A DNA stretch of 59,734 bases, the filler included. It is 5 parts of 5 records of this genome, joined end to end, with 100 filler letters (N's around TTAATTAATTAA, not from the genome) between each part and the next. Parts side by side here need not be neighbours in the genome. Positions count along the whole stretch, not along the records: positions 32,765 to 39,193 come from SRR31156797_8242; 4 more parts are not named here. One strand, given 5' to 3'. This document shows, in pieces, positions 1 through 59,734 of the stretch. Below the pieces are notes generated by a model, which saw only the letters and a program-made list of their open reading frames with translations, made no database searches and had not been told where the DNA came from. A program made the translations under genes and the position numbers. Positions within the stretch are counted from its first letter, which is position 1; each line of letters starts with the position of its first letter.

Positions 1-146
1 ATGGTGGCCGGGGTGTCGGTTAAGATTCTGTCGCCTGTTTAGGCTATGGGGCTGTGCCGGGTTCTGTGATTGGATTTTACCGTCGGAATGGTGATGTCAT
101 CCTTTGACTGACATATCTTAATGTTTAGATAAGTTAAGGAGCAGCA

Positions 147-1757
147 GTGAAAATTAAAGAAGTACAACTGAATCGATTTAAACGATTCACAGACCTTAAG
201 TTGAGAATACCTGAAACTGCAAAACTTATAGTTCTAGTGGGCCCGAATGGTAGCGGTAAGACTTCCCTTTTTGAAGCCTTTAATCATTGGTATAAATTCA
301 AGGGTTTCAATGATCGTGGCATTCAAGATTATCTTGAAAAGAATGATGGTGATATGACTGCTCCAGATATTTGGCGACAGACCTCTCCGAAAAAAGTTGA
401 GATGGAGTTTTATCATAATCAAGAATTTAGCAAAGAACAGATAAAAGGTAAGTTTTACTTTAGGACTGCATATAGAAACGACCCTGATTTTACTGTTTCT
501 AACTTAAACAGGCAAAACAATCCAGCAGAAACAATAAGACTTCAAAATTTAATGCAGAACGATCAAACAGTTTCTGAAAATTATCAGAGACTCGTAGCAC
601 AAACTTTAGCAGGCGTTTATAGCGCATCAAATGATGCCAAGACAGTTGAGCAACTTAGAGATGAATTGGTTGGAAAAATAAAAGATTCTCTATCAAAGAT
701 ATTTGATGATCTAAATTTAAGTTCCATCGGTGATCCTTTGTCAAACGGAAGTTTTTATTTTGAAAAAGGGACTGCTAAAGACTTCCATTATAAAAATCTA
801 TCAGCCGGAGAGAAGTCAGTATTCGACTTAGTCCTTGATATGATTATCAAATCGAGTTTCTATTCAGATGCAGTTTTTTGTATTGATGAACCAGAAGCAC
901 ATATGCATACAAGGCTGCAGTCAAAAGTTCTTAGAGAGCTTAATAGCTTAACCCCAGATAATTCCCAGCTTTGGATTTCGACGCATTCGATTGGGATGTT
1001 AAAAGAAGCGGAGGATATCGAAGGAGAAAACCCTGGTACGGTGGTGTTTTTAGATTTCGATAATAGAGATTTTGATTTGGCAGAGGTGATACAGCCAACT
1101 ATAATAAGTAGAGCTATTTGGGATCGTTTTTTTGATTTAGCTTTTGCTGATTTTTCAAAGCTAATCTCACCTCAAAAAATTGTATTTTGTGAAGGAACAA
1201 GCCAAGGAAGAAAATACAAAGACTTTGACGCTTTAGTTTATGGAAAAATACTTGGAGAAAAGCATCATGGTGCGACTTTTGTGTCGGTCGGATCATGCTC
1301 AGAAATAGAAGATTTAGAAAACCAATCTGTAAAAATGATTTCAAAAATATTGAAGTCATCTGAGATTATCAAGTTTGTCGATAGAGACGATAAAAGTGAC
1401 GTTGAGGTAGATGAGCTTTTACAAAAAGGTATTAAGACGTCAGGCCGAAGACACATTGAATGCTATCTGCTCGATGATGAGATTATTGAAAAACTATGTT
1501 CAAATGTGGGTAAAGATGAATTTACTGAACAATGCTTACAGGCAAAGACCGCAGCTATTCAAAATAGTGTAGATAGAGGAAATCCGAAGGACGATATTAA
1601 GTCTGCTAGCGGGGAATTATTCACTCAGCTAAAACGAATTCTCAACTTGATGCAATGTGGCAACAATAAATGTGCATTTTTAAGAGATACTATGGCGCCA
1701 TTAGTAACTGAAGAAACTAAAGTATTCGAGGAAATTGAAAAAGAAATATTTGGTTAG
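147..1757 (+). CDS. ABC-type ATPase fused to a C-terminal TOPRIM-like domain (OLD / fused PARIS-like ATP-dependent nuclease)
   Basis: Walker A GPNGSGKT, signature LSAGEK, Walker B CIDEPEAHMH, H-loop STHS. C-terminal FCEG...D, DRD and RRHIECYLLD motifs are typical of OLD/DUF4435-type TOPRIM. GTG start preceded by AAGGAG. Confidence 0.8.
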   Translation: MKIKEVQLNRFKRFTDLKLRIPETAKLIVLVGPNGSGKTSLFEAFNHWYKFKGFNDRGIQDYLEKNDGDMTAPDIWRQTSPKKVEMEFYHNQEFSKEQIKGKFYFRTAYRNDPDFTVSNLNRQNNPAETIRLQNLMQNDQTVSENYQRLVAQTLAGVYSASNDAKTVEQLRDELVGKIKDSLSKIFDDLNLSSIGDPLSNGSFYFEKGTAKDFHYKNLSAGEKSVFDLVLDMIIKSSFYSDAVFCIDEPEAHMHTRLQSKVLRELNSLTPDNSQLWISTHSIGMLKEAEDIEGENPGTVVFLDFDNRDFDLAEVIQPTIISRAIWDRFFDLAFADFSKLISPQKIVFCEGTSQGRKYKDFDALVYGKILGEKHHGATFVSVGSCSEIEDLENQSVKMISKILKSSEIIKFVDRDDKSDVEVDELLQKGIKTSGRRHIECYLLDDEIIEKLCSNVGKDEFTEQCLQAKTAAIQNSVDRGNPKDDIKSASGELFTQLKRILNLMQCGNNKCAFLRDTMAPLVTEETKVFEEIEKEIFG

Positions 1758-1791
1758 CCGAAATTACTCATATAACAAAGCTTTTGGGGAC

Positions 1792-1814
1792 TTCGGGGGA
1801 TAGCCTACAGAATT
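1792..1814 (+). repeat. Copy 1 of an imperfect 23-bp intergenic motif (TTCgGGGGAtAGcctACagAATT)
   Basis: 16/23 positions identical to 8088-8110; both copies lie just downstream of a stop codon. Confidence 0.4.
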
Positions 1815-1962
1815 AAAACAAGTGAAATACTGACGGATAAACCGCTGATTTCAATAGTTCTACGAGGAATTCATAAAAATTGTTTTATCGGAAAATAAAT
1901 ATATTTCAGTTGTCGGCACATGACAATATCTTTTTTTTTACGATGGGGGTGTGTGGCCAAAT

Positions 1963-4900
1963 ATGAGCCTTGCAGGAATACGTTCAAACAGAGGTGATAC
2001 CTACCAGCGATCTGTGGCGCTCTTTTTAATTGTTGAGATGCTCTTAAATGAGAACATAGCTGGACTTCAAGTTGACGCTATTGCATTACCAGACGAAAAT
2101 TATCTGATTTATGGAGATGATATTGTAATTATTTTTAGTAATGGCAAAAAACGTTTTCTTCAGGCAAAAGTGAACCAAAGCAAATATCAGTACTGGAATC
2201 TAACAGATTCTGTATTAAAAAAAGAATTAATCTCTGCCAAAAATCAACTTATTGCTGACCCGTCTTGTGATTTTTATTTCTATTCTCGGACCCCTTTTAG
2301 TGTCCTGCAACGTCTTATAGAAGAAGTTAATTTATATCCCAATCACCAATCTTTTCTTAGGGTGGCACCACAAGGACAGAAAGATACATTGGAAAGCCTT
2401 GTTGAGCTTTGGGAAAATGATCAACCGGCTGCATTTAATTTAGTAAAGCGGATCGGTATAGGAGACCATCATTCTTCAGAGGAATGGCAAAGATATAGTC
2501 TTAGATTACTAAAAACAAATTTTTCCCAATCAGAAACAGCATTTGAGCTAATTTATAATTATGTAGATCGGCAACACAGTAAATTGGGTGATCCCTGTTT
2601 TGTAATAAATCGAAAAGATGTGCTTGATATGCTTAAAAAGCATGGCATCTATAATGCTCTTGGATTTAATGAAAAAATACTTGTAGAAAAATTTCGAGCA
2701 TTTTCATTACAAGGGCGTCAATGGGTTCGAACTATAGGCGGTTCCATTATCAATAGACCTGAACTTGAACTTTTAAAACAGGCTGTTAGCACAAATATGC
2801 CTTCTGTGCTTTTGGAAGACGTTGCAGGTGGTGGGAAGACGTGTATTTTGCTTGATTTGATGGATTACTTAGATAAACAAGATGACATTGCAACCTTATT
2901 TATAAAAGGAGATCTTTTTGCTTCAATTAATTCACTTAGTGAGTTGAGTGAATTTGGTTTGCCTGAAGATTTTCTTGCACAGTGTGCGCACTTAGCCGGC
3001 ATACGCCAGTTGATTATCATTTTAGACTCATTGGATGTTTTGGCAGTTGGGCGAAGCCACAAGAGTCTTCAAAGCTTTTTGGGATTAATCGCAAATCTAA
3101 ACAATGTTCCGAATATTACAATTATTGCGGCCAGCCGTTCATTCGACGCGAAATATGATCCTTTATTGAGGGAAATGTCATGGGCTGAGGTTGTTACGGT
3201 TAAACCTCTTTCTTACAAAGACGATATTTCACCCTTGTTAACTGAGTGGGGTATCAATCCTGATAATATAAATAGCACATTACAAAGTTTATTATTAGTT
3301 CCTCAAAATTTGCGATTGTTTTATGTTTTGATCCAAAAAGGGATTACTTTATCAGATATTGAAGAGCACGATCTTTATGATTTATACATACAGGAATTGA
3401 TAGAAAAAGATCAAAACTTGGGTATTGAAATTGTAAATGAACTTCAAAATATTGCAGTAGATTTATTAAAGATACGCAGTTATAAATTCCCAAAAAATTT
3501 ACTGAAGGTCAGCGCCCAAGAGTTGCAACGTTTACAAAGTCAAGAAATAATTACCGAAATTAGCCCGCACCAATTAATGTTCAGCCATCAAACTTTGGCT
3601 GATGCTCTTCGAATTCGGCAGGCCCAGAAAAATGGAGTTGATTTACATCAATTTGTAATTTCTCAGCCTCAATTACCATTTATTAGACCTGTCGTAAGGT
3701 CTTTTATACTATCCCTTAGGTTGGTTCAGCCAGATCAATTTACAAAACAAATGCGCAAATTCTTTTTGGAAAAGAGTATTTCAATGCATTTAAAAAGACT
3801 CTCGGTTGAAACATTAGCTGAGATGGTTCCAAGAGAAGACGACCTTTTGATAGTGTCTGTACTTTCATCAAGATTACCAACACTATTTAGTCGATTTCTT
3901 GATCGGGCTAGTAGCGAAGAATGGTTTTCGTTATTGCATAATAGCTGGTTGGTAAAAGTTAATATTTCTACTATAGAAAATATAACTGGTAGCGTCCTAC
4001 GTTACGTCTCACGATTTTTAGATGGTCACGAAGAGGCTTTAATTAGCCTATGGAATCGTGCTTTTGATGAACAATGGCTTCCTGTTGACAACCTAGTTTG
4101 GCTAATCTCATCTGATTTAAAGAAGCTTAAAAGGTGGGATATTGACGGGGTTACCCTCCTTCTGAAAAAGCTCCTTGGGGCTAAAGAAAAAAGCGGAGGG
4201 GATGTCGGCCATACAATTTGCAAATATATCGAAGCAACGGATTGCGGTGATGAGTTATTGTGGCAATTCATTATCCGAGATTCTGAATCTATTGCTAATA
4301 TAAAGCGTGGCAGAGAATTAAAACTCAATTGCCGAAAACATGATCTTTTGAATGAAGATTTTTTAGTAGAGCGGTTGAAATCCTCTGATATTTTGTTTGG
4401 CAATGTAATTGATTATTTATTACAGTTTTCTCAGAACTTTAGTCCTGAAGAGGGAAGTTATCCCTTCGAATCAAATTTGTTGGATTCAACATCCTATAAT
4501 AGACGTCATACAGATTGGGATACGAGACATCAAGACTCAATTCATGAATTTTTAGATGCTATTGAGTCTGCGATGAAATTCAGAGCGACAACTAATGATC
4601 CTTGTTGGAAAGGATATGAATCTCGTTTAAGAAATAGTCGTGAATTGGGTGTGCAGTATTTATTATGTGAGACCTATTTAACAAATATTCCAGACTATTT
4701 AGAAGGGATAGAGCAACAACTCATAAATAAAAAACTATTAAGGTATGGTCACTTAGAATATGAGTTGGGGATGTTGGCAGCTAAAGCCTACCCTCTACTA
4801 TCCTATAAGGTGCAAGAAGATCATCAGTGGCTATTATTACAACTATATGATGATGTAAAAGACAAATATGACTGGACAGAAAGGGCAATTTACAAACATT

Positions 4901-6492
4901 TGGTTTGGATTCCAGCGATATTTAGGCTTGTTGAGTTAAAAGGTTTCTATGAAAAATGTGAAAAAAAATATGGAACAGCTATTCCTAATCCATCCATAAG
5001 AGCAAGAGGTGGATTTGTGAAATCTCCTGTTTCCTCCGAGAAATTGATTGAGCTAAGTCATGGAACATTGATTAAATTATTTAATCATTATGATTCATAC
5101 GATAAATGGGAGGATAGTCTATCTGGCCCACTAATAGGTGGCCGTGAAAGTTTAGAAAGCTCATTAAGAACTGCTGCGTCATGGGTACCAATGCATTTTA
5201 TCCCCTTGGTGCCAATGATAGCTGATGCTGCGTTATCAATGAGTTTTGTTTATTCAATCATTGATGGATTAAGCCTGCACCTGCGATGTCGTTTTGGCAA
5301 CCTTAGTAGTTCAGATTGGAAGTCTATTGAACCTTTGCCTGATGGGAGAGCATTAGCAGTAACCGTTCTTGATTTGGTGGAGCGATTTTGTAGAAATGAT
5401 GACCGTAGGTATACCACATCCCAAGCTGTTGAAGCTTGTAGCGAAATTCTTTATGATAACCTGTCTCTGGAGAGAATTTATTTTCAGCTTTGGTTGTTGG
5501 GCTTGCACAAAAATCCAGAGCCGGAGAAAGATGAAGATTCTCGTGATTTAGTCGGCAGTGGCATTAATTCTATCCGGGGCATTGCTGCCGAATCCGTATT
5601 AAAAATATGTAATAATTTATTGGAGAATCAAAAGCCAATAACAGAGGAATTAAGGCAATTACTTTTTAGGTACGCAAAAGACCCTTCAATGGTTGTGAGG
5701 GCAACTTTCCTCAGAAGATTTCCATATTTTCATAGCAAGGAGGTTGAGTTAGGTTGGGAACTATTTATGCTGTTAGTTCAAAACTATAAGCCGAGATTAT
5801 TAAAACATTTAGAACAGATCTTATATTATCAGTATCATGCAAATTTTGATCACGTGAAACCTTATTTGGATTTGTTAAAGACCGTTGATGACGAAAAGAG
5901 TTCTGCTGCTTGGGGTCGGTTAGCGACCCTGTCTTTTTTGTCAGACCATATTAATGAAGAAGAATTATGGCAAGGTGTGCATGAACGCCATGAGGCTACG
6001 AGAGAAGGTATGGGGCAGGTATTCGTTGCAAATATTAATAGCTCTAAAAGTACAAGGGCCTGCATAAGAGGCTTATCCCGGTTAATGGAAGATGATGAAC
6101 TGAAATCAGTTTTTTCTGAATTTGAACGCTCTCTTGAGGATAAGGAACAATTAAGTTTTGTACCCTTTTCCTTGGTTAAACTATTTATCACTAATAGTCC
6201 TGCAGAACATGTTAGAGAAATTGATGGAGTATTTCACTGGCTAGAACAAAACGTTCTGGTGACGCCAAATAAAGTACTTGAGATATTGGAAGGCATTATA
6301 AATAAATTATCTGATTTATCAGGGCCGATTTATTTTCATAGGCCTGATGCCTTGATTGCAACCTTAAAATTGCTTCTTCAGGAAGCGGATTTGTCAGACG
6401 AAAATGAATTTATAAATAAAGTGTTATACGTTCAAGATTGGTTTCTTGATCAAGGTGTTAAGGAATTAGAAACTCTGCTTGATACGGCGTGA
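1963..6492 (+). CDS. STAND/NACHT-like NTPase with an N-terminal Cap4-like PD-(D/E)xK nuclease and a long helical C-terminal sensor region (Avs/NLR-like antiphage protein)
   Basis: N-terminal RGDTYQ...DDIVI...FLQAK nuclease motifs, Walker A variant EDVAGGGKT, Walker B IIILDSLD, then ASR, PQNL and FSHQT STAND motifs. About 900 aa of predicted helical C-terminus. ATG at 1963 preferred over GTG at 1951. Confidence 0.75.
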   Translation: MSLAGIRSNRGDTYQRSVALFLIVEMLLNENIAGLQVDAIALPDENYLIYGDDIVIIFSNGKKRFLQAKVNQSKYQYWNLTDSVLKKELISAKNQLIADPSCDFYFYSRTPFSVLQRLIEEVNLYPNHQSFLRVAPQGQKDTLESLVELWENDQPAAFNLVKRIGIGDHHSSEEWQRYSLRLLKTNFSQSETAFELIYNYVDRQHSKLGDPCFVINRKDVLDMLKKHGIYNALGFNEKILVEKFRAFSLQGRQWVRTIGGSIINRPELELLKQAVSTNMPSVLLEDVAGGGKTCILLDLMDYLDKQDDIATLFIKGDLFASINSLSELSEFGLPEDFLAQCAHLAGIRQLIIILDSLDVLAVGRSHKSLQSFLGLIANLNNVPNITIIAASRSFDAKYDPLLREMSWAEVVTVKPLSYKDDISPLLTEWGINPDNINSTLQSLLLVPQNLRLFYVLIQKGITLSDIEEHDLYDLYIQELIEKDQNLGIEIVNELQNIAVDLLKIRSYKFPKNLLKVSAQELQRLQSQEIITEISPHQLMFSHQTLADALRIRQAQKNGVDLHQFVISQPQLPFIRPVVRSFILSLRLVQPDQFTKQMRKFFLEKSISMHLKRLSVETLAEMVPREDDLLIVSVLSSRLPTLFSRFLDRASSEEWFSLLHNSWLVKVNISTIENITGSVLRYVSRFLDGHEEALISLWNRAFDEQWLPVDNLVWLISSDLKKLKRWDIDGVTLLLKKLLGAKEKSGGDVGHTICKYIEATDCGDELLWQFIIRDSESIANIKRGRELKLNCRKHDLLNEDFLVERLKSSDILFGNVIDYLLQFSQNFSPEEGSYPFESNLLDSTSYNRRHTDWDTRHQDSIHEFLDAIESAMKFRATTNDPCWKGYESRLRNSRELGVQYLLCETYLTNIPDYLEGIEQQLINKKLLRYGHLEYELGMLAAKAYPLLSYKVQEDHQWLLLQLYDDVKDKYDWTERAIYKHLVWIPAIFRLVELKGFYEKCEKKYGTAIPNPSIRARGGFVKSPVSSEKLIELSHGTLIKLFNHYDSYDKWEDSLSGPLIGGRESLESSLRTAASWVPMHFIPLVPMIADAALSMSFVYSIIDGLSLHLRCRFGNLSSSDWKSIEPLPDGRALAVTVLDLVERFCRNDDRRYTTSQAVEACSEILYDNLSLERIYFQLWLLGLHKNPEPEKDEDSRDLVGSGINSIRGIAAESVLKICNNLLENQKPITEELRQLLFRYAKDPSMVVRATFLRRFPYFHSKEVELGWELFMLLVQNYKPRLLKHLEQILYYQYHANFDHVKPYLDLLKTVDDEKSSAAWGRLATLSFLSDHINEEELWQGVHERHEATREGMGQVFVANINSSKSTRACIRGLSRLMEDDELKSVFSEFERSLEDKEQLSFVPFSLVKLFITNSPAEHVREIDGVFHWLEQNVLVTPNKVLEILEGIINKLSDLSGPIYFHRPDALIATLKLLLQEADLSDENEFINKVLYVQDWFLDQGVKELETLLDTA

Positions 6493-6652
6493 TCATTTTG
6501 GATTTGCACTTTATGTAAATTGATCCAGCGGCTTTGTTCAACAATAAAAATCAAACGGGTGAGTCGGTTATTTGGGGTGTTAAAGCAAGAATGATTGTTT
6601 AGCTCATTAAAAATAATTGAATAATTCAAACAGCAAAATAAAGGTACCCAGT

Positions 6653-7069
6653 ATGCAACCATGGGTTATTCACGCTGTGATTGCTATGGTAAGTATCACA
6701 GCTATGATGGTTCTATTCAAAGAACTTACCGATAGAAATATATCGACAGAAATCATAAATTTATATTTTTTTTTATTTACAACCGTTGCCATATTCTTTT
6801 TTGTTTTAATTAGAAAAACGAGTTTACAATTTCCAGTTGATAGTACTTGGCATTTTATTGCATTGGCTGCTATTGCAGTAAGTTATAACTATTATAATAT
6901 ATCTGCCATCAAACATGCTCCCAATGCAGGCTATGCAGAAGCAATCGTTTCATTCAGGTTCGTTGCTTTGGCAATTATAATGACAATGTTTCATGGTGCA
7001 GAGCTAACTATCAAAAAAATAATTGGTATGATTTTAGTATTTATTGGTATTATCTTAGTAGGAATATAA
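6653..7069 (+). CDS. Single-domain EamA/DMT-family small membrane transporter
   Basis: About 5 hydrophobic segments and an AIKHAPNAGY...GAELTIKKIIGMILVFIGIILV ending typical of EamA. Likely ATG start at 6653. Confidence 0.7.
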   Translation: MQPWVIHAVIAMVSITAMMVLFKELTDRNISTEIINLYFFLFTTVAIFFFVLIRKTSLQFPVDSTWHFIALAAIAVSYNYYNISAIKHAPNAGYAEAIVSFRFVALAIIMTMFHGAELTIKKIIGMILVFIGIILVGI

Positions 7070-7318
7070 TTATCTTTAAGGATGATAAAAAATATGCGGT
7101 TTAAAAAAAATGAAAACTTGAGAACTAAGATTATTTAAGGGTTTCCCCGATTGATTACTCCTGTACTTTGTGCACAAAACTACGTCACAACAAAAATAAT
7201 AATGAGGAGGTATATCAAAAAGCAAACTCATTTATAGATAGCAGATCCAATTCTACATCAGAAATTAAGAACTCATACACCATATTAATTTTTTTTATAC
7301 ACTGAAAAGGATAATCGG

Positions 7319-7804
7319 ATGATATCGATAGATAAACTAGGATTCGGAACTTCAAAAGATCTCAGTAGAGTCACAGGTGGTGAAGGTAAAGTTTATGAAC
7401 GGACAATTGAATTTGGTAGGACTGTAATCAATATAGAGAATATTGGTTCGTTAGTACTGATCGATGAAAAAAGAAATCATGCTCTAACAATTGTCGCAAT
7501 TATAATTGGATTATTTGGTTTTTCAGTTTTTTCTCTCAGTTCGTTATTCGGTATTGTGGTATTAGCCATCGGGCTCGCATTGGGTGCTTGGAATATTTTG
7601 AAAAAAATGGAAGTATATCTTTCAATAGGTACTTGTGACGGTAAATCTACAATAATAGTTTCAAAAAATCGTTTATTCCTGAAGAAGGTCAGAACATTAA
7701 TACGAAAAAAAATTGATACTAAAAGTAAAAGCTCTGCGACGATTAATATAGAAAACAGTGCTATTGCAATAGGTGATTCGTCGCACGCGGTTAGCAAAAA
7801 TTAA
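7319..7804 (+). CDS. Two-TM membrane protein (DUF6232-like) with a C-terminal INIENSAIAIGDSSHA motif
   Basis: Beta-rich N-terminus, a TM hairpin, then YLSIGTCDG...SKN..FLKKV..I resembling DUF6232 proteins; the short tail is shared with the next gene. Confidence 0.55.
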   Translation: MISIDKLGFGTSKDLSRVTGGEGKVYERTIEFGRTVINIENIGSLVLIDEKRNHALTIVAIIIGLFGFSVFSLSSLFGIVVLAIGLALGAWNILKKMEVYLSIGTCDGKSTIIVSKNRLFLKKVRTLIRKKIDTKSKSSATINIENSAIAIGDSSHAVSKN

Positions 7805-7818
7805 AAGAAAGAAAACAC

Positions 7819-8070
7819 ATGTCCGACATAAAAATAAAAAATAGTGCTATTGCTATTGGGAAAGGAGCAAAAGCGTCTAACAATTTGAATTCATCAAACG
7901 AGGCGGATATTTTAAATACAGATCAAGCATCTATAATAAAGTCCAGTTACAAGACTAAAAGGGTAAAAAACCCCATCTCTAAAATTATGGAAACCTCTTT
8001 GCAGATTCCAGTTGGTATAATCGCAAGCATCATAGCCGCATTACTCTTAAGCTATTGTGGTCTACAATAA
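7819..8070 (+). CDS. 83-aa protein with an N-terminal IKIKNSAIAIGKGAKA motif and a C-terminal TM helix
   Basis: ORF starts 14 nt after the upstream stop; hydrophobic C-terminus IPVGIIASIIAALLLSYCG; motif shared with the upstream gene. Confidence 0.6.
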   Translation: MSDIKIKNSAIAIGKGAKASNNLNSSNEADILNTDQASIIKSSYKTKRVKNPISKIMETSLQIPVGIIASIIAALLLSYCGLQ

Positions 8071-8087
8071 AGTTTCAATTCGCAGAA

Positions 8088-8110
8088 TTCCGGGGACAGT
8101 TCACTTAATT
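8088..8110 (+). repeat. Copy 2 of the imperfect 23-bp intergenic motif (TTCcGGGGAcAGttcACttAATT)
   Basis: 16/23 identity to 1792-1814. Confidence 0.4.
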
Positions 8111-8180
8111 CCAACAACGAACATTCTATGGACAAGCCGCAGATGTCCAAAGTTACAAATCAAATTAAATTATGAAAATC

Positions 8181-8280
8181 NNNNNNNNNNNNNNNNNNNN
8201 NNNNNNNNNNNNNNNNNNNNNNNNTTAATTAATTAANNNNNNNNNNNNNNNNNNNNNNNNNNNNNNNNNNNNNNNNNNNN
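8181..8280. other. Artificial contig linker (N44-TTAATTAATTAA-N44)
   Basis: N runs flank a 12-mer with stops in all six frames; the same structure occurs four times. Confidence 0.98.
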
Positions 8281-8479
8281 TGGGTATTTTTCTGGATAAG
8301 GAAATTAATAAAGCTATCACATTTGTAGATGTTAATGTACACCTACTTGCTATCATATCTCTTAATTCCTTAATTGTAACGTGGTTTATTTGGGTGATGG
8401 AAGCATAATGCTTTTGTTCGCCACCAATTGCTACTCTCGCTTGTCCTTTTTGAAGAAGATGATACTTTAATTGTGACAT
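8281..8479 (-). CDS. HU-like DNA-binding protein (Bacteroidota HU-HIG type), truncated by the contig end
   Basis: KHYA....VTIKEL...IASRCTLT..NV.A.L pattern of Bacteroidota HU-like proteins; runs into the linker. Confidence 0.6.
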
Positions 8480-8815
8480 AATTTAAGATTTAAAGGTGAA
8501 TACTTTTGAAAGACCTTCGATAGATCTTTAACAAATTGCATGCCAGCTAGATAAGTGCTTATGTTATCCGGTTTTGATAAATTAGGAAAACTAAGAAATA
8601 ATTTTTGTTCTAGTAGTGATTATTCTTAAACATGAATAATTTATTAGATTTACATTGCAATAATGTACTTGAATTGAATATCTACATAAACATTTAAAAT
8701 CAGTTGCTTATTTTATCTTACTTTGAGTTAATGAATGTGCTAAGTTTGATGATCATTAGTGGACGTTTACATTAATAAACACATTATTAACTTTACACAA
8801 ATTTGAAATTATATA

Positions 8816-9547
8816 ATGAGTTTCGAAAACAAACAACACCTAAACTTTAGGAGAATAATAAGTGGACTCTTATTAATTCTATTTTTTATTCCAGGAAGAG
8901 CACAGATTCTTGAACCTTCTTTTTCATTTGGATATGGATCCTATGCTATGAGTGACCTGAAAAGGCTTCAAGATAATTTAATTGAACAGATTCCATTTCC
9001 TTTAAAAATAGTTGATAATTTTCCTAGTTATGCTAATTATGAAATGAGCTTAATGGTTCCTCTAGTGAGTAAGTATCATAAGGTAGGTATAGCATTTGGA
9101 GGTATGTCCACAGGTAGTCGGGCTAATGTTAGTGATTATTCAGGATCATATACATTAGATCAAATGGTCAAAGGTACTCGGTTCGGAATTAACTATGAAG
9201 GTTTGTTAAGTGAATTTTCAATATTCCAATTAAACTTTAATACTAATGTGAGTTATCTGCAAACTGAATATCAATTAAAGGAGAAATATTTACTAGGCAA
9301 CCAGATTAATCAGGAAGAAACAATAGAATTAGTTTCTTCAAGCCTTTGCTTTGAACCCAGATTAAAGTTCTCAATGTTAGTTAGGAGACTGGTTTTATCT
9401 GTGCAGGCAGGATATATGTTAGATTCAAATAAACCGTTACATTTAAAGGATGATAAAGACCTTGAGCTACAATTAGATGAAGAATCCATTGGTGCAGATT
9501 TTAGTGGGGTTAGGTTTAATGCAATATTATCGTTTAGAATAGGGTAG
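8816..9547 (+). CDS. Outer-membrane beta-barrel protein, function unknown
   Basis: Signal peptide, alternating amphipathic strands, C-terminal GVRFNAILSFRIG. Confidence 0.6.
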   Translation: MSFENKQHLNFRRIISGLLLILFFIPGRAQILEPSFSFGYGSYAMSDLKRLQDNLIEQIPFPLKIVDNFPSYANYEMSLMVPLVSKYHKVGIAFGGMSTGSRANVSDYSGSYTLDQMVKGTRFGINYEGLLSEFSIFQLNFNTNVSYLQTEYQLKEKYLLGNQINQEETIELVSSSLCFEPRLKFSMLVRRLVLSVQAGYMLDSNKPLHLKDDKDLELQLDEESIGADFSGVRFNAILSFRIG

Positions 9548-9563
9548 TTTAATAAAATACAAT

Positions 9564-11411
9564 ATGAGTCGTCAAACAATATATATTATCTCAACAGTAC
9601 TTCTAATTATTAGTGCATTTGTATCATGCGAGTATGAACCAGAAGGTTTCTTTGAACAAGAAGTTGAAGATCCTTCAATTCCAAACAATACAAAAGAAGG
9701 ATTTAGTTTTAACAATACATTGTATAACGATACAATTTATCTGCATTTTTATAACCTTCGTTTTTTTTATTCTAATCCCAATCCAGATAGAGAACTTACA
9801 GGAGCAAGATATTCCATAAATGGAGGGAGTATGGAAGATTTAAATGTAACCTATAGCCCTAATTTTGAGGTAGAACTATATCAGTTAAATGATGGAATTA
9901 ATACTATTCAAATTGAGTTAGATTTTAATTCTGGTACAAATAGTATGGCAGACATAATAGGTGCCGAGATAATATCTTCGATCTTTGAATTTAAGGTGTT
10001 TAAAATACCTATGTATTCAAATGCAGCTAATAGCTTAAAATCATCAATTGATGGTGGCGCATTAAAAATTGAATGGTCAAAATATGAATACAATGATTTT
10101 GATTATTATGGATTGTTCAGTTGTGCTACAATTAAGAAGCAAGATCAAACTTATTACATAGATGAATCATTTTACGAAACTTATGATAAAACTTATGAAT
10201 TAGATGTTGTAGCTGGAAATAGAGAAGTGAGTTCAAATAGTATTCGAGTCTCTTATCAATTGCCAAAGTTGAAATATGAAAAAAAAGATGGAGGTTATCT
10301 TTTTTCATGGGATAAAACAAAGTTTTATAAAGCCGATTTTAGGTATGTTGTGGGTGGAATGTTTGATGATATCATTTGGTTTGAATCAGAAGATAAAAAT
10401 GATACTTCATTTTTTGTACAAGATCTTCCTTTTGGTAGAAATATAGAATTTAATCTTAATTTTTTGCGTAATAATGTAGATTATGATTCAGAAAAGGAAG
10501 GTTCTAAAATTACGGATATAGCTGTTGGAGATGTGATTCCCTCTGCAATATGTAATAAAGGAAAATTATTTAATAGGAATAACAATCAGGTAATATTTTA
10601 TGGAGGATATAATTTTTTACAATATGATGAATCATTAAATAGTGTTGTTCGTGAAAATGTAGTTCAAGATAATGCACAATCATATTTTTATGGAAGTGCT
10701 TGGAATTCATCTGAAAATAGTAACTATATTGTAGGTGCAAATAATGAATATGTTTTGCGATTTGATTTAAACACATTTCAGACTACAAGAATACTTTCCT
10801 TATCAGAGTTTAAGAGTCGAACCGGTTTAAACTATAGGTACTATTTTAATAGAGTTATTGCTGATGAAATTGGTAATTACTATATATGTGTTTCTGATAA
10901 TTCTAGTGATTATAGCTTGTATAGATTTAATGCAGATTCAAATGAAATAGTTAAACTGGAATTGGAAGTTGGTTTGAGCCCTAAAACAAAAAAAAGTGTA
11001 GTTTCAGCTGACGGTAAGTATATTTTCCTCAAAGGTGGATTGTGTAAAATAGAAGATACACATTGTGCACTTTTATATGAAATGGATGAAGCTATTTTTG
11101 TGCCAGGAAAGGACGAAGTTATTTGTTTTAATTACTCTGTTTATAATGGAAGAAGAGTCGTAAATTATCTTGATCTGCAAAATTTAAGCTTTGATAAACA
11201 GCGTAACTATGTTGTCGATAGATTTCAATCTTATTCTCTTGATTATGAACATGCAATAGTATATGTGAATTCGTATGATCATAAACCGTCTTTAATTAAT
11301 TTGGAAACAGGAACTGTTCTAAAAACACTAAATGTAACTGATGTTTTTAACATATTTTTATTGGCAGATTCTTATTTGTATGCTCTAAATGGAAGGAGAA
11401 TTCCTTTTTGA
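9564..11411 (+). CDS. Surface lipoprotein with Ig/FN3-like and beta-propeller-like regions
   Basis: Lipobox FVS-C followed by acidic EYEPE; IEWSKY and FSWDK FN3-like strands; VSADGKYIF propeller-like blades. Confidence 0.6.
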   Translation: MSRQTIYIISTVLLIISAFVSCEYEPEGFFEQEVEDPSIPNNTKEGFSFNNTLYNDTIYLHFYNLRFFYSNPNPDRELTGARYSINGGSMEDLNVTYSPNFEVELYQLNDGINTIQIELDFNSGTNSMADIIGAEIISSIFEFKVFKIPMYSNAANSLKSSIDGGALKIEWSKYEYNDFDYYGLFSCATIKKQDQTYYIDESFYETYDKTYELDVVAGNREVSSNSIRVSYQLPKLKYEKKDGGYLFSWDKTKFYKADFRYVVGGMFDDIIWFESEDKNDTSFFVQDLPFGRNIEFNLNFLRNNVDYDSEKEGSKITDIAVGDVIPSAICNKGKLFNRNNNQVIFYGGYNFLQYDESLNSVVRENVVQDNAQSYFYGSAWNSSENSNYIVGANNEYVLRFDLNTFQTTRILSLSEFKSRTGLNYRYYFNRVIADEIGNYYICVSDNSSDYSLYRFNADSNEIVKLELEVGLSPKTKKSVVSADGKYIFLKGGLCKIEDTHCALLYEMDEAIFVPGKDEVICFNYSVYNGRRVVNYLDLQNLSFDKQRNYVVDRFQSYSLDYEHAIVYVNSYDHKPSLINLETGTVLKTLNVTDVFNIFLLADSYLYALNGRRIPF

Positions 11412-11840
11412 AAAATTTTGAAGATAAGTATAAGCAATAAGACTAACTATCGTTTAAGTTACCGAAATGATTAGCTCGTAGCCAGAATACTGTTAACTAT
11501 ACAGGAGTCTCAATAAATATGGTTGTTGTTCTTTTAAGTTTGTTCTGATTTCAGATATGATGATTATTCTATTGATTCAACAGAAATTACTCAAACCTTT
11601 TACACCATATTGGGGTGCTTACCTTTTTATAGTCATGGTTGTCAAGTAAAACTCAAAAAAAATTAAGCATTAGCTATTCTACAATTCATTTATACTTTAA
11701 GGCAAAATCAAAATACTTCTATTTGCTTATACTTTTTTATTGTTTGATTTATTGATGATACCACTTATTGCAAATGATAACTATGGCTATTTTTATACTA
11801 ACATTTAGTAGGCAGGATAGATCGAATTATAAAAAATAAC

Positions 11841-13364
11841 CTAATTGATTTTGTGTTTCCAGAACTTCTTTCTCCAAAGCAAATAACCGCTCAATACAAC
11901 CATAACACTCACCAATCCACACAAGGGAACTAAGAGGATATAAAAATCTCCAAGAAGAAAACGAAAGAAACGTCCCGTATGAATTTCGAGCGAAAAATTC
12001 CAAATTGACATTTTCGATTCTTCAAGAATATTCTTAGGCATTTCAGGAAATTTCATTTCATGATATAAAGGAACTGCACCTTTGTCGTAGTCAATCATAT
12101 ATTGTTTACCGTCCAAATCAGATATCAATCCTGTAACTTTAAAATCACCAATAGGTTTGCCTGTTGCCTTTTCAACATGTAACTTACCCTGGGCATAATT
12201 ATAAATTTCAGGATGAGCCGGATGCCATAAAAACAAACCACTGAACGAACCGATAATGTACGCCCCATCATTGAATGGCTCAAGCACATTAATTCCCATA
12301 ACACTTATAGGAGGCTGAATCTTAAAAGCAATTGGTGCATGATGGTTTTTATCCATATAATAGATTCCTTCCGAGGTTGCCAGAAGGAATTCATTTCGCT
12401 CACTATCAAATTTTATGTCCCTTAATTTATCGTACCAGGGATTAGGCTGGTCGAGATGAGAATATTTTACAGGACTTACTTTTGAATAGGCAATGGCAAT
12501 AAGCAACGGAGGGCGTAAGAACATGCCTGTAAAAAACAAAACTATCAGGCAAACAAACAACCAAGCTCCGGTTTTATTATGCCATTTTAACGACCATCGA
12601 TTAGTCATAACAATTGAAGTAACTTTTTTAGCCTTTTTCTTTCTTCGTTTAATCCATCCAGGGAAAAAGAAATAAATAATTCCTGTTAACGATAAGAACA
12701 TGGTTACTACTCCCAAAGCATCAACAAATAGCTTTCCCGGGATACCGAAAATTTCACCTGAATGAATTTGCCATAGGGTTTCAAAAAGCGAAACCTTATT
12801 GTTGTAATTCAGAGGCTGCCTTAGTTCAATTTTCTGAAAACGACTATTTATACCTTCAGATTTACCTTTAAATAGATAAGACCGATTTAGAACGTAGAGT
12901 GTATCTCCAATGCTTTCAATAGCGACAAAGCGTTTAATATCAACATTCAATTCAAATTTTTTCCATCGGTTTTTCTCTATATCAAAAGCAAACAACCCAA
13001 ATTGCGTAGCTGCATATAAGCTTCCATTATTTGCTTGGTGTAGGTCGAAAATTTTACGGTTATCACTTCCTTTTGGGAAACCATTATTTAATGATTTATA
13101 CTTATTAAATGTAGAATCAGTAAGCCATACTCCAATATTACCATATACAAGAATACTATCTGCATTTAGAATAAGATTGCTTTTAAGAGCACTATTGTTC
13201 CAGTTATGATAATGGAATTCTTCCGGGAGATTACTTCGAGATGTATCCATACTGGAGAAAAATTCCCGGTGATTCATAATGATACCTGTTATTGAAAAGT
13301 AGAGAAGAAAGAACCCGATGATGAGTCCTGGCCATTTATGTAGTTTTTTATAGAGGTTTTGCAT
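11841..13364 (-). CDS. PepSY-associated TM-helix membrane protein
   Basis: KLHKWPGL...SITGIIMNH, IHSGE..G, KWHNKTG and IHTGR...SGYLLW; four conserved His-bearing TM motifs. Confidence 0.8.
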   Translation of the reverse strand: MQNLYKKLHKWPGLIIGFFLLYFSITGIIMNHREFFSSMDTSRSNLPEEFHYHNWNNSALKSNLILNADSILVYGNIGVWLTDSTFNKYKSLNNGFPKGSDNRKIFDLHQANNGSLYAATQFGLFAFDIEKNRWKKFELNVDIKRFVAIESIGDTLYVLNRSYLFKGKSEGINSRFQKIELRQPLNYNNKVSLFETLWQIHSGEIFGIPGKLFVDALGVVTMFLSLTGIIYFFFPGWIKRRKKKAKKVTSIVMTNRWSLKWHNKTGAWLFVCLIVLFFTGMFLRPPLLIAIAYSKVSPVKYSHLDQPNPWYDKLRDIKFDSERNEFLLATSEGIYYMDKNHHAPIAFKIQPPISVMGINVLEPFNDGAYIIGSFSGLFLWHPAHPEIYNYAQGKLHVEKATGKPIGDFKVTGLISDLDGKQYMIDYDKGAVPLYHEMKFPEMPKNILEESKMSIWNFSLEIHTGRFFRFLLGDFYILLVPLCGLVSVMVVLSGYLLWRKKFWKHKIN

Positions 13365-13411
13365 AACTCGCTTAATTTAAATCAAATATAAATAGAAGGA
13401 AAATTCTGAAC

Positions 13412-13427
13412 TGTAACATTTGTTACA
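13412..13427. promoter_or_regulatory. Palindrome TGTAAC-ATTT-GTTACA, candidate HcpR-type Crp/Fnr-family binding site
   Basis: Perfect 6-bp inverted repeat in the 149-bp gap between the divergent PepSY gene and nrfH. Confidence 0.6.
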
Positions 13428-13513
13428 AGTACTTTATTTGTCTTAGCTTATATTAGTGAATAAATGTTAATTTAAACGAACAGGCAATTTTTATAATCAG
13501 AAAGAAAAGTTCT

Positions 13514-14098
13514 ATGAATATTCTAAGAAAAATATTACCTCCTGTAAAGTGGAGGATTCCTGTCATTATCGTTTCAGCAATTCTATTTGGACTTTTTTTC
13601 TTTCTTTTTTATGTCTCCAATGCTTCATCTTATTTATCCGATGACCCAAAAACCTGTGTGAATTGCCATATTATGGTTCCTCAATATGCCACATGGATGC
13701 ACAGTTCTCATAGGGAATGGGCAAACTGTAATGATTGCCACGTACCCCACAACAACGTTTTGAATAAATACTATTTTAAAGGAAAAGATGGAATGCGACA
13801 CGCAACAATTTTTACAATGCGTGCAGAACCACAGGTAATTAAAATAAAAGAAGAAGGTCACCATGTAGTACAGCAAAATTGTATTCGTTGCCATAGTAAT
13901 CTTATTACCGATTCAAAAATGAATACTATTCATTTCGATTTTCATTCTAACAGAGTAGGCAGAACTTGTTGGGAATGTCATCGCGAAGTCCCTCACGGTA
14001 GGGTTAACAGCCTTTCGAGTACGCCTAATGCTAAAGTTCCATTACCCGAAAGTCCTGTACCTAATTGGTTAGAAAAAGCATTAAAAGAAACAGAATAA
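13514..14098 (+). CDS. nrfH: Cytochrome c nitrite reductase small (quinol-oxidising) subunit
   Basis: N-terminal TM helix, SYLSDDPKTCVNCH, four CxxCH motifs (CVNCH, CNDCH, CIRCH, CWECH); directly upstream of nrfA. Confidence 0.95.
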   Translation: MNILRKILPPVKWRIPVIIVSAILFGLFFFLFYVSNASSYLSDDPKTCVNCHIMVPQYATWMHSSHREWANCNDCHVPHNNVLNKYYFKGKDGMRHATIFTMRAEPQVIKIKEEGHHVVQQNCIRCHSNLITDSKMNTIHFDFHSNRVGRTCWECHREVPHGRVNSLSSTPNAKVPLPESPVPNWLEKALKETE

Positions 14099-14119
14099 TA
14101 ACATAGAACCATTAAACTC

Positions 14120-15619
14120 ATGAAATCATTTAGCGAACAAATCAAAGAAAAACCTTGGAAAGGTTGGGTACTTTTCCTGGGAACTATTGTAGTTGTATTC
14201 CTTTTAGGATTATTAGCATCCAGTGTTGTGGAAAGAAGAAGTGAAGCGGTATTTGCCTATGCACCCCAAAACGATTTTTCTCAGTTTGAACCTCGTAACC
14301 AAAAGTGGGGCGCTAACTTCCCTCGTGAGTTTGAATCGTATTATAAAACTTCCGACACAACATTTGCAAGTAAATACAATGGCGCAGCAATGATTGACGA
14401 GCTTGAAGAAGACCCTAAACTGGTAGTTCTGTGGGCTGGCTATGGTTTTTCAAAAGACTATAACCAGGGAAGAGGTCACTATTATGCTGTTGAAGATGTT
14501 CGCAATACTTTAAGAACCGGTGCACCCAATGAAGAAGTGAAAAGTCCGATGCCAAATACTTGTTGGACATGTAAAAGCCCTGATGTTCCAAGAATGATGA
14601 ATGAGGTTGGAATTGCAGAGTTCTATAAAGGTTCATGGGAAAAATGGGGAGCCGAAATAGTTAACCCAATTGGTTGTGCCGATTGTCACGATGTAAATAC
14701 CATGCAATTACGCATTTCTCGTCCAGCATTGATTGAAGCGTTTGAAAGACAAGGAAAGGACATAGCAAAAGCTACACATCAGGAAATGAGAAGCCTGGTT
14801 TGTGCTCAATGCCATGTGGAATACTATTTTAATAAAAAGAAAATTGAAGGAGTACCATATCTGACTTTCCCATGGGATAATGGAATGTCTGTTGAACAAA
14901 TGGAAGTATATTACGATGAAATGAACTTTAGTGACTGGACACATAAACTCAGTAAAGCACCTATGTTGAAAGCCCAACATCCTGGTTATGAAACATACTT
15001 AACAGGTATTCATGCTGAACGAGGTGTTTCTTGTGCTGATTGTCACATGCCATATAAAAGCGAAGGAGGTGTTAAATTTACCGACCATCACATTCAAAGT
15101 CCGTTAAACAATGTTGCTAATTCATGTCAGGTTTGTCACCGTGAGGAAACAGGCAGACTAATAGCTGATGTATTCTCTCGACAGGATAAGATTAAAGAGA
15201 ATGTTACCATACTCGAAAATTTATTGGTGAAAGCACACGTTGAAGCTAAAGCAGCTTGGGATAAAGGTGCGAATGACGAGCAAATGCAAGCAATACTCAT
15301 GGATATTCGACATGCTCAATGGCGTTGGGATTATTCCGTAGCAGCTCATGGTGCATCATTCCACTCACCTGTTGAAACAGGACGGATAGTATCATCGGGT
15401 ATCAAAATTGCCCAAGAAGCAAGAATTAAGCTTACTCGCTTATTAGCAGACCTTGGTCATAATAAAGAAGTTGAAATGCCTGATATTTCGACCAAAGCTA
15501 AAGCCCAGGAATATATTGGTTTAGATATGTCTAAACTAAATTCTGATAAAGAAGAATTTTTAGGGACTGTAGTTCCACAATGGCTTGAAGAAGCCAGTCA
15601 AAGAGAATCGAAATATTAG
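14120..15619 (+). CDS. nrfA: Ammonia-forming pentaheme cytochrome c552 nitrite reductase
   Basis: Active-site CWTCK plus CADCH, CAQCH, CADCH, CQVCH; LWAGYGFSKDY, KAQHP, HAQWRWD. Confidence 0.97.
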   Translation: MKSFSEQIKEKPWKGWVLFLGTIVVVFLLGLLASSVVERRSEAVFAYAPQNDFSQFEPRNQKWGANFPREFESYYKTSDTTFASKYNGAAMIDELEEDPKLVVLWAGYGFSKDYNQGRGHYYAVEDVRNTLRTGAPNEEVKSPMPNTCWTCKSPDVPRMMNEVGIAEFYKGSWEKWGAEIVNPIGCADCHDVNTMQLRISRPALIEAFERQGKDIAKATHQEMRSLVCAQCHVEYYFNKKKIEGVPYLTFPWDNGMSVEQMEVYYDEMNFSDWTHKLSKAPMLKAQHPGYETYLTGIHAERGVSCADCHMPYKSEGGVKFTDHHIQSPLNNVANSCQVCHREETGRLIADVFSRQDKIKENVTILENLLVKAHVEAKAAWDKGANDEQMQAILMDIRHAQWRWDYSVAAHGASFHSPVETGRIVSSGIKIAQEARIKLTRLLADLGHNKEVEMPDISTKAKAQEYIGLDMSKLNSDKEEFLGTVVPQWLEEASQRESKY

Positions 15620-15630
15620 AATAAATTACC

Positions 15631-16851
15631 TTGCAACATACTAAAGAAAAAAAGAGCTTATGGGTACTTCCCTGGAAGTATCCCGAAAGCTTCTTAATAG
15701 CTTTTGCCTTATTTTTGGCATCATTAGGGATTGAGTTTATAACAGGTACTACAGTTCCTAAAATCCCTTGGCCTGCCAACCTTATTTCAATAGCACTAAT
15801 AGCAAACTTATCGTTATTGCTATACCTGTTATCAAAAAAAATATCGGTTTTCAAATGGTTTTATAGTGTTCCTGCATCCATTGCCGGGGTTACTTTATTC
15901 GTAGTACCTTCATTATTGTTAGCTTTGATTCCGCAAAAATCATCAGATTCCTTATTCTTTCTGTACGATGTTACATCGAGCTGGACTTACACAATCGGAG
16001 TAGTTTTCTTTTTAATCATACTTGGAACAGTAACCATTAAACGCATCACAAAGCTTTCCAAAAAAAATACCGGTTTCTTTCTAAACCATTTCGGTTTATG
16101 GCTGTGTATTGCATCGGCTCATTTAGGTGCAGGAGACATACAAAAACTGAATATTTATCTTGAAGAAGGCAAAACTACCTGGTATGGAATTGAGAATGGA
16201 AATAGAACAGAAGAATTAAATTTTGCTATAAAGCTAAGAGACTTCTCCATTGAAGAATACCCTGCAAAAATTGCTTTTGTGGAAAGCAGTACAGGAGAAA
16301 TAATCAACCAAAACAACAAACCCTTAATGATAGACCCACACGAGGGCTTACAATTCAACTATAAGGATTTTGATTTAAAGATTGACCAACTTTTAATGAG
16401 TTCTGCTCCAGTTATGAATAGGTTTGAACCTGTGCTGGGCATGGGGGCAACTCAATCCTTAAAGATTCTGAAATCCTTTAATGAAAAGGTTGATACTATT
16501 TGGATTTCAAGCCCAGGCATTTTGTATCGTCAAGAAATGTATCAGATTGATTCAAGCACAATAATGCTTATGACCAAACCCGAAGCAAAACGTTTCCTGT
16601 CTGAAATTACGGTTTATGAAAAAGCCGGAGCTGTATATGATACCATCATTGAGGTAAATAAACCAATCAAGATTGCCGGATGGAAGATTTATCAGACAAG
16701 TTATGATGAAACAATGGGACGTTGGTCAACGAAAAGCATTTTGGAACTGGTTAAAGACCCTTGGTTGCCATCGGTATATTTGGGATTCTTCTTACTCATT
16801 GCAGGAACTTTCTATCTAATCTGGACTGGTAAAAGGAAGGAGGACATGTAA
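15631..16851 (+). CDS. ResB/CcsB-like cytochrome c biogenesis protein
   Basis: Multiple TM helices, GFFLNHFGLW, VNKP...GWKIYQ..YD and DPWLP.VY.G motifs; lies in the nrf operon. Confidence 0.8.
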   Translation: MQHTKEKKSLWVLPWKYPESFLIAFALFLASLGIEFITGTTVPKIPWPANLISIALIANLSLLLYLLSKKISVFKWFYSVPASIAGVTLFVVPSLLLALIPQKSSDSLFFLYDVTSSWTYTIGVVFFLIILGTVTIKRITKLSKKNTGFFLNHFGLWLCIASAHLGAGDIQKLNIYLEEGKTTWYGIENGNRTEELNFAIKLRDFSIEEYPAKIAFVESSTGEIINQNNKPLMIDPHEGLQFNYKDFDLKIDQLLMSSAPVMNRFEPVLGMGATQSLKILKSFNEKVDTIWISSPGILYRQEMYQIDSSTIMLMTKPEAKRFLSEITVYEKAGAVYDTIIEVNKPIKIAGWKIYQTSYDETMGRWSTKSILELVKDPWLPSVYLGFFLLIAGTFYLIWTGKRKEDM

Positions 16852-17636
16852 TGTGGCATAATTTTGAAATATTCGCGATTATTTCGTTAGTGACATGGAT
16901 TTTGGCTATTGGTGCATCACTTTCAGACAAGACGGGCAAAATCGCCAATTTGACTGCAATCCTTGGTACTTTAAGCTTGGCTGTATTTATCGTTTTACTT
17001 TGGACAAATCTCCAACGCCCACCATTAAGGACTCTTGGAGAGACAAGACTTTGGTATTCATTCTTCCTGGCAATTTCTGGCTATGTAATATTTAAGCGAT
17101 GGAAAATCAAGTTAATGCTTATGTATTCACTTGGTATGGCAATCCTGTTTTTGTTATTGAACTACCTAAATCCTGATATTCACAGCAAAACACTCATGCC
17201 GGCATTGCAAAGCATTTGGTTTGTACCTCATGTAATTGTGTACATGATTGCCTACGCTCTATTGGGCTTATCTGCACTTTTCGGATTACTAGGATTATAT
17301 GCCATTAGAAAAGACAACCTGAAAGAGGATTTTGTACTAAAAACAGATAACATCGTTTATATAGGCTTTGGCTTTCTTACGTTAGGGCTTATTTTTGGAG
17401 CTTTATGGGCAAAAGAAGCATGGGGGCATTATTGGACTTGGGATCCTAAAGAGACATGGGCTTTTCTTACTTGGGCTGTATACCTCGTTTATATTCATTT
17501 CAGGATAAAAAGTAATTTAAGCCACAAAAGCGTTTTTCTGATTTTACTTTTAGCATTTGTTGTTCTGCTTATTTGTTGGTTTGGTATTAACTATCTTCCT
17601 GCGGCACAAAATAGTGTGCATGTTTATTCGAGTTAA
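16851..17636 (+). CDS. ccsA: Cytochrome c biogenesis protein CcsA (system II)
   Basis: WWD domain WAKEAWGHYWTWDPKETW, PALQS.WF.PHV and the terminal SVHVY His ligand. Confidence 0.92.
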   Translation: MWHNFEIFAIISLVTWILAIGASLSDKTGKIANLTAILGTLSLAVFIVLLWTNLQRPPLRTLGETRLWYSFFLAISGYVIFKRWKIKLMLMYSLGMAILFLLLNYLNPDIHSKTLMPALQSIWFVPHVIVYMIAYALLGLSALFGLLGLYAIRKDNLKEDFVLKTDNIVYIGFGFLTLGLIFGALWAKEAWGHYWTWDPKETWAFLTWAVYLVYIHFRIKSNLSHKSVFLILLLAFVVLLICWFGINYLPAAQNSVHVYSS

Positions 17637-17665
17637 ATTTTATTATTGATAGCTATGGCTCAGTA

Positions 17666-18547
17666 TTATATGGATTCGTCAGTGTTTAAGATAGACGCAT
17701 ATTTTATTACTTCCGAATAAAAATTACTCAAGCGCTTTACACCGTATTTAGGTGCTTCCATATTCATAGCCATGGCTGTCAGAAAAAACTCAATAGGGCC
17801 ATATACACTAAGTGGTGCAAAAGTTCTAACTCCCCAAATAGTGAAACGCCGAAGCCAATCGGGTAAGTGAATTATTTTTTCAGGTTGCTTAAGTGTTTTT
17901 AAAGCTAGTGCTGCTAATTCGTTATGGGAGAAAGTTTCTGGTCCTCCTACGTTTATTTCTTTTTCATTAGAATCAACAGCATCCAAACACACCTTTGCTA
18001 AATCTTCGCCGTGGATAGGGTTCAATTTTAGGTTTCCATGGCTGAATAGATATACTCTTCCTCGTTTAGCCATATTCAGAAAATCGCACATGTCCGAAAA
18101 AAATCCGGTTGGCCGCATGATAGTATAAGCTATTTCGGAAGTTTTTAATTCATCAACAAAACGTTCTTTAGCATCTACCATTTTTAATTGGCGCATTTCA
18201 TTAGCTCTGAATGCAGAGACATAAATAAATTTCCGAACACCTGCTTTTTGCGCTTCGTGTAGAAGATTTTTATTAGCTCCATAATCAACATCCATGTAGG
18301 TAAGTCCATCTTTTTGGCGGGTAATTCCTACGGTAGAAATTACAGTATCCACATCTTTAAAAATATCAAGTAGGGTTTGGGGATTAGTTACATCAGCTTT
18401 TATTTTTTGCAGGTTATCAGCGACGAACTCTTCTAATTTTGTTAGGTTTCTTGCCACTGCAATTGTTTCCATATTTCGTTTGATAGCTTCTTTTACAAGG
18501 TATTTTCCTAAATATCCGGTAGAACCTGCTATAAGTATCTTTTTCAC
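17666..18547 (-). CDS. Atypical SDR / NmrA-like NAD(P)-binding oxidoreductase
   Basis: ILIAGSTGYLG Rossmann motif, VISTVGITRQKDG, RPTGFF, NPIHGEDLA. Confidence 0.85.
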   Translation of the reverse strand: MKKILIAGSTGYLGKYLVKEAIKRNMETIAVARNLTKLEEFVADNLQKIKADVTNPQTLLDIFKDVDTVISTVGITRQKDGLTYMDVDYGANKNLLHEAQKAGVRKFIYVSAFRANEMRQLKMVDAKERFVDELKTSEIAYTIMRPTGFFSDMCDFLNMAKRGRVYLFSHGNLKLNPIHGEDLAKVCLDAVDSNEKEINVGGPETFSHNELAALALKTLKQPEKIIHLPDWLRRFTIWGVRTFAPLSVYGPIEFFLTAMAMNMEAPKYGVKRLSNFYSEVIKYASILNTDESI

Positions 18548-18701
18548 TGAAAGTAGTTTAATTTAGTATTTTAATTTTTAGCTAGTTTACTGATGAATCA
18601 CTTTTACCACTTCGGCTAAAATATGATCAATTATTCCATACGGTTATTCTGCCCTACGATAGTACTTGAAATGAAAATCAGAAGTATGAATAGTAAGTTT
18701 C

Positions 18702-19856
18702 TCATGTTTGTGCTTCTTTTTGGATAAATGCCAGTACTTTAATAGGAATGATTACAGCTTTTTTTATCTGATTCAATTGATTTAAGGTGCCTGATAAGTA
18801 CACATCCAGTTCAGGACAATAAAACATGAACGATGAAGTACTTCCTGTGTGACCAATAATATGTAAACGTGGCAGGGTAGGGAACAGTTCTTTAAAATCG
18901 ACTTTTCGCATACCATATCCATAATACATCCCTTTGCTTTCGGGTGTCCATTGTTTCATGTGTTTCAGTGTTTTTGCTTTTAGAATTTTATTGCTATGCA
19001 AAGCCAGTTGAAATTGGTTTAAATCATTAGCTGTAGTTGCTAATCCACCTCCAGCCCAATCGAGGCTTAAGCTTTTCATTTGCGATACTTCAAAATTATC
19101 AGCATACAGCTCCGCCATTTTTAAGGTCTTTGAAATAGGATTTGAACGTAAATGCATATAACTATGCTTCATATTTAAAGGTTCGAAAATGCGTTTTCTA
19201 AAAAAGTCGTGCAATGGCATACAGCTGATTTTTTCTGCTACTAAACCCAACAAAATATATTCGGTATCACTATAAAGGTAGCTTGTTCCGGGTACAAAAT
19301 TAGGCTTCATTTTGTGTTTTGCCAGATTTATCATTTCTATAGGTGTCCAGAATTTTCCTGTATCCGAAAGCAATAAGCTCATGGCGTTGGGACTTCCGTC
19401 AATGGTTTTTCCTTCAAAATAATCGGGTAAGCCCGAAGTGTGTTGAAGCAATTGCGCGATGGTTATTTTCTGCGAATATTCTGCGCCTTCGTACACATGT
19501 AATCCATTTATAACGCTATCTGGCAGAAGCTGGCTGATTTTATCAGAAAAATTCAATTTCCCATCTTCATAAAGCAGAGCTATCGCTGTAGCTGTAAGTG
19601 TTTTACCAACGCTTGCTGTATGAAATGGATGGGCTTCAGTAATTTTTTCACCGTTCTGAAATTCGCCGCCAGCAAAAGTCCAGTTGATGTTTTTCGAAGG
19701 GGAATACACGGCTAAAAAAGCGTTATGAACATCCTTGTTTTTTAACTCCTTATTGAAAAGCTTTTGCGTTTTCTTATGGGCTCTTGCAAAATCTTGCGCA
19801 TTTATACAAAAGACAAAGTTTAGTATAGTTATAATAGTAAGGTATGTTTTCATCAT
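18702..19856 (-). CDS. Secreted serine hydrolase (beta-lactamase class C / D-Ala-D-Ala peptidase family)
   Basis: Signal peptide; SVGK, LLQHTSG, YSD (in place of YSN), GHTG. Confidence 0.88.
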   Translation of the reverse strand: MMKTYLTIITILNFVFCINAQDFARAHKKTQKLFNKELKNKDVHNAFLAVYSPSKNINWTFAGGEFQNGEKITEAHPFHTASVGKTLTATAIALLYEDGKLNFSDKISQLLPDSVINGLHVYEGAEYSQKITIAQLLQHTSGLPDYFEGKTIDGSPNAMSLLLSDTGKFWTPIEMINLAKHKMKPNFVPGTSYLYSDTEYILLGLVAEKISCMPLHDFFRKRIFEPLNMKHSYMHLRSNPISKTLKMAELYADNFEVSQMKSLSLDWAGGGLATTANDLNQFQLALHSNKILKAKTLKHMKQWTPESKGMYYGYGMRKVDFKELFPTLPRLHIIGHTGSTSSFMFYCPELDVYLSGTLNQLNQIKKAVIIPIKVLAFIQKEAQT

Positions 19857-19871
19857 GCTATGACTTAATAG

Positions 19872-20948
19872 TTAAAATTCATTTTCGGAAAAAACGTCAA
19901 TCATTTGGTCAAGCTTTTGTCTTTGATTTTCCTGGTTACTCAAAGCGATTAACATCCCATTACTTTCTGGAAAAAGGATAATTAATGAGGTAAAACCGGC
20001 AATGTCTCCTCCATGAAAATAAGCTAATTTTCCATGAGTTCTGATAGTAAACCAGCCCATTCCAAACTCTGTTATTTCGTCTTGTTTAGTTTGTGCAAAC
20101 ACCGCATCTTTTTCTTCTGCACTCAGCAAATTATTGAGCCATGCATTAGCCCATTTTTCCAAATCCGGAATATTACTTACCCAATCACCTGCACCAAAAG
20201 CAATTTCCATAGGGTAATTACTTACTTCTGAATTATTTCTGTAGCCTTTTGCTTCATTAATGTTTGTTATGATATCGCTGCCTTTGTGGGTGTGGTTCAT
20301 ACCAAGTGGTATAAGCGTTTCTTTCAGGAAATCATGGTAAGTTTTTCCGCTTAATTGTTCAATCAATATAGCCAAAATAAGGTAGTTGGCATTACTATAT
20401 TGATGCATTGAACCAGGAGTAAACAGCAAGCCATTTTCATTAACTGCTTCTTTTATACTTTCGAAGATATCTGCAGGTGTAATATCTTGGTTTTGATTTA
20501 TCATCAGTTCTTCAAACCTGGCTAAATGATCCGGAATTCCGGAGCTATGTTTCATCAGCTGACTTAAGGTAATTTCATCCCCGTTAGGGAAATTAGCCAC
20601 AAAATCACTTATGGTTTGGTCAAAACTTGTAATCAAACCTTCTTGTTTTAGCTTTAAAATGCCTAATACGGTAAATGCTTTAGACATAGAACCAATACGA
20701 AACTTGGTATCTGTTTCATTGAGAATGGCGTTTACAATATCTGCCATTCCAAAGCTCTTTCTTAAAATATCCTCATTTTCTTTACGTATCAGAATATTTC
20801 CTTGAAATCCAATGTCCTGTATATACTGTTCTGCATTTTCGTATTCAGGATGATAGTTTTCCTCCTTTTGGCAAGAAGAGAATATTTGTAATAGTAAGAT
20901 TAGGGCACTGTGAAGAATCAATTTATTTCTCATATTCGTATTGTTCAA
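19872..20948 (-). CDS. Lipoprotein serine hydrolase (beta-lactamase class C family)
   Basis: Lipobox FSS-C; FRIGSMSK, LMKHSSG, YSN, HGG. The true start may be the second Met (MRNK). Confidence 0.88.
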   Translation of the reverse strand: MNNTNMRNKLILHSALILLLQIFSSCQKEENYHPEYENAEQYIQDIGFQGNILIRKENEDILRKSFGMADIVNAILNETDTKFRIGSMSKAFTVLGILKLKQEGLITSFDQTISDFVANFPNGDEITLSQLMKHSSGIPDHLARFEELMINQNQDITPADIFESIKEAVNENGLLFTPGSMHQYSNANYLILAILIEQLSGKTYHDFLKETLIPLGMNHTHKGSDIITNINEAKGYRNNSEVSNYPMEIAFGAGDWVSNIPDLEKWANAWLNNLLSAEEKDAVFAQTKQDEITEFGMGWFTIRTHGKLAYFHGGDIAGFTSLIILFPESNGMLIALSNQENQRQKLDQMIDVFSENEF

Positions 20949-20976
20949 AAAACTAAATCTAAAAGATGGTAAAGGT

Positions 20977-21627
20977 TTAGAAGTTCACTCCGATATAAAT
21001 GTTTGGCTCAAAAAGAAAGTAGTCTCTCCATTTATCGTCTAACTCCTTAAATCCATCAGGCGCATTGTTATCAAACATCCAGTGTTGACAATGAAGCTGA
21101 GGTTCAATGAAAAAACGTTTTTTCTTACCAATTGAAATATGGTAGCCTAGATGATACGAGTTATAAACTTTAAAACCATTTCCAAGTTTATTACCGTCTA
21201 AATCCTTATAGGTTTGAAATTGCGGTAGCACTTCAATAGTTGCAAATAGCCCTTTCCATAGCATACGTTGGTACGTTACACCTATTCCTGTTTCGCGCAA
21301 ATAGCCCGGATAGAATTCACTTTCTGTTTCTAACTTATCCAAAAGACCATCCCACCATGTAATTCCCATAGGTTGAAACAATCGCCAGGTGGCAAACTTA
21401 ATTCCAATGATGTTCTTATCATCTAAGATACGTTTTATATGAAACTCTACCATTTGTGTACTTGTTCGAGCGTTCCAGCCCTCCCCGATAGGATCTGTAA
21501 TAATAAAATAAGGCATACTTACCCTATACTTATGGGCTACTTCAGTTTCTTCACTTACAAGTGATTTTTTTTGACCAAAAGCACTAAGTGTGCAAAAAAA
21601 TAAAAGAATTGTAAATAGCTTATTCAT
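20977..21627 (-). CDS. Small outer-membrane beta-barrel protein
   Basis: Signal peptide from MNKLFT; C-terminal EPNIYIGVNF aromatic beta signal. Confidence 0.6.
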   Translation of the reverse strand: MNKLFTILLFFCTLSAFGQKKSLVSEETEVAHKYRVSMPYFIITDPIGEGWNARTSTQMVEFHIKRILDDKNIIGIKFATWRLFQPMGITWWDGLLDKLETESEFYPGYLRETGIGVTYQRMLWKGLFATIEVLPQFQTYKDLDGNKLGNGFKVYNSYHLGYHISIGKKKRFFIEPQLHCQHWMFDNNAPDGFKELDDKWRDYFLFEPNIYIGVNF

Positions 21628-21856
21628 GATACTATTGATTTTTGTTTTAAAATTCCGATTGCTACAAAGCACTTCTAATTATCGTTCCTTTATTTATTAA
21701 AAGGGAAAGGAATCATCATCTAATGATTATTTGCTCTGCTATATCAAATTGTTAATGCAAAGATGAAGTGAAAAGGAAGGTGAATCGTCCTGAAATATAA
21801 TTGCGGACTTTAAAGTGAGATTTAGGACTTTTAATAGTATGAGGAGAGAAAGCTTA

Positions 21857-23674
21857 CTATTTATTTAACTTCACCCATTCCCGGGGAGTCATTCCTTCCA
21901 TTTTTTTAAAGAAAGCGTTAAATACAGTTTTGGAATTAAAGCCACTTTCGTAAGCCAAGCCTAAAAGGGTAAGGTGGCTGTTTGAAGCATCTAAAGATTT
22001 TTGTTTAAAAGTTTCTAACCGAAAAGTATTGATGTATTCGTTAAAGTTTTTACCAATATATTCATTGAGCAACCACGAGAGTTTGTTGGGATGGAAATTA
22101 ATTCTTTCTGCCAGCATTTTTAAGCATAGGTTGGAATTTAAATACAATTGCTCATTCTCCAATACGTTGGAAATTTCACTAAGGTATTGTTTAGCATCTT
22201 TGTTGGAGATAAGAGTTGGGTTTGTATCTGCTTTTGTAATTGTGTGGTCTTCAGGGTTTGGTAGCTTCGAGGGATGAAAGGTGGTGGCAAGCAAATTTTG
22301 AAAACGTTCATAAGGATGAAGAGGAGCTAAAAAGGGGTCACTTTTAAAGTTAATAAACTGTCCAGCTCTTATTTTTATTCCTTCTTCAAGTATGTCCATT
22401 GCAAGTTCATGATTGCTCAAATAGACTTGAAGATACAAGTCCCATGCAATCAGGCTGGATGTATTGTTTTCTTTAACTTTAGAGCGAACAGCTTCTAAAT
22501 CTACTTCAATATTCTCATCTTTGTGTATTAATTTGAACAAGGCTCTACATTTATCCGGCTCCTCAGCCAATGGGTGGTTACGTAAAAAATCATCCAACTT
22601 ATTATAGTCTTTTAAATGAATGTAACAAACGGCAATCATTTCTATTGCTAACGAAAACTGCGAATCAATCTGTAAAGCCATTTCTAAAGTCTCAATAGTT
22701 TTTTTGTAATTATTTGAAAGATAATGTACAATTCCCTCTGTATAATAATGATTTGGAGAAAGCGGATTGAGACTCTGAATATTTCTAGTGTGATGTATGG
22801 CTTTTTCAAATGCACCCATAGCCGTGTATAATTCAGCCAATCCCTCTTCAGCATCTGTAAAAGAGCGATTGAGTTTGATAGCCTGGGTTAAAAAGTGATG
22901 TCCTTCTATAAAATTCCATTTCCCCCAAAAGCTGACTGTTGCCTGTGCAAAATATCCCAAATAGCTATCTTGGTTTATTTTTAATCCTTCTTTCAAAAAA
23001 TTATCCGCTTTTTGTATTCCTTCTTTAAATGGTATAAAGCCCCAAGTGGCATTAATTCCATATGTTAAAGCCGCACCAAAATATGCAGGCGCAAAACCAG
23101 GATCCAGGCTGATACTTTGTTCGTAATATTCAGCTCCCTTTATCAAATCTTTGGCATTCCATTTTAATTGATAATAACGGGCCTTTAAATAAAGGTCGTA
23201 GGCCTCCATATTTTTTGTTGGTGCTTCAATTAAATGTTCCTGAATATTGAGGTGTCCAAAATTTTCCCTGATCTGATCTGCAATAAGAAGGCTGATTTCA
23301 TCTTGCAAAGCAAATATATCTTCCAATTCGCGATCGAAGTTTTTTGACCAAAAATGGGTGCCATCATGGGTGTTAATTAATTGAGCTGTAATCCGAACCC
23401 TACTATTTACCCTACGCACACTTCCTTCCAAGATAGTATTTACACCTAACTGGCTACCTATATTTCTCACATCAATGTTTTTACCTTTGAAGGCAAATGA
23501 AGAGGTACGGGCAATCACCTTTAAGCCTTTTACATTTGTTAGTGCATTAATAATCTCCTCTGTAATACCATCTGCAAAATAGTCATTGTCTTTTTCCTGA
23601 CTAAAACTGGCAAACGGCAGAACTGCAATTGATTTTAGATTTATATTATCGGCAATTCTTTTAATAGAGGTCAT
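21857..23674 (-). CDS. TolB-like/TPR-containing AraC-family transcriptional regulator
   Basis: KSIAVLPF...DYFADGITEEIINAL...VIARTSSF domain, TPR-like repeats, C-terminal GKNFNEYIN.FR...GFNSKTVFN.FFKK..GMTP AraC HTH. Confidence 0.85.
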   Translation of the reverse strand: MTSIKRIADNINLKSIAVLPFASFSQEKDNDYFADGITEEIINALTNVKGLKVIARTSSFAFKGKNIDVRNIGSQLGVNTILEGSVRRVNSRVRITAQLINTHDGTHFWSKNFDRELEDIFALQDEISLLIADQIRENFGHLNIQEHLIEAPTKNMEAYDLYLKARYYQLKWNAKDLIKGAEYYEQSISLDPGFAPAYFGAALTYGINATWGFIPFKEGIQKADNFLKEGLKINQDSYLGYFAQATVSFWGKWNFIEGHHFLTQAIKLNRSFTDAEEGLAELYTAMGAFEKAIHHTRNIQSLNPLSPNHYYTEGIVHYLSNNYKKTIETLEMALQIDSQFSLAIEMIAVCYIHLKDYNKLDDFLRNHPLAEEPDKCRALFKLIHKDENIEVDLEAVRSKVKENNTSSLIAWDLYLQVYLSNHELAMDILEEGIKIRAGQFINFKSDPFLAPLHPYERFQNLLATTFHPSKLPNPEDHTITKADTNPTLISNKDAKQYLSEISNVLENEQLYLNSNLCLKMLAERINFHPNKLSWLLNEYIGKNFNEYINTFRLETFKQKSLDASNSHLTLLGLAYESGFNSKTVFNAFFKKMEGMTPREWVKLNK

Positions 23675-23892
23675 TTAAACAAACAAATTCTTAGGTTTAG
23701 TCTACAAAACTAAAATTTCTCCTTAATTGTTCAATTAATGCTGTGTAGTTATACTCGGTAATATAATGAAGTACTTTCTTAATCATTAGAATAACAACCT
23801 TTTAGAATTGGCTTACAAAAGCAATAATTCAATTGTTATAAATTTGAAGGAACTGATAGTATAGACGAATCAGGAGAGCATGAGAGCAAGTA

Positions 23893-26800
23893 CTATTCTA
23901 ATTTTGAAATATATTCCGAAGGTAAAACACCAAATTTCTTTTTAAATGCTTCTCTGAAATAAGCCATGCCATTATATCCTACTTTAAAAGCGGCTTCCGA
24001 GATGGTATATTTACCTGAGATTAAATACTGTTCTGCTTTTTGGAGTTTAATATCTCTTACAAAATCATTTGCGGTTGAGCCGGTAATGGCCTTTATTTTT
24101 CTTGAAAAAGTGGCGTAGCTCATATTTAGTTGTTGTGCTAAAAAGGAGATATCTATTTTTTCCTTTTCTAAATTATCTTCAATAATGTTAATGGTTTGAT
24201 TTATGAATTCATTATCCAATTTTGAAATTGAATTAGAAGACAATTTCTTTTTATATAATTCTGATGTAAAATATTTGGCTATAGTATTCCTCCCATTTAA
24301 TAAATTATATACGCGTGTTCTTAGTAGGTCTGAACTAAATGGTTTTGTCAGATAGGAGTCTGCCCCAATAGAATAACCTTCGGTTTTGTCCACTTCAGTA
24401 TCTTTTGCAGTAAGTAGAATTATCGGTATATGAGAGGTTCGAATATCATTTTTTAAATGCTTACAAAATTCAATGCCATTCATCACTGGCATCATAATAT
24501 CGCTAATAATAATATCAGGTACCTTATTCTTTATATTCAATAAAGCATCCTGTCCATCAAAGGCTGCAATTATCTCAAATGATTGACTGAAAATCGTAGA
24601 TATATAATTTCTTATATCTTCGTTATCTTCAACAATCAGCATACATTTTGTAATAGCAGTTGGTTCGATTCTGGAAGGAGTGTCAGTTTTTAAATGTATC
24701 GCCTCCGGATAGGTTTCATCCATTTTTAAACGGACAAAAAAACTGGTTCCCTGATTTATTTTACTTTTTACCTGTATGGAACCTTCATGTAGTTGCACCA
24801 GATTTTTTATCATATTCAATCCAATACCTGTACCTGAAACATGCTCTGTTCTCTTAACCTGATAATATCGGTCAAATATTTTTTCTAAATCTCCTTCTGG
24901 AATTCCGTAACCAGTATCTGAGACTTCAATTTCAAGCATAAATGTTTCATATACTTTCATTGTACGAGCAATAATCTTGACATTGCCTTTGGGAGTATTT
25001 TTTAGTGCGTTAGAAATTAAATTATCCATTATAATAGTAAGCACTTCCTTGTCATAATATAATACAATTGCATCATCAATAATTAAATCAATGGATACTT
25101 CCTTATTTTTATTTAGATTCTTAAATTTCGAAACAACTTCTTGTAGCAAAGATGAAATATCATTCTGATTAACAGATAATCTCCTGCTACTTGTTTCTGT
25201 TTTTCTAAATTCCAATAATTGATTAATTAAAGCGAGTAAACGATTTGTATTTTTATGAATAAGGGACAGCTTATTATTTACTTCAGAATCTTTGTTTTTA
25301 ATCCTTACAAGATCTTCTAACGGGGCAAGTATAAGTGTTAATGGAGTTCTTAATTCGTGGGTTATGTTGGTGAAAAATTGTATTCGTTCTTTATTTAAAA
25401 CTTTCTCCTGAGCATGACTTTGTTGCTCCAGAAATAGTTGGTTTTCAAGTTTTAGTTTACGTCTGTAAAAAATAAGAATGGCAATACAAATCAGAAGTAT
25501 GGTGGTGGTGTAGAGTATTTTTGCCCACCATGTTAAATATATAGGAGGTTCAATTTTAAATGAAATGTTATCCATTTGATTAGACCATTCCTGATTGTGA
25601 ATTCGCGCCTTTACATAAAATCGGTAATCGCCAGGCGGTAAATTATGGAAAGTAATATTGTTCTGTCTTTTTGTTTGATACCAAGAAGCATCATTGTCAA
25701 TTCCCTGCAATAAGTATGCATATTCAACTTGGTTTCTTAATCCATAATCAAGAACATTGAAATCTATGGAAAGTGTATTTTGGGTATACTTTAAGTTATT
25801 ATCTCTATAAACAGGAAGACTGATACTTTTTGAAGATAGTTCTTCTTTAGAATCGTATACCTGCATAGCTGTAATCACCACAGGAGGTAAGTTTATTTTC
25901 GAAACACTATCATCAGCATTAAAATAACATATCCCATCTTGTGAACCAAATAAAAGAATACCACTATTAGTTTTTGCAACAGTTCCATTTTTAAAGGTAC
26001 CTATGGGAATACCATCATTATAGGTATAGTTTTCAACGATGTCTGATTGAATTAGATACTTTGAAATACCAGCATTTGTAGTAATCCACATTTCGTCTTT
26101 ATTTCCCTCAATGATTGCTCGTATGTAATTATCCTCTAAGCCAGTGCCTTCAGTAATATTAAATGAATCATAGTTGCTATTTTTAATATTTGGAAATACC
26201 GTTAATCCTTTAGCTGTACATATCCATATCCGGTCTTGAGAATCTTTATATAAGTGATTGATGATATTTGAATTTAAGAGATTCTGTTCGCTAAAGTTAT
26301 GAATGGATTCAAATTCAGAAGTAACTACGCTAACGCCGTTAATGGCACTACCTATCCATAAATTGCCATTTATATCCTGAATAATATCCCTGATATAATT
26401 GTCTCTTAAACCAATTTGCTCACCATTAAAAGCTTTAGTTTTTTTAGTTTCCGGATTGTATTGTATAATACCGTTATTGGTGCTGATCCAAAGATTGTTA
26501 TTATGATCTTCATATATGGATGCAACGTACTTATCCCAATTGGAATCTTTGAATATATCGACAGTTTTAATCGATTTACTTTTTGAATTGTATAACATCA
26601 AACCGTTGAAATTATTTCCAATCCATATGTTATCTTTACTGTCAGTCAGGGTACATAGTATTTCCTTTCCGGGATGTATGGTTTTTTGTTTTAAGAATTC
26701 TTTGATCTTAACATTCCATTGCAAAATATCCATAGAACCATTACCAAGTCCAATAAAAAGTAAACTATCATGCGAATAGCTAAGAGTGTTGATTGATTTA

Positions 26801-27924
26801 TCACTAAGACCATTTTGTTCCCCTTTGAAGGAAGCATAGGATATTTTATTGAAAAAAGGTTTTACATGATTAAGTACATTTAGTCCTTCTCCATAGGTAC
26901 CCAGCCACGTATTTCCAAAAGAATCCATAAATATTGACTCAATGGAGGAGGAAGACAGGCCTGTAGGCAAATAATTGGCAACTATATGCTTAAACTTTAA
27001 ATGATTTAGGTTATTTACATCTACATTTTCCAGATCCAGGATATTTATTCCACCTTTCCATGTGCCAATCCATAGTTTACCGTTGATTTCCTGCAAACAA
27101 TGAATGTCATCATCCGATAAACCATTTGGGTTATTCTCATTGGTTTTAATGATGGAAAAGGTCCCTAGTTGAGGATGAAAAATGGCTAAACCGCTATGCG
27201 TACCTAACCATACACGTTGCTTTGAATCAATACAAATATCCATAACCTCGTTCCCAGGTAATCCATCAGAGAAATTGGGACTATATTCATAATGTTTTCC
27301 TGTTAAATTCTTGGTAGACAACACAGAAAATCCATTACCCCAATGCCCTATGTAAAGATTACCTTGATGATCATCGGCAATGCATTTTATTTTAAAGTTG
27401 TTGGGTAGAGGAATATTTTTTAAAAAATTATGGCTAATTGTATTATCCTTTATATTTAACTTTTTTAATCCTTCATTATAGGTAGCTATCCAGATGTCAC
27501 CATTTACATCAAAACATAAATCAGTTATTCCTTTGGATTGTGTACTATTTTCAGTTTGTTCATAGGTTGGATAGTGAATGAACTTTTCAGTAATAAGATT
27601 AAATACATTTAAACCGCCTCCCTTGGTCGCTATCCATAGCAAATGATTTACAGAATCGGCCAGGATTTTATTAATTCCATTGTGGCTGATTGTATTTTTG
27701 GTTGAATCAGTCTTAAATACTTTAAAGTCGGTTCCATCAAAACGTATTAGTCCCCATTCTGTTCCAAACCACATAAAACCAATTTCATCCTGTGCAATAT
27801 TGAGAATATAATTATCAGAAAGACCATTGCCAATTCCAATTTTATCGATGGTATTATTTTGAGCAAATGTAACCATCTCTATAAATAAGACCAGGAAGAT
27901 GAATATCTTATTTAAATACTTCAT
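23893..27924 (-). CDS. Hybrid two-component system (Reg_prop propellers, Y_Y_Y, HisKA/HATPase, receiver, AraC HTH)
   Basis: D..G.(L/M)W.GT repeats, LPPGDY, FFTNITHELRTPL, NLISNA, DTGYG, GTGIGL, SDIMMPVMNG, KPF and a terminal AraC HTH. Likely start at MKYL. Confidence 0.95.
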   Translation of the reverse strand: MKYLNKIFIFLVLFIEMVTFAQNNTIDKIGIGNGLSDNYILNIAQDEIGFMWFGTEWGLIRFDGTDFKVFKTDSTKNTISHNGINKILADSVNHLLWIATKGGGLNVFNLITEKFIHYPTYEQTENSTQSKGITDLCFDVNGDIWIATYNEGLKKLNIKDNTISHNFLKNIPLPNNFKIKCIADDHQGNLYIGHWGNGFSVLSTKNLTGKHYEYSPNFSDGLPGNEVMDICIDSKQRVWLGTHSGLAIFHPQLGTFSIIKTNENNPNGLSDDDIHCLQEINGKLWIGTWKGGINILDLENVDVNNLNHLKFKHIVANYLPTGLSSSSIESIFMDSFGNTWLGTYGEGLNVLNHVKPFFNKISYASFKGEQNGLSDKSINTLSYSHDSLLFIGLGNGSMDILQWNVKIKEFLKQKTIHPGKEILCTLTDSKDNIWIGNNFNGLMLYNSKSKSIKTVDIFKDSNWDKYVASIYEDHNNNLWISTNNGIIQYNPETKKTKAFNGEQIGLRDNYIRDIIQDINGNLWIGSAINGVSVVTSEFESIHNFSEQNLLNSNIINHLYKDSQDRIWICTAKGLTVFPNIKNSNYDSFNITEGTGLEDNYIRAIIEGNKDEMWITTNAGISKYLIQSDIVENYTYNDGIPIGTFKNGTVAKTNSGILLFGSQDGICYFNADDSVSKINLPPVVITAMQVYDSKEELSSKSISLPVYRDNNLKYTQNTLSIDFNVLDYGLRNQVEYAYLLQGIDNDASWYQTKRQNNITFHNLPPGDYRFYVKARIHNQEWSNQMDNISFKIEPPIYLTWWAKILYTTTILLICIAILIFYRRKLKLENQLFLEQQSHAQEKVLNKERIQFFTNITHELRTPLTLILAPLEDLVRIKNKDSEVNNKLSLIHKNTNRLLALINQLLEFRKTETSSRRLSVNQNDISSLLQEVVSKFKNLNKNKEVSIDLIIDDAIVLYYDKEVLTIIMDNLISNALKNTPKGNVKIIARTMKVYETFMLEIEVSDTGYGIPEGDLEKIFDRYYQVKRTEHVSGTGIGLNMIKNLVQLHEGSIQVKSKINQGTSFFVRLKMDETYPEAIHLKTDTPSRIEPTAITKCMLIVEDNEDIRNYISTIFSQSFEIIAAFDGQDALLNIKNKVPDIIISDIMMPVMNGIEFCKHLKNDIRTSHIPIILLTAKDTEVDKTEGYSIGADSYLTKPFSSDLLRTRVYNLLNGRNTIAKYFTSELYKKKLSSNSISKLDNEFINQTINIIEDNLEKEKIDISFLAQQLNMSYATFSRKIKAITGSTANDFVRDIKLQKAEQYLISGKYTISEAAFKVGYNGMAYFREAFKKKFGVLPSEYISKLE

Positions 27925-27982
27925 TGTTGTTCTTCTTGAAATCAAAATTTCAGAGTAATATATAACTGTTGTCTATGCATAG

Positions 27983-27990
27983 CAAAGATA
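27983..27990 (-). promoter_or_regulatory. Bacteroidota -7 promoter element (TATCTTTG) for the HTCS gene
   Basis: Matches TAnnTTTG about 60 nt upstream of the start. Confidence 0.45.
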
Positions 27991-28087
27991 GGTTCTTTTG
28001 CAGGTTATTTAGTAAGCGTTTAAATAGAAGACCTTATTTTTTGTTGAAAAACAGTTCATATTTAGGGTTTTAAAAAATGCTAAATTG

Positions 28088-28150
28088 AAAATACGGTGCT
28101 AGAAAGTCAAAATACGATCTGTACAAAAAAATCGATCTTACATAAATTTG
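28088..28150 (+). promoter_or_regulatory. Candidate HTCS operator (AAAATACG direct repeats 21 bp apart) plus -7 element TAAATTTG
   Basis: AAAATACG at 28088-28095 and 28109-28116; TAnnTTTG at 28143-28150, upstream of the GH78 gene. Confidence 0.55.
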
Positions 28151-28203
28151 TTTCGCTGAAATAATTCGAATAAAAAGTAAATCATTATTAAAAACTAAAA
28201 GAT

Positions 28204-31200
28204 ATGCGAAAGCTCAGTATTGTTATGATGATCGTTTTTTTTCCATTGGTTGGGAAAGTGCAAGCGGCCGAAAACCTGATTTTAAGACATTCCTATCCGT
28301 TTGATACGGATGCATCGGATATAGTAGGATCAGTAAATGGTATTTTACATGGAAATGCGACAGTAGTAGATGGAGCATTGGTAACGTCTCAAAATGGTGA
28401 TTATCTATCTTTTAATGCTACAGATTTAAATCTAAGCTCCTATAACGCTATCACATTAGAAACTTATGTAATTGCGGGTGATGGTGCGAATCCAGGGTGG
28501 ACAGGTTTAGCTTATTTTGGAAATAATAATGGTTCCAAAGCTTTTTTTACTGGAATTGCCCGTGGAGATAATCAAAGCATTTGTTTTTATGACTTCAAAG
28601 CAGAAATTAAAGCTACATCAGAGCATGACGATGGTAAATATCACCATGTTGTTAATGTTTTGACCAATGAATACCTGAAGTTTTATCTGGACGGCGTTTT
28701 AATTGGTGAGGCTGCCTGGTCAGGAACTATTGATATTGGAACCTCTCATGCCTACCTCGCAAAATTGGGTTGGGCAGCAGATCCAACATGGAATGGTAAA
28801 ATGCTGGAATTTAATATTTATGAAGGTGAAATGAGTAGCGATGAGGTTGCTGGCAGATATTTGCTATTTGACAATGATGGTGATGGTATTGTAAATGATG
28901 CGGACAATTGTCCTGATACATATAACCCAAACCAGAACGATCAGGATGGGGATGGAACAGGAGATGTTTGTGACTTAATTGCAACGCTTAGCGATTTGTC
29001 TGTCAATGTAGGAGAATTACAACCATCATTTGATTCCAAAACATTTGATTACGTAGTTTATGCTCCTATGGGAGTGGATAATATAAGTTTTTCAACAACA
29101 CTCTTGGATGCTAATTTTACCGTTTCAGGAACTGAGTCTTTGGATATCTCATCGGGTAAGGGAGTTGCTACAATAACCGTATCAAACGATGGTTATGATG
29201 ATGGAGTTTATACAATTACCGTTTACGGTTTAAGACTTGAACATGCGTATACGTTTGATCATGATGCTTCCGATCAGGTTGGAGAAATTGATGGGGTACT
29301 TCACGGTAATGCATCTGTTATCGATGGAGCGTTGATAACTACTCAAAATGGGGACTATCTTTCATTGGATGGCACAGCATTAAACTTAAGTTCTTACGAG
29401 GCCATTACAATGGAAACTTATGTGGAAGCAGGAGATGCAGAAAACCCGGGTTGGACTGCACTTTCATATTTTGGGAATACAGATGGAAACAAAGCATTTT
29501 TTACTTCAATAGCAAGGGGAGATAACCAATGCATTAGCTTTTATGATTTTAAGGCAGAAATTAAAAGTAGCACAGAGTATGATGATGGTAAATACCACCA
29601 TTTGGTAAGTGTTTTAACCGGTAATATGCTCAGTTTTTATATAGATGGAGTTTTAGTTGGAACTAATCCATGGTCGGGAACTATTGATATAGGAACAAAT
29701 ATGGCTTATCTGGCTAAAAATGGCTGGGCAACAGACCCTACCTGGATCGGTAAAATACTTGAATTCAATATTTATAAGGGAGTGATGGATGCATCAACTG
29801 TTGAACAACGGCGTTTACTTTTTGATGCTGATGGAGATGGTATTTTATACGAAAAGGATCATAATCAGATAACGTGGAATGCCAATTGGATATGGCAACA
29901 AGAAGATGGGCCAGAGGACACATGGATGTCTTTTATAAAAACAATTGACCTGACAAACTTGCCTGAAATTGCTATAACAAGAATAGCTGCAGACTCAAAA
30001 TACTGGCTATGGATTAATGGAGAATTAGTAGTTTTTGAAGGTCAGTTAAAAAGGGATCGTTTAAACGAAACCTATTATGATGAAATTGATCTGGCACCAT
30101 ATCTTATTCAAGGAGAAAATACAATTGCAGCCTCCGTTTGGTACTGGGGAAGAGAAGGGTTTTCTCATCATAATAGTGGTAAGGGAGGTTTATTGTTTGA
30201 GGGTGATTTTGGGGATACAAAAGTAATTTCTGATAATTCCTGGAAAATAAAAGTGCACCCCGGATTTGAACATTCTGTTAGCGGAGGTCAACCAAATATC
30301 AGACTTTCGGTATGGAACACAAGGTTTAATGCTTCAGAAAATACAATTGAAGGCTGGAATCTGCCAGGTTATGATGCAAGCAATTGGGAATGGGCTTCGG
30401 AAAAAGGTTTGCCGCCAGCTTTACCCTGGAACACTTTGCTTAAACGTCCTTTTCCTCAATGGAAAAACAGTGGTTTGTTAGATTATAGTAATTCGGAAGC
30501 CATTCCGGTATCTGGTAACGGTGGTATAATTGAGGGAATTTTATCGTATGATGCACGTGTATCAGCTTACCTGAAAGTAAATGCACCTGCAGGTAAGTTT
30601 ATTAATATTCAAACAGATCAGTATGATGGTTGGTATGCTTTTGGTGAAGGTCCTGCTGTACGATCAGAATATATAACTAAGGATGGTATTCAGGAATTTG
30701 AAACTATGGTATGGATGAGCGGTAATACGGTTCGATACAATATTCCTGAAGGAGTGGAAATATTGGAACTTAAATACAGGGAATTGGGCTATCCTGCTGA
30801 GTTTTCCGGCGACTTTACTTGTAGTGATCCATTCTATAATAAATTATGGCAAATGGCCCGCCGTACACTTTATATTAATATGTACGACAACTTTATGGAT
30901 TGCCCTGATCGCGAAAGAGCGCTTTGGTGGGGGGATGTGGTGAATCAAAGTGGGGAATGTTTTTATACACTTGATACCACTTCTCATGCACTTATTCGTA
31001 AATCCATTAAAACACTGGTGGATTGGCAACGAGCTGATCATACTTTATTTTCTCCTACATCAACTTTGTGGAGTGCCGAATTACCGCAGCAAATGTTAGC
31101 AAGTATTGGTTGGTATGGTTTCTGGAATTATTTTATGAATACCAATGATAGTGCAACTATTAAGGAGGTTTATCCAGCGGTTCGAAAATATCTGAGTATA

Positions 31201-32406
31201 TGGAATATGAATGCCAACGGATTGGTACAACATAGAAAAGGGGCATGGGATTGGGCCGATTGGGGAGTTAATATCGATATAGATATAATGGATAATTGTT
31301 GGTATTATCTGGCGCTAAAAGCAGCAATTCCAATGGCCGAAATGAGCGGATATCCGGATGATATAAATGAATACCAAAATAGAATGATAAGTATTAAGGA
31401 TAACTTTGTTAACGTATTTTGGGATATCAACCAACAAAATTATAGGTCTTCTAATTTAAGCACTCCGGATGACAGAGCCAATGCCATGGCCGTAATTGCA
31501 GGATTAGCTCAACCTGAACATTATGAAGGAATAAAGAAGGTTCTTCAGGAAAATTCTTTTGCAAGTCCTTATATGGAAAAATACGTTTTAGAAGCTCTAT
31601 GTAAAATGGGATATGAAACAGAGGCTTTATCCAGAATGAAAAGCCGTTACACACAGATGGTTAATAGTTCCTATACAACCTTATGGGAAGTATGGAACGG
31701 ATTAAGTGAGGGTACTATTAATCATGGGTGGAATGCTCCGAATACTGTATTATCGCAAAATATTGCAGGCTTATCGCCGGTAGAACCCGGTTGGACTACT
31801 TATGAGGTGTTGCCTAAATTAGGAGAATTGACAACGGTGAGTCAAATTGTTCCTTCTGTGATGGGAGAAATAAGCGTTAGTCATACTAATACAGCTACAG
31901 GTTTTGTTACAAATCTTGAATCTCCAGCTGGTACTGTAGCTATTGTAGGAATACCTGTAAATATGAGTATGGGTTCCATAACTGCGAATGGTATAGAAAT
32001 TTGGAACCAAGGAAATTTTATCGAAAATATCCCAACATTAAAGTATGAAGGGACGGATGATCAATATGTAAAATTTTCGGTACAACCAGGTTCTTGGGTG
32101 TTTGAAGCTTCTATTGAAAATACCACTGGAAATGTAAATAAGAAACAGTCTGATACTGAATTTGTAAAATTTAGTCAATCTGGTAAATCAATAGATGCTT
32201 ACTCTCCTTTACATATAGATTTTAATGTGAGTGTTTATGATTTGGCAGGAAGAAGCATAATAAGTAATGTCAATTCTATTGATTTTAGAGTTAGTCTTCC
32301 ATTATCATATTTCCCCAATGGAATGAGTCTCATAGTTGCCAACTCAGCTCATTTTTGTGTGACAAAAAAAATTATTGCTAAAGATTATAAAAGGGGTAAA
32401 TTATAA
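28204..32406 (+). CDS. Multimodular alpha-L-rhamnosidase-like glycoside hydrolase (GH78) with two LamG domains, a TSP3 repeat, a cadherin-like domain and a T9SS C-terminal domain
   Basis: Signal peptide; duplicated LamG (DDGKYHH.V.V...FY.DGVL.G); DNDGDGI..ADNCP...NPNQ.D.DGDG.GD.CD; DCPDRERALWWGD, TTLWE.W, NHGW; C-terminal VYDLAGR...KKII. Confidence 0.88.
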   Translation: MRKLSIVMMIVFFPLVGKVQAAENLILRHSYPFDTDASDIVGSVNGILHGNATVVDGALVTSQNGDYLSFNATDLNLSSYNAITLETYVIAGDGANPGWTGLAYFGNNNGSKAFFTGIARGDNQSICFYDFKAEIKATSEHDDGKYHHVVNVLTNEYLKFYLDGVLIGEAAWSGTIDIGTSHAYLAKLGWAADPTWNGKMLEFNIYEGEMSSDEVAGRYLLFDNDGDGIVNDADNCPDTYNPNQNDQDGDGTGDVCDLIATLSDLSVNVGELQPSFDSKTFDYVVYAPMGVDNISFSTTLLDANFTVSGTESLDISSGKGVATITVSNDGYDDGVYTITVYGLRLEHAYTFDHDASDQVGEIDGVLHGNASVIDGALITTQNGDYLSLDGTALNLSSYEAITMETYVEAGDAENPGWTALSYFGNTDGNKAFFTSIARGDNQCISFYDFKAEIKSSTEYDDGKYHHLVSVLTGNMLSFYIDGVLVGTNPWSGTIDIGTNMAYLAKNGWATDPTWIGKILEFNIYKGVMDASTVEQRRLLFDADGDGILYEKDHNQITWNANWIWQQEDGPEDTWMSFIKTIDLTNLPEIAITRIAADSKYWLWINGELVVFEGQLKRDRLNETYYDEIDLAPYLIQGENTIAASVWYWGREGFSHHNSGKGGLLFEGDFGDTKVISDNSWKIKVHPGFEHSVSGGQPNIRLSVWNTRFNASENTIEGWNLPGYDASNWEWASEKGLPPALPWNTLLKRPFPQWKNSGLLDYSNSEAIPVSGNGGIIEGILSYDARVSAYLKVNAPAGKFINIQTDQYDGWYAFGEGPAVRSEYITKDGIQEFETMVWMSGNTVRYNIPEGVEILELKYRELGYPAEFSGDFTCSDPFYNKLWQMARRTLYINMYDNFMDCPDRERALWWGDVVNQSGECFYTLDTTSHALIRKSIKTLVDWQRADHTLFSPTSTLWSAELPQQMLASIGWYGFWNYFMNTNDSATIKEVYPAVRKYLSIWNMNANGLVQHRKGAWDWADWGVNIDIDIMDNCWYYLALKAAIPMAEMSGYPDDINEYQNRMISIKDNFVNVFWDINQQNYRSSNLSTPDDRANAMAVIAGLAQPEHYEGIKKVLQENSFASPYMEKYVLEALCKMGYETEALSRMKSRYTQMVNSSYTTLWEVWNGLSEGTINHGWNAPNTVLSQNIAGLSPVEPGWTTYEVLPKLGELTTVSQIVPSVMGEISVSHTNTATGFVTNLESPAGTVAIVGIPVNMSMGSITANGIEIWNQGNFIENIPTLKYEGTDDQYVKFSVQPGSWVFEASIENTTGNVNKKQSDTEFVKFSQSGKSIDAYSPLHIDFNVSVYDLAGRSIISNVNSIDFRVSLPLSYFPNGMSLIVANSAHFCVTKKIIAKDYKRGKL

Positions 32407-32426
32407 GATCAAACTTCATGCAAGAA

Positions 32427-32460
32427 TGAAGCACCTCTGGACTTGCCCAGAGGTGCTTCA
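32427..32460 (+). terminator. 14-bp perfect stem-loop downstream of the GH78 gene
   Basis: TGAAGCACCTCTGG-acttgc-CCAGAGGTGCTTCA; the U-tract is weak. Confidence 0.55.
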
Positions 32461-32574
32461 CTTGATATTTGCAGAAATAGTAGAGTTTATGATAATTAGA
32501 ATTGCTAAATTTTGTTGTGGTTTTTATGGGAAATTTAGTGATTCGATCTTTTAGAAATGATTTTTAATACAGAA

Positions 32575-32596
32575 AAAGTGCAACTAAAGTGCAACT
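32575..32596. repeat. Tandem 11-bp repeat AAAGTGCAACT x2 next to the tRNA 3' end
   Basis: Directly visible at 32575-32585 and 32586-32596. Confidence 0.7.
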
Positions 32597-32636
32597 GAAC
32601 AAAAAAGGCTGACTTGCGTCAACCTTCTGTACCCTG

Positions 32637-32664
32637 CGGAGAGGGGGGGATTCGAACCCCCGGT
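32637..32664 (-). tRNA. tRNA-Ser, 3' part only (cut by the contig end)
   Basis: The reverse complement ACC-GGGGG-TTCGAAT-CCCCC-CCTCTCC-G gives a T-arm, an acceptor 3' strand and discriminator G typical of Ser. The anticodon is not visible. Confidence 0.75.
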
Positions 32665-32764
32665 NNNNNNNNNNNNNNNNNNNNNNNNNNNNNNNNNNNN
32701 NNNNNNNNTTAATTAATTAANNNNNNNNNNNNNNNNNNNNNNNNNNNNNNNNNNNNNNNNNNNN
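32665..32764. other. Artificial contig linker
   Basis: N44-TTAATTAATTAA-N44. Confidence 0.98.
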
Positions 32765-33326
32765 TCGTTAATCCGGTTTTTTCCAAGAACTCCAATTTAT
32801 ACCCTTGCCGTTGAGCAGCTTCAGTAAAAGGTGTTTTTCCTTCCGGAGCATAACCAACTTCGAACTTTTTTAACATATCATCGCGAAAAGTACGTTCGCG
32901 GAAATAACTCAGACCGATTGTCCTGCCTTCATTCTCCTCCCATATGTACCGCGTAAAATATTTCTGTGCAAATCCCGAAACGATCATCAAACTTTCACGT
33001 GCATCTTTCAGTTGTTTTTGCTCCTCGGTTTCCTCCTCCTCAACAATCTCAATATTGTATTTTTTGGCCAGCCATTTTAAAGCTTCCGGGTAACTAAGGT
33101 TCTCGTGTTCCATTATAAAGTTAACCGAGTTTCCTCCTTTTCCACAACCAAAACACTTAAATATTCCTTTGGCAGGAGACACGGTAAAAGAAGGTGTTTT
33201 TTCGTTATGAAACGGACATAATCCAAGCATGTTAACACCTCGCTTTCGAAGCGTAACAAATTCAGAAACCACATCAGCAATATCGGCGGCATCAATTATC
33301 CTCTCAACTGTAGCATGATCAATCAT
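32765..33326 (-). CDS. dnaG: DNA primase, N-terminal part (truncated by the contig end)
   Basis: GLCPFHNEKTPSF.V...FKCFGCGKGG CHC2 zinc finger; start MIDHATVERI. Confidence 0.95.
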
Positions 33327-33486
33327 TGCTACAAAAGTATCAGAAATAGTAGGAATCAATCGTCAAATTACAGGAATAATATTCACAATTAACAGGAGGA
33401 AACCTTTGCCATCTTTCAAAATTGAAAAAAACAAAGTATCTTTCATTTCTTACTCAATACTCATTACCTTAGTCTAAAATCTTAAA

Positions 33487-34173
33487 ATGAAAAAACTCGT
33501 TATTCTTTCAGGTGCCGGCATGAGCCAGGAAAGTGGCTTAAAAACCTTTCGTGATATGGGAGGACTTTGGGAAAACTACGACGTAACCGAAGTGGCAACT
33601 CCCGAGGCATGGGAACACGATGCGGGCCTGGTTTTACGGTTTTATAACGAGCGGCGCAAACAACTTTTTTCTGCAGAGCCTAATGCGGGGCACTTGGGTA
33701 TAGCAGCGTTGGAAAACTGGTTTCACGTTGAAGTTGTAACACAAAACGTGGATAATTTGCATGAAAGAGCAGGGAGTTCGAAAGTATTACACCTACACGG
33801 GGAACTAATGAAGGCAAGAAGTACAATAGATCCTTTTTTGGTTTACGAACTTGATCACTGGGCACTCGACCTTGGCGACAAATGCGAAAAAGGAAGCCAA
33901 CTGCGACCCCATATCGTTTGGTTTGGCGAGGGTGTGCCTATGATGGGCAAAGCCATTGGTATAGTTGAACAAGCCGACATACTGGTTGTGGTAGGCACTT
34001 CGCTTGCTGTATATCCGGCAGCCGGACTGGTAAATTACGTGAAACAGGATACCCCAATCTTTGTTATTGACCCGAACCGACCGGAGGTATACCAAAACAA
34101 TGTAATTTATATTGAAAAAAAAGCTGGAAAAGGAATTGAGATTTTAAAAGAAAAACTGGAAAAACTAAAATAA
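33487..34173 (+). CDS. cobB: NAD-dependent protein deacylase (class III sirtuin)
   Basis: SGAGMSQESGLKTFR, FYNERR (YxxR), TQNVDNLHERAG, LHG, RPHIVWFGE, GTSLAVYPAA. Confidence 0.92.
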   Translation: MKKLVILSGAGMSQESGLKTFRDMGGLWENYDVTEVATPEAWEHDAGLVLRFYNERRKQLFSAEPNAGHLGIAALENWFHVEVVTQNVDNLHERAGSSKVLHLHGELMKARSTIDPFLVYELDHWALDLGDKCEKGSQLRPHIVWFGEGVPMMGKAIGIVEQADILVVVGTSLAVYPAAGLVNYVKQDTPIFVIDPNRPEVYQNNVIYIEKKAGKGIEILKEKLEKLK

Positions 34174-34785
34174 ATGAAACAGCTTATACTAACGTTTGTA
34201 TTTCTTTTTTCATTAAACATTTTATGGGCGCAACGTTTTGATGCCGGATTAATTGCCGGATTTAATGGATCTCAGGTAGAAGGTGATGCTTTTAAAGGGT
34301 ATCACAAAGCCGGTATCCTGGCCGGACTCTTTGTACAAACTGATATTGCCCCGGCCATAGTGGCTGGTATGGAGATAAAATATTCCCAAAAAGGATCGAG
34401 ACGTAATTATGATCCGAAAAAGCCTGATGTTGAGCAATATATTATGCGCTTAGGCTACATCGATATTCCGGTTTTTATGGCCTTTAGAACCAACGAAAGA
34501 AGTATGATTATCGGAGGAATAGCTCCTGGAATACTAATTCACTCGAAAGAAATTGGTGCATACGGCGAATTTCCGCCAGAGGACCAGCATGAATTTAAAA
34601 ATTTTGATCTTCAACCTTTCCTTGGATTTCAGTTCGATTTTCTGGAACATGCATCAGTAGATCTGCGTTTTGCACTCTCTGTGATTCCAATACGTGAAAA
34701 ACCAATTGATACCAATTACTATTGGCACAATAACCAATTTAATAACGTAATCTCGCTTGCATTGTATTACAGGCTTGGCCGTTAA
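34174..34785 (+). CDS. Outer-membrane beta-barrel (PorT/porin-family) protein
   Basis: Signal peptide, AG.NGSQV.GD, E..YSQKG, L.YIDIP and a terminal LYYRL. Confidence 0.75.
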   Translation: MKQLILTFVFLFSLNILWAQRFDAGLIAGFNGSQVEGDAFKGYHKAGILAGLFVQTDIAPAIVAGMEIKYSQKGSRRNYDPKKPDVEQYIMRLGYIDIPVFMAFRTNERSMIIGGIAPGILIHSKEIGAYGEFPPEDQHEFKNFDLQPFLGFQFDFLEHASVDLRFALSVIPIREKPIDTNYYWHNNQFNNVISLALYYRLGR

Positions 34786-34798
34786 AACACCTCTGCAA

Positions 34799-35224
34799 CT
34801 AGCTATTCACCATCCATTTCGAAAAATCATCAAGATATTTCCAGAAAGAGGCCAATACGTTTTCAGGCAATTTAAGTTTTTGAAGGACTTCTCTGTAACA
34901 ATTTAGCCATTCTATTCTGGCTTCAGCAGTAATTTTAAAAGGTAAATGCCTACGGTTTAATTGGGGTTTTCCCCTGTTTTGATTAAAATAATCGGGGCCT
35001 CCACAAATTTGAATAAAAAAATCGGCAGAATGTTCTTTCGCTTTCTCCAGTGCAACCGGGTTTTTGGGGAACAAATCTTTTATAGAACTTTTTACCACCA
35101 GGTTGTAATGATCGCTAACCATTTGGCGCATTCCATCTTCTCCCATAATCTCCAGCATTTTTGGAGAAGGGAGTGTAACTCCGGGTCGCACTCCCTTAAA
35201 ATATTTGCTAATTACCAATTCCAT
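34799..35224 (-). CDS. Truncated (2/2) globin, group II-like
   Basis: FFIQICGGP.YF...G.P.L.RRHLPF.I...R.EWL.C with the proximal His; likely start MELVIS. Confidence 0.8.
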   Translation of the reverse strand: MELVISKYFKGVRPGVTLPSPKMLEIMGEDGMRQMVSDHYNLVVKSSIKDLFPKNPVALEKAKEHSADFFIQICGGPDYFNQNRGKPQLNRRHLPFKITAEARIEWLNCYREVLQKLKLPENVLASFWKYLDDFSKWMVNS

Positions 35225-35275
35225 TCCTGCCGTTTTTGTTTCTGAAACAAAAAAAAGCAAAAGTTGTTGAAATTA

Positions 35276-36091
35276 TTACTTACCAAAAACCCATCCAATT
35301 CGAATTCCACTGGTGAGTGCAATCGGAAATTCTTCGGGAGCAACAATAAAGCCATAAGGTAATCCATTGTAGTCATCAGAACCTATTCCATAACCTACTC
35401 CAACAAAAGTATCCACTAAAAATGCGTCATCAAATACCCATTGTTTTCCAAACTTTAACATGATAGCCAAGGTTACTTTACTTTCCCGGTCATCAGAATA
35501 CCAATAATCACCGTTTGAATAATAATAATCATAATTGTCACTGTCGTATTTCATGTACCTCAATGCTATCTCTGGAGCGATGTAAGCTCCTTTTAGAATA
35601 TGAGAATAATGCATTCGATTCATATAATAATCGGGATTACGCGTAAACTTATATGCAAACTTTCCGTAAATCCCTATCGGATCAATATCCTGAACATCGT
35701 TTCCTAAACCTACAATGCCTAAAGCGGTTTCCCACGACCGGCCAGGTTTTATACTTCTTTCAAAAGCAAATTCTGTAGTTCCGAATAATGGCGATAGAAA
35801 ATTTACTTTTAAGGCATTTTTCGATTGATTAGCATAATACTCCGAATTTTTAAAGGTACTTGTTCCAATCTCAACTACTTCTCCAGTTCCAAATTCTACA
35901 CGTTCAACCAAGGCATTATCAATTCCAAAAACTACTTTGGAGTTATCGTTGTAATAATATTTTACCTGAACTGCTCCCAGTTCGGTAATCTTACAACTTA
36001 TGGTGTCTCCCGATTTTTTAACAATGGTGTCTTGAGCAAAGGTTGAGATGGAAAAAAATAATAGAAATAAAAAGGCGGTTAATGTTTTCAT
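35276..36091 (-). CDS. Outer-membrane protein with a small N-terminal domain and a C-terminal beta-barrel
   Basis: Signal peptide MKTLTAF...AQD, DTIVKKSGDTI.CKI.E domain, C-terminal GIRIGWVF. Confidence 0.65.
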   Translation of the reverse strand: MKTLTAFLFLLFFSISTFAQDTIVKKSGDTISCKITELGAVQVKYYYNDNSKVVFGIDNALVERVEFGTGEVVEIGTSTFKNSEYYANQSKNALKVNFLSPLFGTTEFAFERSIKPGRSWETALGIVGLGNDVQDIDPIGIYGKFAYKFTRNPDYYMNRMHYSHILKGAYIAPEIALRYMKYDSDNYDYYYSNGDYWYSDDRESKVTLAIMLKFGKQWVFDDAFLVDTFVGVGYGIGSDDYNGLPYGFIVAPEEFPIALTSGIRIGWVFGK

Positions 36092-36185
36092 CTGTTTTCT
36101 GTTTTTTATTGTTTGTTTTCGACAGTTAAATTTTGTGCCGCAATTTATCAATAAATAACATATTTTAAACCGCCAAGATCTTAAA

Positions 36186-37058
36186 TTAATGAAAAGGAAT
36201 ATAAATTTCTGTACGTAAATCGTTCTCTGCAGTTTCTTTACAATCGTTCAGGTATTTCTCAAAACATGGAACATCTCTCAATTCCACTTCGCTCTTAAAC
36301 AGCCATTTCCCAAAAATATATTCATAACTTTTGTGCAACAGATGGTATCCTCCAACATGGGTAAAAACGGCATATTTGCCACCCTCAATATTTTGCACTC
36401 CTATTTCTCCCTTTGAACTAAATGGTTTATTAACTACAAGACAGGCATCGTACCGGAGCTTTTCGGAATCAGTTACTTTTGGATCGTCATAACTTATCCC
36501 AATATATTCCTTTTCGGCTGTAAAAAAGTCCTCCTTTACTGCAAAATTGCATATATCTTTCCAGGCCTTTTCTGCACTTTTATTATAATCACCAAATGCA
36601 CGTGCAAATACTACTTGCTTTGTTTTGATTGTTCTGATTTCCGGTTTCAGCATTTGTAAATTCTCCATGGCATTAAATTTTATTTTTGATTCATTGTTTT
36701 TTAGAAATACATGTTCACCTTTTTTGTATTCTCCGGGAGAAATTCCAAACCGGCGTTTAAACGCCCTATTAAAAGACGCCTGATTTTCGTAGCCCACTTT
36801 AAAAGCTATTTCCCCTATGGGTATTTCACTAAAACAGAGAAGACTAACAGCTGCCTCCAAACGCCGTCGTACAATATATGACCCTAAAGGCTCGCCCAAG
36901 TAGGCACTGATAATTCGATGAAAATGAAAAGCTGAATAGTTGCTCTGTTGAGCCAGGTTCTCCAAATCCAGTTTCTCACTCAAGTGCGAATCAATATAAT
37001 TAACCACTTGGTTTATTTGCTCGTAATAATGGTTTAAAGTCTCCGATTTTACATTCAT
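36186..37058 (-). CDS. AraC-family regulator with a GyrI-like effector domain
   Basis: S.FHFHR.....GE, GYE....F.RAFK..FG.SP; C-terminal YDDP..T...LRYDAC, GGKYAVF.H.G and TEIYIP. Confidence 0.92.
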   Translation of the reverse strand: MNVKSETLNHYYEQINQVVNYIDSHLSEKLDLENLAQQSNYSAFHFHRIISAYLGEPLGSYIVRRRLEAAVSLLCFSEIPIGEIAFKVGYENQASFNRAFKRRFGISPGEYKKGEHVFLKNNESKIKFNAMENLQMLKPEIRTIKTKQVVFARAFGDYNKSAEKAWKDICNFAVKEDFFTAEKEYIGISYDDPKVTDSEKLRYDACLVVNKPFSSKGEIGVQNIEGGKYAVFTHVGGYHLLHKSYEYIFGKWLFKSEVELRDVPCFEKYLNDCKETAENDLRTEIYIPFH

Positions 37059-37104
37059 GAATCAAAAATACCGGATCTTATTTTTAGCTGTTTTTCCATC
37101 CTTG

Positions 37105-37806
37105 CTAAATATCGGCATAAGCCAAAGTTGCAACACTAATTTGCACACCCGGAAGTTTTAACAACTGACAGGCACAGGCTTCCAAAGTGGAGCCAGTGGT
37201 TACCACATCATCAACAAGAAGTATATGTTTTCCTTCAATCTCCTCCGAATTTTTAAGTTCAAATATATCTTCAACATTTTGCCAACGCTCGAACCGGTTT
37301 TTTCGAGTTTGTGTAGAAGTATGTGTTTTACGAACCAGGTTTTCATTAAAGAGTGGCTTTTTAAGCACATTGGCCAAACCTCGCGCAATATATTCGCTTT
37401 GATTAAATCCCCGGAGTTTTTTCTTCTTCGGATGTAAAGGCACCGGAATAATACCATCAATCAACCGAAACGAATCCGAGTCAAGAAGGGTAAAACCAAA
37501 CTTTCGTCCTGTTTCATAACCCAAATCTTTTAATCCTTTATACTTCACAAAATGAATCAAATGTTGATATTTACTTCCTTTTTTATAAGAAAAAAAAGCC
37601 GTTGCATTTTCAATTTGGGTTCTTCCCCAAAAAAGCTGAGCAACTTTGTTATCTTTTTTAAAATGAAAATTAGTAAGTGGCAAATCGTTCCAACATGCAA
37701 AACAAACATGCTTTTCCTGCGTAATCAGTCGATCTCCACAACAAACGCATAAATCGGGGAAAAAAAGTCCCAACACATCCGATATTCCCTGTTTGAGCAG
37801 TTTCAT
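37105..37806 (-). CDS. ComF-family amidophosphoribosyltransferase-like protein
   Basis: N-terminal CxxC...CxxC, PVPLH...RGFNQS, LLVDDVVTTGST. Confidence 0.9.
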   Translation of the reverse strand: MKLLKQGISDVLGLFFPDLCVCCGDRLITQEKHVCFACWNDLPLTNFHFKKDNKVAQLFWGRTQIENATAFFSYKKGSKYQHLIHFVKYKGLKDLGYETGRKFGFTLLDSDSFRLIDGIIPVPLHPKKKKLRGFNQSEYIARGLANVLKKPLFNENLVRKTHTSTQTRKNRFERWQNVEDIFELKNSEEIEGKHILLVDDVVTTGSTLEACACQLLKLPGVQISVATLAYADI

Positions 37807-38001
37807 GATGGGAAGTTACAAAATCTTTCTTATCACTTATTAATCTTAGCTTAAAACTCAACATGCACTGATTAACAATTCTTTAACGCTCTAATAATTT
37901 ATGCATAAGCCAAAAGTGACAAAAGCCTCTTATATTGCTAATGTATTTTTTAGAGAATATTTCCCTTATCTCTCTTGTATTCCTCTCAAGAAATTATCTC
38001 C

Positions 38002-38029
38002 AAGGTTGTCGCGTTCGAGGCAACCTTTT
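38002..38029 (+). terminator. Rho-independent terminator-like hairpin in the divergent intergenic region
   Basis: AAGGTTGTC...GGCAACCTT followed by a T-rich tract. Confidence 0.5.
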
Positions 38030-38206
38030 GTTTATATAAAAACTAAAATAGGTACTATCTTCTTCCTTCACGTCTTATAACTATAGACAGAATTATTCAT
38101 TTAATTCCAACTCTTTTTAAAAATTAGCGAATCTATTACTTTGGAAAGAGAATTTATTAAATTTGATAACTTTTATAGAATCAACGTACCAATAAAACCA
38201 CAAGCT

Positions 38207-39193
38207 ATGTTTAAACGCTTTGGCGATTATCTTAAAAAGAAGCTATTGCTACTCGTATTATTCGGCTTTATTATAGGAATTATGACCACTATATGGTCGC
38301 ACAAAGCCATTGAAGCTACTTCAACTCCCGAGTCATGCGAAATGTGTCATATTCACCCGCATGCAATGGATTCATGGAAACTTTCAGTACACCACGAGAC
38401 CCGTGTTGGAATCCAGATTGGCTGTGTAGATTGTCACCTTCCTCCCAAAGGGCAAGGTTATTTGAAAGAGAAAGTAAAAGCTTCGGTTAGAGATGCCTAT
38501 GGTTTAATCTTTAAAGACAGTGCCGATTTTAACTGGGAGGCGAAATCAACTTTTGACCTGGCACAACATTTTGTTTTTAAAGAATCTTGTATCAATTGTC
38601 ATAAAAACCTGTTCCCTCTAACTTTAACTACCGAAGGGCAAGATGCCCACCTGTATTATTCTTTAAACGAAGAAGAATTACGTTGTATCAATTGTCATTT
38701 AAACGCTGGTCACTACAATCCGAATGCCCTACATGCTAAAAATGTAGATTTTGGCAGTACAGATAACGAAAATCAGGAAGAATACTCCTATGCAACAGAA
38801 GTTTCGAAACATGAAGATTATACTGAAACGATTCCAAAAACAACTATTTCTTTCAACATGAAAGCTATACCAGGAGGTAGCTATAAAATAGGAAGCCCGC
38901 AGTCGGAGCAATACCGCAAAAATGATGAAGGTCCGCAGAAAACGGTTAATATTAGCCCGTTTTTTATGGCCGAAGTGGAAATTACCTGGGATGAATATAT
39001 GGCTTTTTATAGCGAAACTGCAGCAGAAGGCCGCACAACAGATACAGAAGGTACACGCACACAAACCAATGTTGATGCCATTTCAGGACCAACACCGCCT
39101 TATGGACAACCCGATCAAAACTGGGGACTTGGAATCCGTCCGGCCATTACGATGAGCTTTCATTCAGCAGAGGTTTATTGTAAATGGTTATCA
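38207..39193 (+). CDS. NapC/NirT-type tetraheme cytochrome c fused to an FGE-sulfatase (SUMF1/EgtB/PvdO) domain; truncated by the contig end
   Basis: TM anchor, TST.ESCEMCH, CVDCHLP, CINCH twice; then MKAIPGGSYKIGSP...EGP...V.ISPFFMAEVEITWDEY..F and A..YCKWLS of the FGE fold. Confidence 0.8.
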
Positions 39194-39293
39194 NNNNNNN
39201 NNNNNNNNNNNNNNNNNNNNNNNNNNNNNNNNNNNNNTTAATTAATTAANNNNNNNNNNNNNNNNNNNNNNNNNNNNNNNNNNNNNNNNNNNN
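39194..39293. other. Artificial contig linker
   Basis: N44-TTAATTAATTAA-N44. Confidence 0.98.
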
Positions 39294-40538
39294 CTCATTC
39301 ATAAAGGCCCGGGCCTTCTCCCCAATCCTTTTCCGGTAGTCTTCGTCTTCAACCAACCGCCTCATATAACCTGCCGCCTGTACCACATCGGCATCCGCCC
39401 AGACCGAATTTCCCGGAAGATAGTAATCGCCCTGGGCCACTTTTTTTAGTGTATAATCTATCAGACAGGCATTTTCCCGGTTGGTGAAATCCGTATTGCC
39501 GGAATAATTGGTCGCGATGACGGGCTTTCCCAATTTCATGGCCTCGGCCATCCCCAGACCAAACCCCTCAGCCCGGTGAAGAGAGACATATACATCGCAA
39601 CTATAGATTAAATCGAGCATCCGATCTTTGTCATAGGTATCATTAAAAACCTGGATACGCGGATCGCCCCTGACCCATTCTTGAAGCGTCTCATAATCCT
39701 TTACCTGCTGCCGGACCGACGTAACCAGTTTGCTCTTGATCACAAGCGTCACGTTTCGTTTGTGCCCGGGAAAAGCTTTCCTGAAAGCCGCTATAACGGC
39801 TTTTGGGTTTTTTCGATAAATACGGGAAGAAAAATCAAGAGAAAAAAGGAATACAAAAGCGTCTTCAGCAATATTCAGTTTTTTTCGCAAGTTTTTGCGA
39901 GACAGTGAGAAATCCACGGCCATCGGCATATGCAAAACCGGCACAGAGGCCTTCTGCGACATAACCCCCTGGACATACCGGCTGGGCGCCCAGATTTCAT
40001 CCAGAAAGTTCATGGCATACAGCCATTCTTCCGGATAATCGCTCAACTCCCAGAATCCATAACCGATGTTATATCGATTTTTGAATATCTCGGGATTCAC
40101 CGCATGCAATTCGATTACAGCCCCATTGTTCATACAAAAAATATTGGTTTGATGGGGATTGTCCGAATCCAGCAGTTGTGCCAGGCTATGATCCCTCTGC
40201 CGGTGCAGCGTCTTGTCGTAATTATACAGGGAAAAAGGGATGTGGCCGGCTGCGCATGATCTGGCCGTATACCGCAAATGCTCACCAACCCCGAATTCAC
40301 CAAAGACATAGCCGATAATGTTGCAACCCGGCATATACCCTTTGGTTACCCCCGTGTTCCGATATCGACCATTTTCGAAAAGCAGCTTTCTTTGTCCGTC
40401 GCCTGAATCACCCTGCAAAATGATACCGGTCATTTTCCCATCAATTGATGAGGGCAATACAAAACGGAGCATATGGATAAGTGCCGGATATTTACTTCCC
40501 CATTGATAAAAGAATCGGATGGTTTTGTTGATCAACAT
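39294..40538 (-). CDS. GT4 glycosyltransferase (C-terminus truncated)
   Basis: YNIGYGFWEL, DEIWAPS, RKNP, DVYVSLHRAEGFGLGMAEAM.GKPVIATNYSGN. Confidence 0.88.
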
Positions 40539-40748
40539 ATCAAACGTTTCGAATCGGCTTACGAGGGGTTTCGAAATCTTTGAAAAGCTGACAGATCACG
40601 CATTTCATATCTTGCCTTCCATTTCAATTTCCGGGTTGCCTTGCCTGGATCCGCCATAATCGGTATAATGTCCATGGGCCGAATTTTCAATCTTTTTCCT
40701 GGAATTTGCTCAGATAGCCCCCATTGTGGCCCGAAATCAAAAAAAAAA

Positions 40749-40778
40749 GTGACAGGTCAATATGTTTACTGATATAAT
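40749..40778 (+). promoter_or_regulatory. Sigma70-type promoter candidate (GTGACA-N18-TATAAT with extended -10 TG)
   Basis: Perfect TATAAT at 40773-40778 preceded by TGA, upstream of the fibre gene. Confidence 0.45.
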
Positions 40779-40979
40779 AGGTCCGCTTTAAATTTAGGGG
40801 TAAACTCTCTGAACCAAAGACCTATGGCCCAACTGTTAAAAACAATTGAAACGCTGTTGGTTTTTTCGGTAAAATAGAGGGGCTATTGCCTAAGACGGGA
40901 TTAGAAAAATTTTAACATTTTGTTCAATCTTTTATCGCCTAATTCAACAGGGACAGTCAAATCAACGGAGGAAAATGTG

Positions 40980-42293
40980 ATGACTATCAAAGGAAGGTCT
41001 TTTGACTTTAAATTCGTCTTTTGTACACTCGTATTCCTGATGGTTTTGCTTCCATTTCACGCCCTACATGCCCAAGACTCTGAAGGCACTCCTATACAGC
41101 AGGATGTTTACGTGGACTGGCAGATATTGGATGTGGAAGACTTACCGGCTCAAATAACCGTTTCCCTGTACGATTCTGAATCTGCCACCGCACCGCTTGC
41201 CTCCCAGGCGTTTCCAAAGGGGCAATATGCGGTCGATTTCGAATTTAATAAGTCCGACGGCGTGACCTCAGGCCCAATCGCCAGGATTGACGTTGATTTC
41301 ACCAACAAGCTGGACATGGGTGACGACCCGGATAATCCGAATCAAGTCAAAGAAATTTGGACGGAGTTGAAGATTAACGGACAAGTTGTCGGAGACAGGA
41401 CAAAGGTAAATGATGAGACGCTCGTCAGACTTCTCCTGGCCAGTGACGCCGCCATCGCAACCTATCTTACCCTTGCTTATGAAGGGGACGGCAACCCCAT
41501 CACGACCATCTACAAGGACCTACCCCTCGCCTCCGGAACTTCAGCCACCGACTACATCACCTCCGTGTTTGGTTCCGTCGCCGCTTCATCCTCGGAGATA
41601 TCACCTGCAAGCACCACTTCCCCCTTCTGGGAAAAAAATGTGGGTGACGACAACATATCCTACAATGATGGCAATGTGGGTATCGGAACATCGAATCCCG
41701 CAAGGACACTTCATGTACGAGGGTCTTTCACCACACTTAGAATAGATCGTGATGCAGACACCGTCGGCCTTATGATGCATAGATTTCCCAGTGGGGACTT
41801 TTCAACTCCTTGGAAGGGCTTTTTGATCGGCGTCGCTGCATCTGGACCTAATGACGGATATTTTAGAATTTCCGATTACGCCCAGGCAGTTAGCGGCCCT
41901 GTAACTGACCGCTTTGTTATCGACAATGATGGCAATGTCGGAATTGGGCTTGGTGCAACCATGCCGAGTAATGCGCTCGACGTATTCGGGACCATCAGGT
42001 GTAAGGAATTGATCGTTACCAGCACTTGGGCTGATTTTGTATTTCAAGATAATTATAAACTGCCGGCTCTCGATGAGGTAGAGGATTTCATTTCCAAGAA
42101 CGGGCATCTTCCCGGAATCCCTTCAGAGGCCGAAGTCAAGGAAAAGGGCGTCAGCGTTGGAAATATCAGTTCAAAACTCCTGCAGAAAATTGAAGAACTC
42201 ACCTTGTACGTCATTGACCTGAAAAAGGAGAACAATTTACTCAAAGGACAACTTGAGACCATCCAGTCGCAACTCAATGACGAAAAGAAATAG
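40980..42293 (+). CDS. Secreted tail-fibre-like protein with GNVGIG repeats and a C-terminal S74-like chaperone/coiled coil
   Basis: RBS GGAGG at 40967; signal peptide ending ALHA-QD; GNVGIG twice; WADFVF..Y.L..L.EVE.FI..NGHLPGIPS..EV...LLQKIEELTLY followed by a coiled coil. Confidence 0.7.
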   Translation: MTIKGRSFDFKFVFCTLVFLMVLLPFHALHAQDSEGTPIQQDVYVDWQILDVEDLPAQITVSLYDSESATAPLASQAFPKGQYAVDFEFNKSDGVTSGPIARIDVDFTNKLDMGDDPDNPNQVKEIWTELKINGQVVGDRTKVNDETLVRLLLASDAAIATYLTLAYEGDGNPITTIYKDLPLASGTSATDYITSVFGSVAASSSEISPASTTSPFWEKNVGDDNISYNDGNVGIGTSNPARTLHVRGSFTTLRIDRDADTVGLMMHRFPSGDFSTPWKGFLIGVAASGPNDGYFRISDYAQAVSGPVTDRFVIDNDGNVGIGLGATMPSNALDVFGTIRCKELIVTSTWADFVFQDNYKLPALDEVEDFISKNGHLPGIPSEAEVKEKGVSVGNISSKLLQKIEELTLYVIDLKKENNLLKGQLETIQSQLNDEKK

Positions 42294-42353
42294 CAGTTTC
42301 TAAAAGTTGGGTCGCAGGGGCGTTTTCATTTAACCTTTTGAGACATCCTGCCG

Positions 42354-42381
42354 AAGCCCCCCTTTTATAGCGGGGGGCTTT
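42354..42381. terminator. Terminator hairpin between convergent genes
   Basis: AAGCCCCCC-ttttatagc-GGGGGGCTTT. Confidence 0.6.
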
Positions 42382-42432
42382 GAAAATTTTGGACTATCAA
42401 ATGTACAGAGGTTTTCTTCGTTTTTGTCGCAG

Positions 42433-43302
42433 CTAACCGGCCTTTGTGCGGGGCATGAATGTCGCCACCCCAAAAAACAATAAATCCCCACCAACCGTCA
42501 CAAACCGCCCCAATAAGATGGCCAGCAGTAAAACCGGTTCAACAACAGACCCTTTCAACAACATCATCAGCACGAATTCCCGTACCCCCACACCGGCCGG
42601 GGCGCCCGGCGTTACCAAACCGGCGAGCCAGGCCACTACAAAGGCCCCGGAAAGGCTGAATATTTGGAAGAGGACTGCTGAATTTTCTTCCATGAGCAAC
42701 ATGAGCAATCCGACGAATATCATACCGGTAACGGAAAGGAATAGTGCATCCCATCCTACGGCGTACGCAATCGGTGACCCGAAGAATTTACCCAATCCCA
42801 TTGCCACAACAAACAGCACTCCCAAAAAAGCGACCGTTGCAAAAGAGAGCGATACCGTAGGGATTAAATACGGCAGCACAAGAATACCGAATGTTGCCCC
42901 GGTAAAAGAGCTTACAAAAATCTCCAACACGGCAGATTTGGCAAGGGGCCACGCCGGCAATCCGGCTGCCTGCCCGATGGACTGGCGGCCGGCAAAGTGA
43001 AAAATATTGCCGGGCACATACTTGGCCAGTTGTGAAACGCCATAGGCCCGGAGTGCCCAGGCAAATCTAACGCTGACCCCCAAATGATGCAAAAGCCTTT
43101 TCCAGGCCAGGCATAGAAATATGTTGGCGGTTGCGTAGATTACCGTCAGGACAAGCAAAGCCGACCAATGGCTGCATGTAAACCGAGAAAAATCAATTTG
43201 CCCACCGTATTCGGACAGTTTAAACACCACAAACACGACACCGGCGATGCTCAGTGTTGAGCCTGTCCAATTCAGGATATGCTTCAGGCGGGCGGATGCC
43301 AT
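42433..43302 (-). CDS. Lysylphosphatidylglycerol synthase-like (UPF0104) flippase membrane protein
   Basis: SQLAKYVPGN...GR and PGAPAGVGVRE motifs, many TM helices. Confidence 0.8.
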   Translation of the reverse strand: MASARLKHILNWTGSTLSIAGVVFVVFKLSEYGGQIDFSRFTCSHWSALLVLTVIYATANIFLCLAWKRLLHHLGVSVRFAWALRAYGVSQLAKYVPGNIFHFAGRQSIGQAAGLPAWPLAKSAVLEIFVSSFTGATFGILVLPYLIPTVSLSFATVAFLGVLFVVAMGLGKFFGSPIAYAVGWDALFLSVTGMIFVGLLMLLMEENSAVLFQIFSLSGAFVVAWLAGLVTPGAPAGVGVREFVLMMLLKGSVVEPVLLLAILLGRFVTVGGDLLFFGVATFMPRTKAG

Positions 43303-43309
43303 GGGGTAT

Positions 43310-43951
43310 TTACGCTTCTTTCATGCGACGGCATAGGAGTATGGTCCAAGGGATCGGAGAGCGGACCTCCAGCACTTCAAAATGGCGTGACACAAAGGTC
43401 AGAAATTGACGCTTTGACCAGCGTTGTATATGCCCCGGAGTATTCCCCCGATCTTTCAGGTATTTTCCTCTCGCCATATTCATAACGCTCCAAAGGGGCT
43501 CACGCGGCACACTGACAATAAGATAGGGTTGCGCGATGGCCTTTAGGGCAAGCAGCCCTTGTTCCGGGTAATGCAGATGTTCCAAAACTTCCAGGCACAC
43601 TAACAAGCGGGCTGAATCGGTCTCCGGGTCGAGATCATAGATGCTCCTGGCTTTGAAGATATGGGCTGGTAAATCTCGTTCCAAGGCATTTTCCTTCGCC
43701 ATATGAACCACGGAATGGGAGAAATCACTCCCGCACGAATCGATCCCCTGTTCCAGCCATTTTAATGTCCAATAGCCCTCACCACATCCTACCTCGTGAA
43801 TTGTCGAGGGTCTTACCTTGTCCACCAATTCCGTCACAGCCGACTCAAAGGCCCGCATCAACCTTTTCGCAATGAAATTCGATGACCCGTATTTATCGTA
43901 GGTGTTGCCGACGACAACACCGTTCTCAGTCTGGCCTCCCGATATTTTCAT
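43310..43951 (-). CDS. Class I SAM-dependent methyltransferase
   Basis: EVGCGEG, CLEVLEHL, SVPREP, TPGHIQRW. Confidence 0.9.
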   Translation of the reverse strand: MKISGGQTENGVVVGNTYDKYGSSNFIAKRLMRAFESAVTELVDKVRPSTIHEVGCGEGYWTLKWLEQGIDSCGSDFSHSVVHMAKENALERDLPAHIFKARSIYDLDPETDSARLLVCLEVLEHLHYPEQGLLALKAIAQPYLIVSVPREPLWSVMNMARGKYLKDRGNTPGHIQRWSKRQFLTFVSRHFEVLEVRSPIPWTILLCRRMKEA

Positions 43952-44517
43952 AGGGAGAAAGTTATTTTATGGAAGATGCAAAGCTGATTCGCTCCAAACA
44001 AAAAACTTCGATAAACGGAAAGATTCAGATTGCATTCTTTTGACAGGGTCTTGAAGCGAGATTGATCAAGCAATGACTCATGTTCCTCGTTGGCATGCCT
44101 GCTAAACAGTCCAAATATAGAACCTAAACGATGTATCCAGGCAACGGATGGGTGTGGTGTCGTACAAACAATAAAACTGTTGGAATTGTTCATAAGCCGA
44201 AGGGCGAGTTCACGAAGAAAAGCTCCAGGATCTTTTACATGTTCAATGACAGCCATGGCAATTACAGTGTCAAACATTGGTTTTCCGGGGGGCAACATAG
44301 ATTGAAAACGATGCCGGGGGTACTTCTGTTGTGCAATAGCAAGCGATCGCTCGCATATATCAACACCAAGATAAAGATCCGGAGATACCATATTAGCGAT
44401 TATACCCGTACCACAACCCACATCCAAAACTCTACCTTTAAGATATGGCTGTACAGCCTTTAATCGCTGCATTCGAAGAAAGGGTGAAAATAATCCTTCA
44501 GCACCTTGATCAGCCAT
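43948..44517 (-). CDS. Class I SAM-dependent methyltransferase
   Basis: VLDVGCGTG, AVIEHV, TTP. The likely start MADQ overlaps the end of the upstream gene. Confidence 0.85.
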   Translation of the reverse strand: MADQGAEGLFSPFLRMQRLKAVQPYLKGRVLDVGCGTGIIANMVSPDLYLGVDICERSLAIAQQKYPRHRFQSMLPPGKPMFDTVIAMAVIEHVKDPGAFLRELALRLMNNSNSFIVCTTPHPSVAWIHRLGSIFGLFSRHANEEHESLLDQSRFKTLSKECNLNLSVYRSFLFGANQLCIFHKITFSL

Positions 44518-45484
44518 GAATGCTCTCCTCGTTATTTTTTTCGCACGCCACATCCTCTTTTAACTTCGTAGTATAGCGAATATCTTCCAAAATCTTCCGG
44601 TTCGCTGCCAGCAAATCTGCCAGAAACGCCACCAAAACCGTCTGAAAGCCCATCCCAAGAAGTATTCCGGACAAAATAACCGATTGAATATGCCCTTCCC
44701 CTTCGCCCGTCAGGTAGTAATATAAAAAACGCAACCCAATCAGAAAGCCAAGACCGAATAAAACAGCTCCGATGGTCGCAAAGAAACGGAATGGCCGGTA
44801 AATTACAAAAATCCGCACAATGGTAATAATGCTGCTCTTGATATATGAAGGGATGCTTCTAATGAGCCTCGAGGGACGCAAATCTTCATTGACACGAATC
44901 GGCACCGAGGTGATCGCCATGTTCTTCTGTCCGGCCATGATAATGGTTTCGAGTGTGTAGGTATAGTCGGTAAAAACCATCAACTGCTGTGCTGTTTCCC
45001 GTGAAATAGCCCTGAAACCACTGGGGGCATCGGGGATGTCGGTATGGCTTGCCACCCGGACCACCCAACTGCCAATTTTCTGCAGAATTTTCTTGACCGG
45101 GGAGAAATGCTCAATGGTTTCTACGGGTCGGGCGCCAACCACGATGTCCACCTTCCCCTGCATTATGGGAGCAACCAGGGCTGGAATATCATCAGCGTTG
45201 TATTGGTTATCCGCGTCCGTATTGACGATCACATCCGCACCCAGCCGCAGACAGGCGTCCAAACCGCTCATAAACCCTCGCGCGAGCCCCAAGTTACGGG
45301 TGTGTCGCACAACGTGATCAACACCGTGTTCCTTGGCTATCTTAACGGTCTCATCCATACTGCCATCATCTATAATCAGCCACTCCACTTTGTCAAACCC
45401 ACCCACCTTCCGAGGAAGTGCGTTGAGTGCAATAGCCAAAGTCTCCTCTTCATTATAACACGGGATTTGAATGATAAGTTTCAT
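44510..45484 (-). CDS. GT2 polyprenol-phosphate glycosyltransferase (DPM1/GtrB-like) with two C-terminal TM helices
   Basis: IQIPCYNEE, IIDDGS.D, NTDADNQY, D.PSGFRA. Confidence 0.92.
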   Translation of the reverse strand: MKLIIQIPCYNEEETLAIALNALPRKVGGFDKVEWLIIDDGSMDETVKIAKEHGVDHVVRHTRNLGLARGFMSGLDACLRLGADVIVNTDADNQYNADDIPALVAPIMQGKVDIVVGARPVETIEHFSPVKKILQKIGSWVVRVASHTDIPDAPSGFRAISRETAQQLMVFTDYTYTLETIIMAGQKNMAITSVPIRVNEDLRPSRLIRSIPSYIKSSIITIVRIFVIYRPFRFFATIGAVLFGLGFLIGLRFLYYYLTGEGEGHIQSVILSGILLGMGFQTVLVAFLADLLAANRKILEDIRYTTKLKEDVACEKNNEESIHG

Positions 45485-45606
45485 AACTTCTTCTATTTTT
45501 TCGCTACGGTAGCCGACAGGAGGCTGAACCCTTCAATGAAAATGTCCGCCTGATCATCCACCCAAATACGGACTTCCAAATGGTCAACTTTCTTCTCAAG
45601 TGTTAC

Positions 45607-48006
45607 TTATTCCTCAAGCAAAATATTATCAGCAGCATTATTATATTGGGACAAACCCAATCCCACAAAGCGGGGGAAGGTTTTTTGCCCCAGTTCTCCC
45701 ACCACATCGACCACCACCTTTTCACTTTTGGATTTGATTTGCCGGTAGGGGCCATAGAACAGGTAACCTGCCCTGCCATCCGTCTGCATACCTGATCCGG
45801 TATACGTACCAACTTGGCTGGGAATCTTGTCTTTGCCTCGGTATTGGATGCGTTGTAGAGAGTTGCAGGATTTTTCTGACTTATGAACATCTAATAATTC
45901 AATCTCACGTAAAGCAATTCCTAACACCCTTGAATCGTTACTCATACCGAGTGCTTTGGGGGATGTCGCATTTGGAACATGAATGGATATTGTTGTATAG
46001 CCGCTATCGGCATCCTTTAGCTCAGGAGGCAGAATGATCTTACGAGAAATGATGCTGCCAGTCGCTACCATCCAATTCGTTACGCGAACACCGTTCCGAT
46101 CAATAAAGACTTCTTTGGGGGATTCTTTTGATGCATTAAAAACATTAAAGGTTAACTTCAAAGTGCATGTCCCCGTAGTTAAACACTGCTTGAGCAAAGG
46201 AATCTTTAAAGACGATTCAGGACCAGACCAAACATGATTACGTTCAATGCCACTCCAGCCTTCTTGAAGAATGAAATTTAGGTTTGAAGCCTGTGGATTT
46301 ACCTTTAAGGGAAATAGGCTTTTCACATCCCAAATACCCCTTTCCCACAAAACAGGTCCCCCATTCGGACTTATTCCGGTTGGTATCACGTCTTTGAAAC
46401 TAAGGTATTTTGAAAAGGAAAACAAGGGGCCTTCACATGAAGAATACCAATTGCCTGCTCCCATACGTTTTAGTTTGTAATCATACAAAGCAAAACCGAA
46501 ATCACACCAAAATACAAGTCGGTGGTAATTCTTAATATCTGAATTATCGAAGCTCTTAATATCTGAATTATCGAAGGCTATACATTCACCTTTCGGCAAT
46601 CTATCCCTAAGTTCCAGGGCAAGTGCCGTTCTTTTGTGCGCGCCTACTGAAGCCTCATGATGCCAGTTTATTTGCAAAGCAATATTAAAAATGAAAAATA
46701 ATACTATTATAATAAACCCGTACTTCCTAGAAATTAATCCAACCAATGCGATTAGGAAAATACTGGGTAATGCCCAAATCAAAACACCTTGATCACGAAC
46801 ACAAAAGTCTTGCCAAAAGGTGGAAACATTAAAACGTGCCGTATGACCGAAGTCATGCAAACAAAAAAACAATATAAATCCTGCCATTAGTGCAACCGGT
46901 ATGGCCCAAAGAAGTTTTCGCCATGTACCACGCAACAAAGCAACAAGGAGCAGTGGCGCTAAAACACCTTCTAAATATCGCCCATACATTAAATGATCGA
47001 GACGGGTTACATCGGGTGCAATGTTTGACATCATAATCGCGGATAATACGAGGGTACCTGAAATGACGAGTATCAAAAAAATTCCCAAGGGACCATCGTC
47101 ATCATGTTCGATAGAATTTGATTTAATTATATTATTAACTTGGGGCACCAGCAGAAAAAGTCCTAAAACAAACAACCCTACTGTACCAATCGTGGCATAA
47201 AAAAGATGGCCTGACAACACCACTAAAAACTTAGTTATCCCCTCCATAGACATAAAAGGGACAAGCAGACTGGACATGCTCGGATAGTGTAAATTTGGCG
47301 TATTTCCACTGATTGACATCATTTCATGCAGCCAGGGAGTAACAACATTACGATATAAAAAGAGCATTAAAACAGCGATTAAAACCATAACTATCCATAG
47401 CCGCCATTCCAGCCGCCGGTAGCCCATATAAGCGCCAACTATAATTACTGCAAGAACAACGATAGCTGCTTTTGGGTGAACCCAATATAAAAAACCGACG
47501 GATAGACCTAACAGCACCCAATAATTACGGCCATGCTTCCAAGTTAACAACAATGCATAAGTGGTTAGCAGAAAAAACGGTACATAAGCATTTTCCGAGA
47601 ACGAATAACCACTCATAACTACCCACATGGGATAAATAGTCACGATAAAGGCAGCAATAAATCGGCGGGCTTTAGGGATTTTGGAAGCAATTTGATTTGC
47701 TATTGCCAAGAGCAATATAAATACAGATCCCAACAAAATAGAGTTGATTACCTTTACCCAGAGCCATACAGATTTAGGGCCATCGCCAAGCCAAAATGCA
47801 GGTGCTATCAGGAAAGAATATCCAGCATGATAACTGCTGGCTAAGTCATTTTGAAAACCAGCAATAGCTGCTGCATTGGCAAGATAGCATCCTTCATCAG
47901 CTTGAATCATTGGCCCAAGTACGCCAAAGTTAGCAAAGAATGACACTATGGCGATTAAAATTGCGCAGCCTAATGACATATATAAAGTTGAATAAGTCAT
48001 TCTCAA
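45607..48006 (-). CDS. Multi-TM GT-C-like (polyprenol-P-sugar-dependent) glycosyltransferase with periplasmic beta-sandwich domains; probable premature stop
   Basis: DE..YL motif after TM1, SEN, more than 10 TM helices, C-terminal GWS..E...VWS and DSR.LGI domains; the frame stays open beyond the TAA to 45493. Confidence 0.6.
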   Translation of the reverse strand: MRMTYSTLYMSLGCAILIAIVSFFANFGVLGPMIQADEGCYLANAAAIAGFQNDLASSYHAGYSFLIAPAFWLGDGPKSVWLWVKVINSILLGSVFILLLAIANQIASKIPKARRFIAAFIVTIYPMWVVMSGYSFSENAYVPFFLLTTYALLLTWKHGRNYWVLLGLSVGFLYWVHPKAAIVVLAVIIVGAYMGYRRLEWRLWIVMVLIAVLMLFLYRNVVTPWLHEMMSISGNTPNLHYPSMSSLLVPFMSMEGITKFLVVLSGHLFYATIGTVGLFVLGLFLLVPQVNNIIKSNSIEHDDDGPLGIFLILVISGTLVLSAIMMSNIAPDVTRLDHLMYGRYLEGVLAPLLLVALLRGTWRKLLWAIPVALMAGFILFFCLHDFGHTARFNVSTFWQDFCVRDQGVLIWALPSIFLIALVGLISRKYGFIIIVLFFIFNIALQINWHHEASVGAHKRTALALELRDRLPKGECIAFDNSDIKSFDNSDIKNYHRLVFWCDFGFALYDYKLKRMGAGNWYSSCEGPLFSFSKYLSFKDVIPTGISPNGGPVLWERGIWDVKSLFPLKVNPQASNLNFILQEGWSGIERNHVWSGPESSLKIPLLKQCLTTGTCTLKLTFNVFNASKESPKEVFIDRNGVRVTNWMVATGSIISRKIILPPELKDADSGYTTISIHVPNATSPKALGMSNDSRVLGIALREIELLDVHKSEKSCNSLQRIQYRGKDKIPSQVGTYTGSGMQTDGRAGYLFYGPYRQIKSKSEKVVVDVVGELGQKTFPRFVGLGLSQYNNAADNILLEE
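46530..46576. repeat. In-frame 24-bp tandem duplication
   Basis: TCTTAATATCTGAATTATCGAAG at 46530-46552 and 46554-46576 (FDNSDIKS/FDNSDIKN). Confidence 0.9.
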
Positions 48007-51000
48007 TGTCTTTTATCAGCACCCAGCAACACCTTCTTTAGCTGCTCTGTACTTTGCCGCCACGTCAACCAGTGCATATCATCAGATTGGGGGTGGTTGT
48101 CTTCTTCGTAAAGTTTAAGCCATTGCTTGACAGCGTCTGCCAATACTTGCGGCTCAAGTCCATTGAAATAAAACGCATGCTCCCCCGCCACCTCACGGAA
48201 CACCGGGATATCGCGCACAATGATGGGCAATTTATATTGTGAAGCGTTGATTAGAGGGAACCCAAAAACCTCCCCTTCCGAAGCGGCAATGAAGCAAGTA
48301 GAAGCCGTGTAGATCTTCTCCAAGTATTCGTCGCTGATGCCATCCAGCCAGAAAAGTTGTTTATTTAGTTCAGAATGTTGGAGCAGGCGATCTGCCAAGG
48401 AGCCGACCTTCCAACCCTTTTTACCGACCATAATGAGGTTGGCGACAACACCCTGCTCCCAGAGCAGTTCAAAAGCGCCCAAGACCTGCTTCTGACCCTT
48501 TCGTGGTTCGACGGCTCCAACCATCAAGAAAGTCGGGTAACGCGCCAGTTCTTGGAGGACATGGTCGGCATCATCTGGGAAACCGCGGGAGATCATGGAC
48601 TTCTCAATATCAACCCCCAAATGAAACCAATCGATTTTGAACGGGCGTAGCCGTTGGGGACCATGAATCTGATGCCATTCTGTCAAGTCGTCGGCCACTG
48701 ATCGAGAAGTGCATATTGCTCCATCAAAATGACTGACGGTCTCAACCCAATTTTCATATAGCGCCTGAGCATCTTCTGGGAAAAATTGCGGGAACAAAAT
48801 AGGCAATAGGTCATAAACAACAAAAAAGATTTTAATGCCGCGCCGATGCAACCTAAGCAAATAGTCCTTCTGTACAAGCACGACGTCAGGCTGGAAGTCG
48901 ACCCCCAAGAAAATATCACCCGGCCACGCATCAACAACCTCGTCTTCCGCCCATCCGTCATAAACATCCAGAAATTGGCTGGTAAACCGGCGGGCATATC
49001 GATAACCAAGGCTTTCGTTGGCGGCATAAACAGGTTCAACCGCCCACCCATCAGGTGGATTATTCAAAAATTCCCTCAGAAGCGCACGAACAGCAGTTTG
49101 GGTACCATTATTTGAATTGTACTGGGCAAGAATAGAAATATCTATGAGCAATTGCCTGCGGCGGGGACGGGGGGGGAAGTTGTTCGCCAGTAACGTGGCA
49201 AGCCGTGGCCAATCTTGTGCGGGCAAAGACGGTTCAGTATTGGCAAGAGTTTCGACCAATGCCGGCAAACCCACCGATGCTTTTTGGTAATAACGCTCGA
49301 TAGCCTGTGTATATAGTTGTGCACAACGGCGTGGCTGGTGGTGGACATGGATCAACTCCCGAGCCCGCTGTCCCAAGACACGACAGCGGTCGGAATGCCG
49401 CCACAGAAGTGTAAGTGCCTCAACTAATTCATTTTCAGAAAACTCCTCAGGTAACATCCACACGGCATCTGCCGGTAAATCCGCTATTGAACCATTGGCA
49501 TTCACAATGGTCGCCAAACCATAATTCATGCAGTCCAGCACAGCACCCGAGGTCTCGCCGCGGGAAAGGGTACGCAATTGGACGCCGACATCAGCAGCAG
49601 CCAACCAGGTTCTATATTTTTCAGCGTCCACCCATCCGGTAATTTCGACGGTTCTTTCCGTCGGACTACCGCGCATTGTACGAACCAAATCAGCACCGTA
49701 CTGATAGGGGTGGTTTTGTCCTACGAAGACCAGGCAACAATGGGGATCATTTGCCAGGGGGGAAGCGAGCCATGCCGCAAGCAGGCGATGATTGAGCTTG
49801 GTTGGCGCCAAATGTCCAAAGCTGCAAACCACAAAATCCTTCTCCGATAACCCGAGTGTTTGCCGTGCAGCGTGTCGATCCACTTTGACTGCAGGCACAC
49901 GCAGAAGTGGAATCACGTCACAACCGTCTACCCCTGTGCCGTACCAGCTCTCGGCTAAACGACACGAAAATGCCGAATGGACAATTACGCCCCGGGCCTG
50001 CTGCAAAACCTCAATATTGCATGGATACGCCAGAACCACATCGGCCTGATCTTTTGTCCGGTATCGTCTCTGCAACGCAGGCCATCCATGAGAATGAATG
50101 AGCGCATGAGCCCAAACATTGGGCTTGTCACCTTCCATATAAGCAAGAATGCCCGAGAGAAAGAAATCATGTAGCACAACAACACCCGCAAACTCACCCA
50201 ACAGATCAAACATATGGCGGTGAAATTGCGAATTCCCAAAGTGATACATGATCCGATCGAACCGGTTTGCATTTGATCTGAACCAATCGACATCTCGGAT
50301 CGGGCAATTGGCACGCACCCAGGGATCCGACACTTCCTTTTGAGCAACAATCACCTCAATGGCGTAGTGCCTTGAGAGTTCGGGCAGTAGTTCAACACTA
50401 TAGTCTGCAATACCGCTCTGTTCCGGCGGTAGGGGTGAGACGTAGGCAAGGCGGGGACGTCGTGCAGCCACGGGGAAGACCTGTACCGAAGCCGTCTGCT
50501 GCCGTTGTACAACAAACTTTTCCAGCGCCTGCCAGGCGAGTTTTGCACTCTGCTCCCAGGAAAAGCTTTTTACCTGTTCCAAACTATAGCGCTCGAGTTC
50601 TGCACGAATATCTTCATTAGTCAGTACCTCCGCCATCTTGCATGTAATGGCTTCTTCATCGAAAGGGTCAAACAAAGCCTCATCGCGCCCGATTACCTCT
50701 GGTATGCTTGAAGTATTAGATCCAATCACCGCACAACCACAAGCCATCGCCTCCAAGGCCGGCAAACCAAAACCTTCGTGCCAGGAGGGAAATACAAATA
50801 GTTTACACATATTGTAGAGGTCGAGGAGATCCTCTTCCGGCACGAAGCCGGTCAGTACAAGTTCGTGTTTCTTGAGCCCATATTTTTTGGCAAGCTTTTG
50901 AAGGTGCTGACGATCTTGTGACTGTATGGCGCACACAATTGCGAGTTGATGCTTTCCTCTTAAGACCTTTGGCAACTTTGCATAAGCACGAATGAGGCCT

Positions 51001-51725
51001 ACAATATTCTTCCGATGATCAATCCCGCCCGTGTACATGATAAATGGTCGCGTCAAACCGTGGACTTTCTGCAAACGGGTAAGATCGGTTTCATCGACCG
51101 ACTTGGGCTTAAAATGGTTATCGCAAGCGGTGGAGATATTGATAACATTCTCAGATGGAAAACCCAGATATTCGACCGCCTCCTGCCCGGAAGAAGCCGA
51201 TATGGAAAGGAGCAAATCGGCGCACCGAAGATTGCCGAGCTTATTTAAATACCAGCGCTCGATCGACGGATTTCCCAAATAAATATTACGGTATATCAAA
51301 GGGATAAGATCGTATAAAATCACAGCCGTCGGCAATATTTGTGAAAATCTGCCAATACTCGTGACACTATCATCGACCCCTTCAAAAAAGGAAGAAACCA
51401 ACACAATGTCCGGCTGTAAGCTTGCCAAAAAAGCCTCACGCAATATTTCTGCCACATGACGACGTCCATCGTTAACTTTATCTGCGGCATTTACCGGACC
51501 GATTGCTTCCCAAACACAAATGTTTTCTTGAGGCAACAGTTCGGCAAAAGCCGCACGGATCGTTTCGATGGTTTCCGGAAACATACCGTTCAAAGCGAGC
51601 ATGACCTCATGTTCGCCCCGCAATCGGGCCATCTCTTTACTCAACGCCAAGGTATAGCGGCCAATGCCTCGATTCCGGCTCCCCGATGATTGCGCTCCCT
51701 GCATGTCGATGACGATACGCATCAT
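48003..51725 (-). CDS. WbdA-like multi-domain GT4 (mannosyl)transferase, three GT-B modules
   Basis: MRIVIDMQGAQ..SRNRGIGRY, HEGFGLPALEAM; LAYVSPLPPEQSGIADYS, GETSGAVLD; a third module with FLMVG.VEPRKG. Confidence 0.88.
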   Translation of the reverse strand: MMRIVIDMQGAQSSGSRNRGIGRYTLALSKEMARLRGEHEVMLALNGMFPETIETIRAAFAELLPQENICVWEAIGPVNAADKVNDGRRHVAEILREAFLASLQPDIVLVSSFFEGVDDSVTSIGRFSQILPTAVILYDLIPLIYRNIYLGNPSIERWYLNKLGNLRCADLLLSISASSGQEAVEYLGFPSENVINISTACDNHFKPKSVDETDLTRLQKVHGLTRPFIMYTGGIDHRKNIVGLIRAYAKLPKVLRGKHQLAIVCAIQSQDRQHLQKLAKKYGLKKHELVLTGFVPEEDLLDLYNMCKLFVFPSWHEGFGLPALEAMACGCAVIGSNTSSIPEVIGRDEALFDPFDEEAITCKMAEVLTNEDIRAELERYSLEQVKSFSWEQSAKLAWQALEKFVVQRQQTASVQVFPVAARRPRLAYVSPLPPEQSGIADYSVELLPELSRHYAIEVIVAQKEVSDPWVRANCPIRDVDWFRSNANRFDRIMYHFGNSQFHRHMFDLLGEFAGVVVLHDFFLSGILAYMEGDKPNVWAHALIHSHGWPALQRRYRTKDQADVVLAYPCNIEVLQQARGVIVHSAFSCRLAESWYGTGVDGCDVIPLLRVPAVKVDRHAARQTLGLSEKDFVVCSFGHLAPTKLNHRLLAAWLASPLANDPHCCLVFVGQNHPYQYGADLVRTMRGSPTERTVEITGWVDAEKYRTWLAAADVGVQLRTLSRGETSGAVLDCMNYGLATIVNANGSIADLPADAVWMLPEEFSENELVEALTLLWRHSDRCRVLGQRARELIHVHHQPRRCAQLYTQAIERYYQKASVGLPALVETLANTEPSLPAQDWPRLATLLANNFPPRPRRRQLLIDISILAQYNSNNGTQTAVRALLREFLNNPPDGWAVEPVYAANESLGYRYARRFTSQFLDVYDGWAEDEVVDAWPGDIFLGVDFQPDVVLVQKDYLLRLHRRGIKIFFVVYDLLPILFPQFFPEDAQALYENWVETVSHFDGAICTSRSVADDLTEWHQIHGPQRLRPFKIDWFHLGVDIEKSMISRGFPDDADHVLQELARYPTFLMVGAVEPRKGQKQVLGAFELLWEQGVVANLIMVGKKGWKVGSLADRLLQHSELNKQLFWLDGISDEYLEKIYTASTCFIAASEGEVFGFPLINASQYKLPIIVRDIPVFREVAGEHAFYFNGLEPQVLADAVKQWLKLYEEDNHPQSDDMHWLTWRQSTEQLKKVLLGADKRH

Positions 51726-52135
51726 CGATTCTCCCTATGGTGTTGATCGAGGGCCTTTTTGAGATCATGGTATATATTCGTAGCCCTTGGGGAGAGGTGC
51801 TCTAGATTAACTGCATAATCAGTTTGATCCGACGGTGTTTGGTTTATCAATTCCGAAGGCACCACAGGCTGAAGGAAAAGTCCCCTTTCTTGTCCAATTG
51901 TATTGAGACAGGCTTTTAAACTTGGATATTTATTTACCCTTCCGAGTAGTTTTAACCGTAGAGAGTCTCTTTTTATTGCAAATGCCATGGCTCTTGCCAC
52001 TATCCAGGAAACACCCCCCCTAGGAAAGCGTAACGCCCACATTACAAGGAAAAAAGGTACGTTGAATACCCGTTTAATGACATCCAATAGTTTTCTGAGA
52101 GGCCAGGTGATTCGCCATGACCAACTTGCATATAC
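51722..52135 (-). CDS. C-terminal fragment of an O-antigen/polysaccharide biosynthesis protein (SxSWRxTxPLR motif); 5' end cut by the contig edge
   Basis: The frame is open upstream of the TTG listed in the ORF track: VYASWSWRITWPLRKLLDV...; C-terminal LSPRA..IY.DLK.A. Confidence 0.7.
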   Translation of the reverse strand, partial: VYASWSWRITWPLRKLLDVIKRVFNVPFFLVMWALRFPRGGVSWIVARAMAFAIKRDSLRLKLLGRVNKYPSLKACLNTIGQERGLFLQPVVPSELINQTPSDQTDYAVNLEHLSPRATNIYHDLKKALDQHHRENR

Positions 52136-52136
52136 G

Positions 52137-52236
52137 NNNNNNNNNNNNNNNNNNNNNNNNNNNNNNNNNNNNNNNNNNNNTTAATTAATTAANNNNNNNN
52201 NNNNNNNNNNNNNNNNNNNNNNNNNNNNNNNNNNNN
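52137..52236. other. Artificial contig linker
   Basis: N44-TTAATTAATTAA-N44. Confidence 0.98.
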
Positions 52237-52264
52237 CATGGCTCATGGCTCATGGCTCATGGCT
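52237..52264. repeat. Heptamer tandem repeat (CATGGCT)x4 at the contig edge
   Basis: Directly visible; may continue into the gap. Confidence 0.85.
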
Positions 52265-52275
52265 GTTAGAGTGTA

Positions 52276-52303
52276 CGGTTCCCATGCCGAAACATGGGAA
52301 CCG
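52276..52303 (-). terminator. 11-bp perfect hairpin (terminator or REP-like) after the Tm-1-like gene
   Basis: CGGTTCCCATG-ccgaaa-CATGGGAACCG, 6 nt from the stop codon. Confidence 0.55.
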
Positions 52304-52309
52304 AAGATA

Positions 52310-53533
52310 TCAGAAAATCTTTAAGGCAACCTTTGCCACCGCTTGGGAAAACGCCGGGTCCTCCATATTGGCATCCACTTCCATCACAGTGATGTCCGGG
52401 TTGAGCTTCTCGCGAAGCAGCTCATTAAAGACCAAGTCTTCCTCCGGATTAAAGGTAGCATTCCCCGGATAGTCCACCGAAGACCAACCCTTCAGCGGCA
52501 ACATCACGCAAACGGGACCTTGTGCCCGGTTCAGTTTTTCCGCAAATGCCGCCGCCACCTGCTTCAGTTCATCAGGAGAAAGCCGGATCCAGGTGCGGAG
52601 TTTATCCAGGTCATACTTGGGCCGATCCTGGTATTCGGGCTTGTATTTACGTTTGGAAGGGGTCATGTGGTTGACGCTGCAGGTGGAGATTATCTGCGGC
52701 ACACCTGCGTTTCCGGCCGCTTCCATACGATGGGGGCCCGCATCCCGCATAAAACCGAAAAGATGCTCCCCAACCCCTCCCGGGGCCAGATCTATGACCC
52801 CCTGAAACAGACCGGCAGCCATCATCTCTTCCATGGCCCGATCGCTGATACCGGCCGCTGAAAAGCCGGTTACCTGGTAACCCGACCCCTCCAGAATCTT
52901 TCTGACGGAACTGGCACATTGTTCGCACGGCCCCAGCATGGTCATGGCGATGGCCTTGCCCGCTTCGGCCCTGGATGAGGTGACGTCTCCCCGAACCATT
53001 CCGGACAGGGCACAGGCGGCACGATCCATCACGTTCTTCAACAGATCCGTGATACCGCTGATCTCAATGACCGAATGAAACAGGGTAATGTCGCCGGTGC
53101 CGATGTACCGGGTGGAGAGACCGGGGAGCGCCGCCGTGGATGAAATCATGAGTTTGGGAACCCCAAAGGGGAGAGACCGCATGACTTCGGTGGCCATGAG
53201 AGATCCGGTGGATCCCCCCATGGCGATCACCCCGTCCAGTTTACCTTCTGAAAAGAGGTCGCCTGCAATTTTAGACGCCCCTTTGATGGTGATATTGGTA
53301 ATTTTTGACCGTTCCCTGGAGGCGTGAATCTCTTCCAGGCTGCTCCCCCCGGCTTCAGCCACCCGGGCCGGGGTGATATCCGCCGGAGAGTCCCCTTTCC
53401 CCCGCATGGAAATATCCATGAGCAGGGGGGTGACCCCGAGGGACTTAATTTTGTCCCTCAGGTAAAGGGTCTCCACGCCTTTGGTATCCAGGGTGGATAT
53501 AATCAAGACCGCTTTTGGGGTTGAATTCGCCAT
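52310..53533 (-). CDS. Tm-1-like ATP-binding domain protein (UPF0261)
   Basis: TLDTKG.E..YL, GGS.GS.....MR.LPFGVPKLM.S, D.....SV..I.G, A.KLN.A.GP....PL.G.S. Confidence 0.88.
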   Translation of the reverse strand: MANSTPKAVLIISTLDTKGVETLYLRDKIKSLGVTPLLMDISMRGKGDSPADITPARVAEAGGSSLEEIHASRERSKITNITIKGASKIAGDLFSEGKLDGVIAMGGSTGSLMATEVMRSLPFGVPKLMISSTAALPGLSTRYIGTGDITLFHSVIEISGITDLLKNVMDRAACALSGMVRGDVTSSRAEAGKAIAMTMLGPCEQCASSVRKILEGSGYQVTGFSAAGISDRAMEEMMAAGLFQGVIDLAPGGVGEHLFGFMRDAGPHRMEAAGNAGVPQIISTCSVNHMTPSKRKYKPEYQDRPKYDLDKLRTWIRLSPDELKQVAAAFAEKLNRAQGPVCVMLPLKGWSSVDYPGNATFNPEEDLVFNELLREKLNPDITVMEVDANMEDPAFSQAVAKVALKIF

Positions 53534-55188
53534 CAGCCCTGCTCTGCCTCGACCTTCTCCTTGATCATTGTTTTCAATGTTTCTTTGTTGACCTTGCCGG
53601 AATCCCCAACCGCCGGGAATTCGTCCACCACCTCCAGGCGCTCCGGGAGTTTGAACATGGCCAACTGCTTCCCTTTTAGAAATTCCACCATTTCGTCAAA
53701 GGTAAATGTTTCCCCCGATTTGGGAATCACATAAGCGGCACACTTCTCACCCATGGCCCGGTCCGGATAACCGACGATGGCAACGGAAGCCACTTTGGGA
53801 TGCTCGTTGAGCAACCCTTCCACTTCGGCCGGGTAGATATTCTGACCGCCGCGGATGATCATATCCTTGGCACGGCCCATGATCCAGAGACAACCCTGGT
53901 CGAAACAGACAATATCCTCGGTGGTGCACCACCCGTCTTCATCGAACACCGTTGCCGTCAATTCTTCGTCGCGGTAATATCCGGCCGGTGCGTGGGGGCC
54001 CCTTAAATAGAGGATTCCCGGATCACCTTCGGGCACCACATTGCCATCTTCATCCACCAGGCGAACTTTGTTGCCCGGCAGCATTCGTCCCACCGTCCGC
54101 CTGCGAAGCTCCTTGGAATCTTCCACGCTGCAACCGGAGACGGACCCCTTGTCCTGGGTGCCCAGATCGCTGGTAATGCTGGCGCCGAAGGCATCTTCCG
54201 CTTCTTCCGCCACCTGGGGGGAGAGGTACCCGCCGGCGGACCGGATAAACCGCAAGGAACTGAGATCGTATTTCTTAACATCCGCTTCCAGCATGCGCAC
54301 CAGATGGGTGGGCACCACGCCGATGGCCGTTGCTTTCTCCTTTTCAATGAGCGCCAATGCACCTTCAGGGGTAAATTCCTCCAGCATGACGGTCTTTGCC
54401 CCGGCTATGGGCGCAGCAAAATAAGTGAGGGTTCCGGCGGCGCCGCCCGCATGGGGCGCAATGGCCATGGTAATATCGTCTTTGTTGAGATTCCATATGC
54501 CGACCCGGCCCTTGGAAGTGCAGACCCGGGGAGCGGTGGGCCATTCCACCAGTTTGGGGATTCCCGTGGTACCGCTGGTGGTGGTCAAGAGGGCCACGTC
54601 CCATTTGGCATCCAGTCTTCGATCGTTTAAAACCGCTTCATCCACGGGTTTTTTCATGCGGTCTTCCACCATTTGAACCACCGAGTAGGTCCCTTCCGGG
54701 GCGCCTTCGGGAACCTTATCGTCGAAAAGGAAGAAGTACTTCAAGTGAGTAAAGCGTTTCTGAAGATCCTTGTACATGTCGAGATAATTGAATTTGTGGT
54801 AGACCTCCGGGATCACCACGGCCGCGGCCTCGGTTTTCTCCAGCATGTACTCCAGTTCACGCTGCCGCAGGTAGGGATAAACCGTAAGGGAGATGAGTCC
54901 GGCCCGTTCACAGGCCACTCTTGCCAGGAACCCGTAAACACTGTTGGGGGACTGAATGATAACGCGAGCGGATTTGGGGATGCCCATTTCAACCCAGGAT
55001 ATGGCCATGGCATCCACCATTTTCTTTGCCTCTCCCCAGGTCACGCGATATTTTGAATCCACAAGGGCTTCCTGATCGGGCATTTCCTTTGCATTGCGGT
55101 CATAGAAATCATAGAACAGCTCTTCGGTCCAGTGTCCGTCATCCAGGAACTCCTGCACCATTTTTTCTTTATATCGAATCGGTTTCAT
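53533..55188 (-). CDS. AMP-forming acyl/aryl-CoA ligase (ANL superfamily)
   Basis: TTSGTTGIPK P-loop, GRAKDMIIRGGQNIYPAEVE, MGEKCAAYV, KLPERL, SGKVNK. Confidence 0.9.
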   Translation of the reverse strand: MKPIRYKEKMVQEFLDDGHWTEELFYDFYDRNAKEMPDQEALVDSKYRVTWGEAKKMVDAMAISWVEMGIPKSARVIIQSPNSVYGFLARVACERAGLISLTVYPYLRQRELEYMLEKTEAAAVVIPEVYHKFNYLDMYKDLQKRFTHLKYFFLFDDKVPEGAPEGTYSVVQMVEDRMKKPVDEAVLNDRRLDAKWDVALLTTTSGTTGIPKLVEWPTAPRVCTSKGRVGIWNLNKDDITMAIAPHAGGAAGTLTYFAAPIAGAKTVMLEEFTPEGALALIEKEKATAIGVVPTHLVRMLEADVKKYDLSSLRFIRSAGGYLSPQVAEEAEDAFGASITSDLGTQDKGSVSGCSVEDSKELRRRTVGRMLPGNKVRLVDEDGNVVPEGDPGILYLRGPHAPAGYYRDEELTATVFDEDGWCTTEDIVCFDQGCLWIMGRAKDMIIRGGQNIYPAEVEGLLNEHPKVASVAIVGYPDRAMGEKCAAYVIPKSGETFTFDEMVEFLKGKQLAMFKLPERLEVVDEFPAVGDSGKVNKETLKTMIKEKVEAEQG

Positions 55189-55297
55189 GGGGTCGCCTCC
55201 TAGGGGTTGGGTTTTGAGGTGTTTTGTAGGTTTTCAAATCGATCAGGGCCCATGGCTCGTAAGCGATGGGCCCGATTTTGAATTGCCGAAGCGGGCG

Positions 55298-56707
55298 CTA
55301 GAATCCCAACTCCGACCAACGGCCTTTGACCTTTTCGACCATATCCGGATCCAGCTCGATCCGGATCGGTTTTTTCTTCCACTCATAGGGGATGGTGGCA
55401 TCCAGGAGCAGCCTTCCGGTAATTTCCCGGGCATCGATGGGAAGCGACGGATCGAGCGGAGTGGACCGACCCCGTTTGATAACCTGGCTTCGGTTGGGCT
55501 GGAACCTGAAACTCAAAGCGTACATGACCCTGGGGATATCCCACGCATCAATGTCGTCGTCCACCACGATGACGGTCTTAAGTCCGTAGTGGCCCATTTC
55601 CGTTGAAACGGCGGCGGTCAGTACCTGATCGGCATGGCCGGGATATCGGGTTTCCATGGAGATAATGGCCAGGAATCGTCCCGAACCTTCGGGCGGGCAG
55701 TAGACGCTCTTGATGCCCGGAATGTTCATCTCCTCGGTCAACTGCTGCCACAGGGTGGCGCCGTAGGAGAGCGCCATGACCATATGGGTGTCGGTGACGG
55801 CACGGCCCACGGTGGTGGAGTACATGATGGGGTTGTCGCGATGGGTGACGCATTTGATGTCCATGTAGTTTCTGGGATCGGTGCCCACGCCGGAGTAATA
55901 TCCCGTGTACTCGCCGAAGGGGCCTTCTTCCATGAATTTTTCCGCGTCGCATTCCCCTTCCAACACGATTTCCGCATGGGCCGGAACCGGCAGATCCACC
56001 GTTTCGCCCATGACCACTTCACAGGCTTCTCCACGGATGGAGCCGTACACGTCATACTCGGAAATATTGGCCGAAACACGGGCCGCGCCCAGGATAAAGA
56101 GGAGCGGATCGCAACCGATGATGGAGGCACAGGGCATCGGTTTTCCCATCTTCTGGTATTTTTTCAGCATCTGATCCGCATGTTTCCCTTTGATGAACTG
56201 GGTTCCGATCTTGTCCTTGCCCAACAGCTGGCTTCTGTAGGTTCCCAGGTTAACCCATCCGGATTCCGGATCCTTGGTGATAATGTAATGGGCCGTTCCG
56301 ATATAACGCCCGCCGTCTAAAGGAAAGAAATGCGGGACGGGGAATTTGTAAAGATCCACATCGTCGCCCATAATGATATTCTGCTTGCAGGGGGCTTCTT
56401 TTTTGTCCACCATTTTGGGGGGTATGGGGTTATCGCCCATCTTCACCCATCCACGAAGGATTTCCGGAAGGGGGGTATCCTTGGGCATTCCCATAATGAG
56501 GGCCAGTTTCTGAGCGGTGGTACAGGTACTGGTAATCACCGGGGTATCGTAATCTTTGACATTCTCAAAAAGAAGCGCCGGGCCTTGGGCTTCCTCGTTG
56601 AGCTTTGCAATATGGCTCAACTCAAGGTTCCAGTCCACTTCCGCGGTGATTCTCTTAAGCTCGCCCTCTTTTTCCGCCAGTTCAATAAAATCTCTCATAC
56701 TTTTCAT
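55298..56707 (-). CDS. UbiD-family (de)carboxylase, phenylphosphate carboxylase beta subunit (PpcB)-like
   Basis: ELKRITAEVDWNLELSH.AKL.EE..GPALLFE, FPLDGGRYIGT, NLGTYR, EGPFGEYTGYY, KRGRSTPLDP, DATIPYEWK; closely follows the PpcB pattern as recalled. RBS GGAGG. Confidence 0.85.
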   Translation of the reverse strand: MKSMRDFIELAEKEGELKRITAEVDWNLELSHIAKLNEEAQGPALLFENVKDYDTPVITSTCTTAQKLALIMGMPKDTPLPEILRGWVKMGDNPIPPKMVDKKEAPCKQNIIMGDDVDLYKFPVPHFFPLDGGRYIGTAHYIITKDPESGWVNLGTYRSQLLGKDKIGTQFIKGKHADQMLKKYQKMGKPMPCASIIGCDPLLFILGAARVSANISEYDVYGSIRGEACEVVMGETVDLPVPAHAEIVLEGECDAEKFMEEGPFGEYTGYYSGVGTDPRNYMDIKCVTHRDNPIMYSTTVGRAVTDTHMVMALSYGATLWQQLTEEMNIPGIKSVYCPPEGSGRFLAIISMETRYPGHADQVLTAAVSTEMGHYGLKTVIVVDDDIDAWDIPRVMYALSFRFQPNRSQVIKRGRSTPLDPSLPIDAREITGRLLLDATIPYEWKKKPIRIELDPDMVEKVKGRWSELGF

Positions 56708-57087
56708 CAGATATTACCTCCCATAAATGGATATTTTTCGCGTTTTGCCTATCAACCGATCAGTGTCCCATCGACACAAATTCATCGGTATAAAAAACGC
56801 GATCACAAGCATTCTTTTATTGAAACCAAATACCGCTGTTCAATGCCGGCAGGGTGTTCACTGAAACGAACAATCACCCTTAGAGACCGGCATTGCCGCT
56901 AATGAACAACAAACCTCCGGCAATCCGGGAAAAACAGACTATCAATCTAAATAAACTAACAAAAAAATATTTAAAAACCGAAGCACTCGGATCAAATGGC
57001 GGGTTCATTCAAACGAAAACCAGTATCAAGCAAAAGCATCATCCCCCATAAAAAAAATCGTGTCAATTGCATTATTTTTATGGTATT

Positions 57088-57104
57088 CATAACTTTTGAT
57101 TATG
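57088..57104. promoter_or_regulatory. LysR-type box CATAA-N7-TTATG
   Basis: Inverted repeat containing T-N11-A in the UbiD/lysR divergent region; related CATAAAAAAA half-sites near 57047 and 57118. Confidence 0.55.
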
Positions 57105-57163
57105 GATATCTTTGTCCCATAAAAAATATGATCTTTTCCATGTAAAGTGGACGATTTTCAACC

Positions 57164-58126
57164 ATGCTGAACTTCAATCAACTCCGCATCTTTTTCCACG
57201 CAGCCAAAAATCTGAATTTCACCGCAGCCGCCAGGGACTTGTTCATCACCCAGCCGGCCGTAACGGCCCAGATCAAATTGCTGGAAGAATATTGCGAATT
57301 GAAACTCTTCAGAAAAAAAGGCCGCGGCGTCTATTTGACGGATGAGGGGAGAGCACTTTTTGAATACTCAAAGCACGTATTTGACTATGAAAAGGAAATC
57401 GAGTTTGCCATCGAGGAAATGCGGGAATTAAAACGGGGTATTCTTCGACTGGGAACCACCAAGACCTATGCCAGGTACTTCATGCCTTTTCTCCTGACCC
57501 GATTCCATCAGACCTATTCCGACATTCGGATACACCTGGATGAAGGCAGTTCCCAGGCCATGGTTCAAAGTCTGATCGATTTTAAAAACGAAATTGTCAT
57601 CATAGCGAAAATCGTAAGCCACCCGGGCGTACGCTTTCTGCCGCTCAGCCGGGAAGGGATTGTTATCATCGCCCACCCTGAACATCCCCTGGCCGGTAAA
57701 ACCGCCATTTCAGCGGAAGAACTGGCCCGGGAACGAATCATCATGAAAGAAGGGGGCTCCGGAACGCGGCACCTCATTGACAATCTTTTTGCCCGGGCCG
57801 ACAAAACGCCCAACATTGTCATGGAGACCAGCAATACGGAATTCATCAAGATGGAAGTTCAGCGCGGTGAAGGCATCGCTTTCCTGGTGGAATCCGCGGT
57901 TTTGATGGAGCTGGAACAAGGCCTTTTAACATCTCTACCCATCCATGACCGGACGCTCTTTCTGGATGTGAGCATTGCTTATCTGGAAGATCAAAAGCTT
58001 TCCCCCCCTGCCAGGGCTTTCCTTGAAAACCTGACCAACCTGAGCGGTGGCGATATTCCTGCCTTGGGTATCGGAGCACTCATGGCCAAAATCCGGGCGC
58101 ACCGTGATAAACCGACGGCGACATGA
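57164..58126 (+). CDS. LysR-family transcriptional regulator (CysL/CmpR-like)
   Basis: LNFTAAARDLFITQPAVTAQIK.LE, LT.EG, KEGGSGTR. Confidence 0.93.
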   Translation: MLNFNQLRIFFHAAKNLNFTAAARDLFITQPAVTAQIKLLEEYCELKLFRKKGRGVYLTDEGRALFEYSKHVFDYEKEIEFAIEEMRELKRGILRLGTTKTYARYFMPFLLTRFHQTYSDIRIHLDEGSSQAMVQSLIDFKNEIVIIAKIVSHPGVRFLPLSREGIVIIAHPEHPLAGKTAISAEELARERIIMKEGGSGTRHLIDNLFARADKTPNIVMETSNTEFIKMEVQRGEGIAFLVESAVLMELEQGLLTSLPIHDRTLFLDVSIAYLEDQKLSPPARAFLENLTNLSGGDIPALGIGALMAKIRAHRDKPTAT

Positions 58127-59172
58127 CAAACGAAGCCCATAAACCATCCAGGTTTTCCGGGAGGGCAAAGCGGAAGGTCCTTTTGGGGACGGCATGCTTC
58201 CTTTTCCTGTTATTTCTGCTGACCGCCGTATGGGTTCATCATGTGCTTCAGCCCGCGAATACAAAGGGCGAAAACCGGAATTTCATGGTGGATGAAGGCG
58301 CAACGCTGAACCGGGTGGCAGCGGATCTTAAAAAGGCCGATATTATTCGGAGCAGCACCCTGTTTCGCCTGGCAGGCCGACTCAAGGGTTACGACCACCA
58401 CATCAAAACGGGCGAATACCGGCTCAATGGCGCCATGCCCCCCCTGAAAATCCTTGAAGCCCTCAAGGAAGGTCGAATCATTACCCACGCCGTTACAATT
58501 CCCGAGGGCTTTAACCTGAACCAGATTGGCGAGACGATGGAACAAAAGGGCCTTTCAAATAAGGCATCTTTCATTGAAAAGGCCAAGGACAGATCGCTGA
58601 TAGTACAAATGGATCTTTCCGGGGACACCCTGGAAGGGTATCTCTATCCGGATACCTATCGGTTTCGGCGGAACGAAACCGCCGACAAGATCATAGGCGT
58701 AATGGTCAACCGCTTCCGGAACGTGGTCTCACCCTTTCAGACAAGGATAAAAGAGACGGGCATGACCCTTAAGCAGGTCATTACCCTTGCGTCCATTGTG
58801 GAAAAAGAGACGGGTGTCCCTGAAGAAAGACCCATGATCGCACGCGTATTCCTGAACCGTCTTAAAAAAAACATGCGGCTTGAAAGTGATCCCACGGTTA
58901 TCTACGGTATCAGCAACTTTAACGGAAACCTCACAAAAAAGGATTTGAAAACCAAAACACCCTACAACACCTATGTCATCAAGGGTCTTCCGCCCGGTCC
59001 CATCGCAAATCCAGGGTTAGCCTCCATAAAAGCGGTACTGGATCCGGCGGAAGGCAACTATTACTATTTTGTTTCAAAAAATAACGGTACCCATTATTTC
59101 TCTAAAACATTAAAGGAACACAATCGGGCCGTAAGGCGCTTTCAAAAGAACATACGGAAAAAAAGGGGTTGA
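58123..59172 (+). CDS. mltG: Endolytic murein transglycosylase
   Basis: N-terminal TM helix, VTIPEG, LEGYLYPDTY, LASIVEKE, L.SDPTV.YG, YNTY...GLPPGPI.NPG, YYFVS. Confidence 0.95.
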   Translation: MTNEAHKPSRFSGRAKRKVLLGTACFLFLLFLLTAVWVHHVLQPANTKGENRNFMVDEGATLNRVAADLKKADIIRSSTLFRLAGRLKGYDHHIKTGEYRLNGAMPPLKILEALKEGRIITHAVTIPEGFNLNQIGETMEQKGLSNKASFIEKAKDRSLIVQMDLSGDTLEGYLYPDTYRFRRNETADKIIGVMVNRFRNVVSPFQTRIKETGMTLKQVITLASIVEKETGVPEERPMIARVFLNRLKKNMRLESDPTVIYGISNFNGNLTKKDLKTKTPYNTYVIKGLPPGPIANPGLASIKAVLDPAEGNYYYFVSKNNGTHYFSKTLKEHNRAVRRFQKNIRKKRG

Positions 59173-59178
59173 AATTTC

Positions 59179-59210
59179 TTGACATAGCGCAATAATTTCC
59201 AGTATATAAG
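59179..59210 (+). promoter_or_regulatory. Possible sigma70 promoter for the CoA-transferase gene
   Basis: Perfect TTGACA at 59179-59184; the -10 region (TATATAAG) is imperfect. Confidence 0.35.
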
Positions 59211-59236
59211 GGGTTTTCAATATCTAGGAGAATACC

Positions 59237-59734
59237 ATGGATCTTTTAAAGAATCTCAACGTTTTATCCTTGGAGCAAGCGACCGTGCTACCGTACTTGA
59301 CCTACAGGCTTGCCCACGACGGGGTTCAGGTTATTCGATTGGAGCACCCCATTTACGGAGATCCCAACCGGCATATCGGTGAAAATGTCCTGAACGAAGA
59401 ACGGATGAACAGCTACTTTTTGTGCATCAATGCCGGGAAAAAGGCGCTTACGCTGAATTTAGCTGAACCCGAAGGGAGGGACATTTTCCATCGGCTTATT
59501 CAGACACTGAAAATCGATGTATTTACCACCAATCAGCTTCCAAAAAATTATCAAAAACTGGGAATCGACTACGAAACCCTTAAAACCGTGAAGCCGGATA
59601 TCATATGGCTTGGGGTGACCGGATTCGGGCCGGACAGCAACGAAGGCGCTTACGATCCCATTTTGCAGGCCAGAAGCGGATTAATGGAAATGACCGGAGA
59701 AACCGAGGGCGCCCCGCAAGTCCTGGGCATTCCA
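59237..59734 (+). CDS. Family III CoA-transferase (CaiB/BaiF), truncated by the window end; absent from the ORF track
   Basis: RBS AGGAG; manual translation MDLLKNLNVLSLEQATVLPYLTYRLAHDGVQVIRLEHP..GDPNR...INAGKKALTLNL..PEG...LGIDYETL....PDIIW..VTGFGPD...AYDPILQARSGLM..TG. Confidence 0.88.
   Translation, partial: MDLLKNLNVLSLEQATVLPYLTYRLAHDGVQVIRLEHPIYGDPNRHIGENVLNEERMNSYFLCINAGKKALTLNLAEPEGRDIFHRLIQTLKIDVFTTNQLPKNYQKLGIDYETLKTVKPDIIWLGVTGFGPDSNEGAYDPILQARSGLMEMTGETEGAPQVLGIP

What the first reader, a model, noticed from the sequence alone, without database searches (positions are those of the whole stretch)
7319..8070. Adjacent membrane proteins share an I-x-I-x-NSAIAIG-x4-A motif at facing termini: candidate new amyloid-signalling (prion-like) defence pair
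Seen: gene A (161 aa, TM hairpin) ends ...TINIENSAIAIGDSSHAVSKN, and gene B (83 aa, C-terminal TM) begins MSDIKIKNSAIAIGKGAKASNN. The seven identical residues are encoded with four synonymous differences (aac agt gct att gca ata ggt at 7754-7774 vs aat agt gct att gct att ggg at 7840-7860), suggesting selection on the peptide rather than recent DNA duplication. Established: a short beta-arch motif at an effector C-terminus matched by the N-terminus of a neighbouring gene is the hallmark of amyloid signalling (HET-S/NWD2, RHIM, bacterial BASS motifs, Bab/Agp). Inference: B templates polymerisation of A, whose TM hairpin disrupts the membrane. I know of no DUF6232-like effector or tiny membrane-anchored activator described in such systems. 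The motif also resembles the YadA-head NSVAIG beta-roll repeat, so a non-amyloid homotypic beta-stack is an alternative.
Basis: partly seen in the sequence, partly recalled or inferred. Interest (0 to 1): 0.85.

Follow-up and report, generated by a model that had tools for sequence, protein, structure and literature searches.

The report
Matched beta-motif membrane gene pair
Two neighbouring bacterial genes, a membrane protein and a small partner, carry the same short strand-forming peptide at their facing ends; the arrangement is conserved and co-evolving in distant bacteria and resembles prion-like immune signalling built from parts not described for it.

Summary
Gene A (7319-7804, 161 aa, Pfam DUF6232) ends with, and gene B (7819-8070, 83 aa, no family) begins with, an I-x-I-x-NSAIAIG-x4-A peptide. 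It occurs nowhere else in the six-frame window.

The pairing is a conserved module. In 9 of 9 loci where a short A homologue has a full tail, the next collinear gene (-22 to +21 nt away) starts with the matching motif. Own pairs match better than shuffled pairs (3 of 200,000 permutations reach the observed score). Identical residues often use different codons, and both window genes carry the same 4-residue-shorter version.

A is the constant part. AlphaFold2 gives a PH-like fold split by a transmembrane hairpin. B varies: tail-anchored peptides, 119-121 aa helical proteins, TIR-domain proteins in two loci. Fused forms (A + motif + TM + extra domains) also exist.

My best reading (0.45) is an NLR-independent, amyloid-signalling-like adaptor motif that co-assembles a membrane platform (A) with a swappable effector (B). 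The main rival (0.3) is finite beta-augmentation onto the PH-like domain. Fibril formation, binding and phenotype are untested, and the complex prediction never ran. No paper in the searched library mentions DUF6232.

The parts
7319..7804 (+). Gene A: 161-aa DUF6232 protein. It is a PH-like fold split by a TM hairpin, plus a C-terminal beta motif.
   Evidence: ORF. Pfam PF19744 E 3.8e-8, residues 25-131. AlphaFold2 mean pLDDT 88.4, pTM 0.75. There are 71 representative homologues at E <= 1e-3.
7361..7465 (+). A residues 15-49: five beta strands, the N-terminal half of the PH-like fold.
   Evidence: DSSP on the model. VIA-align matches to PH/PTB/FERM-F3 domains span model residues 17-137, Z 6.5-8.2.
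7475..7609 (+). A residues 53-97: transmembrane helical hairpin inserted in the fold.
   Evidence: Kyte-Doolittle segment 53-97. Model helices 55-70 and 75-94.
7613..7720 (+). A residues 99-134: two strands and the C-terminal helix, completing the PH-like fold.
7742..7789 (+). A tail motif, residues 142-157 (INIENSAIAIGDSSHA).
   Evidence: The tail is conserved in the subfamily alignments A1/A2. Model strands 140-143 and 148-151 have block pLDDT 92; residues 151-160 have 63. The tail lies outside the Pfam DUF6232 match.
7805..7818 (.). 14-nt spacer between A and B; the two are probably co-transcribed.
   Evidence: No terminator-like site lies between the genes, and promoter-like sites are not above shuffles. 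Spacing in the nine loci is -22 to +21 nt.
7819..8070 (+). Gene B: 83-aa tail-anchored protein with the matching motif at its N-terminus.
   Evidence: ORF. No Pfam, PADLOC or NCBIfam family. Homologues sit in the same position in other loci, and a profile search finds 8 proteins.
7828..7875 (+). B head motif, residues 4-19 (IKIKNSAIAIGKGAKA).
   Evidence: It is aligned with the other heads and tails in A6.
7984..8067 (+). B residues 56-83: C-terminal hydrophobic (TM) segment.
   Evidence: Kyte-Doolittle segment 56-83. A G-I-x-[GA]-S-I-[IL]-A segment is conserved at the C-terminus of four B proteins.

Best explanation
A and B form a self-contained two-gene module. About 17-25 residues at A's C-terminus and at B's N-terminus are a homotypic adaptor. 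The motif is a hydrophobic-alternating strand, an N/S/G turn, a G-h-A-h-G strand and then x4-A (h = hydrophobic).

A is the constant part. It is a PH-like domain held on the cytoplasmic face of the membrane by an inserted TM hairpin. B is the swappable part. It can be a tail-anchored TM peptide (window, L006), a 119-121 aa helical protein ending in a hydrophobic helix (L001, L004), other helical bodies (L002, L007), or a TIR-domain protein (L003, L017).

I propose that the two motif copies stack in register as rungs of a shared cross-beta (amyloid-like, beta-solenoid-type) assembly. Clustering or a change of state of A at the membrane would then nucleate polymerisation of B. That would bring its effector part together: TIR domains become active, or TM helices form a lesion. 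The outcome would be a cell-death or abortive-infection type response.

Shown here: conservation of the pairing, within-pair co-variation, the variable partners, the fused forms, and the predicted fold.
Inferred: direct binding (I put it at about 0.8), the cross-beta nature (about 0.4), the direction A to B, and the defence role (about 0.4).
For: (1) Conservation. I examined window, L001-L007 and L017 (the same place as L020, L022 and L026; L008-L012, L021 and L023-L025 are re-fetches of the L001-L004 places and were dropped). All 9 of 9 short A homologues with a full tail are followed, on the same strand and -22 to +21 nt away, by a gene whose first 20-30 residues repeat the tail. The three homologues whose tails stop after the first hairpin (L014-L016) show no motif downstream.

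(2) Co-variation. The summed local BLOSUM62 score of own tail/head pairs is 586, against 358 +/- 42 for permuted partners; 3 of 200,000 permutations reach it. Own partner ranks first in 7 of 9 rows and 6 of 9 columns. Only the window pair lacks four residues, and it lacks them in both genes.

(3) This is not recent gene conversion. Identical residues use different codons in 6/12 (window) to 14/16 (L006) cases, and nucleotide identity is 50-78%.

(4) Exclusivity. A motif profile finds only A tails, B heads and long-A motifs in the window plus all loci. The same holds in the whole genomes G001-G004; the best other hit has E 0.58.

(5) Partners include TIR_2 (E 3.2e-18 in L003; 3.4e-19 in L017/L020). 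The two TIR partners are 48% identical, with a conserved motif head.

(6) All-in-one forms exist. Of 71 representatives, 20 are 290-1210 aa with A + motif + linker + TM + further domains: TonB_C in 3, SH3_3 in 2, LprI in 1, MFS_1 in 1.

(7) Two representatives that I saw have tandem motif copies (P0027, P0036).

(8) Tail composition compared with the body of the same proteins: G 17.5 vs 10.6%, N 8.6 vs 3.8%, K 1.9 vs 4.6%, L 3.8 vs 11.6%, P 1.4%. This points the same way as the bias reported for BASS motifs (section 9 of the Dyrka et al. preprint).

(9) The genomic signature matches published amyloid-signalling pairs: small collinear spacing or overlap, fused equivalents, pseudo-repeats.
Against: No experiment or model shows fibrils, binding or toxicity, and the complex prediction was never run.

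AlphaFold2 gives the first hairpin of the tail high confidence (block pLDDT 92) within a compact model. That fits a tail docked on the PH-like domain rather than a free amyloid-forming tail.

In P0027 the second tandem motif copy is modelled without strands at pLDDT 62-73, so no two-rung stack was predicted.

No NLR/STAND or other large sensor carries the motif. That departs from every described amyloid-signalling system.

The fused forms carry envelope-type domains (TonB_C, SH3_3, LprI, MFS_1), not immune effectors.

Flanks in L001, L002, L004, L006 and L007 are housekeeping or varied genes. PADLOC has no model matching A or B. No homologue was found in the plasmid, phage or viral-contig collections.

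The nine pairs are not phylogenetically independent: L001/L005 are close, and so are L003/L017.
Confidence: 0.45

Rival explanations
1. Finite beta-augmentation, not amyloid. The motif would be a peptide ligand of A's own PH-like domain. A's tail docks in cis, or on the next A protomer. B's head mimics it and binds the same edge or groove in trans. The result is a defined A:B complex or a regulated tail-displacement switch, with no templated polymerisation.
For: AlphaFold2 models of A and of P0027 place the first tail hairpin at block pLDDT 92 in a compact model. Three VIA-align rows extend into the tail (model ranges to 154-161, 80-89 aligned residues). The top structural matches include PTB and FERM-F3 domains solved with bound NPxY/F peptides (4wj7, 5u1m, 4tkn). 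Such domains bind peptides by strand addition (established knowledge, recalled). Tail-truncated homologues keep the first hairpin and lose only the distal G-h-A-h-G-x4-A part together with the partner (L014-L016). A matched indel in tail and head is expected if both fit one site.
Against: I could not inspect model coordinates, so the docking is inferred from confidence values only. This reading does not explain why fused forms keep the motif, why some carry tandem copies, or the G/N-rich composition. TIR partners usually need higher-order assembly to be active (established knowledge, recalled).
Confidence: 0.3
2. The pair could be a split envelope protein with no immune role. A + motif + TM would be an inner-membrane scaffold. 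Its fused relatives reach into the periplasm, and the A/B pair is that protein split in two, with a duplicated strand motif holding the halves together constitutively.
For: 20 of 71 representatives are fused forms with the order A, motif, Pro-rich linker, one TM, then TonB_C/SH3_3/LprI/MFS_1. The window B is just motif + linker + TM. Neighbouring genes in five loci are housekeeping or varied. There are no PADLOC hits.
Against: TIR_2 partners in two loci are hard to fit to a scaffold role. The family is rare and patchy: 2 of 401 genomes sampled from an order (one of them the centre genome, the other a weak tail-less hit), 7 of 148 in one family, and 2 of 401 in a class sample. That distribution is typical of accessory genes. 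In the window the pair lies 2.5 kb from AriA/PtuA-like and LmuA-like genes.
Confidence: 0.15
3. B could be a leaderless membrane-active peptide (bacteriocin-like), with A a PH-domain membrane protein serving its export or immunity.
For: PH-domain and bPH_2 membrane proteins are encoded in leaderless-bacteriocin clusters and have been implicated in transport (passages of PMC11580447 seen, including its citation of Perez-Ramos et al. 2021, which I did not read). B is small, hydrophobic at one end and has no signal peptide.
Against: There is no bacteriocin, ABC-exporter or regulator context in the loci examined. This reading does not explain the matched motif or the TIR and 113-121 aa helical partners.
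Confidence: 0.03
4. The shared peptide could be a YadA-head-type beta-roll repeat or a chance or recent local duplication, with no functional pairing.
For: The DNA of the two window copies is 81% identical over 32 nt.
Against: No YadA/Hep_Hag family hit at E <= 1 for A or B. The motif is a single copy per protein, predicted cytoplasmic. The pairing is conserved in 9 of 9 loci, with many synonymous differences and significant own-pair matching.
Confidence: 0.02

Closest known systems
Bab/Agp antiphage system of E. coli ECOR25 (BASS11 motif; Ibarlosa et al., bioRxiv 10.1101/2024.11.07.622273; abstract, section 4 and Discussion read)
   Same: Two adjacent genes share a motif of about 20 aa, at the C-terminus of a small membrane-targeting protein and the N-terminus of its neighbour. 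The paper reports that motif also on TIR and other immune domains. The system is a minimal two-gene module.
   Different: The bearer of the N-terminal motif there is a 1094-aa sensor (TPR, GreA/B-C, PIN). Here it is a 78-291 aa protein with no sensor domain. The C-terminal bearer there is a helical Bell-type domain. Here it is a PH-like DUF6232 with a TM hairpin. I could not compare the motif sequences because the alignments are in figures. No function has been shown for the present pair.
Bell-domain/NLR pairs with BASS1-10 (Dyrka et al., bioRxiv 10.1101/2020.01.06.895854; outline and sections 7 and 9 read) and fungal HET-S/NWD2 (recalled)
   Same: Matching C-terminal/N-terminal motifs in collinear genes with tiny spacing or overlap. 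Motifs are about 25 aa, G/N-rich and K/P/L-poor. Pseudo-repeats occur on one side, and all-in-one fused equivalents exist.
   Different: There is no NACHT/NB-ARC partner and no Bell/HeLo domain. The hosts named in the records (Janthinobacterium, Chromobacterium, Burkholderiales and Hyphomonadaceae MAGs) are not the filamentous Actinobacteria and Cyanobacteria to which BASS pairs were reported to be restricted.
Bacterial PH (bPH) membrane proteins such as YdbS/YdbT types (Xu et al. 2010, seen only as a reference; otherwise recalled)
   Same: Small bacterial proteins that combine a TM hairpin with a PH-like beta sandwich and a C-terminal helix.
   Different: In A the hairpin is inserted inside the fold, between strands 5 and 6, not placed before it. 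No bPH Pfam family matched at E <= 1. bPH proteins are not known to carry a tail matched to a neighbour's head.
The 'EAD principle' of conflict systems (Kaur, Burroughs, Iyer and Aravind, eLife 2021, PMC8195603; only passages found seen)
   Same: The same small adaptor is present on two products of neighbouring genes, coupling an effector to its partner. The effectors are swappable.
   Different: EADs are folded, mostly helical Death-like domains attached to NTPase-centred systems. Here the adaptor is a roughly 20-aa strand motif and no NTPase carries it.
YadA-head / Hep_Hag left-handed beta-roll repeats (recalled)
   Same: A local N-S-x-A-I-G-like sequence.
   Different: No family hit. The motif is a single copy, predicted cytoplasmic and terminal, and paired between two genes.

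Membership tests
Amyloid-signalling motif pairs (HRAM, BASS1-11) | A short (about 20-25 aa) motif shared by the C-terminus of one protein and the N-terminus of the product of the adjacent collinear gene | tested here: met
   9 of 9 loci with a full-tail short A; spacing -22 to +21 nt. Own-pair matching is reached by 3 of 200,000 permutations.
Amyloid-signalling motif pairs (HRAM, BASS1-11) | The bearer of the N-terminal motif is an NLR/STAND or another large sensor protein | tested here: not met
   Partners are 78-291 aa, with no Pfam family or with TIR_2 only. No other motif-bearing ORF was found in the window, the flanks or four whole genomes.
Amyloid-signalling motif pairs (HRAM, BASS1-11) | The bearer of the C-terminal motif is a Bell/HeLo-type helical membrane-targeting domain (or another known effector domain) | tested here: not met
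   A is DUF6232 with a predicted PH-like fold plus a TM hairpin.
Amyloid-signalling motif pairs (HRAM, BASS1-11) | Composition enriched in G, N, Q, V, I and depleted in K, P, L; beta propensity | tested here: inconclusive
   Tails against bodies of the 32 sequences of A2: G, N (and A) enriched; K and L depleted; P low; Q slightly up; V and I not enriched. The model shows strands in the tail. ArchCandy was not available.
Amyloid-signalling motif pairs (HRAM, BASS1-11) | Fused all-in-one equivalents, and pseudo-repeats on one side | tested here: met
   20 of 71 representatives are fused long forms. Tandem copies were seen in P0027 and P0036.
Amyloid-signalling motif pairs (HRAM, BASS1-11) | The motif forms amyloid fibrils and propagates as a prion; the partner's motif seeds the other | not testable with these tools
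   Needs peptides, ThT/EM and cell assays. The complex prediction was never queued.
DUF6232 (PF19744) | Match to the family HMM above the gathering score | tested here: met
   34.2 bits against 27.4, E 3.8e-8, residues 25-131. Atlas neighbours are DUF6232 clusters at 0.96-0.97.
PH-like superfold / bacterial PH domains | Seven-stranded beta sandwich capped by a C-terminal helix | tested here: met
   DSSP order is five strands, (hairpin), two strands, helix 118-134. Most of the 50 VIA-align rows are PH, PTB, FERM-F3 or GRAM-type domains; a few match only the TM hairpin. Values are Z 6.5-8.2, rmsd about 2-3 A, 70-78 residues aligned. Z is middling, and Foldseek found nothing at E <= 1e-3.
PH-like superfold / bacterial PH domains | Sequence membership of a Pfam bPH family | tested here: not met
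   No bPH family among hits at E <= 1.
YadA-head / Hep_Hag repeats | Family HMM match and tandem arrays of the repeat | tested here: not met
   No such hit at E <= 1 for A or B. One copy per protein.
TIR-domain effectors (partners in L003 and L017 only) | TIR HMM match; catalytic glutamate after the conserved W | tested here: met
   TIR_2 E 3.2e-18 and 3.4e-19, above the cut-off. An S-D-W-V-x-G-E stretch is invariant in both. Reading that E as the catalytic residue rests on recall, not on a test.
Known anti-phage systems (PADLOC-DB 2.0) | Match of A or B to any model | tested here: not met
   0 families at E <= 0.1 for A and for B.

The most novel reading that the evidence does not exclude
This could be an NLR-independent prion-like signalling module of bacteria. 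A PH-like protein inserted in the inner membrane would act as sensor and nucleator. Its C-terminal beta-arch motif would template cross-beta polymerisation of whichever effector carries the matching N-terminal motif (a TIR NADase, a tail-anchored or helical membrane-lesion protein). That would give a minimal two-gene, membrane-triggered cell-suicide switch with pair-specific motif 'codes'.
Probability: 0.33. Interest if true: 0.9.

Novelty: new variant of a known kind. Interest (0 to 1): 0.78.

Why it matters
If the motif works as proposed, amyloid-type signalling in bacteria would no longer be confined to NLR/Bell pairs of filamentous species and to the single Bab/Agp system. It would extend to a third architecture with a membrane-embedded PH-like partner and no NTPase.

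It would give a very small, experimentally tractable model: two genes, about 750 bp. The model has natural specificity variants, since pairs have co-varying motifs. It also has natural fused controls and natural effector swaps (TM peptide, helical protein, TIR). Together these make it directly testable how a 20-residue motif encodes partner choice.

If the rival (beta-augmentation on a PH-like domain) is right, this would be a new example of a bacterial PH-like domain with an identified peptide ligand encoded next door. It would also give DUF6232 its first functional handle.

Tried and rejected
The first design was A 100-161 with B 1-45. After the fold result I changed it to full A with B 1-45. 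There is therefore no result on A-B binding.

(2) Foldseek against the PDB gave no match at E <= 1e-3. The PDB sequence search with profile A2 gave 0 hits at E <= 1.

(3) AlphaFold2 of P0027 was meant as a natural one-chain proxy for tail-on-head stacking. The second motif copy was modelled without strands at pLDDT 62-73. This is uninformative rather than negative.

(4) Searches for more loci gave little. Alignment A2 was too diverse for the search for related loci. Plasmids, phages and viral contigs gave no match. Genome samples gave few: 2 of 401, 7 of 148, 2 of 401. The 'longer' search returned one protein.

(5) P0061 (4819 aa) and P0069 (3539 aa) have no DUF6232 match and carry unrelated domains. 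I treated them as spurious and dropped them.

(6) Rfam found nothing in 1-8180. Promoter and terminator scans were not above shuffles.

(7) Atlas search with a 121-aa B (P0079) gave unnamed clusters at 0.92 and TCAD2 at 0.87. These are leads only.

(8) The first permutation run picked a wrong reading frame for the L017 head. It was replaced.

(9) I considered a link to the upstream LmuA-like/STAND-like 1513-aa protein acting as the 'NLR'. I rejected it because that protein carries no motif and is absent from the other loci.

(11) Supplementary tables of the two amyloid-signalling papers, which list motifs and domain partners, could not be seen. They might mention DUF6232-type proteins.
Full report
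**What is in the window.**
The 59,734-base window is five contigs joined by N-linkers. The finding lies on the first one (1-8180), which has about 31-40% G+C. I did not determine the organism, and no whole genome is held.

Gene A (7319-7804, 161 aa) and gene B (7819-8070, 83 aa) are on the plus strand, 14 nt apart. A ends ...ATINIENSAIAIGDSSHAVSKN. B begins MSDIKIKNSAIAIGKGAKASNN.

The seven shared residues NSAIAIG are encoded with four synonymous differences (read by eye). Over the 19 aligned positions, 12 residues are identical and 6 of those use different codons. The DNA copies are 81% identical over 32 nt.

A pattern scan of all six frames finds the motif only at these two facing termini.

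**What A and B are.**
A matches Pfam DUF6232 above the gathering score (E 3.8e-8, residues 25-131). The tail lies outside the family model. B matches nothing in Pfam, PADLOC or NCBIfam.

An AlphaFold2 model of A, built on a 32-sequence alignment, has mean pLDDT 88.4 and pTM 0.75. Its elements in order:
- five strands (residues 15-49);
- two long hydrophobic helices (55-70, 75-94);
- two strands (99-115);
- a helix (118-134);
- two short tail strands (140-143, 148-151) at block pLDDT 92;
- the last ten residues, falling to pLDDT 63.

Foldseek found nothing at E <= 1e-3. An all-against-representatives VIA-align search returned a list made up mostly of PH, PTB, FERM-F3 and GRAM-type domains. Values were Z 6.5-8.2, rmsd about 2-3 A, and 70-78 residues aligned across model residues 17-137. 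The list includes a solved 'split PH' domain. The Z-scores are middling, but the topology and the uniformity of the list make a PH-like fold split by a TM hairpin the best description.

Hydropathy puts A's hairpin at 53-97 and a C-terminal hydrophobic segment in B at 56-83. On this topology both motifs face the cytoplasm next to the membrane. That placement is an inference.

**The tail is a subfamily feature.**
The near-length search found 7 homologues among 208 candidates. The exhaustive representative search found 71 proteins at E <= 1e-3, of which 43 were at <= 1e-10.

In alignments A1 and A2 the region after the invariant K-I-D keeps a common pattern: h-[ND]-h-x-x-x-x-(L/I)-x-G-x-h-A-h-G-x4-A-x-G. 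A2 holds 32 short forms that I chose from the better hits under about 210 aa.

The window protein differs from its relatives by lacking four residues in the middle of this pattern.

**The pairing is conserved.**
Pattern scans with A1 returned four loci in species genomes: Janthinobacterium sp., Chromobacterium piscinae, a Burkholderiales MAG and a Hyphomonadaceae MAG. They returned three metagenome contigs. A family-level genome search added more.

Repeated fetches of the same places (L008-L012, L020-L026) were dropped. That leaves nine loci where a short A homologue has a full tail: window, L001-L007 and L017.

In all nine, the next gene on the same strand begins with a copy of that locus's tail motif. 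It starts between 22 nt before and 21 nt after A's stop. The B ORFs of L002 and L005 are cut by contig ends.

Three Hyphomonadaceae-family homologues (L014-L016) have tails that end after the first hairpin. No motif is visible downstream of them. In L015 and L016 the next ORF starts like a signal peptide. L014's contig ends about 145 nt after the stop.

Weak DUF6232 hits without the tail were not analysed further. L013 is a 120-aa protein ending at the helix, L018 a 249-aa fused form, L019 is at a contig end, and L027 was not examined.

**The two copies co-vary.**
With tails and heads extracted by script, the summed own-pair local score is 586, against 358 +/- 42 for permuted partners. It is reached by 3 of 200,000 permutations. 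The own partner is the best match in 7 of 9 rows and 6 of 9 columns.

The clearest single case is the window itself. Only this pair has the four-residue-shorter motif, and it has it in both genes.

If the tail and head had diverged independently after one ancient duplication, own pairs would not be more alike than foreign pairs. So there is either selection for matching or repeated homogenisation. Homogenisation at the DNA level is unlikely to be recent. Identical residues use different codons in 4 of 9 (L007) to 14 of 16 (L006) cases, and nucleotide identity is 50-78%.

Two caveats apply. Some pairs are close relatives of each other (L001/L005, L003/L017). Nine pairs is also a small sample.

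**The motif is exclusive to the module.**
A profile of tails and heads, run over all stop-to-stop ORFs of the window and every locus, hits only A tails, B heads and the motifs of long A forms.

A 13-row motif profile was run over five whole genomes. In four it finds only those places at E <= 1e-5, and the best other hit has E 0.58. It misses the divergent pair of the fifth genome, which shows the limit of its sensitivity.

No NLR-like or other large protein carrying the motif was seen. The 1513-aa LmuA-like, P-loop protein two genes upstream in the window has no motif.

**A is constant and B is variable.**
Partners fall into four kinds:
- tail-anchored peptides of 78-83 aa (window, L006);
- 119-121 aa proteins with a helical middle and a C-terminal G-x-A-G-S-I-L-A-S-A...Y-Y-G-W segment (L001, L004 and relatives; the profile search found 8 proteins in all, every name given by a source being 'hypothetical');
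- other helical bodies (L002, L007);
- TIR_2 proteins in two Hyphomonadaceae-family genomes (E 3.2e-18 and 3.4e-19), 48% identical to each other with a conserved head.

In both TIR loci a long DUF6232 gene follows the TIR gene. In L003 the TIR head is closer to the long form's motif (14 of 15 residues, by eye) than to the short form's (12 of 15).

**Fused forms.**
Twenty of the 71 representatives are 290-1210 aa. Two giant proteins without a DUF6232 match were dropped as spurious. The fused forms have the order A, motif, often a Pro-rich linker, one TM, then further domains. These are TonB_C in three, SH3_3 in two, LprI in one and MFS_1 in one; the rest are unassigned.

Three forms of about 292 aa, and L018, carry a helical C-terminal part that resembles by eye the body of the L007 partner.

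So A + motif + partner exists both as one chain and as two chains bridged by a duplicated motif. P0027 and P0036 have tandem motif copies.

**Distribution and context.**
The family is rare and patchy.
- 2 of 401 genomes sampled from the order of the Janthinobacterium genome. One is that genome itself; the other is a weak, tail-less hit.
- 7 of 148 in the family of the Hyphomonadaceae MAG.
- 2 of 401 in its class sample, one being the centre genome.
- No match in the plasmid, phage or viral-contig collections.

Apart from B, no neighbour is conserved. Flanks in five loci encode pseudopilin-type proteins, an M24 peptidase, a LysR regulator, GFA, GNAT and GST proteins, a TPR protein, a GHMP kinase, an outer-membrane efflux protein, a racemase and an HNH_5 protein.

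In the window the upstream genes look defence-like. There is an AriA/PtuA-like ABC ATPase (PADLOC 7.1e-29) and the LmuA-like large protein (1.8e-8). Between them and A lies an EamA-type membrane protein.

**How it most likely works.**
The genomic signature is the one used to discover amyloid-signalling motifs. It consists of a short motif at the C-terminus of one protein and the N-terminus of the adjacent collinear gene's product, minimal spacing or overlap, fused 'all-in-one' relatives, pseudo-repeats, and G/N-rich, K/L/P-poor composition. These criteria come from sections 7 and 9 of the Dyrka et al. preprint and section 4 and the Discussion of the Ibarlosa et al. preprint.

In-register cross-beta stacking requires rungs of equal length. 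This fits the matched deletion in the window pair.

The constant/variable asymmetry, with TIR and small membrane proteins as alternatives, is the pattern of sensor-plus-swappable-effector defence systems (established knowledge, recalled).

I therefore read A as a membrane platform or nucleator and B as the effector, joined by templated co-assembly of the motif. I give this composite reading 0.45.

**The main rival.**
AlphaFold2 treats the first hairpin of the tail as a confident part of a compact model, in both A and P0027. Tail-truncated, partner-less homologues keep exactly that hairpin. PH, PTB and FERM-F3 domains typically bind peptides by strand addition; several of the top structural matches were solved with such peptides.

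The B head could therefore be a mimic of A's tail that docks on the PH-like domain in a finite complex (0.3).

A non-immune reading, in which the pair is a split envelope scaffold, is kept at 0.15 because of the TonB_C/SH3/LprI/MFS fusions and the housekeeping flanks.

I could not inspect model coordinates, and the complex prediction never entered the queue. The two structural readings therefore remain open.

**Comparison with what is known, and novelty.**
The pair meets the positional, spacing, fusion and pseudo-repeat features of amyloid-signalling pairs. It fails two features that all described systems share: a large sensor (NLR or Agp-type) on the N-terminal side, and a Bell/HeLo-type domain on the C-terminal side. 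So I do not file it as a BASS system. I describe it as working like one.

A is a member of DUF6232 and has a PH-like fold. It is not a sequence member of the Pfam bPH families. The YadA-head resemblance has no support.

Full-text searches for 'DUF6232' and 'PF19744' returned no paper. Two searches on amyloid signalling in bacteria returned nothing describing such a pair. A 2026 review, of which I saw passages only, lists only the NLR-associated bacterial systems. Supplementary tables could not be seen.

I rate it a new variant of a known kind, with interest 0.78.

Noticed in passing
window 147-1757 and 1951-6492: Two defence-like genes lie upstream of the pair. The first is a 536-aa ABC-type ATPase matching AriA/AriAB/PtuA models (PADLOC 7.1e-29; Pfam AAA_21 2.1e-24). 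The second is a 1513-aa protein with an LmuA-like N-terminal region (PADLOC 1.8e-8, residues 15-235), a P-loop (GGGKT) and no Pfam or NCBIfam family over the remaining roughly 1200 residues. It may be an undescribed large defence protein.
   Followed up: partly
window 8181-8280 and three further places (32665, 39194, 52137): The window is five contigs joined by two 44-N runs around TTAATTAATTAA. The locus contig ends 110 nt after gene B, so B's true downstream neighbour is unknown.
   Followed up: yes
L003 4510-6894; L020/L017 (same genome): In L003 the motif-TIR gene and the following long DUF6232 gene read as one 794-aa ORF without a stop. An Arg-rich stretch between them looks out of frame. 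In L017/L020 they are separate genes (291 and about 462 aa). The L003 reading is probably a frameshift in the MAG, or it could be a real fusion.
   Followed up: no
L003 3944-4489, 4510-4600, about 5850-5900: The TIR partner's head motif is closer to the motif of the downstream long DUF6232 (14 of 15 residues, by eye) than to that of the upstream short one (12 of 15). This suggests a three-protein assembly.
   Followed up: no
L014, L015, L016 (three genomes of the Hyphomonadaceae MAG's family): DUF6232 homologues whose tails stop after the first hairpin have no motif-bearing partner. In L015 and L016 the next ORF begins like a signal peptide.
   Followed up: partly
P0085 (64 aa) compared with L001 5103-6326: This B-family protein starts with the same ten residues as the M24 peptidase ORF that lies downstream of B in L001. 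It then continues as the C-terminal 54 residues of B, without the head motif. It looks like a deleted or rearranged locus in a relative.
   Followed up: no
window 6617-7069: A 150-aa EamA-family membrane protein (Pfam 1.6e-9), half the usual two-repeat length, lies between the large LmuA-like gene and gene A.
   Followed up: no
P0031 (1210 aa): A DUF6232 + motif N-terminus is fused to an MFS_1 transporter domain. This is an unexpected partner for either an immune or a scaffold reading.
   Followed up: no

Follow-up and report, generated by a model that had tools for sequence, protein, structure and literature searches.

A tetrahaem cytochrome/FGE-like fusion protein of Prolixibacteraceae-like Bacteroidota that probably carries electrons from an exported sugar-type dehydrogenase into the respiratory chain

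The DNA analysed here, referred to below as the window, is a stretch of 59,734 nucleotides in which N runs and TTAATTAATTAA link five contigs. One of these contigs (32765-39193) ends in the 5' part of a gene for a fusion of a tetrahaem cytochrome with an FGE-like domain (38207..39193, plus strand; translation and Pfam). Starting with the ATG at 38207, the reading frame gives 329 residues, out of about 510 codons, before the contig end cuts the gene at 39193; the N spacer begins at 39194. Homologues use this ATG as their start and not the upstream TTG at 38141. A tblastn search with the C-terminus of an orthologue gave no match to the missing ~180 C-terminal residues elsewhere in the window. 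The source of the gene is a Prolixibacteraceae-like member of the Bacteroidota, and the copy in the window adds no feature or information beyond its orthologues. A sequencing run from marine sediment (X2) contains only an identical 223-base piece, too little for naming a habitat.

The protein begins with a K/R-rich cytoplasmic stub and a predicted N-terminal membrane anchor (residues 13-30, 38243..38296, plus strand, from the sequence). A NapC/NirT-type cytochrome domain (Pfam PF03264, Cytochrom_NNT) covers residues 10-173 (38234..38725, plus strand) and scores 92.3 bits against a cut-off of 24.1. Within it, on the plus strand, lie four haem motifs read directly from the sequence: CEMCH at residues 44-48 (38336..38350), CVDCH at residues 73-77 (38423..38437), and CINCH twice, at residues 128-132 (38588..38602) and 160-164 (38684..38698). 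With a score over the gathering cut-off, an N-terminal membrane helix and four CxxCH motifs, the domain belongs to the PF03264 family. It shares the single N-terminal helix, the four motifs and the Pfam match with NrfH, NapC, CymA and TorC, and like them it presumably connects the quinone pool to an enzyme partner in the periplasm. The fusion differs from these relatives in falling below the cut-off of every named NCBIfam equivalog, namely NrfH (70.8 bits vs 134.2), TorC (68.4 vs 478), NapC/NirT (57.4 vs 310.6) and NapC (42.7 vs 349), and the full-length orthologue is likewise below every named cytochrome cut-off. In NrfH the first haem motif is followed by x-M, whereas in the fusion it is followed by I-H. 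The fusion also departs from the family in carrying an FGE-fold domain and in having an NAD(P)-type dehydrogenase as its partner (see below).

A hydrophilic linker (38726..38863, plus strand, from the sequence) leads from the cytochrome into the first ~110 residues of an FGE-sulfatase-fold domain (PF03781, residues 220-329, 38864..39193, plus strand). The Pfam match scores 43.5 bits against a cut-off of 23.3 and covers profile positions 7-109 of 255; the whole domain in orthologues scores 131-138 bits. The full-length orthologue P0123 (locus L024, Draconibacterium orientale) matches solved bacterial FGEs at E = 2e-22. The end of the linker contains the sequence YTETIP, and stand-alone FGE-like relatives conserve it at their N-terminus as well. 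Translation and Pfam therefore bear out the original prediction of a membrane anchor and four CxxCH motifs followed in frame by the start of an FGE fold, and its picture of a membrane-anchored periplasmic redox protein of this composition is supported. The prediction also put the junction of the two domains well inside the contig. The junction is genuine, although, at only ~390 bases from the contig end, that wording was generous.

Several kinds of evidence bear on the reality of the fusion. A database search gave 3675 proteins at E <= 0.001. Both Pfam domains are present in every one of the best 120, whose identity is 69-81%, and four CxxCH motifs are found in 119 of them. Their size is mostly 509-524 aa, with three shorter and apparently partial. 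The query is also colinear with 80 loci in related genomes, almost all of which bear the label Draconibacterium, Maribellus, Mariniphaga, Tangfeifania or Prolixibacteraceae. Moreover, positions 37900-39193 are matched without any difference, gap or joint by a 9292-base Logan contig from run X1, which extends ~1.3 kb further than the window contig; X1 may be the source sample, and the contig therefore represents a second assembly and not independent DNA. The predicted domain architecture is thus found throughout the closest relatives, and the misassembly that would have undone it is absent where the Logan contig crosses the junction. The fusion of cytochrome and FGE-like domains is real, the product neither of chance nor of assembly, and it defines a widespread, uncharacterised, membrane-anchored protein.

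More distant relatives show that the FGE-like domain also exists by itself. When 301 Bacteroidota genomes were searched with P0123 (E <= 1e-40), 22 places in 21 genomes were recovered, three of them fused (two in one Draconibacterium genome) and 19 FGE-like only. The latter cover residues ~200-505 and are mostly genes of 314-362 codons with signal peptides of their own; stand-alone FGE-like relatives have signal peptides or lipoboxes. At one place (G229), the P0123 match lies inside a 1367-aa open frame.

The Cys pair of FGE is both copper-binding and catalytic, and the fate of that pair is central to any reading of the domain. The region concerned is absent from the window, and the result comes from orthologues that are 74-81% identical. 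Where the catalytic pair would stand, P0123 reads RGGTFKSPVGEV, with Ser aligned to the first Cys and Val to the second; the orthologues share the motif RGG[ST]FKSxxGEV, with Ser at the first Cys position and Val or Ile at the second. Cys is found at the two catalytic positions in none of the 88 RGGxF-matching homologues (among the best 120 of 3675), and the Cys that seven of the 88 have further on, in RCA[AS]R, lies outside these two positions. Nor is any His or Cys invariant in alignment A2 (40 sequences), as might be expected of a metal site. Considering that the orthologues are without the FGE cysteine pair, the protein is not a sulfatase maturase, even though database names for its homologues read 'formylglycine-generating enzyme required for sulfatase activity'. 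The original prediction had offered quinone-coupled sulfatase maturation as an example and the catalytic Cys pair as the place to look. That idea does not survive: Ser and Val or Ile occupy the two positions in orthologues, and the neighbouring gene encodes a Gfo/Idh/MocA dehydrogenase, with no sulfatase among the neighbours scanned in two orthologous loci.

What, then, is the closest known relative of the FGE-like domain? The fold is shared with FGE itself (SUMF1/FGE; PDB 6s07, 1y1e), from which the fusion differs in the loss of the Cys pair in its orthologues, in an extra loop with the sequence D-A-I-S-G-P-T, in a C-terminal DPxxPxSxWW signature of its own family, and in gene surroundings without a sulfatase context. 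The best NCBIfam match is PvdO (NF051459, 'dihydropyoverdine dehydrogenase'), which the window part reaches with 43.7 bits and the orthologue with 100.5 bits against a cut-off of 500; the domain is also far below the GldK and EgtB cut-offs. The match of the orthologue to the PvdO structure (PDB 5hha) has an E-value of 2e-17. PvdO, too, is a periplasmic FGE-fold protein without the FGE cysteines; its role is oxidative, and it is not known to have a cofactor. It differs from the fusion in its gene context and in not being joined to a cytochrome.

In two orthologous loci, the next gene encodes a Gfo/Idh/MocA protein of 451-458 aa with a twin-arginine signal (SRRRFLAGAA), a lipobox, and the motifs GCGGRG (GxGxxG), EKP and D-x3-H. 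Since it keeps these last three motifs, the protein is presumably exported with NAD(P) bound. The partner gene was not found in a tblastn search across the window, from which it is absent, so that the pairing rests on orthologues of 74-81% identity. By tblastn, 78 of the 80 loci have a same-strand gene for a Gfo/Idh/MocA lipoprotein at a distance of 40-200 bases downstream; the contigs of the remaining two stop 2 and 244 bases past the fusion gene. In these relatives, the fusion gene and the gene for the Tat-exported Gfo/Idh/MocA protein form a two-gene unit. The suggestion in the original prediction of a larger respiratory complex or of substrate oxidation came close to the neighbourhood seen, with its Tat-exported dehydrogenase downstream.

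The pairing extends to the stand-alone forms. Twenty of the P0123-matching places were fetched (the G229 place was left out, and L087 is the original locus), and in 19 of the 20 the same Gfo subfamily, 40-53% identical, is encoded directly downstream. A reverse search with the Gfo protein (E <= 1e-50) recovered 31 of the 301 Bacteroidota genomes, including all 21 that were positive with P0123. Eleven loci were fetched from the ten other Gfo-positive genomes. In seven of these ten, a more distant FGE-like gene stands directly upstream of the Gfo gene; the remaining three show a contig end, a 761-aa frame with eight CxxCH motifs as neighbour, and no partner. In 10 of 18 stand-alone loci, but in only 1 of 80 Prolixibacteraceae-type loci, a gene for a xylose-isomerase-like TIM-barrel protein is found with the pair. 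A Gfo neighbour is lacking for 4 of 24 stand-alone genes of the R-P type (see below) and for 4 of 8 other motif variants, and one of the Gfo-less loci (L111) has genes for YceI, ApbE and a PSCyt-type cytochrome instead.

The partner dehydrogenase itself belongs to no NCBIfam equivalog: it scores 80.3 bits against 355 for IolG and 23.6 against 750 for the BT_2158 family, and it reaches no NCBIfam cut-off. Its closest solved relatives, at weak E-values, are inositol dehydrogenases, DgpA and glucose-fructose oxidoreductase. The portions available of two papers (PMC8121099; 10.1101/2024.03.25.586180) report tight binding of NAD(P) by Gfo-type enzymes exported through Tat; they treat the re-oxidation of NAD(P)H in such enzymes as unsettled, name cytochromes as a possibility, and contain the proposal that the cofactor is recycled on a second sugar. 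Zymomonas glucose-fructose oxidoreductase and the BT2158/AL3 glycoside 3-dehydrogenases, as described in those portions (PMC8121099; 10.1101/2024.03.25.586180), resemble the partner in Tat export and tightly bound NAD(P). The partner has the Tat signal, the Rossmann and catalytic motifs, weak PDB matches to this group and, often, a TIM-barrel gene nearby. It differs in its scores below all NCBIfam cut-offs and in being encoded with a dedicated cytochrome partner, whereas the enzymes described there recycle NAD(P)H on a second sugar. BT2160 was considered as a cytochrome and ruled out, being a SusR-family regulator according to the paper.

If electrons are to pass from such a dehydrogenase to a cytochrome, the chemistry sets a demand of its own. 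NAD(P)H is a hydride donor and haems accept single electrons; a two-to-one-electron converter, such as a flavin, is needed because hydride must become single electrons. A candidate for the flavin-carrying site is present in the FGE-like domain. Residues 290-296 read D-A-I-S-G-P-T (39074..39094, plus strand), which by comparison with the published motif is a candidate ApbE flavinylation site; its last residue, Thr296 (39092-39094, plus strand), is the candidate FMN-carrying residue. Haem motifs of the c type are matured in the periplasm, and the K/R-rich N-terminus, single helix and subsequent c-type haem motifs together place the candidate site outside the cytoplasm.

In the accessible text of PMC12052999, the ApbE target motif is D-x-x-[S/T]-G-A-[S/T], with FMN on the last residue, and a change of Ala to Val in the motif lowers flavinylation; the corresponding part of PMC8238504 gives [S/T]GA[S/T] as the target. 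The window motif is one residue off this published target, with Pro for Ala. D-[AG]-x-[ST]-G-P-T is present in all of the best 120 of 3675 homologues, and more distant fused relatives have exactly DAISGAT or DAITGAT. The stand-alone forms mostly have D-A-x-[ST]-R-P-[ST], and three have A-A-V-A-R-P-S; the forms that adjoin apbE are off the consensus at two positions, with R-P for G-A, and in three of them the Asp is missing too. The terminal Ser/Thr is retained in every family member aligned. True FGE reads DAVVPEAPWW at the aligned place, so that the fold itself accounts for Asp-Ala and Pro-aromatic; the [ST]-x-x-[ST] pattern is peculiar to the FGE-like family of the fusion.

P0123 was modelled with AlphaFold2 from alignment A2 (mean pLDDT 75.9). 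The model gives a confident FGE fold, with pLDDT > 90 over most of the domain, and one long N-terminal anchor helix (residues 2-39). The haem domain is poorly defined, as expected for a model without haems, and residues 178-195, in the linker, have pLDDT under 50. Residues 275-296 are also predicted to be unstructured at pLDDT under 50, with the motif at their end. The motif stretch in the model is therefore compatible with a flexible surface loop, and is no proof of one.

Does the gene for the modifying enzyme travel with the candidate target? ApbE genes were found by Pfam within six of eleven clusters scanned. A uniform tblastn count was then made over 178 loci, scoring Gfo within 2 kb and ApbE within 6 kb (locus L128 was left out of the 178; by tblastn it has both). 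Among the 90 loci with a fused gene and a G-[AP] motif, 87 have Gfo and none has ApbE, and about 10 kb around each of these 90 genes is free of apbE. The three loci with a stand-alone gene and a G-[AP] motif all have Gfo, and again none has ApbE. Stand-alone genes with the R-P motif (24 loci) have Gfo in 20 and ApbE in 14, and other motif variants (8 loci) have Gfo in four and ApbE in none. The control consisted of 53 FGE-family genes without the motif, from metagenome loci fetched with generic FGE patterns, of which one has Gfo and two have ApbE. In seven further loci, those with the more distant FGE-like gene, apbE stands beside the FGE-like/Gfo pair in six. No conserved target-like motif was found in the other proteins of the apbE-bearing clusters. 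The five related genomes with a fused gene all contain ApbE, elsewhere in the genome and not nearby, but its presence there is not discriminating because ApbE is common in Bacteroidota control genomes too. On our reading, the forms with a near-canonical motif would use the general ApbE of the cell, and the divergent R-P forms would bring their own.

Compared with the carriers that ApbE is described as flavinylating (the FMN-bind domains of NqrC, RnfG and NosR, and DUF2271 and DUF3570, in the available part of PMC8238504), the FGE-like domain has in common a setting of periplasmic redox chemistry, a motif that resembles [S/T]GA[S/T] and ends in Ser/Thr and, for one branch, apbE in the cluster. 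It differs from the carriers in that part of the survey by its fold, and by a motif that is off the consensus both here (G-P) and in the apbE-linked branch (R-P).

We propose that the fusion probably carries electrons from the neighbouring exported, sugar-type dehydrogenase into the respiratory chain. The single N-terminal helix would anchor it in the cytoplasmic membrane, with the four-haem domain, a flexible linker and the Cys-less FGE-fold domain in the periplasm. The partner would oxidise a periplasmic sugar or cyclitol, and its bound NAD(P)H would donate hydride to an FMN on the FGE-like domain, attached by ApbE to the Thr that ends the D-A-I-S-G-P-T loop; the flavin would then pass single electrons to the four haems, and these would reduce menaquinone. 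The data show directly the domain architecture, the loss of the Cys pair in orthologues, the pairing with the dehydrogenase gene, the retained Ser/Thr at the end of the motif and the apbE beside one branch; we infer the contact between fusion and dehydrogenase, the flavin, the direction of the electrons and the substrate. Electrons probably run toward quinone in the fusion because the partner is an NAD(P)-type dehydrogenase. With potentials of about -320 mV for NAD(P)H and about -74 mV for menaquinone, flow toward menaquinone would be downhill. The complete sequence from the bound NAD(P)H of the dehydrogenase through a probable flavin and four haems to quinone stands, in our estimate, evenly poised between right and wrong. 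Somewhat more tentative is the general form of the proposal, in which the Cys-less FGE fold would constitute a new class of ApbE-flavinylated carrier. Either joined to a tetrahaem cytochrome or as a free protein with an ApbE of its own alongside, it would accept hydride from NAD(P)H that cannot exchange out of Tat-exported Gfo/Idh/MocA dehydrogenases, and would convert it into single electrons for haems and quinones.

Other explanations have to be weighed, and we take them in descending order of weight. The FGE-like fold may be a cofactor-free docking or scaffold domain that tethers the dehydrogenase or binds its glycan substrate, with the electrons taking another route. The conserved gene pairing fits this arrangement equally well; the fused genes are never near apbE (0/90), the motif is off the ApbE consensus, and alignment A2 offers no invariant His or Cys for a metal centre. 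Structural use of the FGE fold is also established in PorK/GldK, and structural proteins of this type match the FGE-like domain. It is difficult, however, to see how hydride would reach haem without a two-to-one-electron converter, and apbE is enriched beside one branch (14/24 vs 2/53 for other FGE-family genes), with the Ser/Thr of the candidate site kept throughout; we therefore regard a purely structural domain as unlikely, if deserving of serious attention. An appreciably less probable idea is that the domain is an oxidase-type catalyst for a small periplasmic molecule, with the haems as sink and the Gfo enzyme as a mere pathway neighbour. Dihydropyoverdine oxidation requires PvdO, which gives the best NCBIfam match (100.5 bits for the orthologue, and 2e-17 to PDB 5hha) and likewise does without the FGE cysteines. 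Yet the score is far under the PvdO cut-off of 500 and there is no pyoverdine context, and the tight, strand-conserved pairing with one Gfo subfamily in distant relatives points to a shared machine.

The electrons might also run the other way, the tetrahaem module oxidising menaquinol and feeding a Gfo enzyme that reduces a periplasmic keto compound. Characterised NapC/NirT proteins are mostly quinol dehydrogenases, as NapC and NrfH are, and to judge from PDB names, Gfo-family enzymes include ketoreductases. Such a flow would have to reduce NAD(P)+ (about -320 mV) uphill from menaquinol (about -74 mV), however, and TIM-barrel genes, typical of pathways for keto-sugars made by oxidation, occur in 10/18 stand-alone loci; this direction is improbable, a little more so than the oxidase-type catalyst. 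A formylglycine-generating enzyme that is coupled to quinone, possibly works without O2, and serves sulfatase maturation would account for the FGE-sulfatase fold and for the database name of the homologues, but it is contradicted by the absence of a catalytic Cys from every orthologue region examined (0/88), the neighbours scanned in two orthologous loci include no sulfatase, and we give it very little credence. Least credible of all, and likewise contradicted by the data, is an assembly chimera, or a frameshift, that joins two separate genes: the gene does lie at a contig end of a fragmented assembly, but both domains occur together in all of the best 120 of 3675 homologues, 80 loci are colinear, and the contig of a second assembler has no gap, joint or difference. 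Transfer of electrons from the exported dehydrogenase through the fusion into the respiratory chain is thus the reading that we carry forward.

The original prediction knew of no characterised example of such a protein, and the literature searched is in agreement: none of the literature matches listed describes a cytochrome/FGE-like fusion protein. The available main texts of flavinylation surveys (including PMC8238504) make no mention of FGE, sulfatase, Gfo or NapC, and the supplements of PMC8121099 make none of formylglycine or sulfatase-modifying factor.

The conserved pair offers a concrete and testable way for electrons from sugars oxidised in the periplasm to reach the quinone pool, and it bears on how the non-exchangeable NAD(P) of Tat-exported Gfo/Idh/MocA enzymes is re-oxidised in the periplasm. 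The result would correct the annotation of thousands of proteins that are now named 'formylglycine-generating enzyme' or 'SUMF1/EgtB/PvdO family nonheme iron enzyme'. If the proposed route is true, a new fold would be added to the substrates of ApbE, and bacteria with this pair of genes could respire on sugars oxidised in the periplasm.

Pairs of the fusion gene and a Gfo gene, the latter encoding a Tat-exported Gfo/Idh/MocA dehydrogenase, recur in relatives. Draconibacterium orientale carries two such pairs, the second of which (L110, G001:C44:161500-175000, positions 4671-7542, minus strand) is 52% identical to the first and adjoins genes for GT2 and PMT-like glycosyltransferases. In the fusion protein of this second pair, the candidate ApbE flavinylation motif takes the canonical form, D-G-V-S-G-A-T. 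The closest relative of the window's fusion, at 81% identity, is found at locus L025, where the Gfo partner is present as a tandem duplicate (11572-14338, plus strand), both copies being 73-74% identical to the query Gfo.

At L111 (6198-11253, plus strand), a stand-alone FGE-like gene with no Gfo neighbour is followed by genes for YceI, ApbE and a PSCyt1/PSCyt2/PSD1 cytochrome-type protein, and this cluster may be a variant module that uses a different electron donor. In three further loci, all without apbE, the gene immediately before the FGE-like one encodes a Tll0287-like protein that carries a single CxxCH motif (L123, 5139-5789; L124, 6991-7641; L126, 5207-5947); this protein may serve as the haem partner of the unfused FGE-like form. 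At L218 (1666-3948, plus strand), a gene of the same Gfo subfamily has no FGE-like gene next to it; roughly 1 kb upstream of it is a 761-aa frame containing eight CxxCH motifs.

The five contigs of the window are joined by spacers (8181-8280, 32665-32764, 39194-39293 and 52137-52236), each joint consisting of two N runs flanking TTAATTAATTAA. Genes that reach a spacer are incomplete, among them a primase-like gene (32765-33359, minus strand) and a glycosyltransferase-like gene (39294-40538, minus strand). The genes upstream of the fusion gene, at 33487-37806, do not look related to the fusion finding: they include a Sir2 deacetylase, an outer-membrane beta-barrel protein, a truncated-globin family protein (34799-35260), an AraC/GyrI-like regulator (36186-37058) and a ComF-like phosphoribosyltransferase (37105-37806), the last three on the minus strand. 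Only the ComF-like gene recurs upstream in orthologous loci. A very abundant contig (depth ~1375) from sequencing run X1 matches only at 38573-38607, a 35-base stretch that surrounds haem motif 3 and differs at three positions, and is probably a homologous gene from another organism of the sample.

Elsewhere in the window (13514-17636, plus strand) lies an ordinary nrfHA operon, encoding an NrfH-type tetrahaem cytochrome (13514-14098) and cytochrome c552 nitrite reductase (14120-15619), followed by ResB-like (15631-16851) and CcsA-like (16851-17636) genes of System II cytochrome c maturation. If the contigs derive from one organism, that organism makes c-type cytochromes and possesses a second, canonical protein of the NapC/NirT family.

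Follow-up and report, generated by a model that had tools for sequence, protein, structure and literature searches.

The logic of the Thauera aromatica system (PpcABCD with PpsABC) is to phosphorylate, carboxylate and ligate CoA (PMC6114531). According to published proteomics, the Desulfatiglans anilini cluster H567DRAFT_02049-02059 ('phe') is induced by phenol (Xie and Muller 2018, PMC6114531; Xie et al. 2020, PMC7500099). It contains genes for ppc-beta (02059), a DHB-AMP-type ligase (02058), a UPF0261 protein (02057) and ubiX (02056), with a solo PpcB and no ppcC. In replicate 1 of PMC7500099 Table S1, 02057 ('UPF0261 family', 403 aa) reaches an area of 2.54e9 with phenol, compared with 5.3e7 for benzoate, 5.0e7 for aniline and 0 for 4-aminobenzoate; the phenol-to-benzoate ratio is ~50 for this protein and ~19 for the ligase 02058 in the same replicate. 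As far as the text of PMC6114531 and the table in PMC7500099 go, no role is given for 02057 or 02058. The authors left the function of 02058 unassigned, reported ppcC as absent and considered that sulfate and iron reducers may use a different catalytic mechanism (PMC6114531). Phenylphosphate carboxylase activity was not demonstrable in D. anilini extracts, and a second, unlinked UbiD, the authors' ppc-alpha, was also phenol-induced (PMC6114531). Two matters were left unexplained there: the solo PpcB without the other three subunits, and the ATP cost of the pathway (PMC6114531).

A further relevant system is MarK (Saro_1862, PDB 9MPY), a two-domain UPF0261 protein of the acetovanillone-degrading aerobe Novosphingobium aromaticivorans, described in 2025 as an ATP-dependent aromatic kinase that converts ATP to ADP with a phenolic hydroxyl as acceptor (PMC12624787). 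Its residues G195, H219 and H304 bind phenol and are reported to be >90% conserved among MarK homologues; MarK feeds the AcvCDE carboxylase, which its authors set apart from UbiD (PMC12624787). The view that UPF0261 proteins have no assigned bacterial function, taken in the initial annotation of the locus studied here, is thus out of date, and the phosphoryl-transfer or partner role proposed there for the Tm-1-like protein has become plausible, since MarK belongs to the same family. A search of the main texts of openly accessible papers found no paper linking UPF0261 or Tm-1 to anaerobic phenol carboxylation.

The window analyzed here, a stretch of 59,734 nt, consists of several contigs, with a 100-nt linker (44 N + TTAATTAATTAA + 44 N) between each and the next; besides the linker listed in Table 1, identical ones lie at 8181-8280, 32665-32764 and 39194-39293. 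One of these contigs (window 52237-59734) carries three minus-strand ORFs whose Pfam and NCBIfam assignments agree with the co-directional UbiD, ligase and Tm-1-like genes originally described, including the 1-nt overlap: base 53533 belongs both to the stop codon of the ligase and to the start codon of UPF0261.

Table 1. Features of the UbiD-ligase-UPF0261 locus (window coordinates)
Feature	Position	Strand	Basis or remark
Artificial contig linker (44 N + TTAATTAATTAA + 44 N)	52137..52236	.	not biological sequence
CCATGAG heptamer repeat, ~3.5 copies, contig end	52237..52262	-	
12-bp stem-loop, no U tract, 6 nt past UPF0261 stop	52276..52303	-	dG -28.8 kcal/mol
UPF0261/Tm-1-like/MarK-family ATP-binding protein, 407 aa	52310..53533	-	PF06792 + PF23189
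DhbE/EntE-like aryl-acid AMP/CoA ligase, 551 aa	53533..55188	-	Pfam AMP-binding + AMP-binding_C
PpcB-type UbiD (prFMN) carboxylase, 469 aa, sole UbiD gene of unit	55298..56707	-	Pfam UbiD_N, UbiD, UbiD_C
LysR-type box CATAA-N7-TTATG	57088..57104	+	divergent promoter region
Divergent LysR-family regulator, 320 aa	57164..58126	+	HTH_1 + LysR_substrate

The window UbiD passes the equivalog cut-off of the phenylphosphate carboxylase beta model, a feature in common with the Thauera-type enzyme, but marginally (TIGR02724, phenyl_P_beta, 512.2 bits versus 468.95), while PpcB proteins of canonical clusters reach 637-661 bits. On the PpcA model (TIGR02723, alpha) it scores 238.2 bits against a cut-off of 564.6. 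It is 79% identical to D. anilini P0024, named phenylphosphate carboxylase subunit beta. A quick maximum-likelihood search (42 rows, SH-aLRT support only, references without AbcA) recovered a PpcB-like clade (96% SH-aLRT) that includes the window UbiD, with PpcA apart at 100%, in line with the PpcB-like label of the initial annotation. Inside the PpcB-like clade, the window protein is one of 17 rows that form a solo-type group (support 91), the sister of canonical PpcB, and two UPF0261-linked UbiDs (loci L062 and L057) are placed beside the canonical clade. Judged by its sequence, the protein is PpcB-type, with phenylphosphate carboxylation as its predicted reaction.

Unlike the Thauera-type enzyme, the window UbiD has no PpcA, PpcC or PpcD partner: profile and tblastn searches of the contig found none of the three. 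Two close relatives with near-complete genomes, G001 and G002, give best scores of 242 versus a cut-off of 564.6 for PpcA and 159 versus 282 for PpcD. The PpcC model had no match in these two genomes, but it matched no control genome either, so that the absence of PpcC is only weakly shown. The whole window also lacks ppsAB, ubiX and hcr (tblastn). The original remark that this unit has no ppcA/C/D stands for the contig; G001 and G002 have no PpcA, PpcC or PpcD at cut-off, and ppsAB-like genes occur elsewhere in both genomes. G001 (complete, 8.2 Mb) has a PpsA-type gene of just 45% identity, and G002 has orthologous ppsA (83%) and ppsB (79%). Because of these genes, the data do not show UPF0261 replacing phenylphosphate synthase.

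The ligase scores under the cut-offs of all of the best 25 of its 105 NCBIfam matches, and its best solved relatives are 2,3-dihydroxybenzoate- (DhbE) and salicylate-AMP ligases. In position, annotation and length it matches D. anilini 02058 ('2,3-dihydroxybenzoate-AMP ligase', 552 aa). We infer that it acts as a 4-hydroxybenzoate-CoA ligase. The pairing of an aryl-CoA ligase with a UbiD decarboxylase in phthalate or isophthalate degradation was considered as well. Phthaloyl-CoA decarboxylase (PDB 8OZ5, 8PMK) likewise links a UbiD-family enzyme to CoA chemistry when aromatics are degraded anaerobically, but its structures match the window UbiD at 56 bits (E 3.4e-14), the weakest among the 40 UbiD structures listed. 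This reading was rejected on that score, on the phenol induction in relatives and on the neighboring hcr-like genes there, which fit 4-hydroxybenzoyl-CoA and not phthalate.

Conservation of the locus was assessed in 25 related loci found with the UPF0261 protein as query. UbiD, ligase and UPF0261 follow each other in this order in 18, and five more are cut by contig ends, so the triplet is conserved. Directly after UPF0261 comes ubiX (23 of 25 loci), and next to it, in all eight close relatives, 4-hydroxybenzoyl-CoA-reductase-like (hcrBCA-like) genes scoring 895-928 bits on TIGR03194, just below the cut-off of 994.55; such genes are present in locus L011 too. In nine more distant loci, a ppsA-like gene (NF006153, 866-875 bits) and a ppsB-like gene immediately precede UbiD; in the window lineage ppsAB is not adjacent to the cluster. 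This gene string corresponds to that of the D. anilini phe cluster, from the solo PpcB through ligase, UPF0261 and ubiX to the hcr-like genes seen in the relatives of the window. The proteins agree as well: besides the UbiD, the UPF0261 protein is 73-74% identical to two D. anilini proteins (P0360, 74%; P0368, 73%) of 403 aa, the length of 02057. Differences from phe are that the window shows the first three genes only (contig end), that ppsAB is non-adjacent in its lineage and that a LysR gene lies directly upstream. Because the gene string matches a phenol-induced cluster, the route is already described and its substrate is most likely phenol; the proposal of an undescribed route for a non-phenol aromatic is not supported.

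The contig ends 73 nt past the UPF0261 stop, within the heptamer repeat, and the visible cluster is for this reason incomplete. Similarity to all seven close relatives compared stops at 52307-52314, and ubiX is next in those relatives; loci L001 and L005 carry CATCAAT/CAACAAT heptamer repeats at the equivalent place and then ubiX. The hairpin said to close the operon is real (z -4.73, with none of 200 shuffles folding equally well); at the equivalent place in L005 there is another hairpin, which precedes ubiX. A terminator and promoter scan returned sites not above shuffles and did not call the 12-bp hairpin, which has no U tract, and Rfam matched nothing in 52237-57300 at E values up to 1. 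Both the closed operon and the reported lack of ubiX in the unit are artefacts of the contig end.

On the other side, the divergent LysR gene and its CATAA-N7-TTATG box are found as originally annotated. The gene has an equivalent position in 8/8 close relatives (85-93% identity), and more distant clusters are also flanked by LysR genes of lower identity. The box matches once in the window versus 0.13 expected, and at least once in 13 of 100 shuffles. Its core, ATAA-N7-TTAT, is invariant in eight of eight aligned intergenic regions (the window and seven close relatives), within a conserved block that extends through a TTGACAC element.

The UPF0261 protein has both family domains (PF06792 at 1.4e-52, PF23189 at 7e-64), scores 370.9 bits on NF002674 (cut-off 335) and aligns with MarK over residues 7-403 (phmmer versus PDB 9MPY, 4.6e-54), a distant similarity. 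Residue positions, assigned manually along the HMMER alignment, show that the ATP-site motif D16-T17-K18 is kept, with the lysine in 15/15 orthologues, and that the phenolic-oxygen glycine (MarK G195) is kept as G201. Both phenol-site histidines are absent: H219 corresponds to S225 (Ser in 13 of 15 orthologues, His in two) and H304 to L309 (Leu in all 15), while His occupies these positions in 111 and 93, respectively, of the 130 family representatives. Valine takes the place of MarK H348, and MarK F283 corresponds to H289, a clade-specific His found in 15 of 15 orthologues. With both histidines gone, the substrate or the chemistry of the protein may differ from that of MarK. Unlike MarK, this protein accompanies UbiD in strict anaerobes.

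We looked at the neighbors of PpcB-type UbiDs in a sample of 301 genomes from the phylum (UbiD matches at ≥55% identity, n = 38). A UPF0261 gene was found within 5 kb of 32 of the 38 solo PpcB-type UbiDs. The CoA ligase is not a constant neighbor of UPF0261: a ligase-sized gap separates the two genes in 23 linked cases, and in the other nine a divergent UPF0261 directly follows UbiD with no ligase between them. Canonical PpcB-PpcD-like-PpcA-PpcC-like clusters (at least two UbiD genes) were found at 15 loci; these same-phylum Thauera-type clusters are mostly without UPF0261, the gene being present in the fetched flank of three. Given these three, UPF0261 and PpcD/A/C are not strictly mutually exclusive; the gene lies inside the canonical operon at L075 and beside ppsAB at L079 and L080.

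Overall, we suggest, with a probability of roughly 0.6, that the triplet is the contig-truncated core of a strict-anaerobe phenol operon of the phe type, in which UPF0261 is a MarK-family phosphotransferase working with a solo PpcB. That the cluster is of the phenol or 4-hydroxybenzoate phe type is, taken by itself, very probable. The gene families, the conserved gene order and the phenol response of the D. anilini orthologues are observed; every catalytic step in the window organism, and the whole of the UPF0261 role, is inferred. Following the logic of the Thauera system, phenol would be phosphorylated to phenylphosphate, to which the solo PpcB-type prFMN enzyme would add CO2 para to the oxygen, giving 4-hydroxybenzoate. 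The DhbE-like ligase would convert this to 4-hydroxybenzoyl-CoA and so pull the carboxylation. Of the genes next in relatives, ubiX would provide the cofactor and the 4-hydroxybenzoyl-CoA-reductase-like genes would take off the hydroxyl, yielding benzoyl-CoA, and the LysR regulator would control the divergent promoter. UPF0261, as an ATP/ADP-dependent phosphotransferase partnering the solo PpcB, would most likely bind or hand over phosphorylated phenol, as the PpcD phosphatase does with PpcA and PpcC in the four-subunit enzyme. This specific function is tentative, and we would put it somewhat short of even odds. Against the overall reading stand a clade with no known enzyme activity, the loss of both phenol-site histidines, the UPF0261 genes seen at canonical clusters and the second UbiD that D. 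anilini induces on phenol.

UPF0261 might instead be a stand-alone, ADP-forming phenol kinase that works in place of, or in addition to, the AMP-forming PpsAB at a saving of one ATP equivalent, a reading that we consider doubtful. The phrase 'substrate-phosphorylating partner' in the initial annotation comes close to this idea. MarK itself sets the precedent (PMC12624787), the D-T-K motif and G201 are kept, ppsAB does not adjoin the cluster in the window lineage, and G001 has just the distant PpsA-type gene. Moreover, the D. anilini authors state an energy cost that they do not explain, and their extract assay left the enzyme making phenylphosphate undistinguished (PMC6114531). However, ppsAB shares an operon with UPF0261 at the nine distant loci and in eight of nine solo-type loci fetched, and the kinase step is already covered in most solo-PpcB clusters for that reason; G002, too, keeps its orthologous pair. 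Loss of both phenol-site histidines weighs against a kinase acting on phenol, and whether MarK accepts plain phenol is given in a figure of PMC12624787 and not in its text. We favor a partner of solo PpcB over a second phenol kinase.

It is rather improbable that the unit acts on another aromatic (another phenolic, aniline or hydroquinone), as first proposed. Genomes G201 and G260 each have two diverged cluster copies on a single contig, suggestive of a diversified substrate range, D. anilini 02059 is moderately abundant on aniline too (PMC7500099), and the ligase falls under the cut-offs of curated substrate-specific families among those best 25 matches. Against this stand the phenol-versus-benzoate ratios of the D. 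anilini UPF0261 and ligase orthologues in replicate 1, the hcr-like genes of the close relatives with their scores short of the TIGR03194 cut-off, and a UbiD above the PpcB cut-off. Least probable is a UbiD cofactor helper that does not act on the aromatic (ATP-dependent prFMN maturation or insertion, or supply of the prenyl donor to UbiX): almost all solo-type clusters do have UPF0261 between the UbiD gene and ubiX, the LpdD chaperone that activates UbiD enzymes is a precedent for accessory proteins (PMC10865409) and the aromatic pocket has been reshaped compared with that of MarK, but the MarK operon has neither UbiD nor UbiX (PMC12624787), UPF0261 paralogues in G001 and G002 have Pps-like dikinases as neighbors and neither UbiD nor ubiX matched in the ~3.5-kb loci fetched, canonical Ppc clusters have ubiX and yet no UPF0261 in the flank in 12 of 15 cases, and at L079 and L080 UPF0261 adjoins ppsAB and not ubiX.

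The cluster itself is ordinary, another copy, from an uncultured sulfate reducer, of a published phenol pathway. The point of interest is the UPF0261 gene, phenol-induced in D. anilini and accompanying solo PpcB in two operon layouts: its family was recently found to include an aromatic kinase, and the solo-PpcB and ATP-cost puzzles of the D. anilini authors stand. An unlikely but consequential form of the phosphotransferase reading is that UPF0261 is the missing subunit of a solo-PpcB phenylphosphate carboxylase, moving the phosphoryl group of phenylphosphate to ADP at the carboxylase, with the translationally coupled CoA ligase pulling the carboxylation. If true, this transfer would recover one of the ATP equivalents spent on phenol activation and would explain how sulfate reducers can bear the cost of the phenol pathway, the puzzle stated by the D. 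anilini authors, and the phenol-linked UPF0261 clade would gain a second kind of function.

The UbiD, AMP/CoA ligase and UPF0261 genes lie co-directionally on the minus strand, as the initial annotation had placed them, and the ligase gene shares the last base of its stop codon with the first base of UPF0261, which is the 1-nt overlap it reported. UbiD passes the NCBI model for phenylphosphate carboxylase beta (512 bits, cut-off 469) and fails the one for the alpha subunit (238 bits, cut-off 565). A quick maximum-likelihood search (SH-aLRT support only), a comparison that the initial annotation had proposed, placed it within a clade of solo-type proteins (a PpcB-type UbiD as the sole UbiD gene of its unit), sister to canonical PpcB and separate from PpcA. 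The ligase falls short of every substrate-specific cut-off among the best 25 of its 105 NCBIfam matches, and its closest solved structures are dihydroxybenzoate- and salicylate-AMP ligases. The UPF0261 protein gives E-values of 4.6e-54 against PDB 9MPY and 2.8e-48 against tomato Tm-1. The divergent LysR gene and its CATAA-N7-TTATG box are likewise present; the box occurs once in the window (0.13 expected), and its core is identical throughout an alignment of the window and seven relatives. The LysR-UbiD intergenic region also holds a segment of ~230 nt (window about 56730-56960) that is found in the window and in related loci L003, L004, L005 and L024 and is missing from L001, L002 and L020. 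Its conserved blocks include the inverted repeat GTTCGTTTCAGTGAAC and the CGCGTTTT...AAAACGCG pair, and it has zero matches in Rfam.

Positions of the triplet, its regulatory box, the linkers and two loci with UPF0261 paralogues
Feature	Position	Strand	Description
UbiD	window 55298-56707	-	ORF, 469 aa; all three UbiD domains
AMP-dependent ligase	window 53533-55188	-	ORF, 551 aa; both ANL domains
UPF0261 protein	window 52310-53533	-	ORF, 407 aa; both UPF0261 domains
CATAA-N7-TTATG box	window 57088-57104		
100-nt linker (44 N + TTAATTAATTAA + 44 N), four times	window 8181-8280, 32665-32764, 39194-39293, 52137-52236		identical copies
L043	G001:C1:6877323-6880690		UPF0261 paralogue and Pps-like dikinase
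L045	G002:C2:1641400-1649119		UPF0261 paralogue, Pps-like dikinase and receiver-domain gene

The contig that carries the triplet spans 52237-59734 and ends 73 nt past the UPF0261 stop. Downstream of this gene come, in order, a 12-bp hairpin, about 3.5 copies of CCATGAG, 44 N, TTAATTAATTAA and 44 N, and similarity to seven close relatives ends at 52307-52314. The unit had been described as closed by the hairpin; folding indicates that the hairpin is genuine, but with the contig end so near, neither closure nor a lack of ubiX can be read from the window. Heptamer tandem repeats occupy the UPF0261-ubiX spacer in the window (52237-52262), L001 (about 9290-9340) and L005 (about 9300-9360), with the unit CCATGAG in the window versus CATCAAT/CAACAAT in L001 and L005. 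A hairpin precedes the repeat in the window and L005, ubiX comes next in L001 and L005, and the triplet contig of the window breaks within the repeat. The G+C content is 34-38% in the pieces at 1-39193 versus 47% and 52% in those at 39294-59734. The low-GC pieces encode a rhamnosidase as well as a hybrid two-component regulator that combines Reg_prop, Y_Y_Y and AraC domains, all of them domain types typical of Bacteroidota. Given the linkers, the G+C split and these gene types, the window consists of at least five distinct contigs of a single assembly or bin, joined end to end; neighbourhood across the linkers is meaningless, and the bin may be mixed. On a contig other than that of the triplet, two successive genes (window 45607-51725) within a methyltransferase/glycosyltransferase gene block encode first a protein of 1240 aa that has three glycosyltransferase-1 stretches and then one of 799 aa that matches no family.

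A search of species-representative genomes for the UPF0261 protein yielded 25 loci, which with one exception have Desulfobacterota-type titles. Conservation of the triplet, another point singled out for checking, is borne out: the order UbiD-ligase-UPF0261 is kept in 18/25 loci, and in five more the contig ends before or inside the ligase. No ligase was found in the 2 kb upstream at L010, and L025 has remnants of LysR and UPF0261 beside ubiX. In this decayed cluster (L025 6878-8106), LysR is reduced to a C-terminal fragment and UPF0261 to its last 40 residues, ubiX is intact, and MltG adjoins. The unit had been said to lack ubiX, but this gene lies 3' of UPF0261 in 23 of the 25 loci, and the remaining two terminate inside UPF0261. 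Next, in all eight close relatives and in L011, come three genes most like 4-hydroxybenzoyl-CoA reductase, which score 895-928 bits against TIGR03194, below its cut-off of 994.55. In nine loci that are more distant, UbiD has a phenylphosphate-synthase-like gene pair immediately upstream. At L014 (1065-4841), four genes intervene between a ligase and ubiX: one resembling low-molecular-weight phosphotyrosine phosphatases, a tandem pair of UPF0261 genes and one with an HD domain. Phosphatase-like neighbours would be in keeping with an aryl phosphate undergoing phosphoryl chemistry. Two contigs (G201:C257 and G260:C76) each carry two diverged UbiD-ligase-UPF0261 units about 18 kb apart, 72-76% (UbiD) and 55-64% (UPF0261) identical to the window.

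The phenol-induced cluster of Desulfatiglans anilini (14.4 kb, locus tags 02049-02059) contains both pps-alpha and pps-beta, together with ppc-beta (02059) and CoA ligase and reductase genes. The authors who characterized it describe ppcC as absent from the cluster, leave the '2,3-dihydroxybenzoate-AMP ligase' 02058 without function, find carboxylase activity not demonstrable in extracts and raise as a puzzle how a sulfate reducer meets the cost of the phenol pathway (Xie and Muller, PMC6114531). In a later proteome, 02057 appears under the name 'Uncharacterized protein, UPF0261 family' with a length of 403 aa, and its replicate 1 peak areas are 2.54e9 (phenol), 5.3e7 (benzoate) and 5.0e7 (aniline); those of 02058 are 1.26e10 on phenol versus 6.6e8 on benzoate, and UbiX 02056 was seen on phenol only (Table S1, PMC7500099). 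The window UbiD shares 79% identity with a protein of D. anilini annotated as phenylphosphate carboxylase beta, and the window UPF0261 shares 73-74% with proteins of 403 aa from the same species. Together, the cluster, the phenol proteome and these identities mean that the route, which the initial annotation proposed as possibly undescribed and acting on a non-phenol aromatic, has been described already and that phenol is its best-supported substrate. The triplet most probably belongs to this known type of cluster and is cut short by the assembly.

We drew 301 genomes from the phylum to look for co-occurrence. The window UPF0261 has 32 matches at ≥50% identity, with a PpcB-type UbiD ≤7 kb away in 26; conversely, a UPF0261 gene lies ≤5 kb from 32 of the 38 UbiD matches at ≥55% identity. 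The gap is ligase-sized in 23 of these 32 linked cases, and in the other nine a divergent UPF0261 (34-42% identical) directly follows UbiD without a ligase. Nine solo-type loci fetched for gene order show ppsA-ppsB-UbiD-UPF0261, frequently a second UPF0261, then ubiX, with ppsAB present in 8/9. A second layout, in L054-L060 (from G103, G067, G121, G188, G147, G015 and G167), lacks the DhbE-type ligase and runs ppsA-ppsB-UbiD, directly one or two divergent UPF0261 genes, then ubiX. The ATP motif of the UbiD-adjacent UPF0261 reads D-E-R instead of D-T-K in six of these seven loci (D-T-R in L058), a pattern suggestive of a heterodimer in which one of the nucleotide sites is degenerate. The UbiD matches at 48-54% identity include 14 loci with three UbiD genes, plus L080 as a truncated example. 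In two annotated ones, PpcB scores 637-661 bits and PpcA 704-736 bits, over the cut-off, and they are accompanied by a PpcD-like phosphatase, a small protein resembling PpcC, a third UbiD gene and ubiX. Of these 15 loci, only three have UPF0261 in the fetched flank; it lies within the operon in one of them and next to ppsAB in the other two. In two near-complete close-relative genomes (G001 and G002), nothing exceeds the cut-offs for PpcA, PpcC or PpcD. Both have ppsA-type genes elsewhere: an 83%-identical ppsA orthologue with ppsB in G002, only a 45% type in G001. UPF0261 paralogues (35-44% identical) adjoin Pps-like dikinase genes at L043 and L045; these fetched loci (roughly 3.5 kb) contain no UbiD or ubiX match, and the receiver-domain gene of L045 resembles a 178-aa ORF between UbiD and ligase in several clusters of the D. 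anilini type.

UPF0261 had been presented as a family without assigned bacterial function, but its member MarK is now a demonstrated kinase that phosphorylates acetovanillone and other phenolics, converting ATP to ADP, and has a solved structure, 9MPY (Hall et al. 2025, PMC12624787). The terms 'anaerobic', 'UbiD' and 'phenylphosphate' have zero occurrences in that paper. When MarK residues are transferred to the window protein by HMMER alignment, the ATP site D14-T15-K16 (window D16-T17-K18) and G195, which contacts the phenolic oxygen (G201), are kept. The positions of H219 (phenolic-oxygen binding), H304 (ring stacking), H348 (ketone binding) and F283 (pocket wall) hold S225, L309, V353 and H289. 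Among 130 full-length family cluster representatives, His occupies the H219 position in 111 and the H304 position in 93; in 15 orthologues of the window protein, the former is S in 13 and H in 2, the latter is L in all, and the clade-specific H289 is found in 15/15. This pattern marks a MarK-family member with an intact predicted nucleotide site and an apparently rebuilt aromatic pocket, which should not be classed as a MarK orthologue.

The predicted operon-level function, in which phenol would be carboxylated via a phosphorylated intermediate and the product ligated to 4-hydroxybenzoyl-CoA, is well supported. Within this pathway, gene distribution favours a role of UPF0261 at the carboxylase, where it would handle phenylphosphate, because the gene co-occurs with ppsAB and is nearly absent from clusters with PpcD, PpcA and PpcC. 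The same distribution counts against UPF0261 being a mere second phenol kinase, a reading that the MarK precedent keeps alive; a cofactor helper is the weaker rival.
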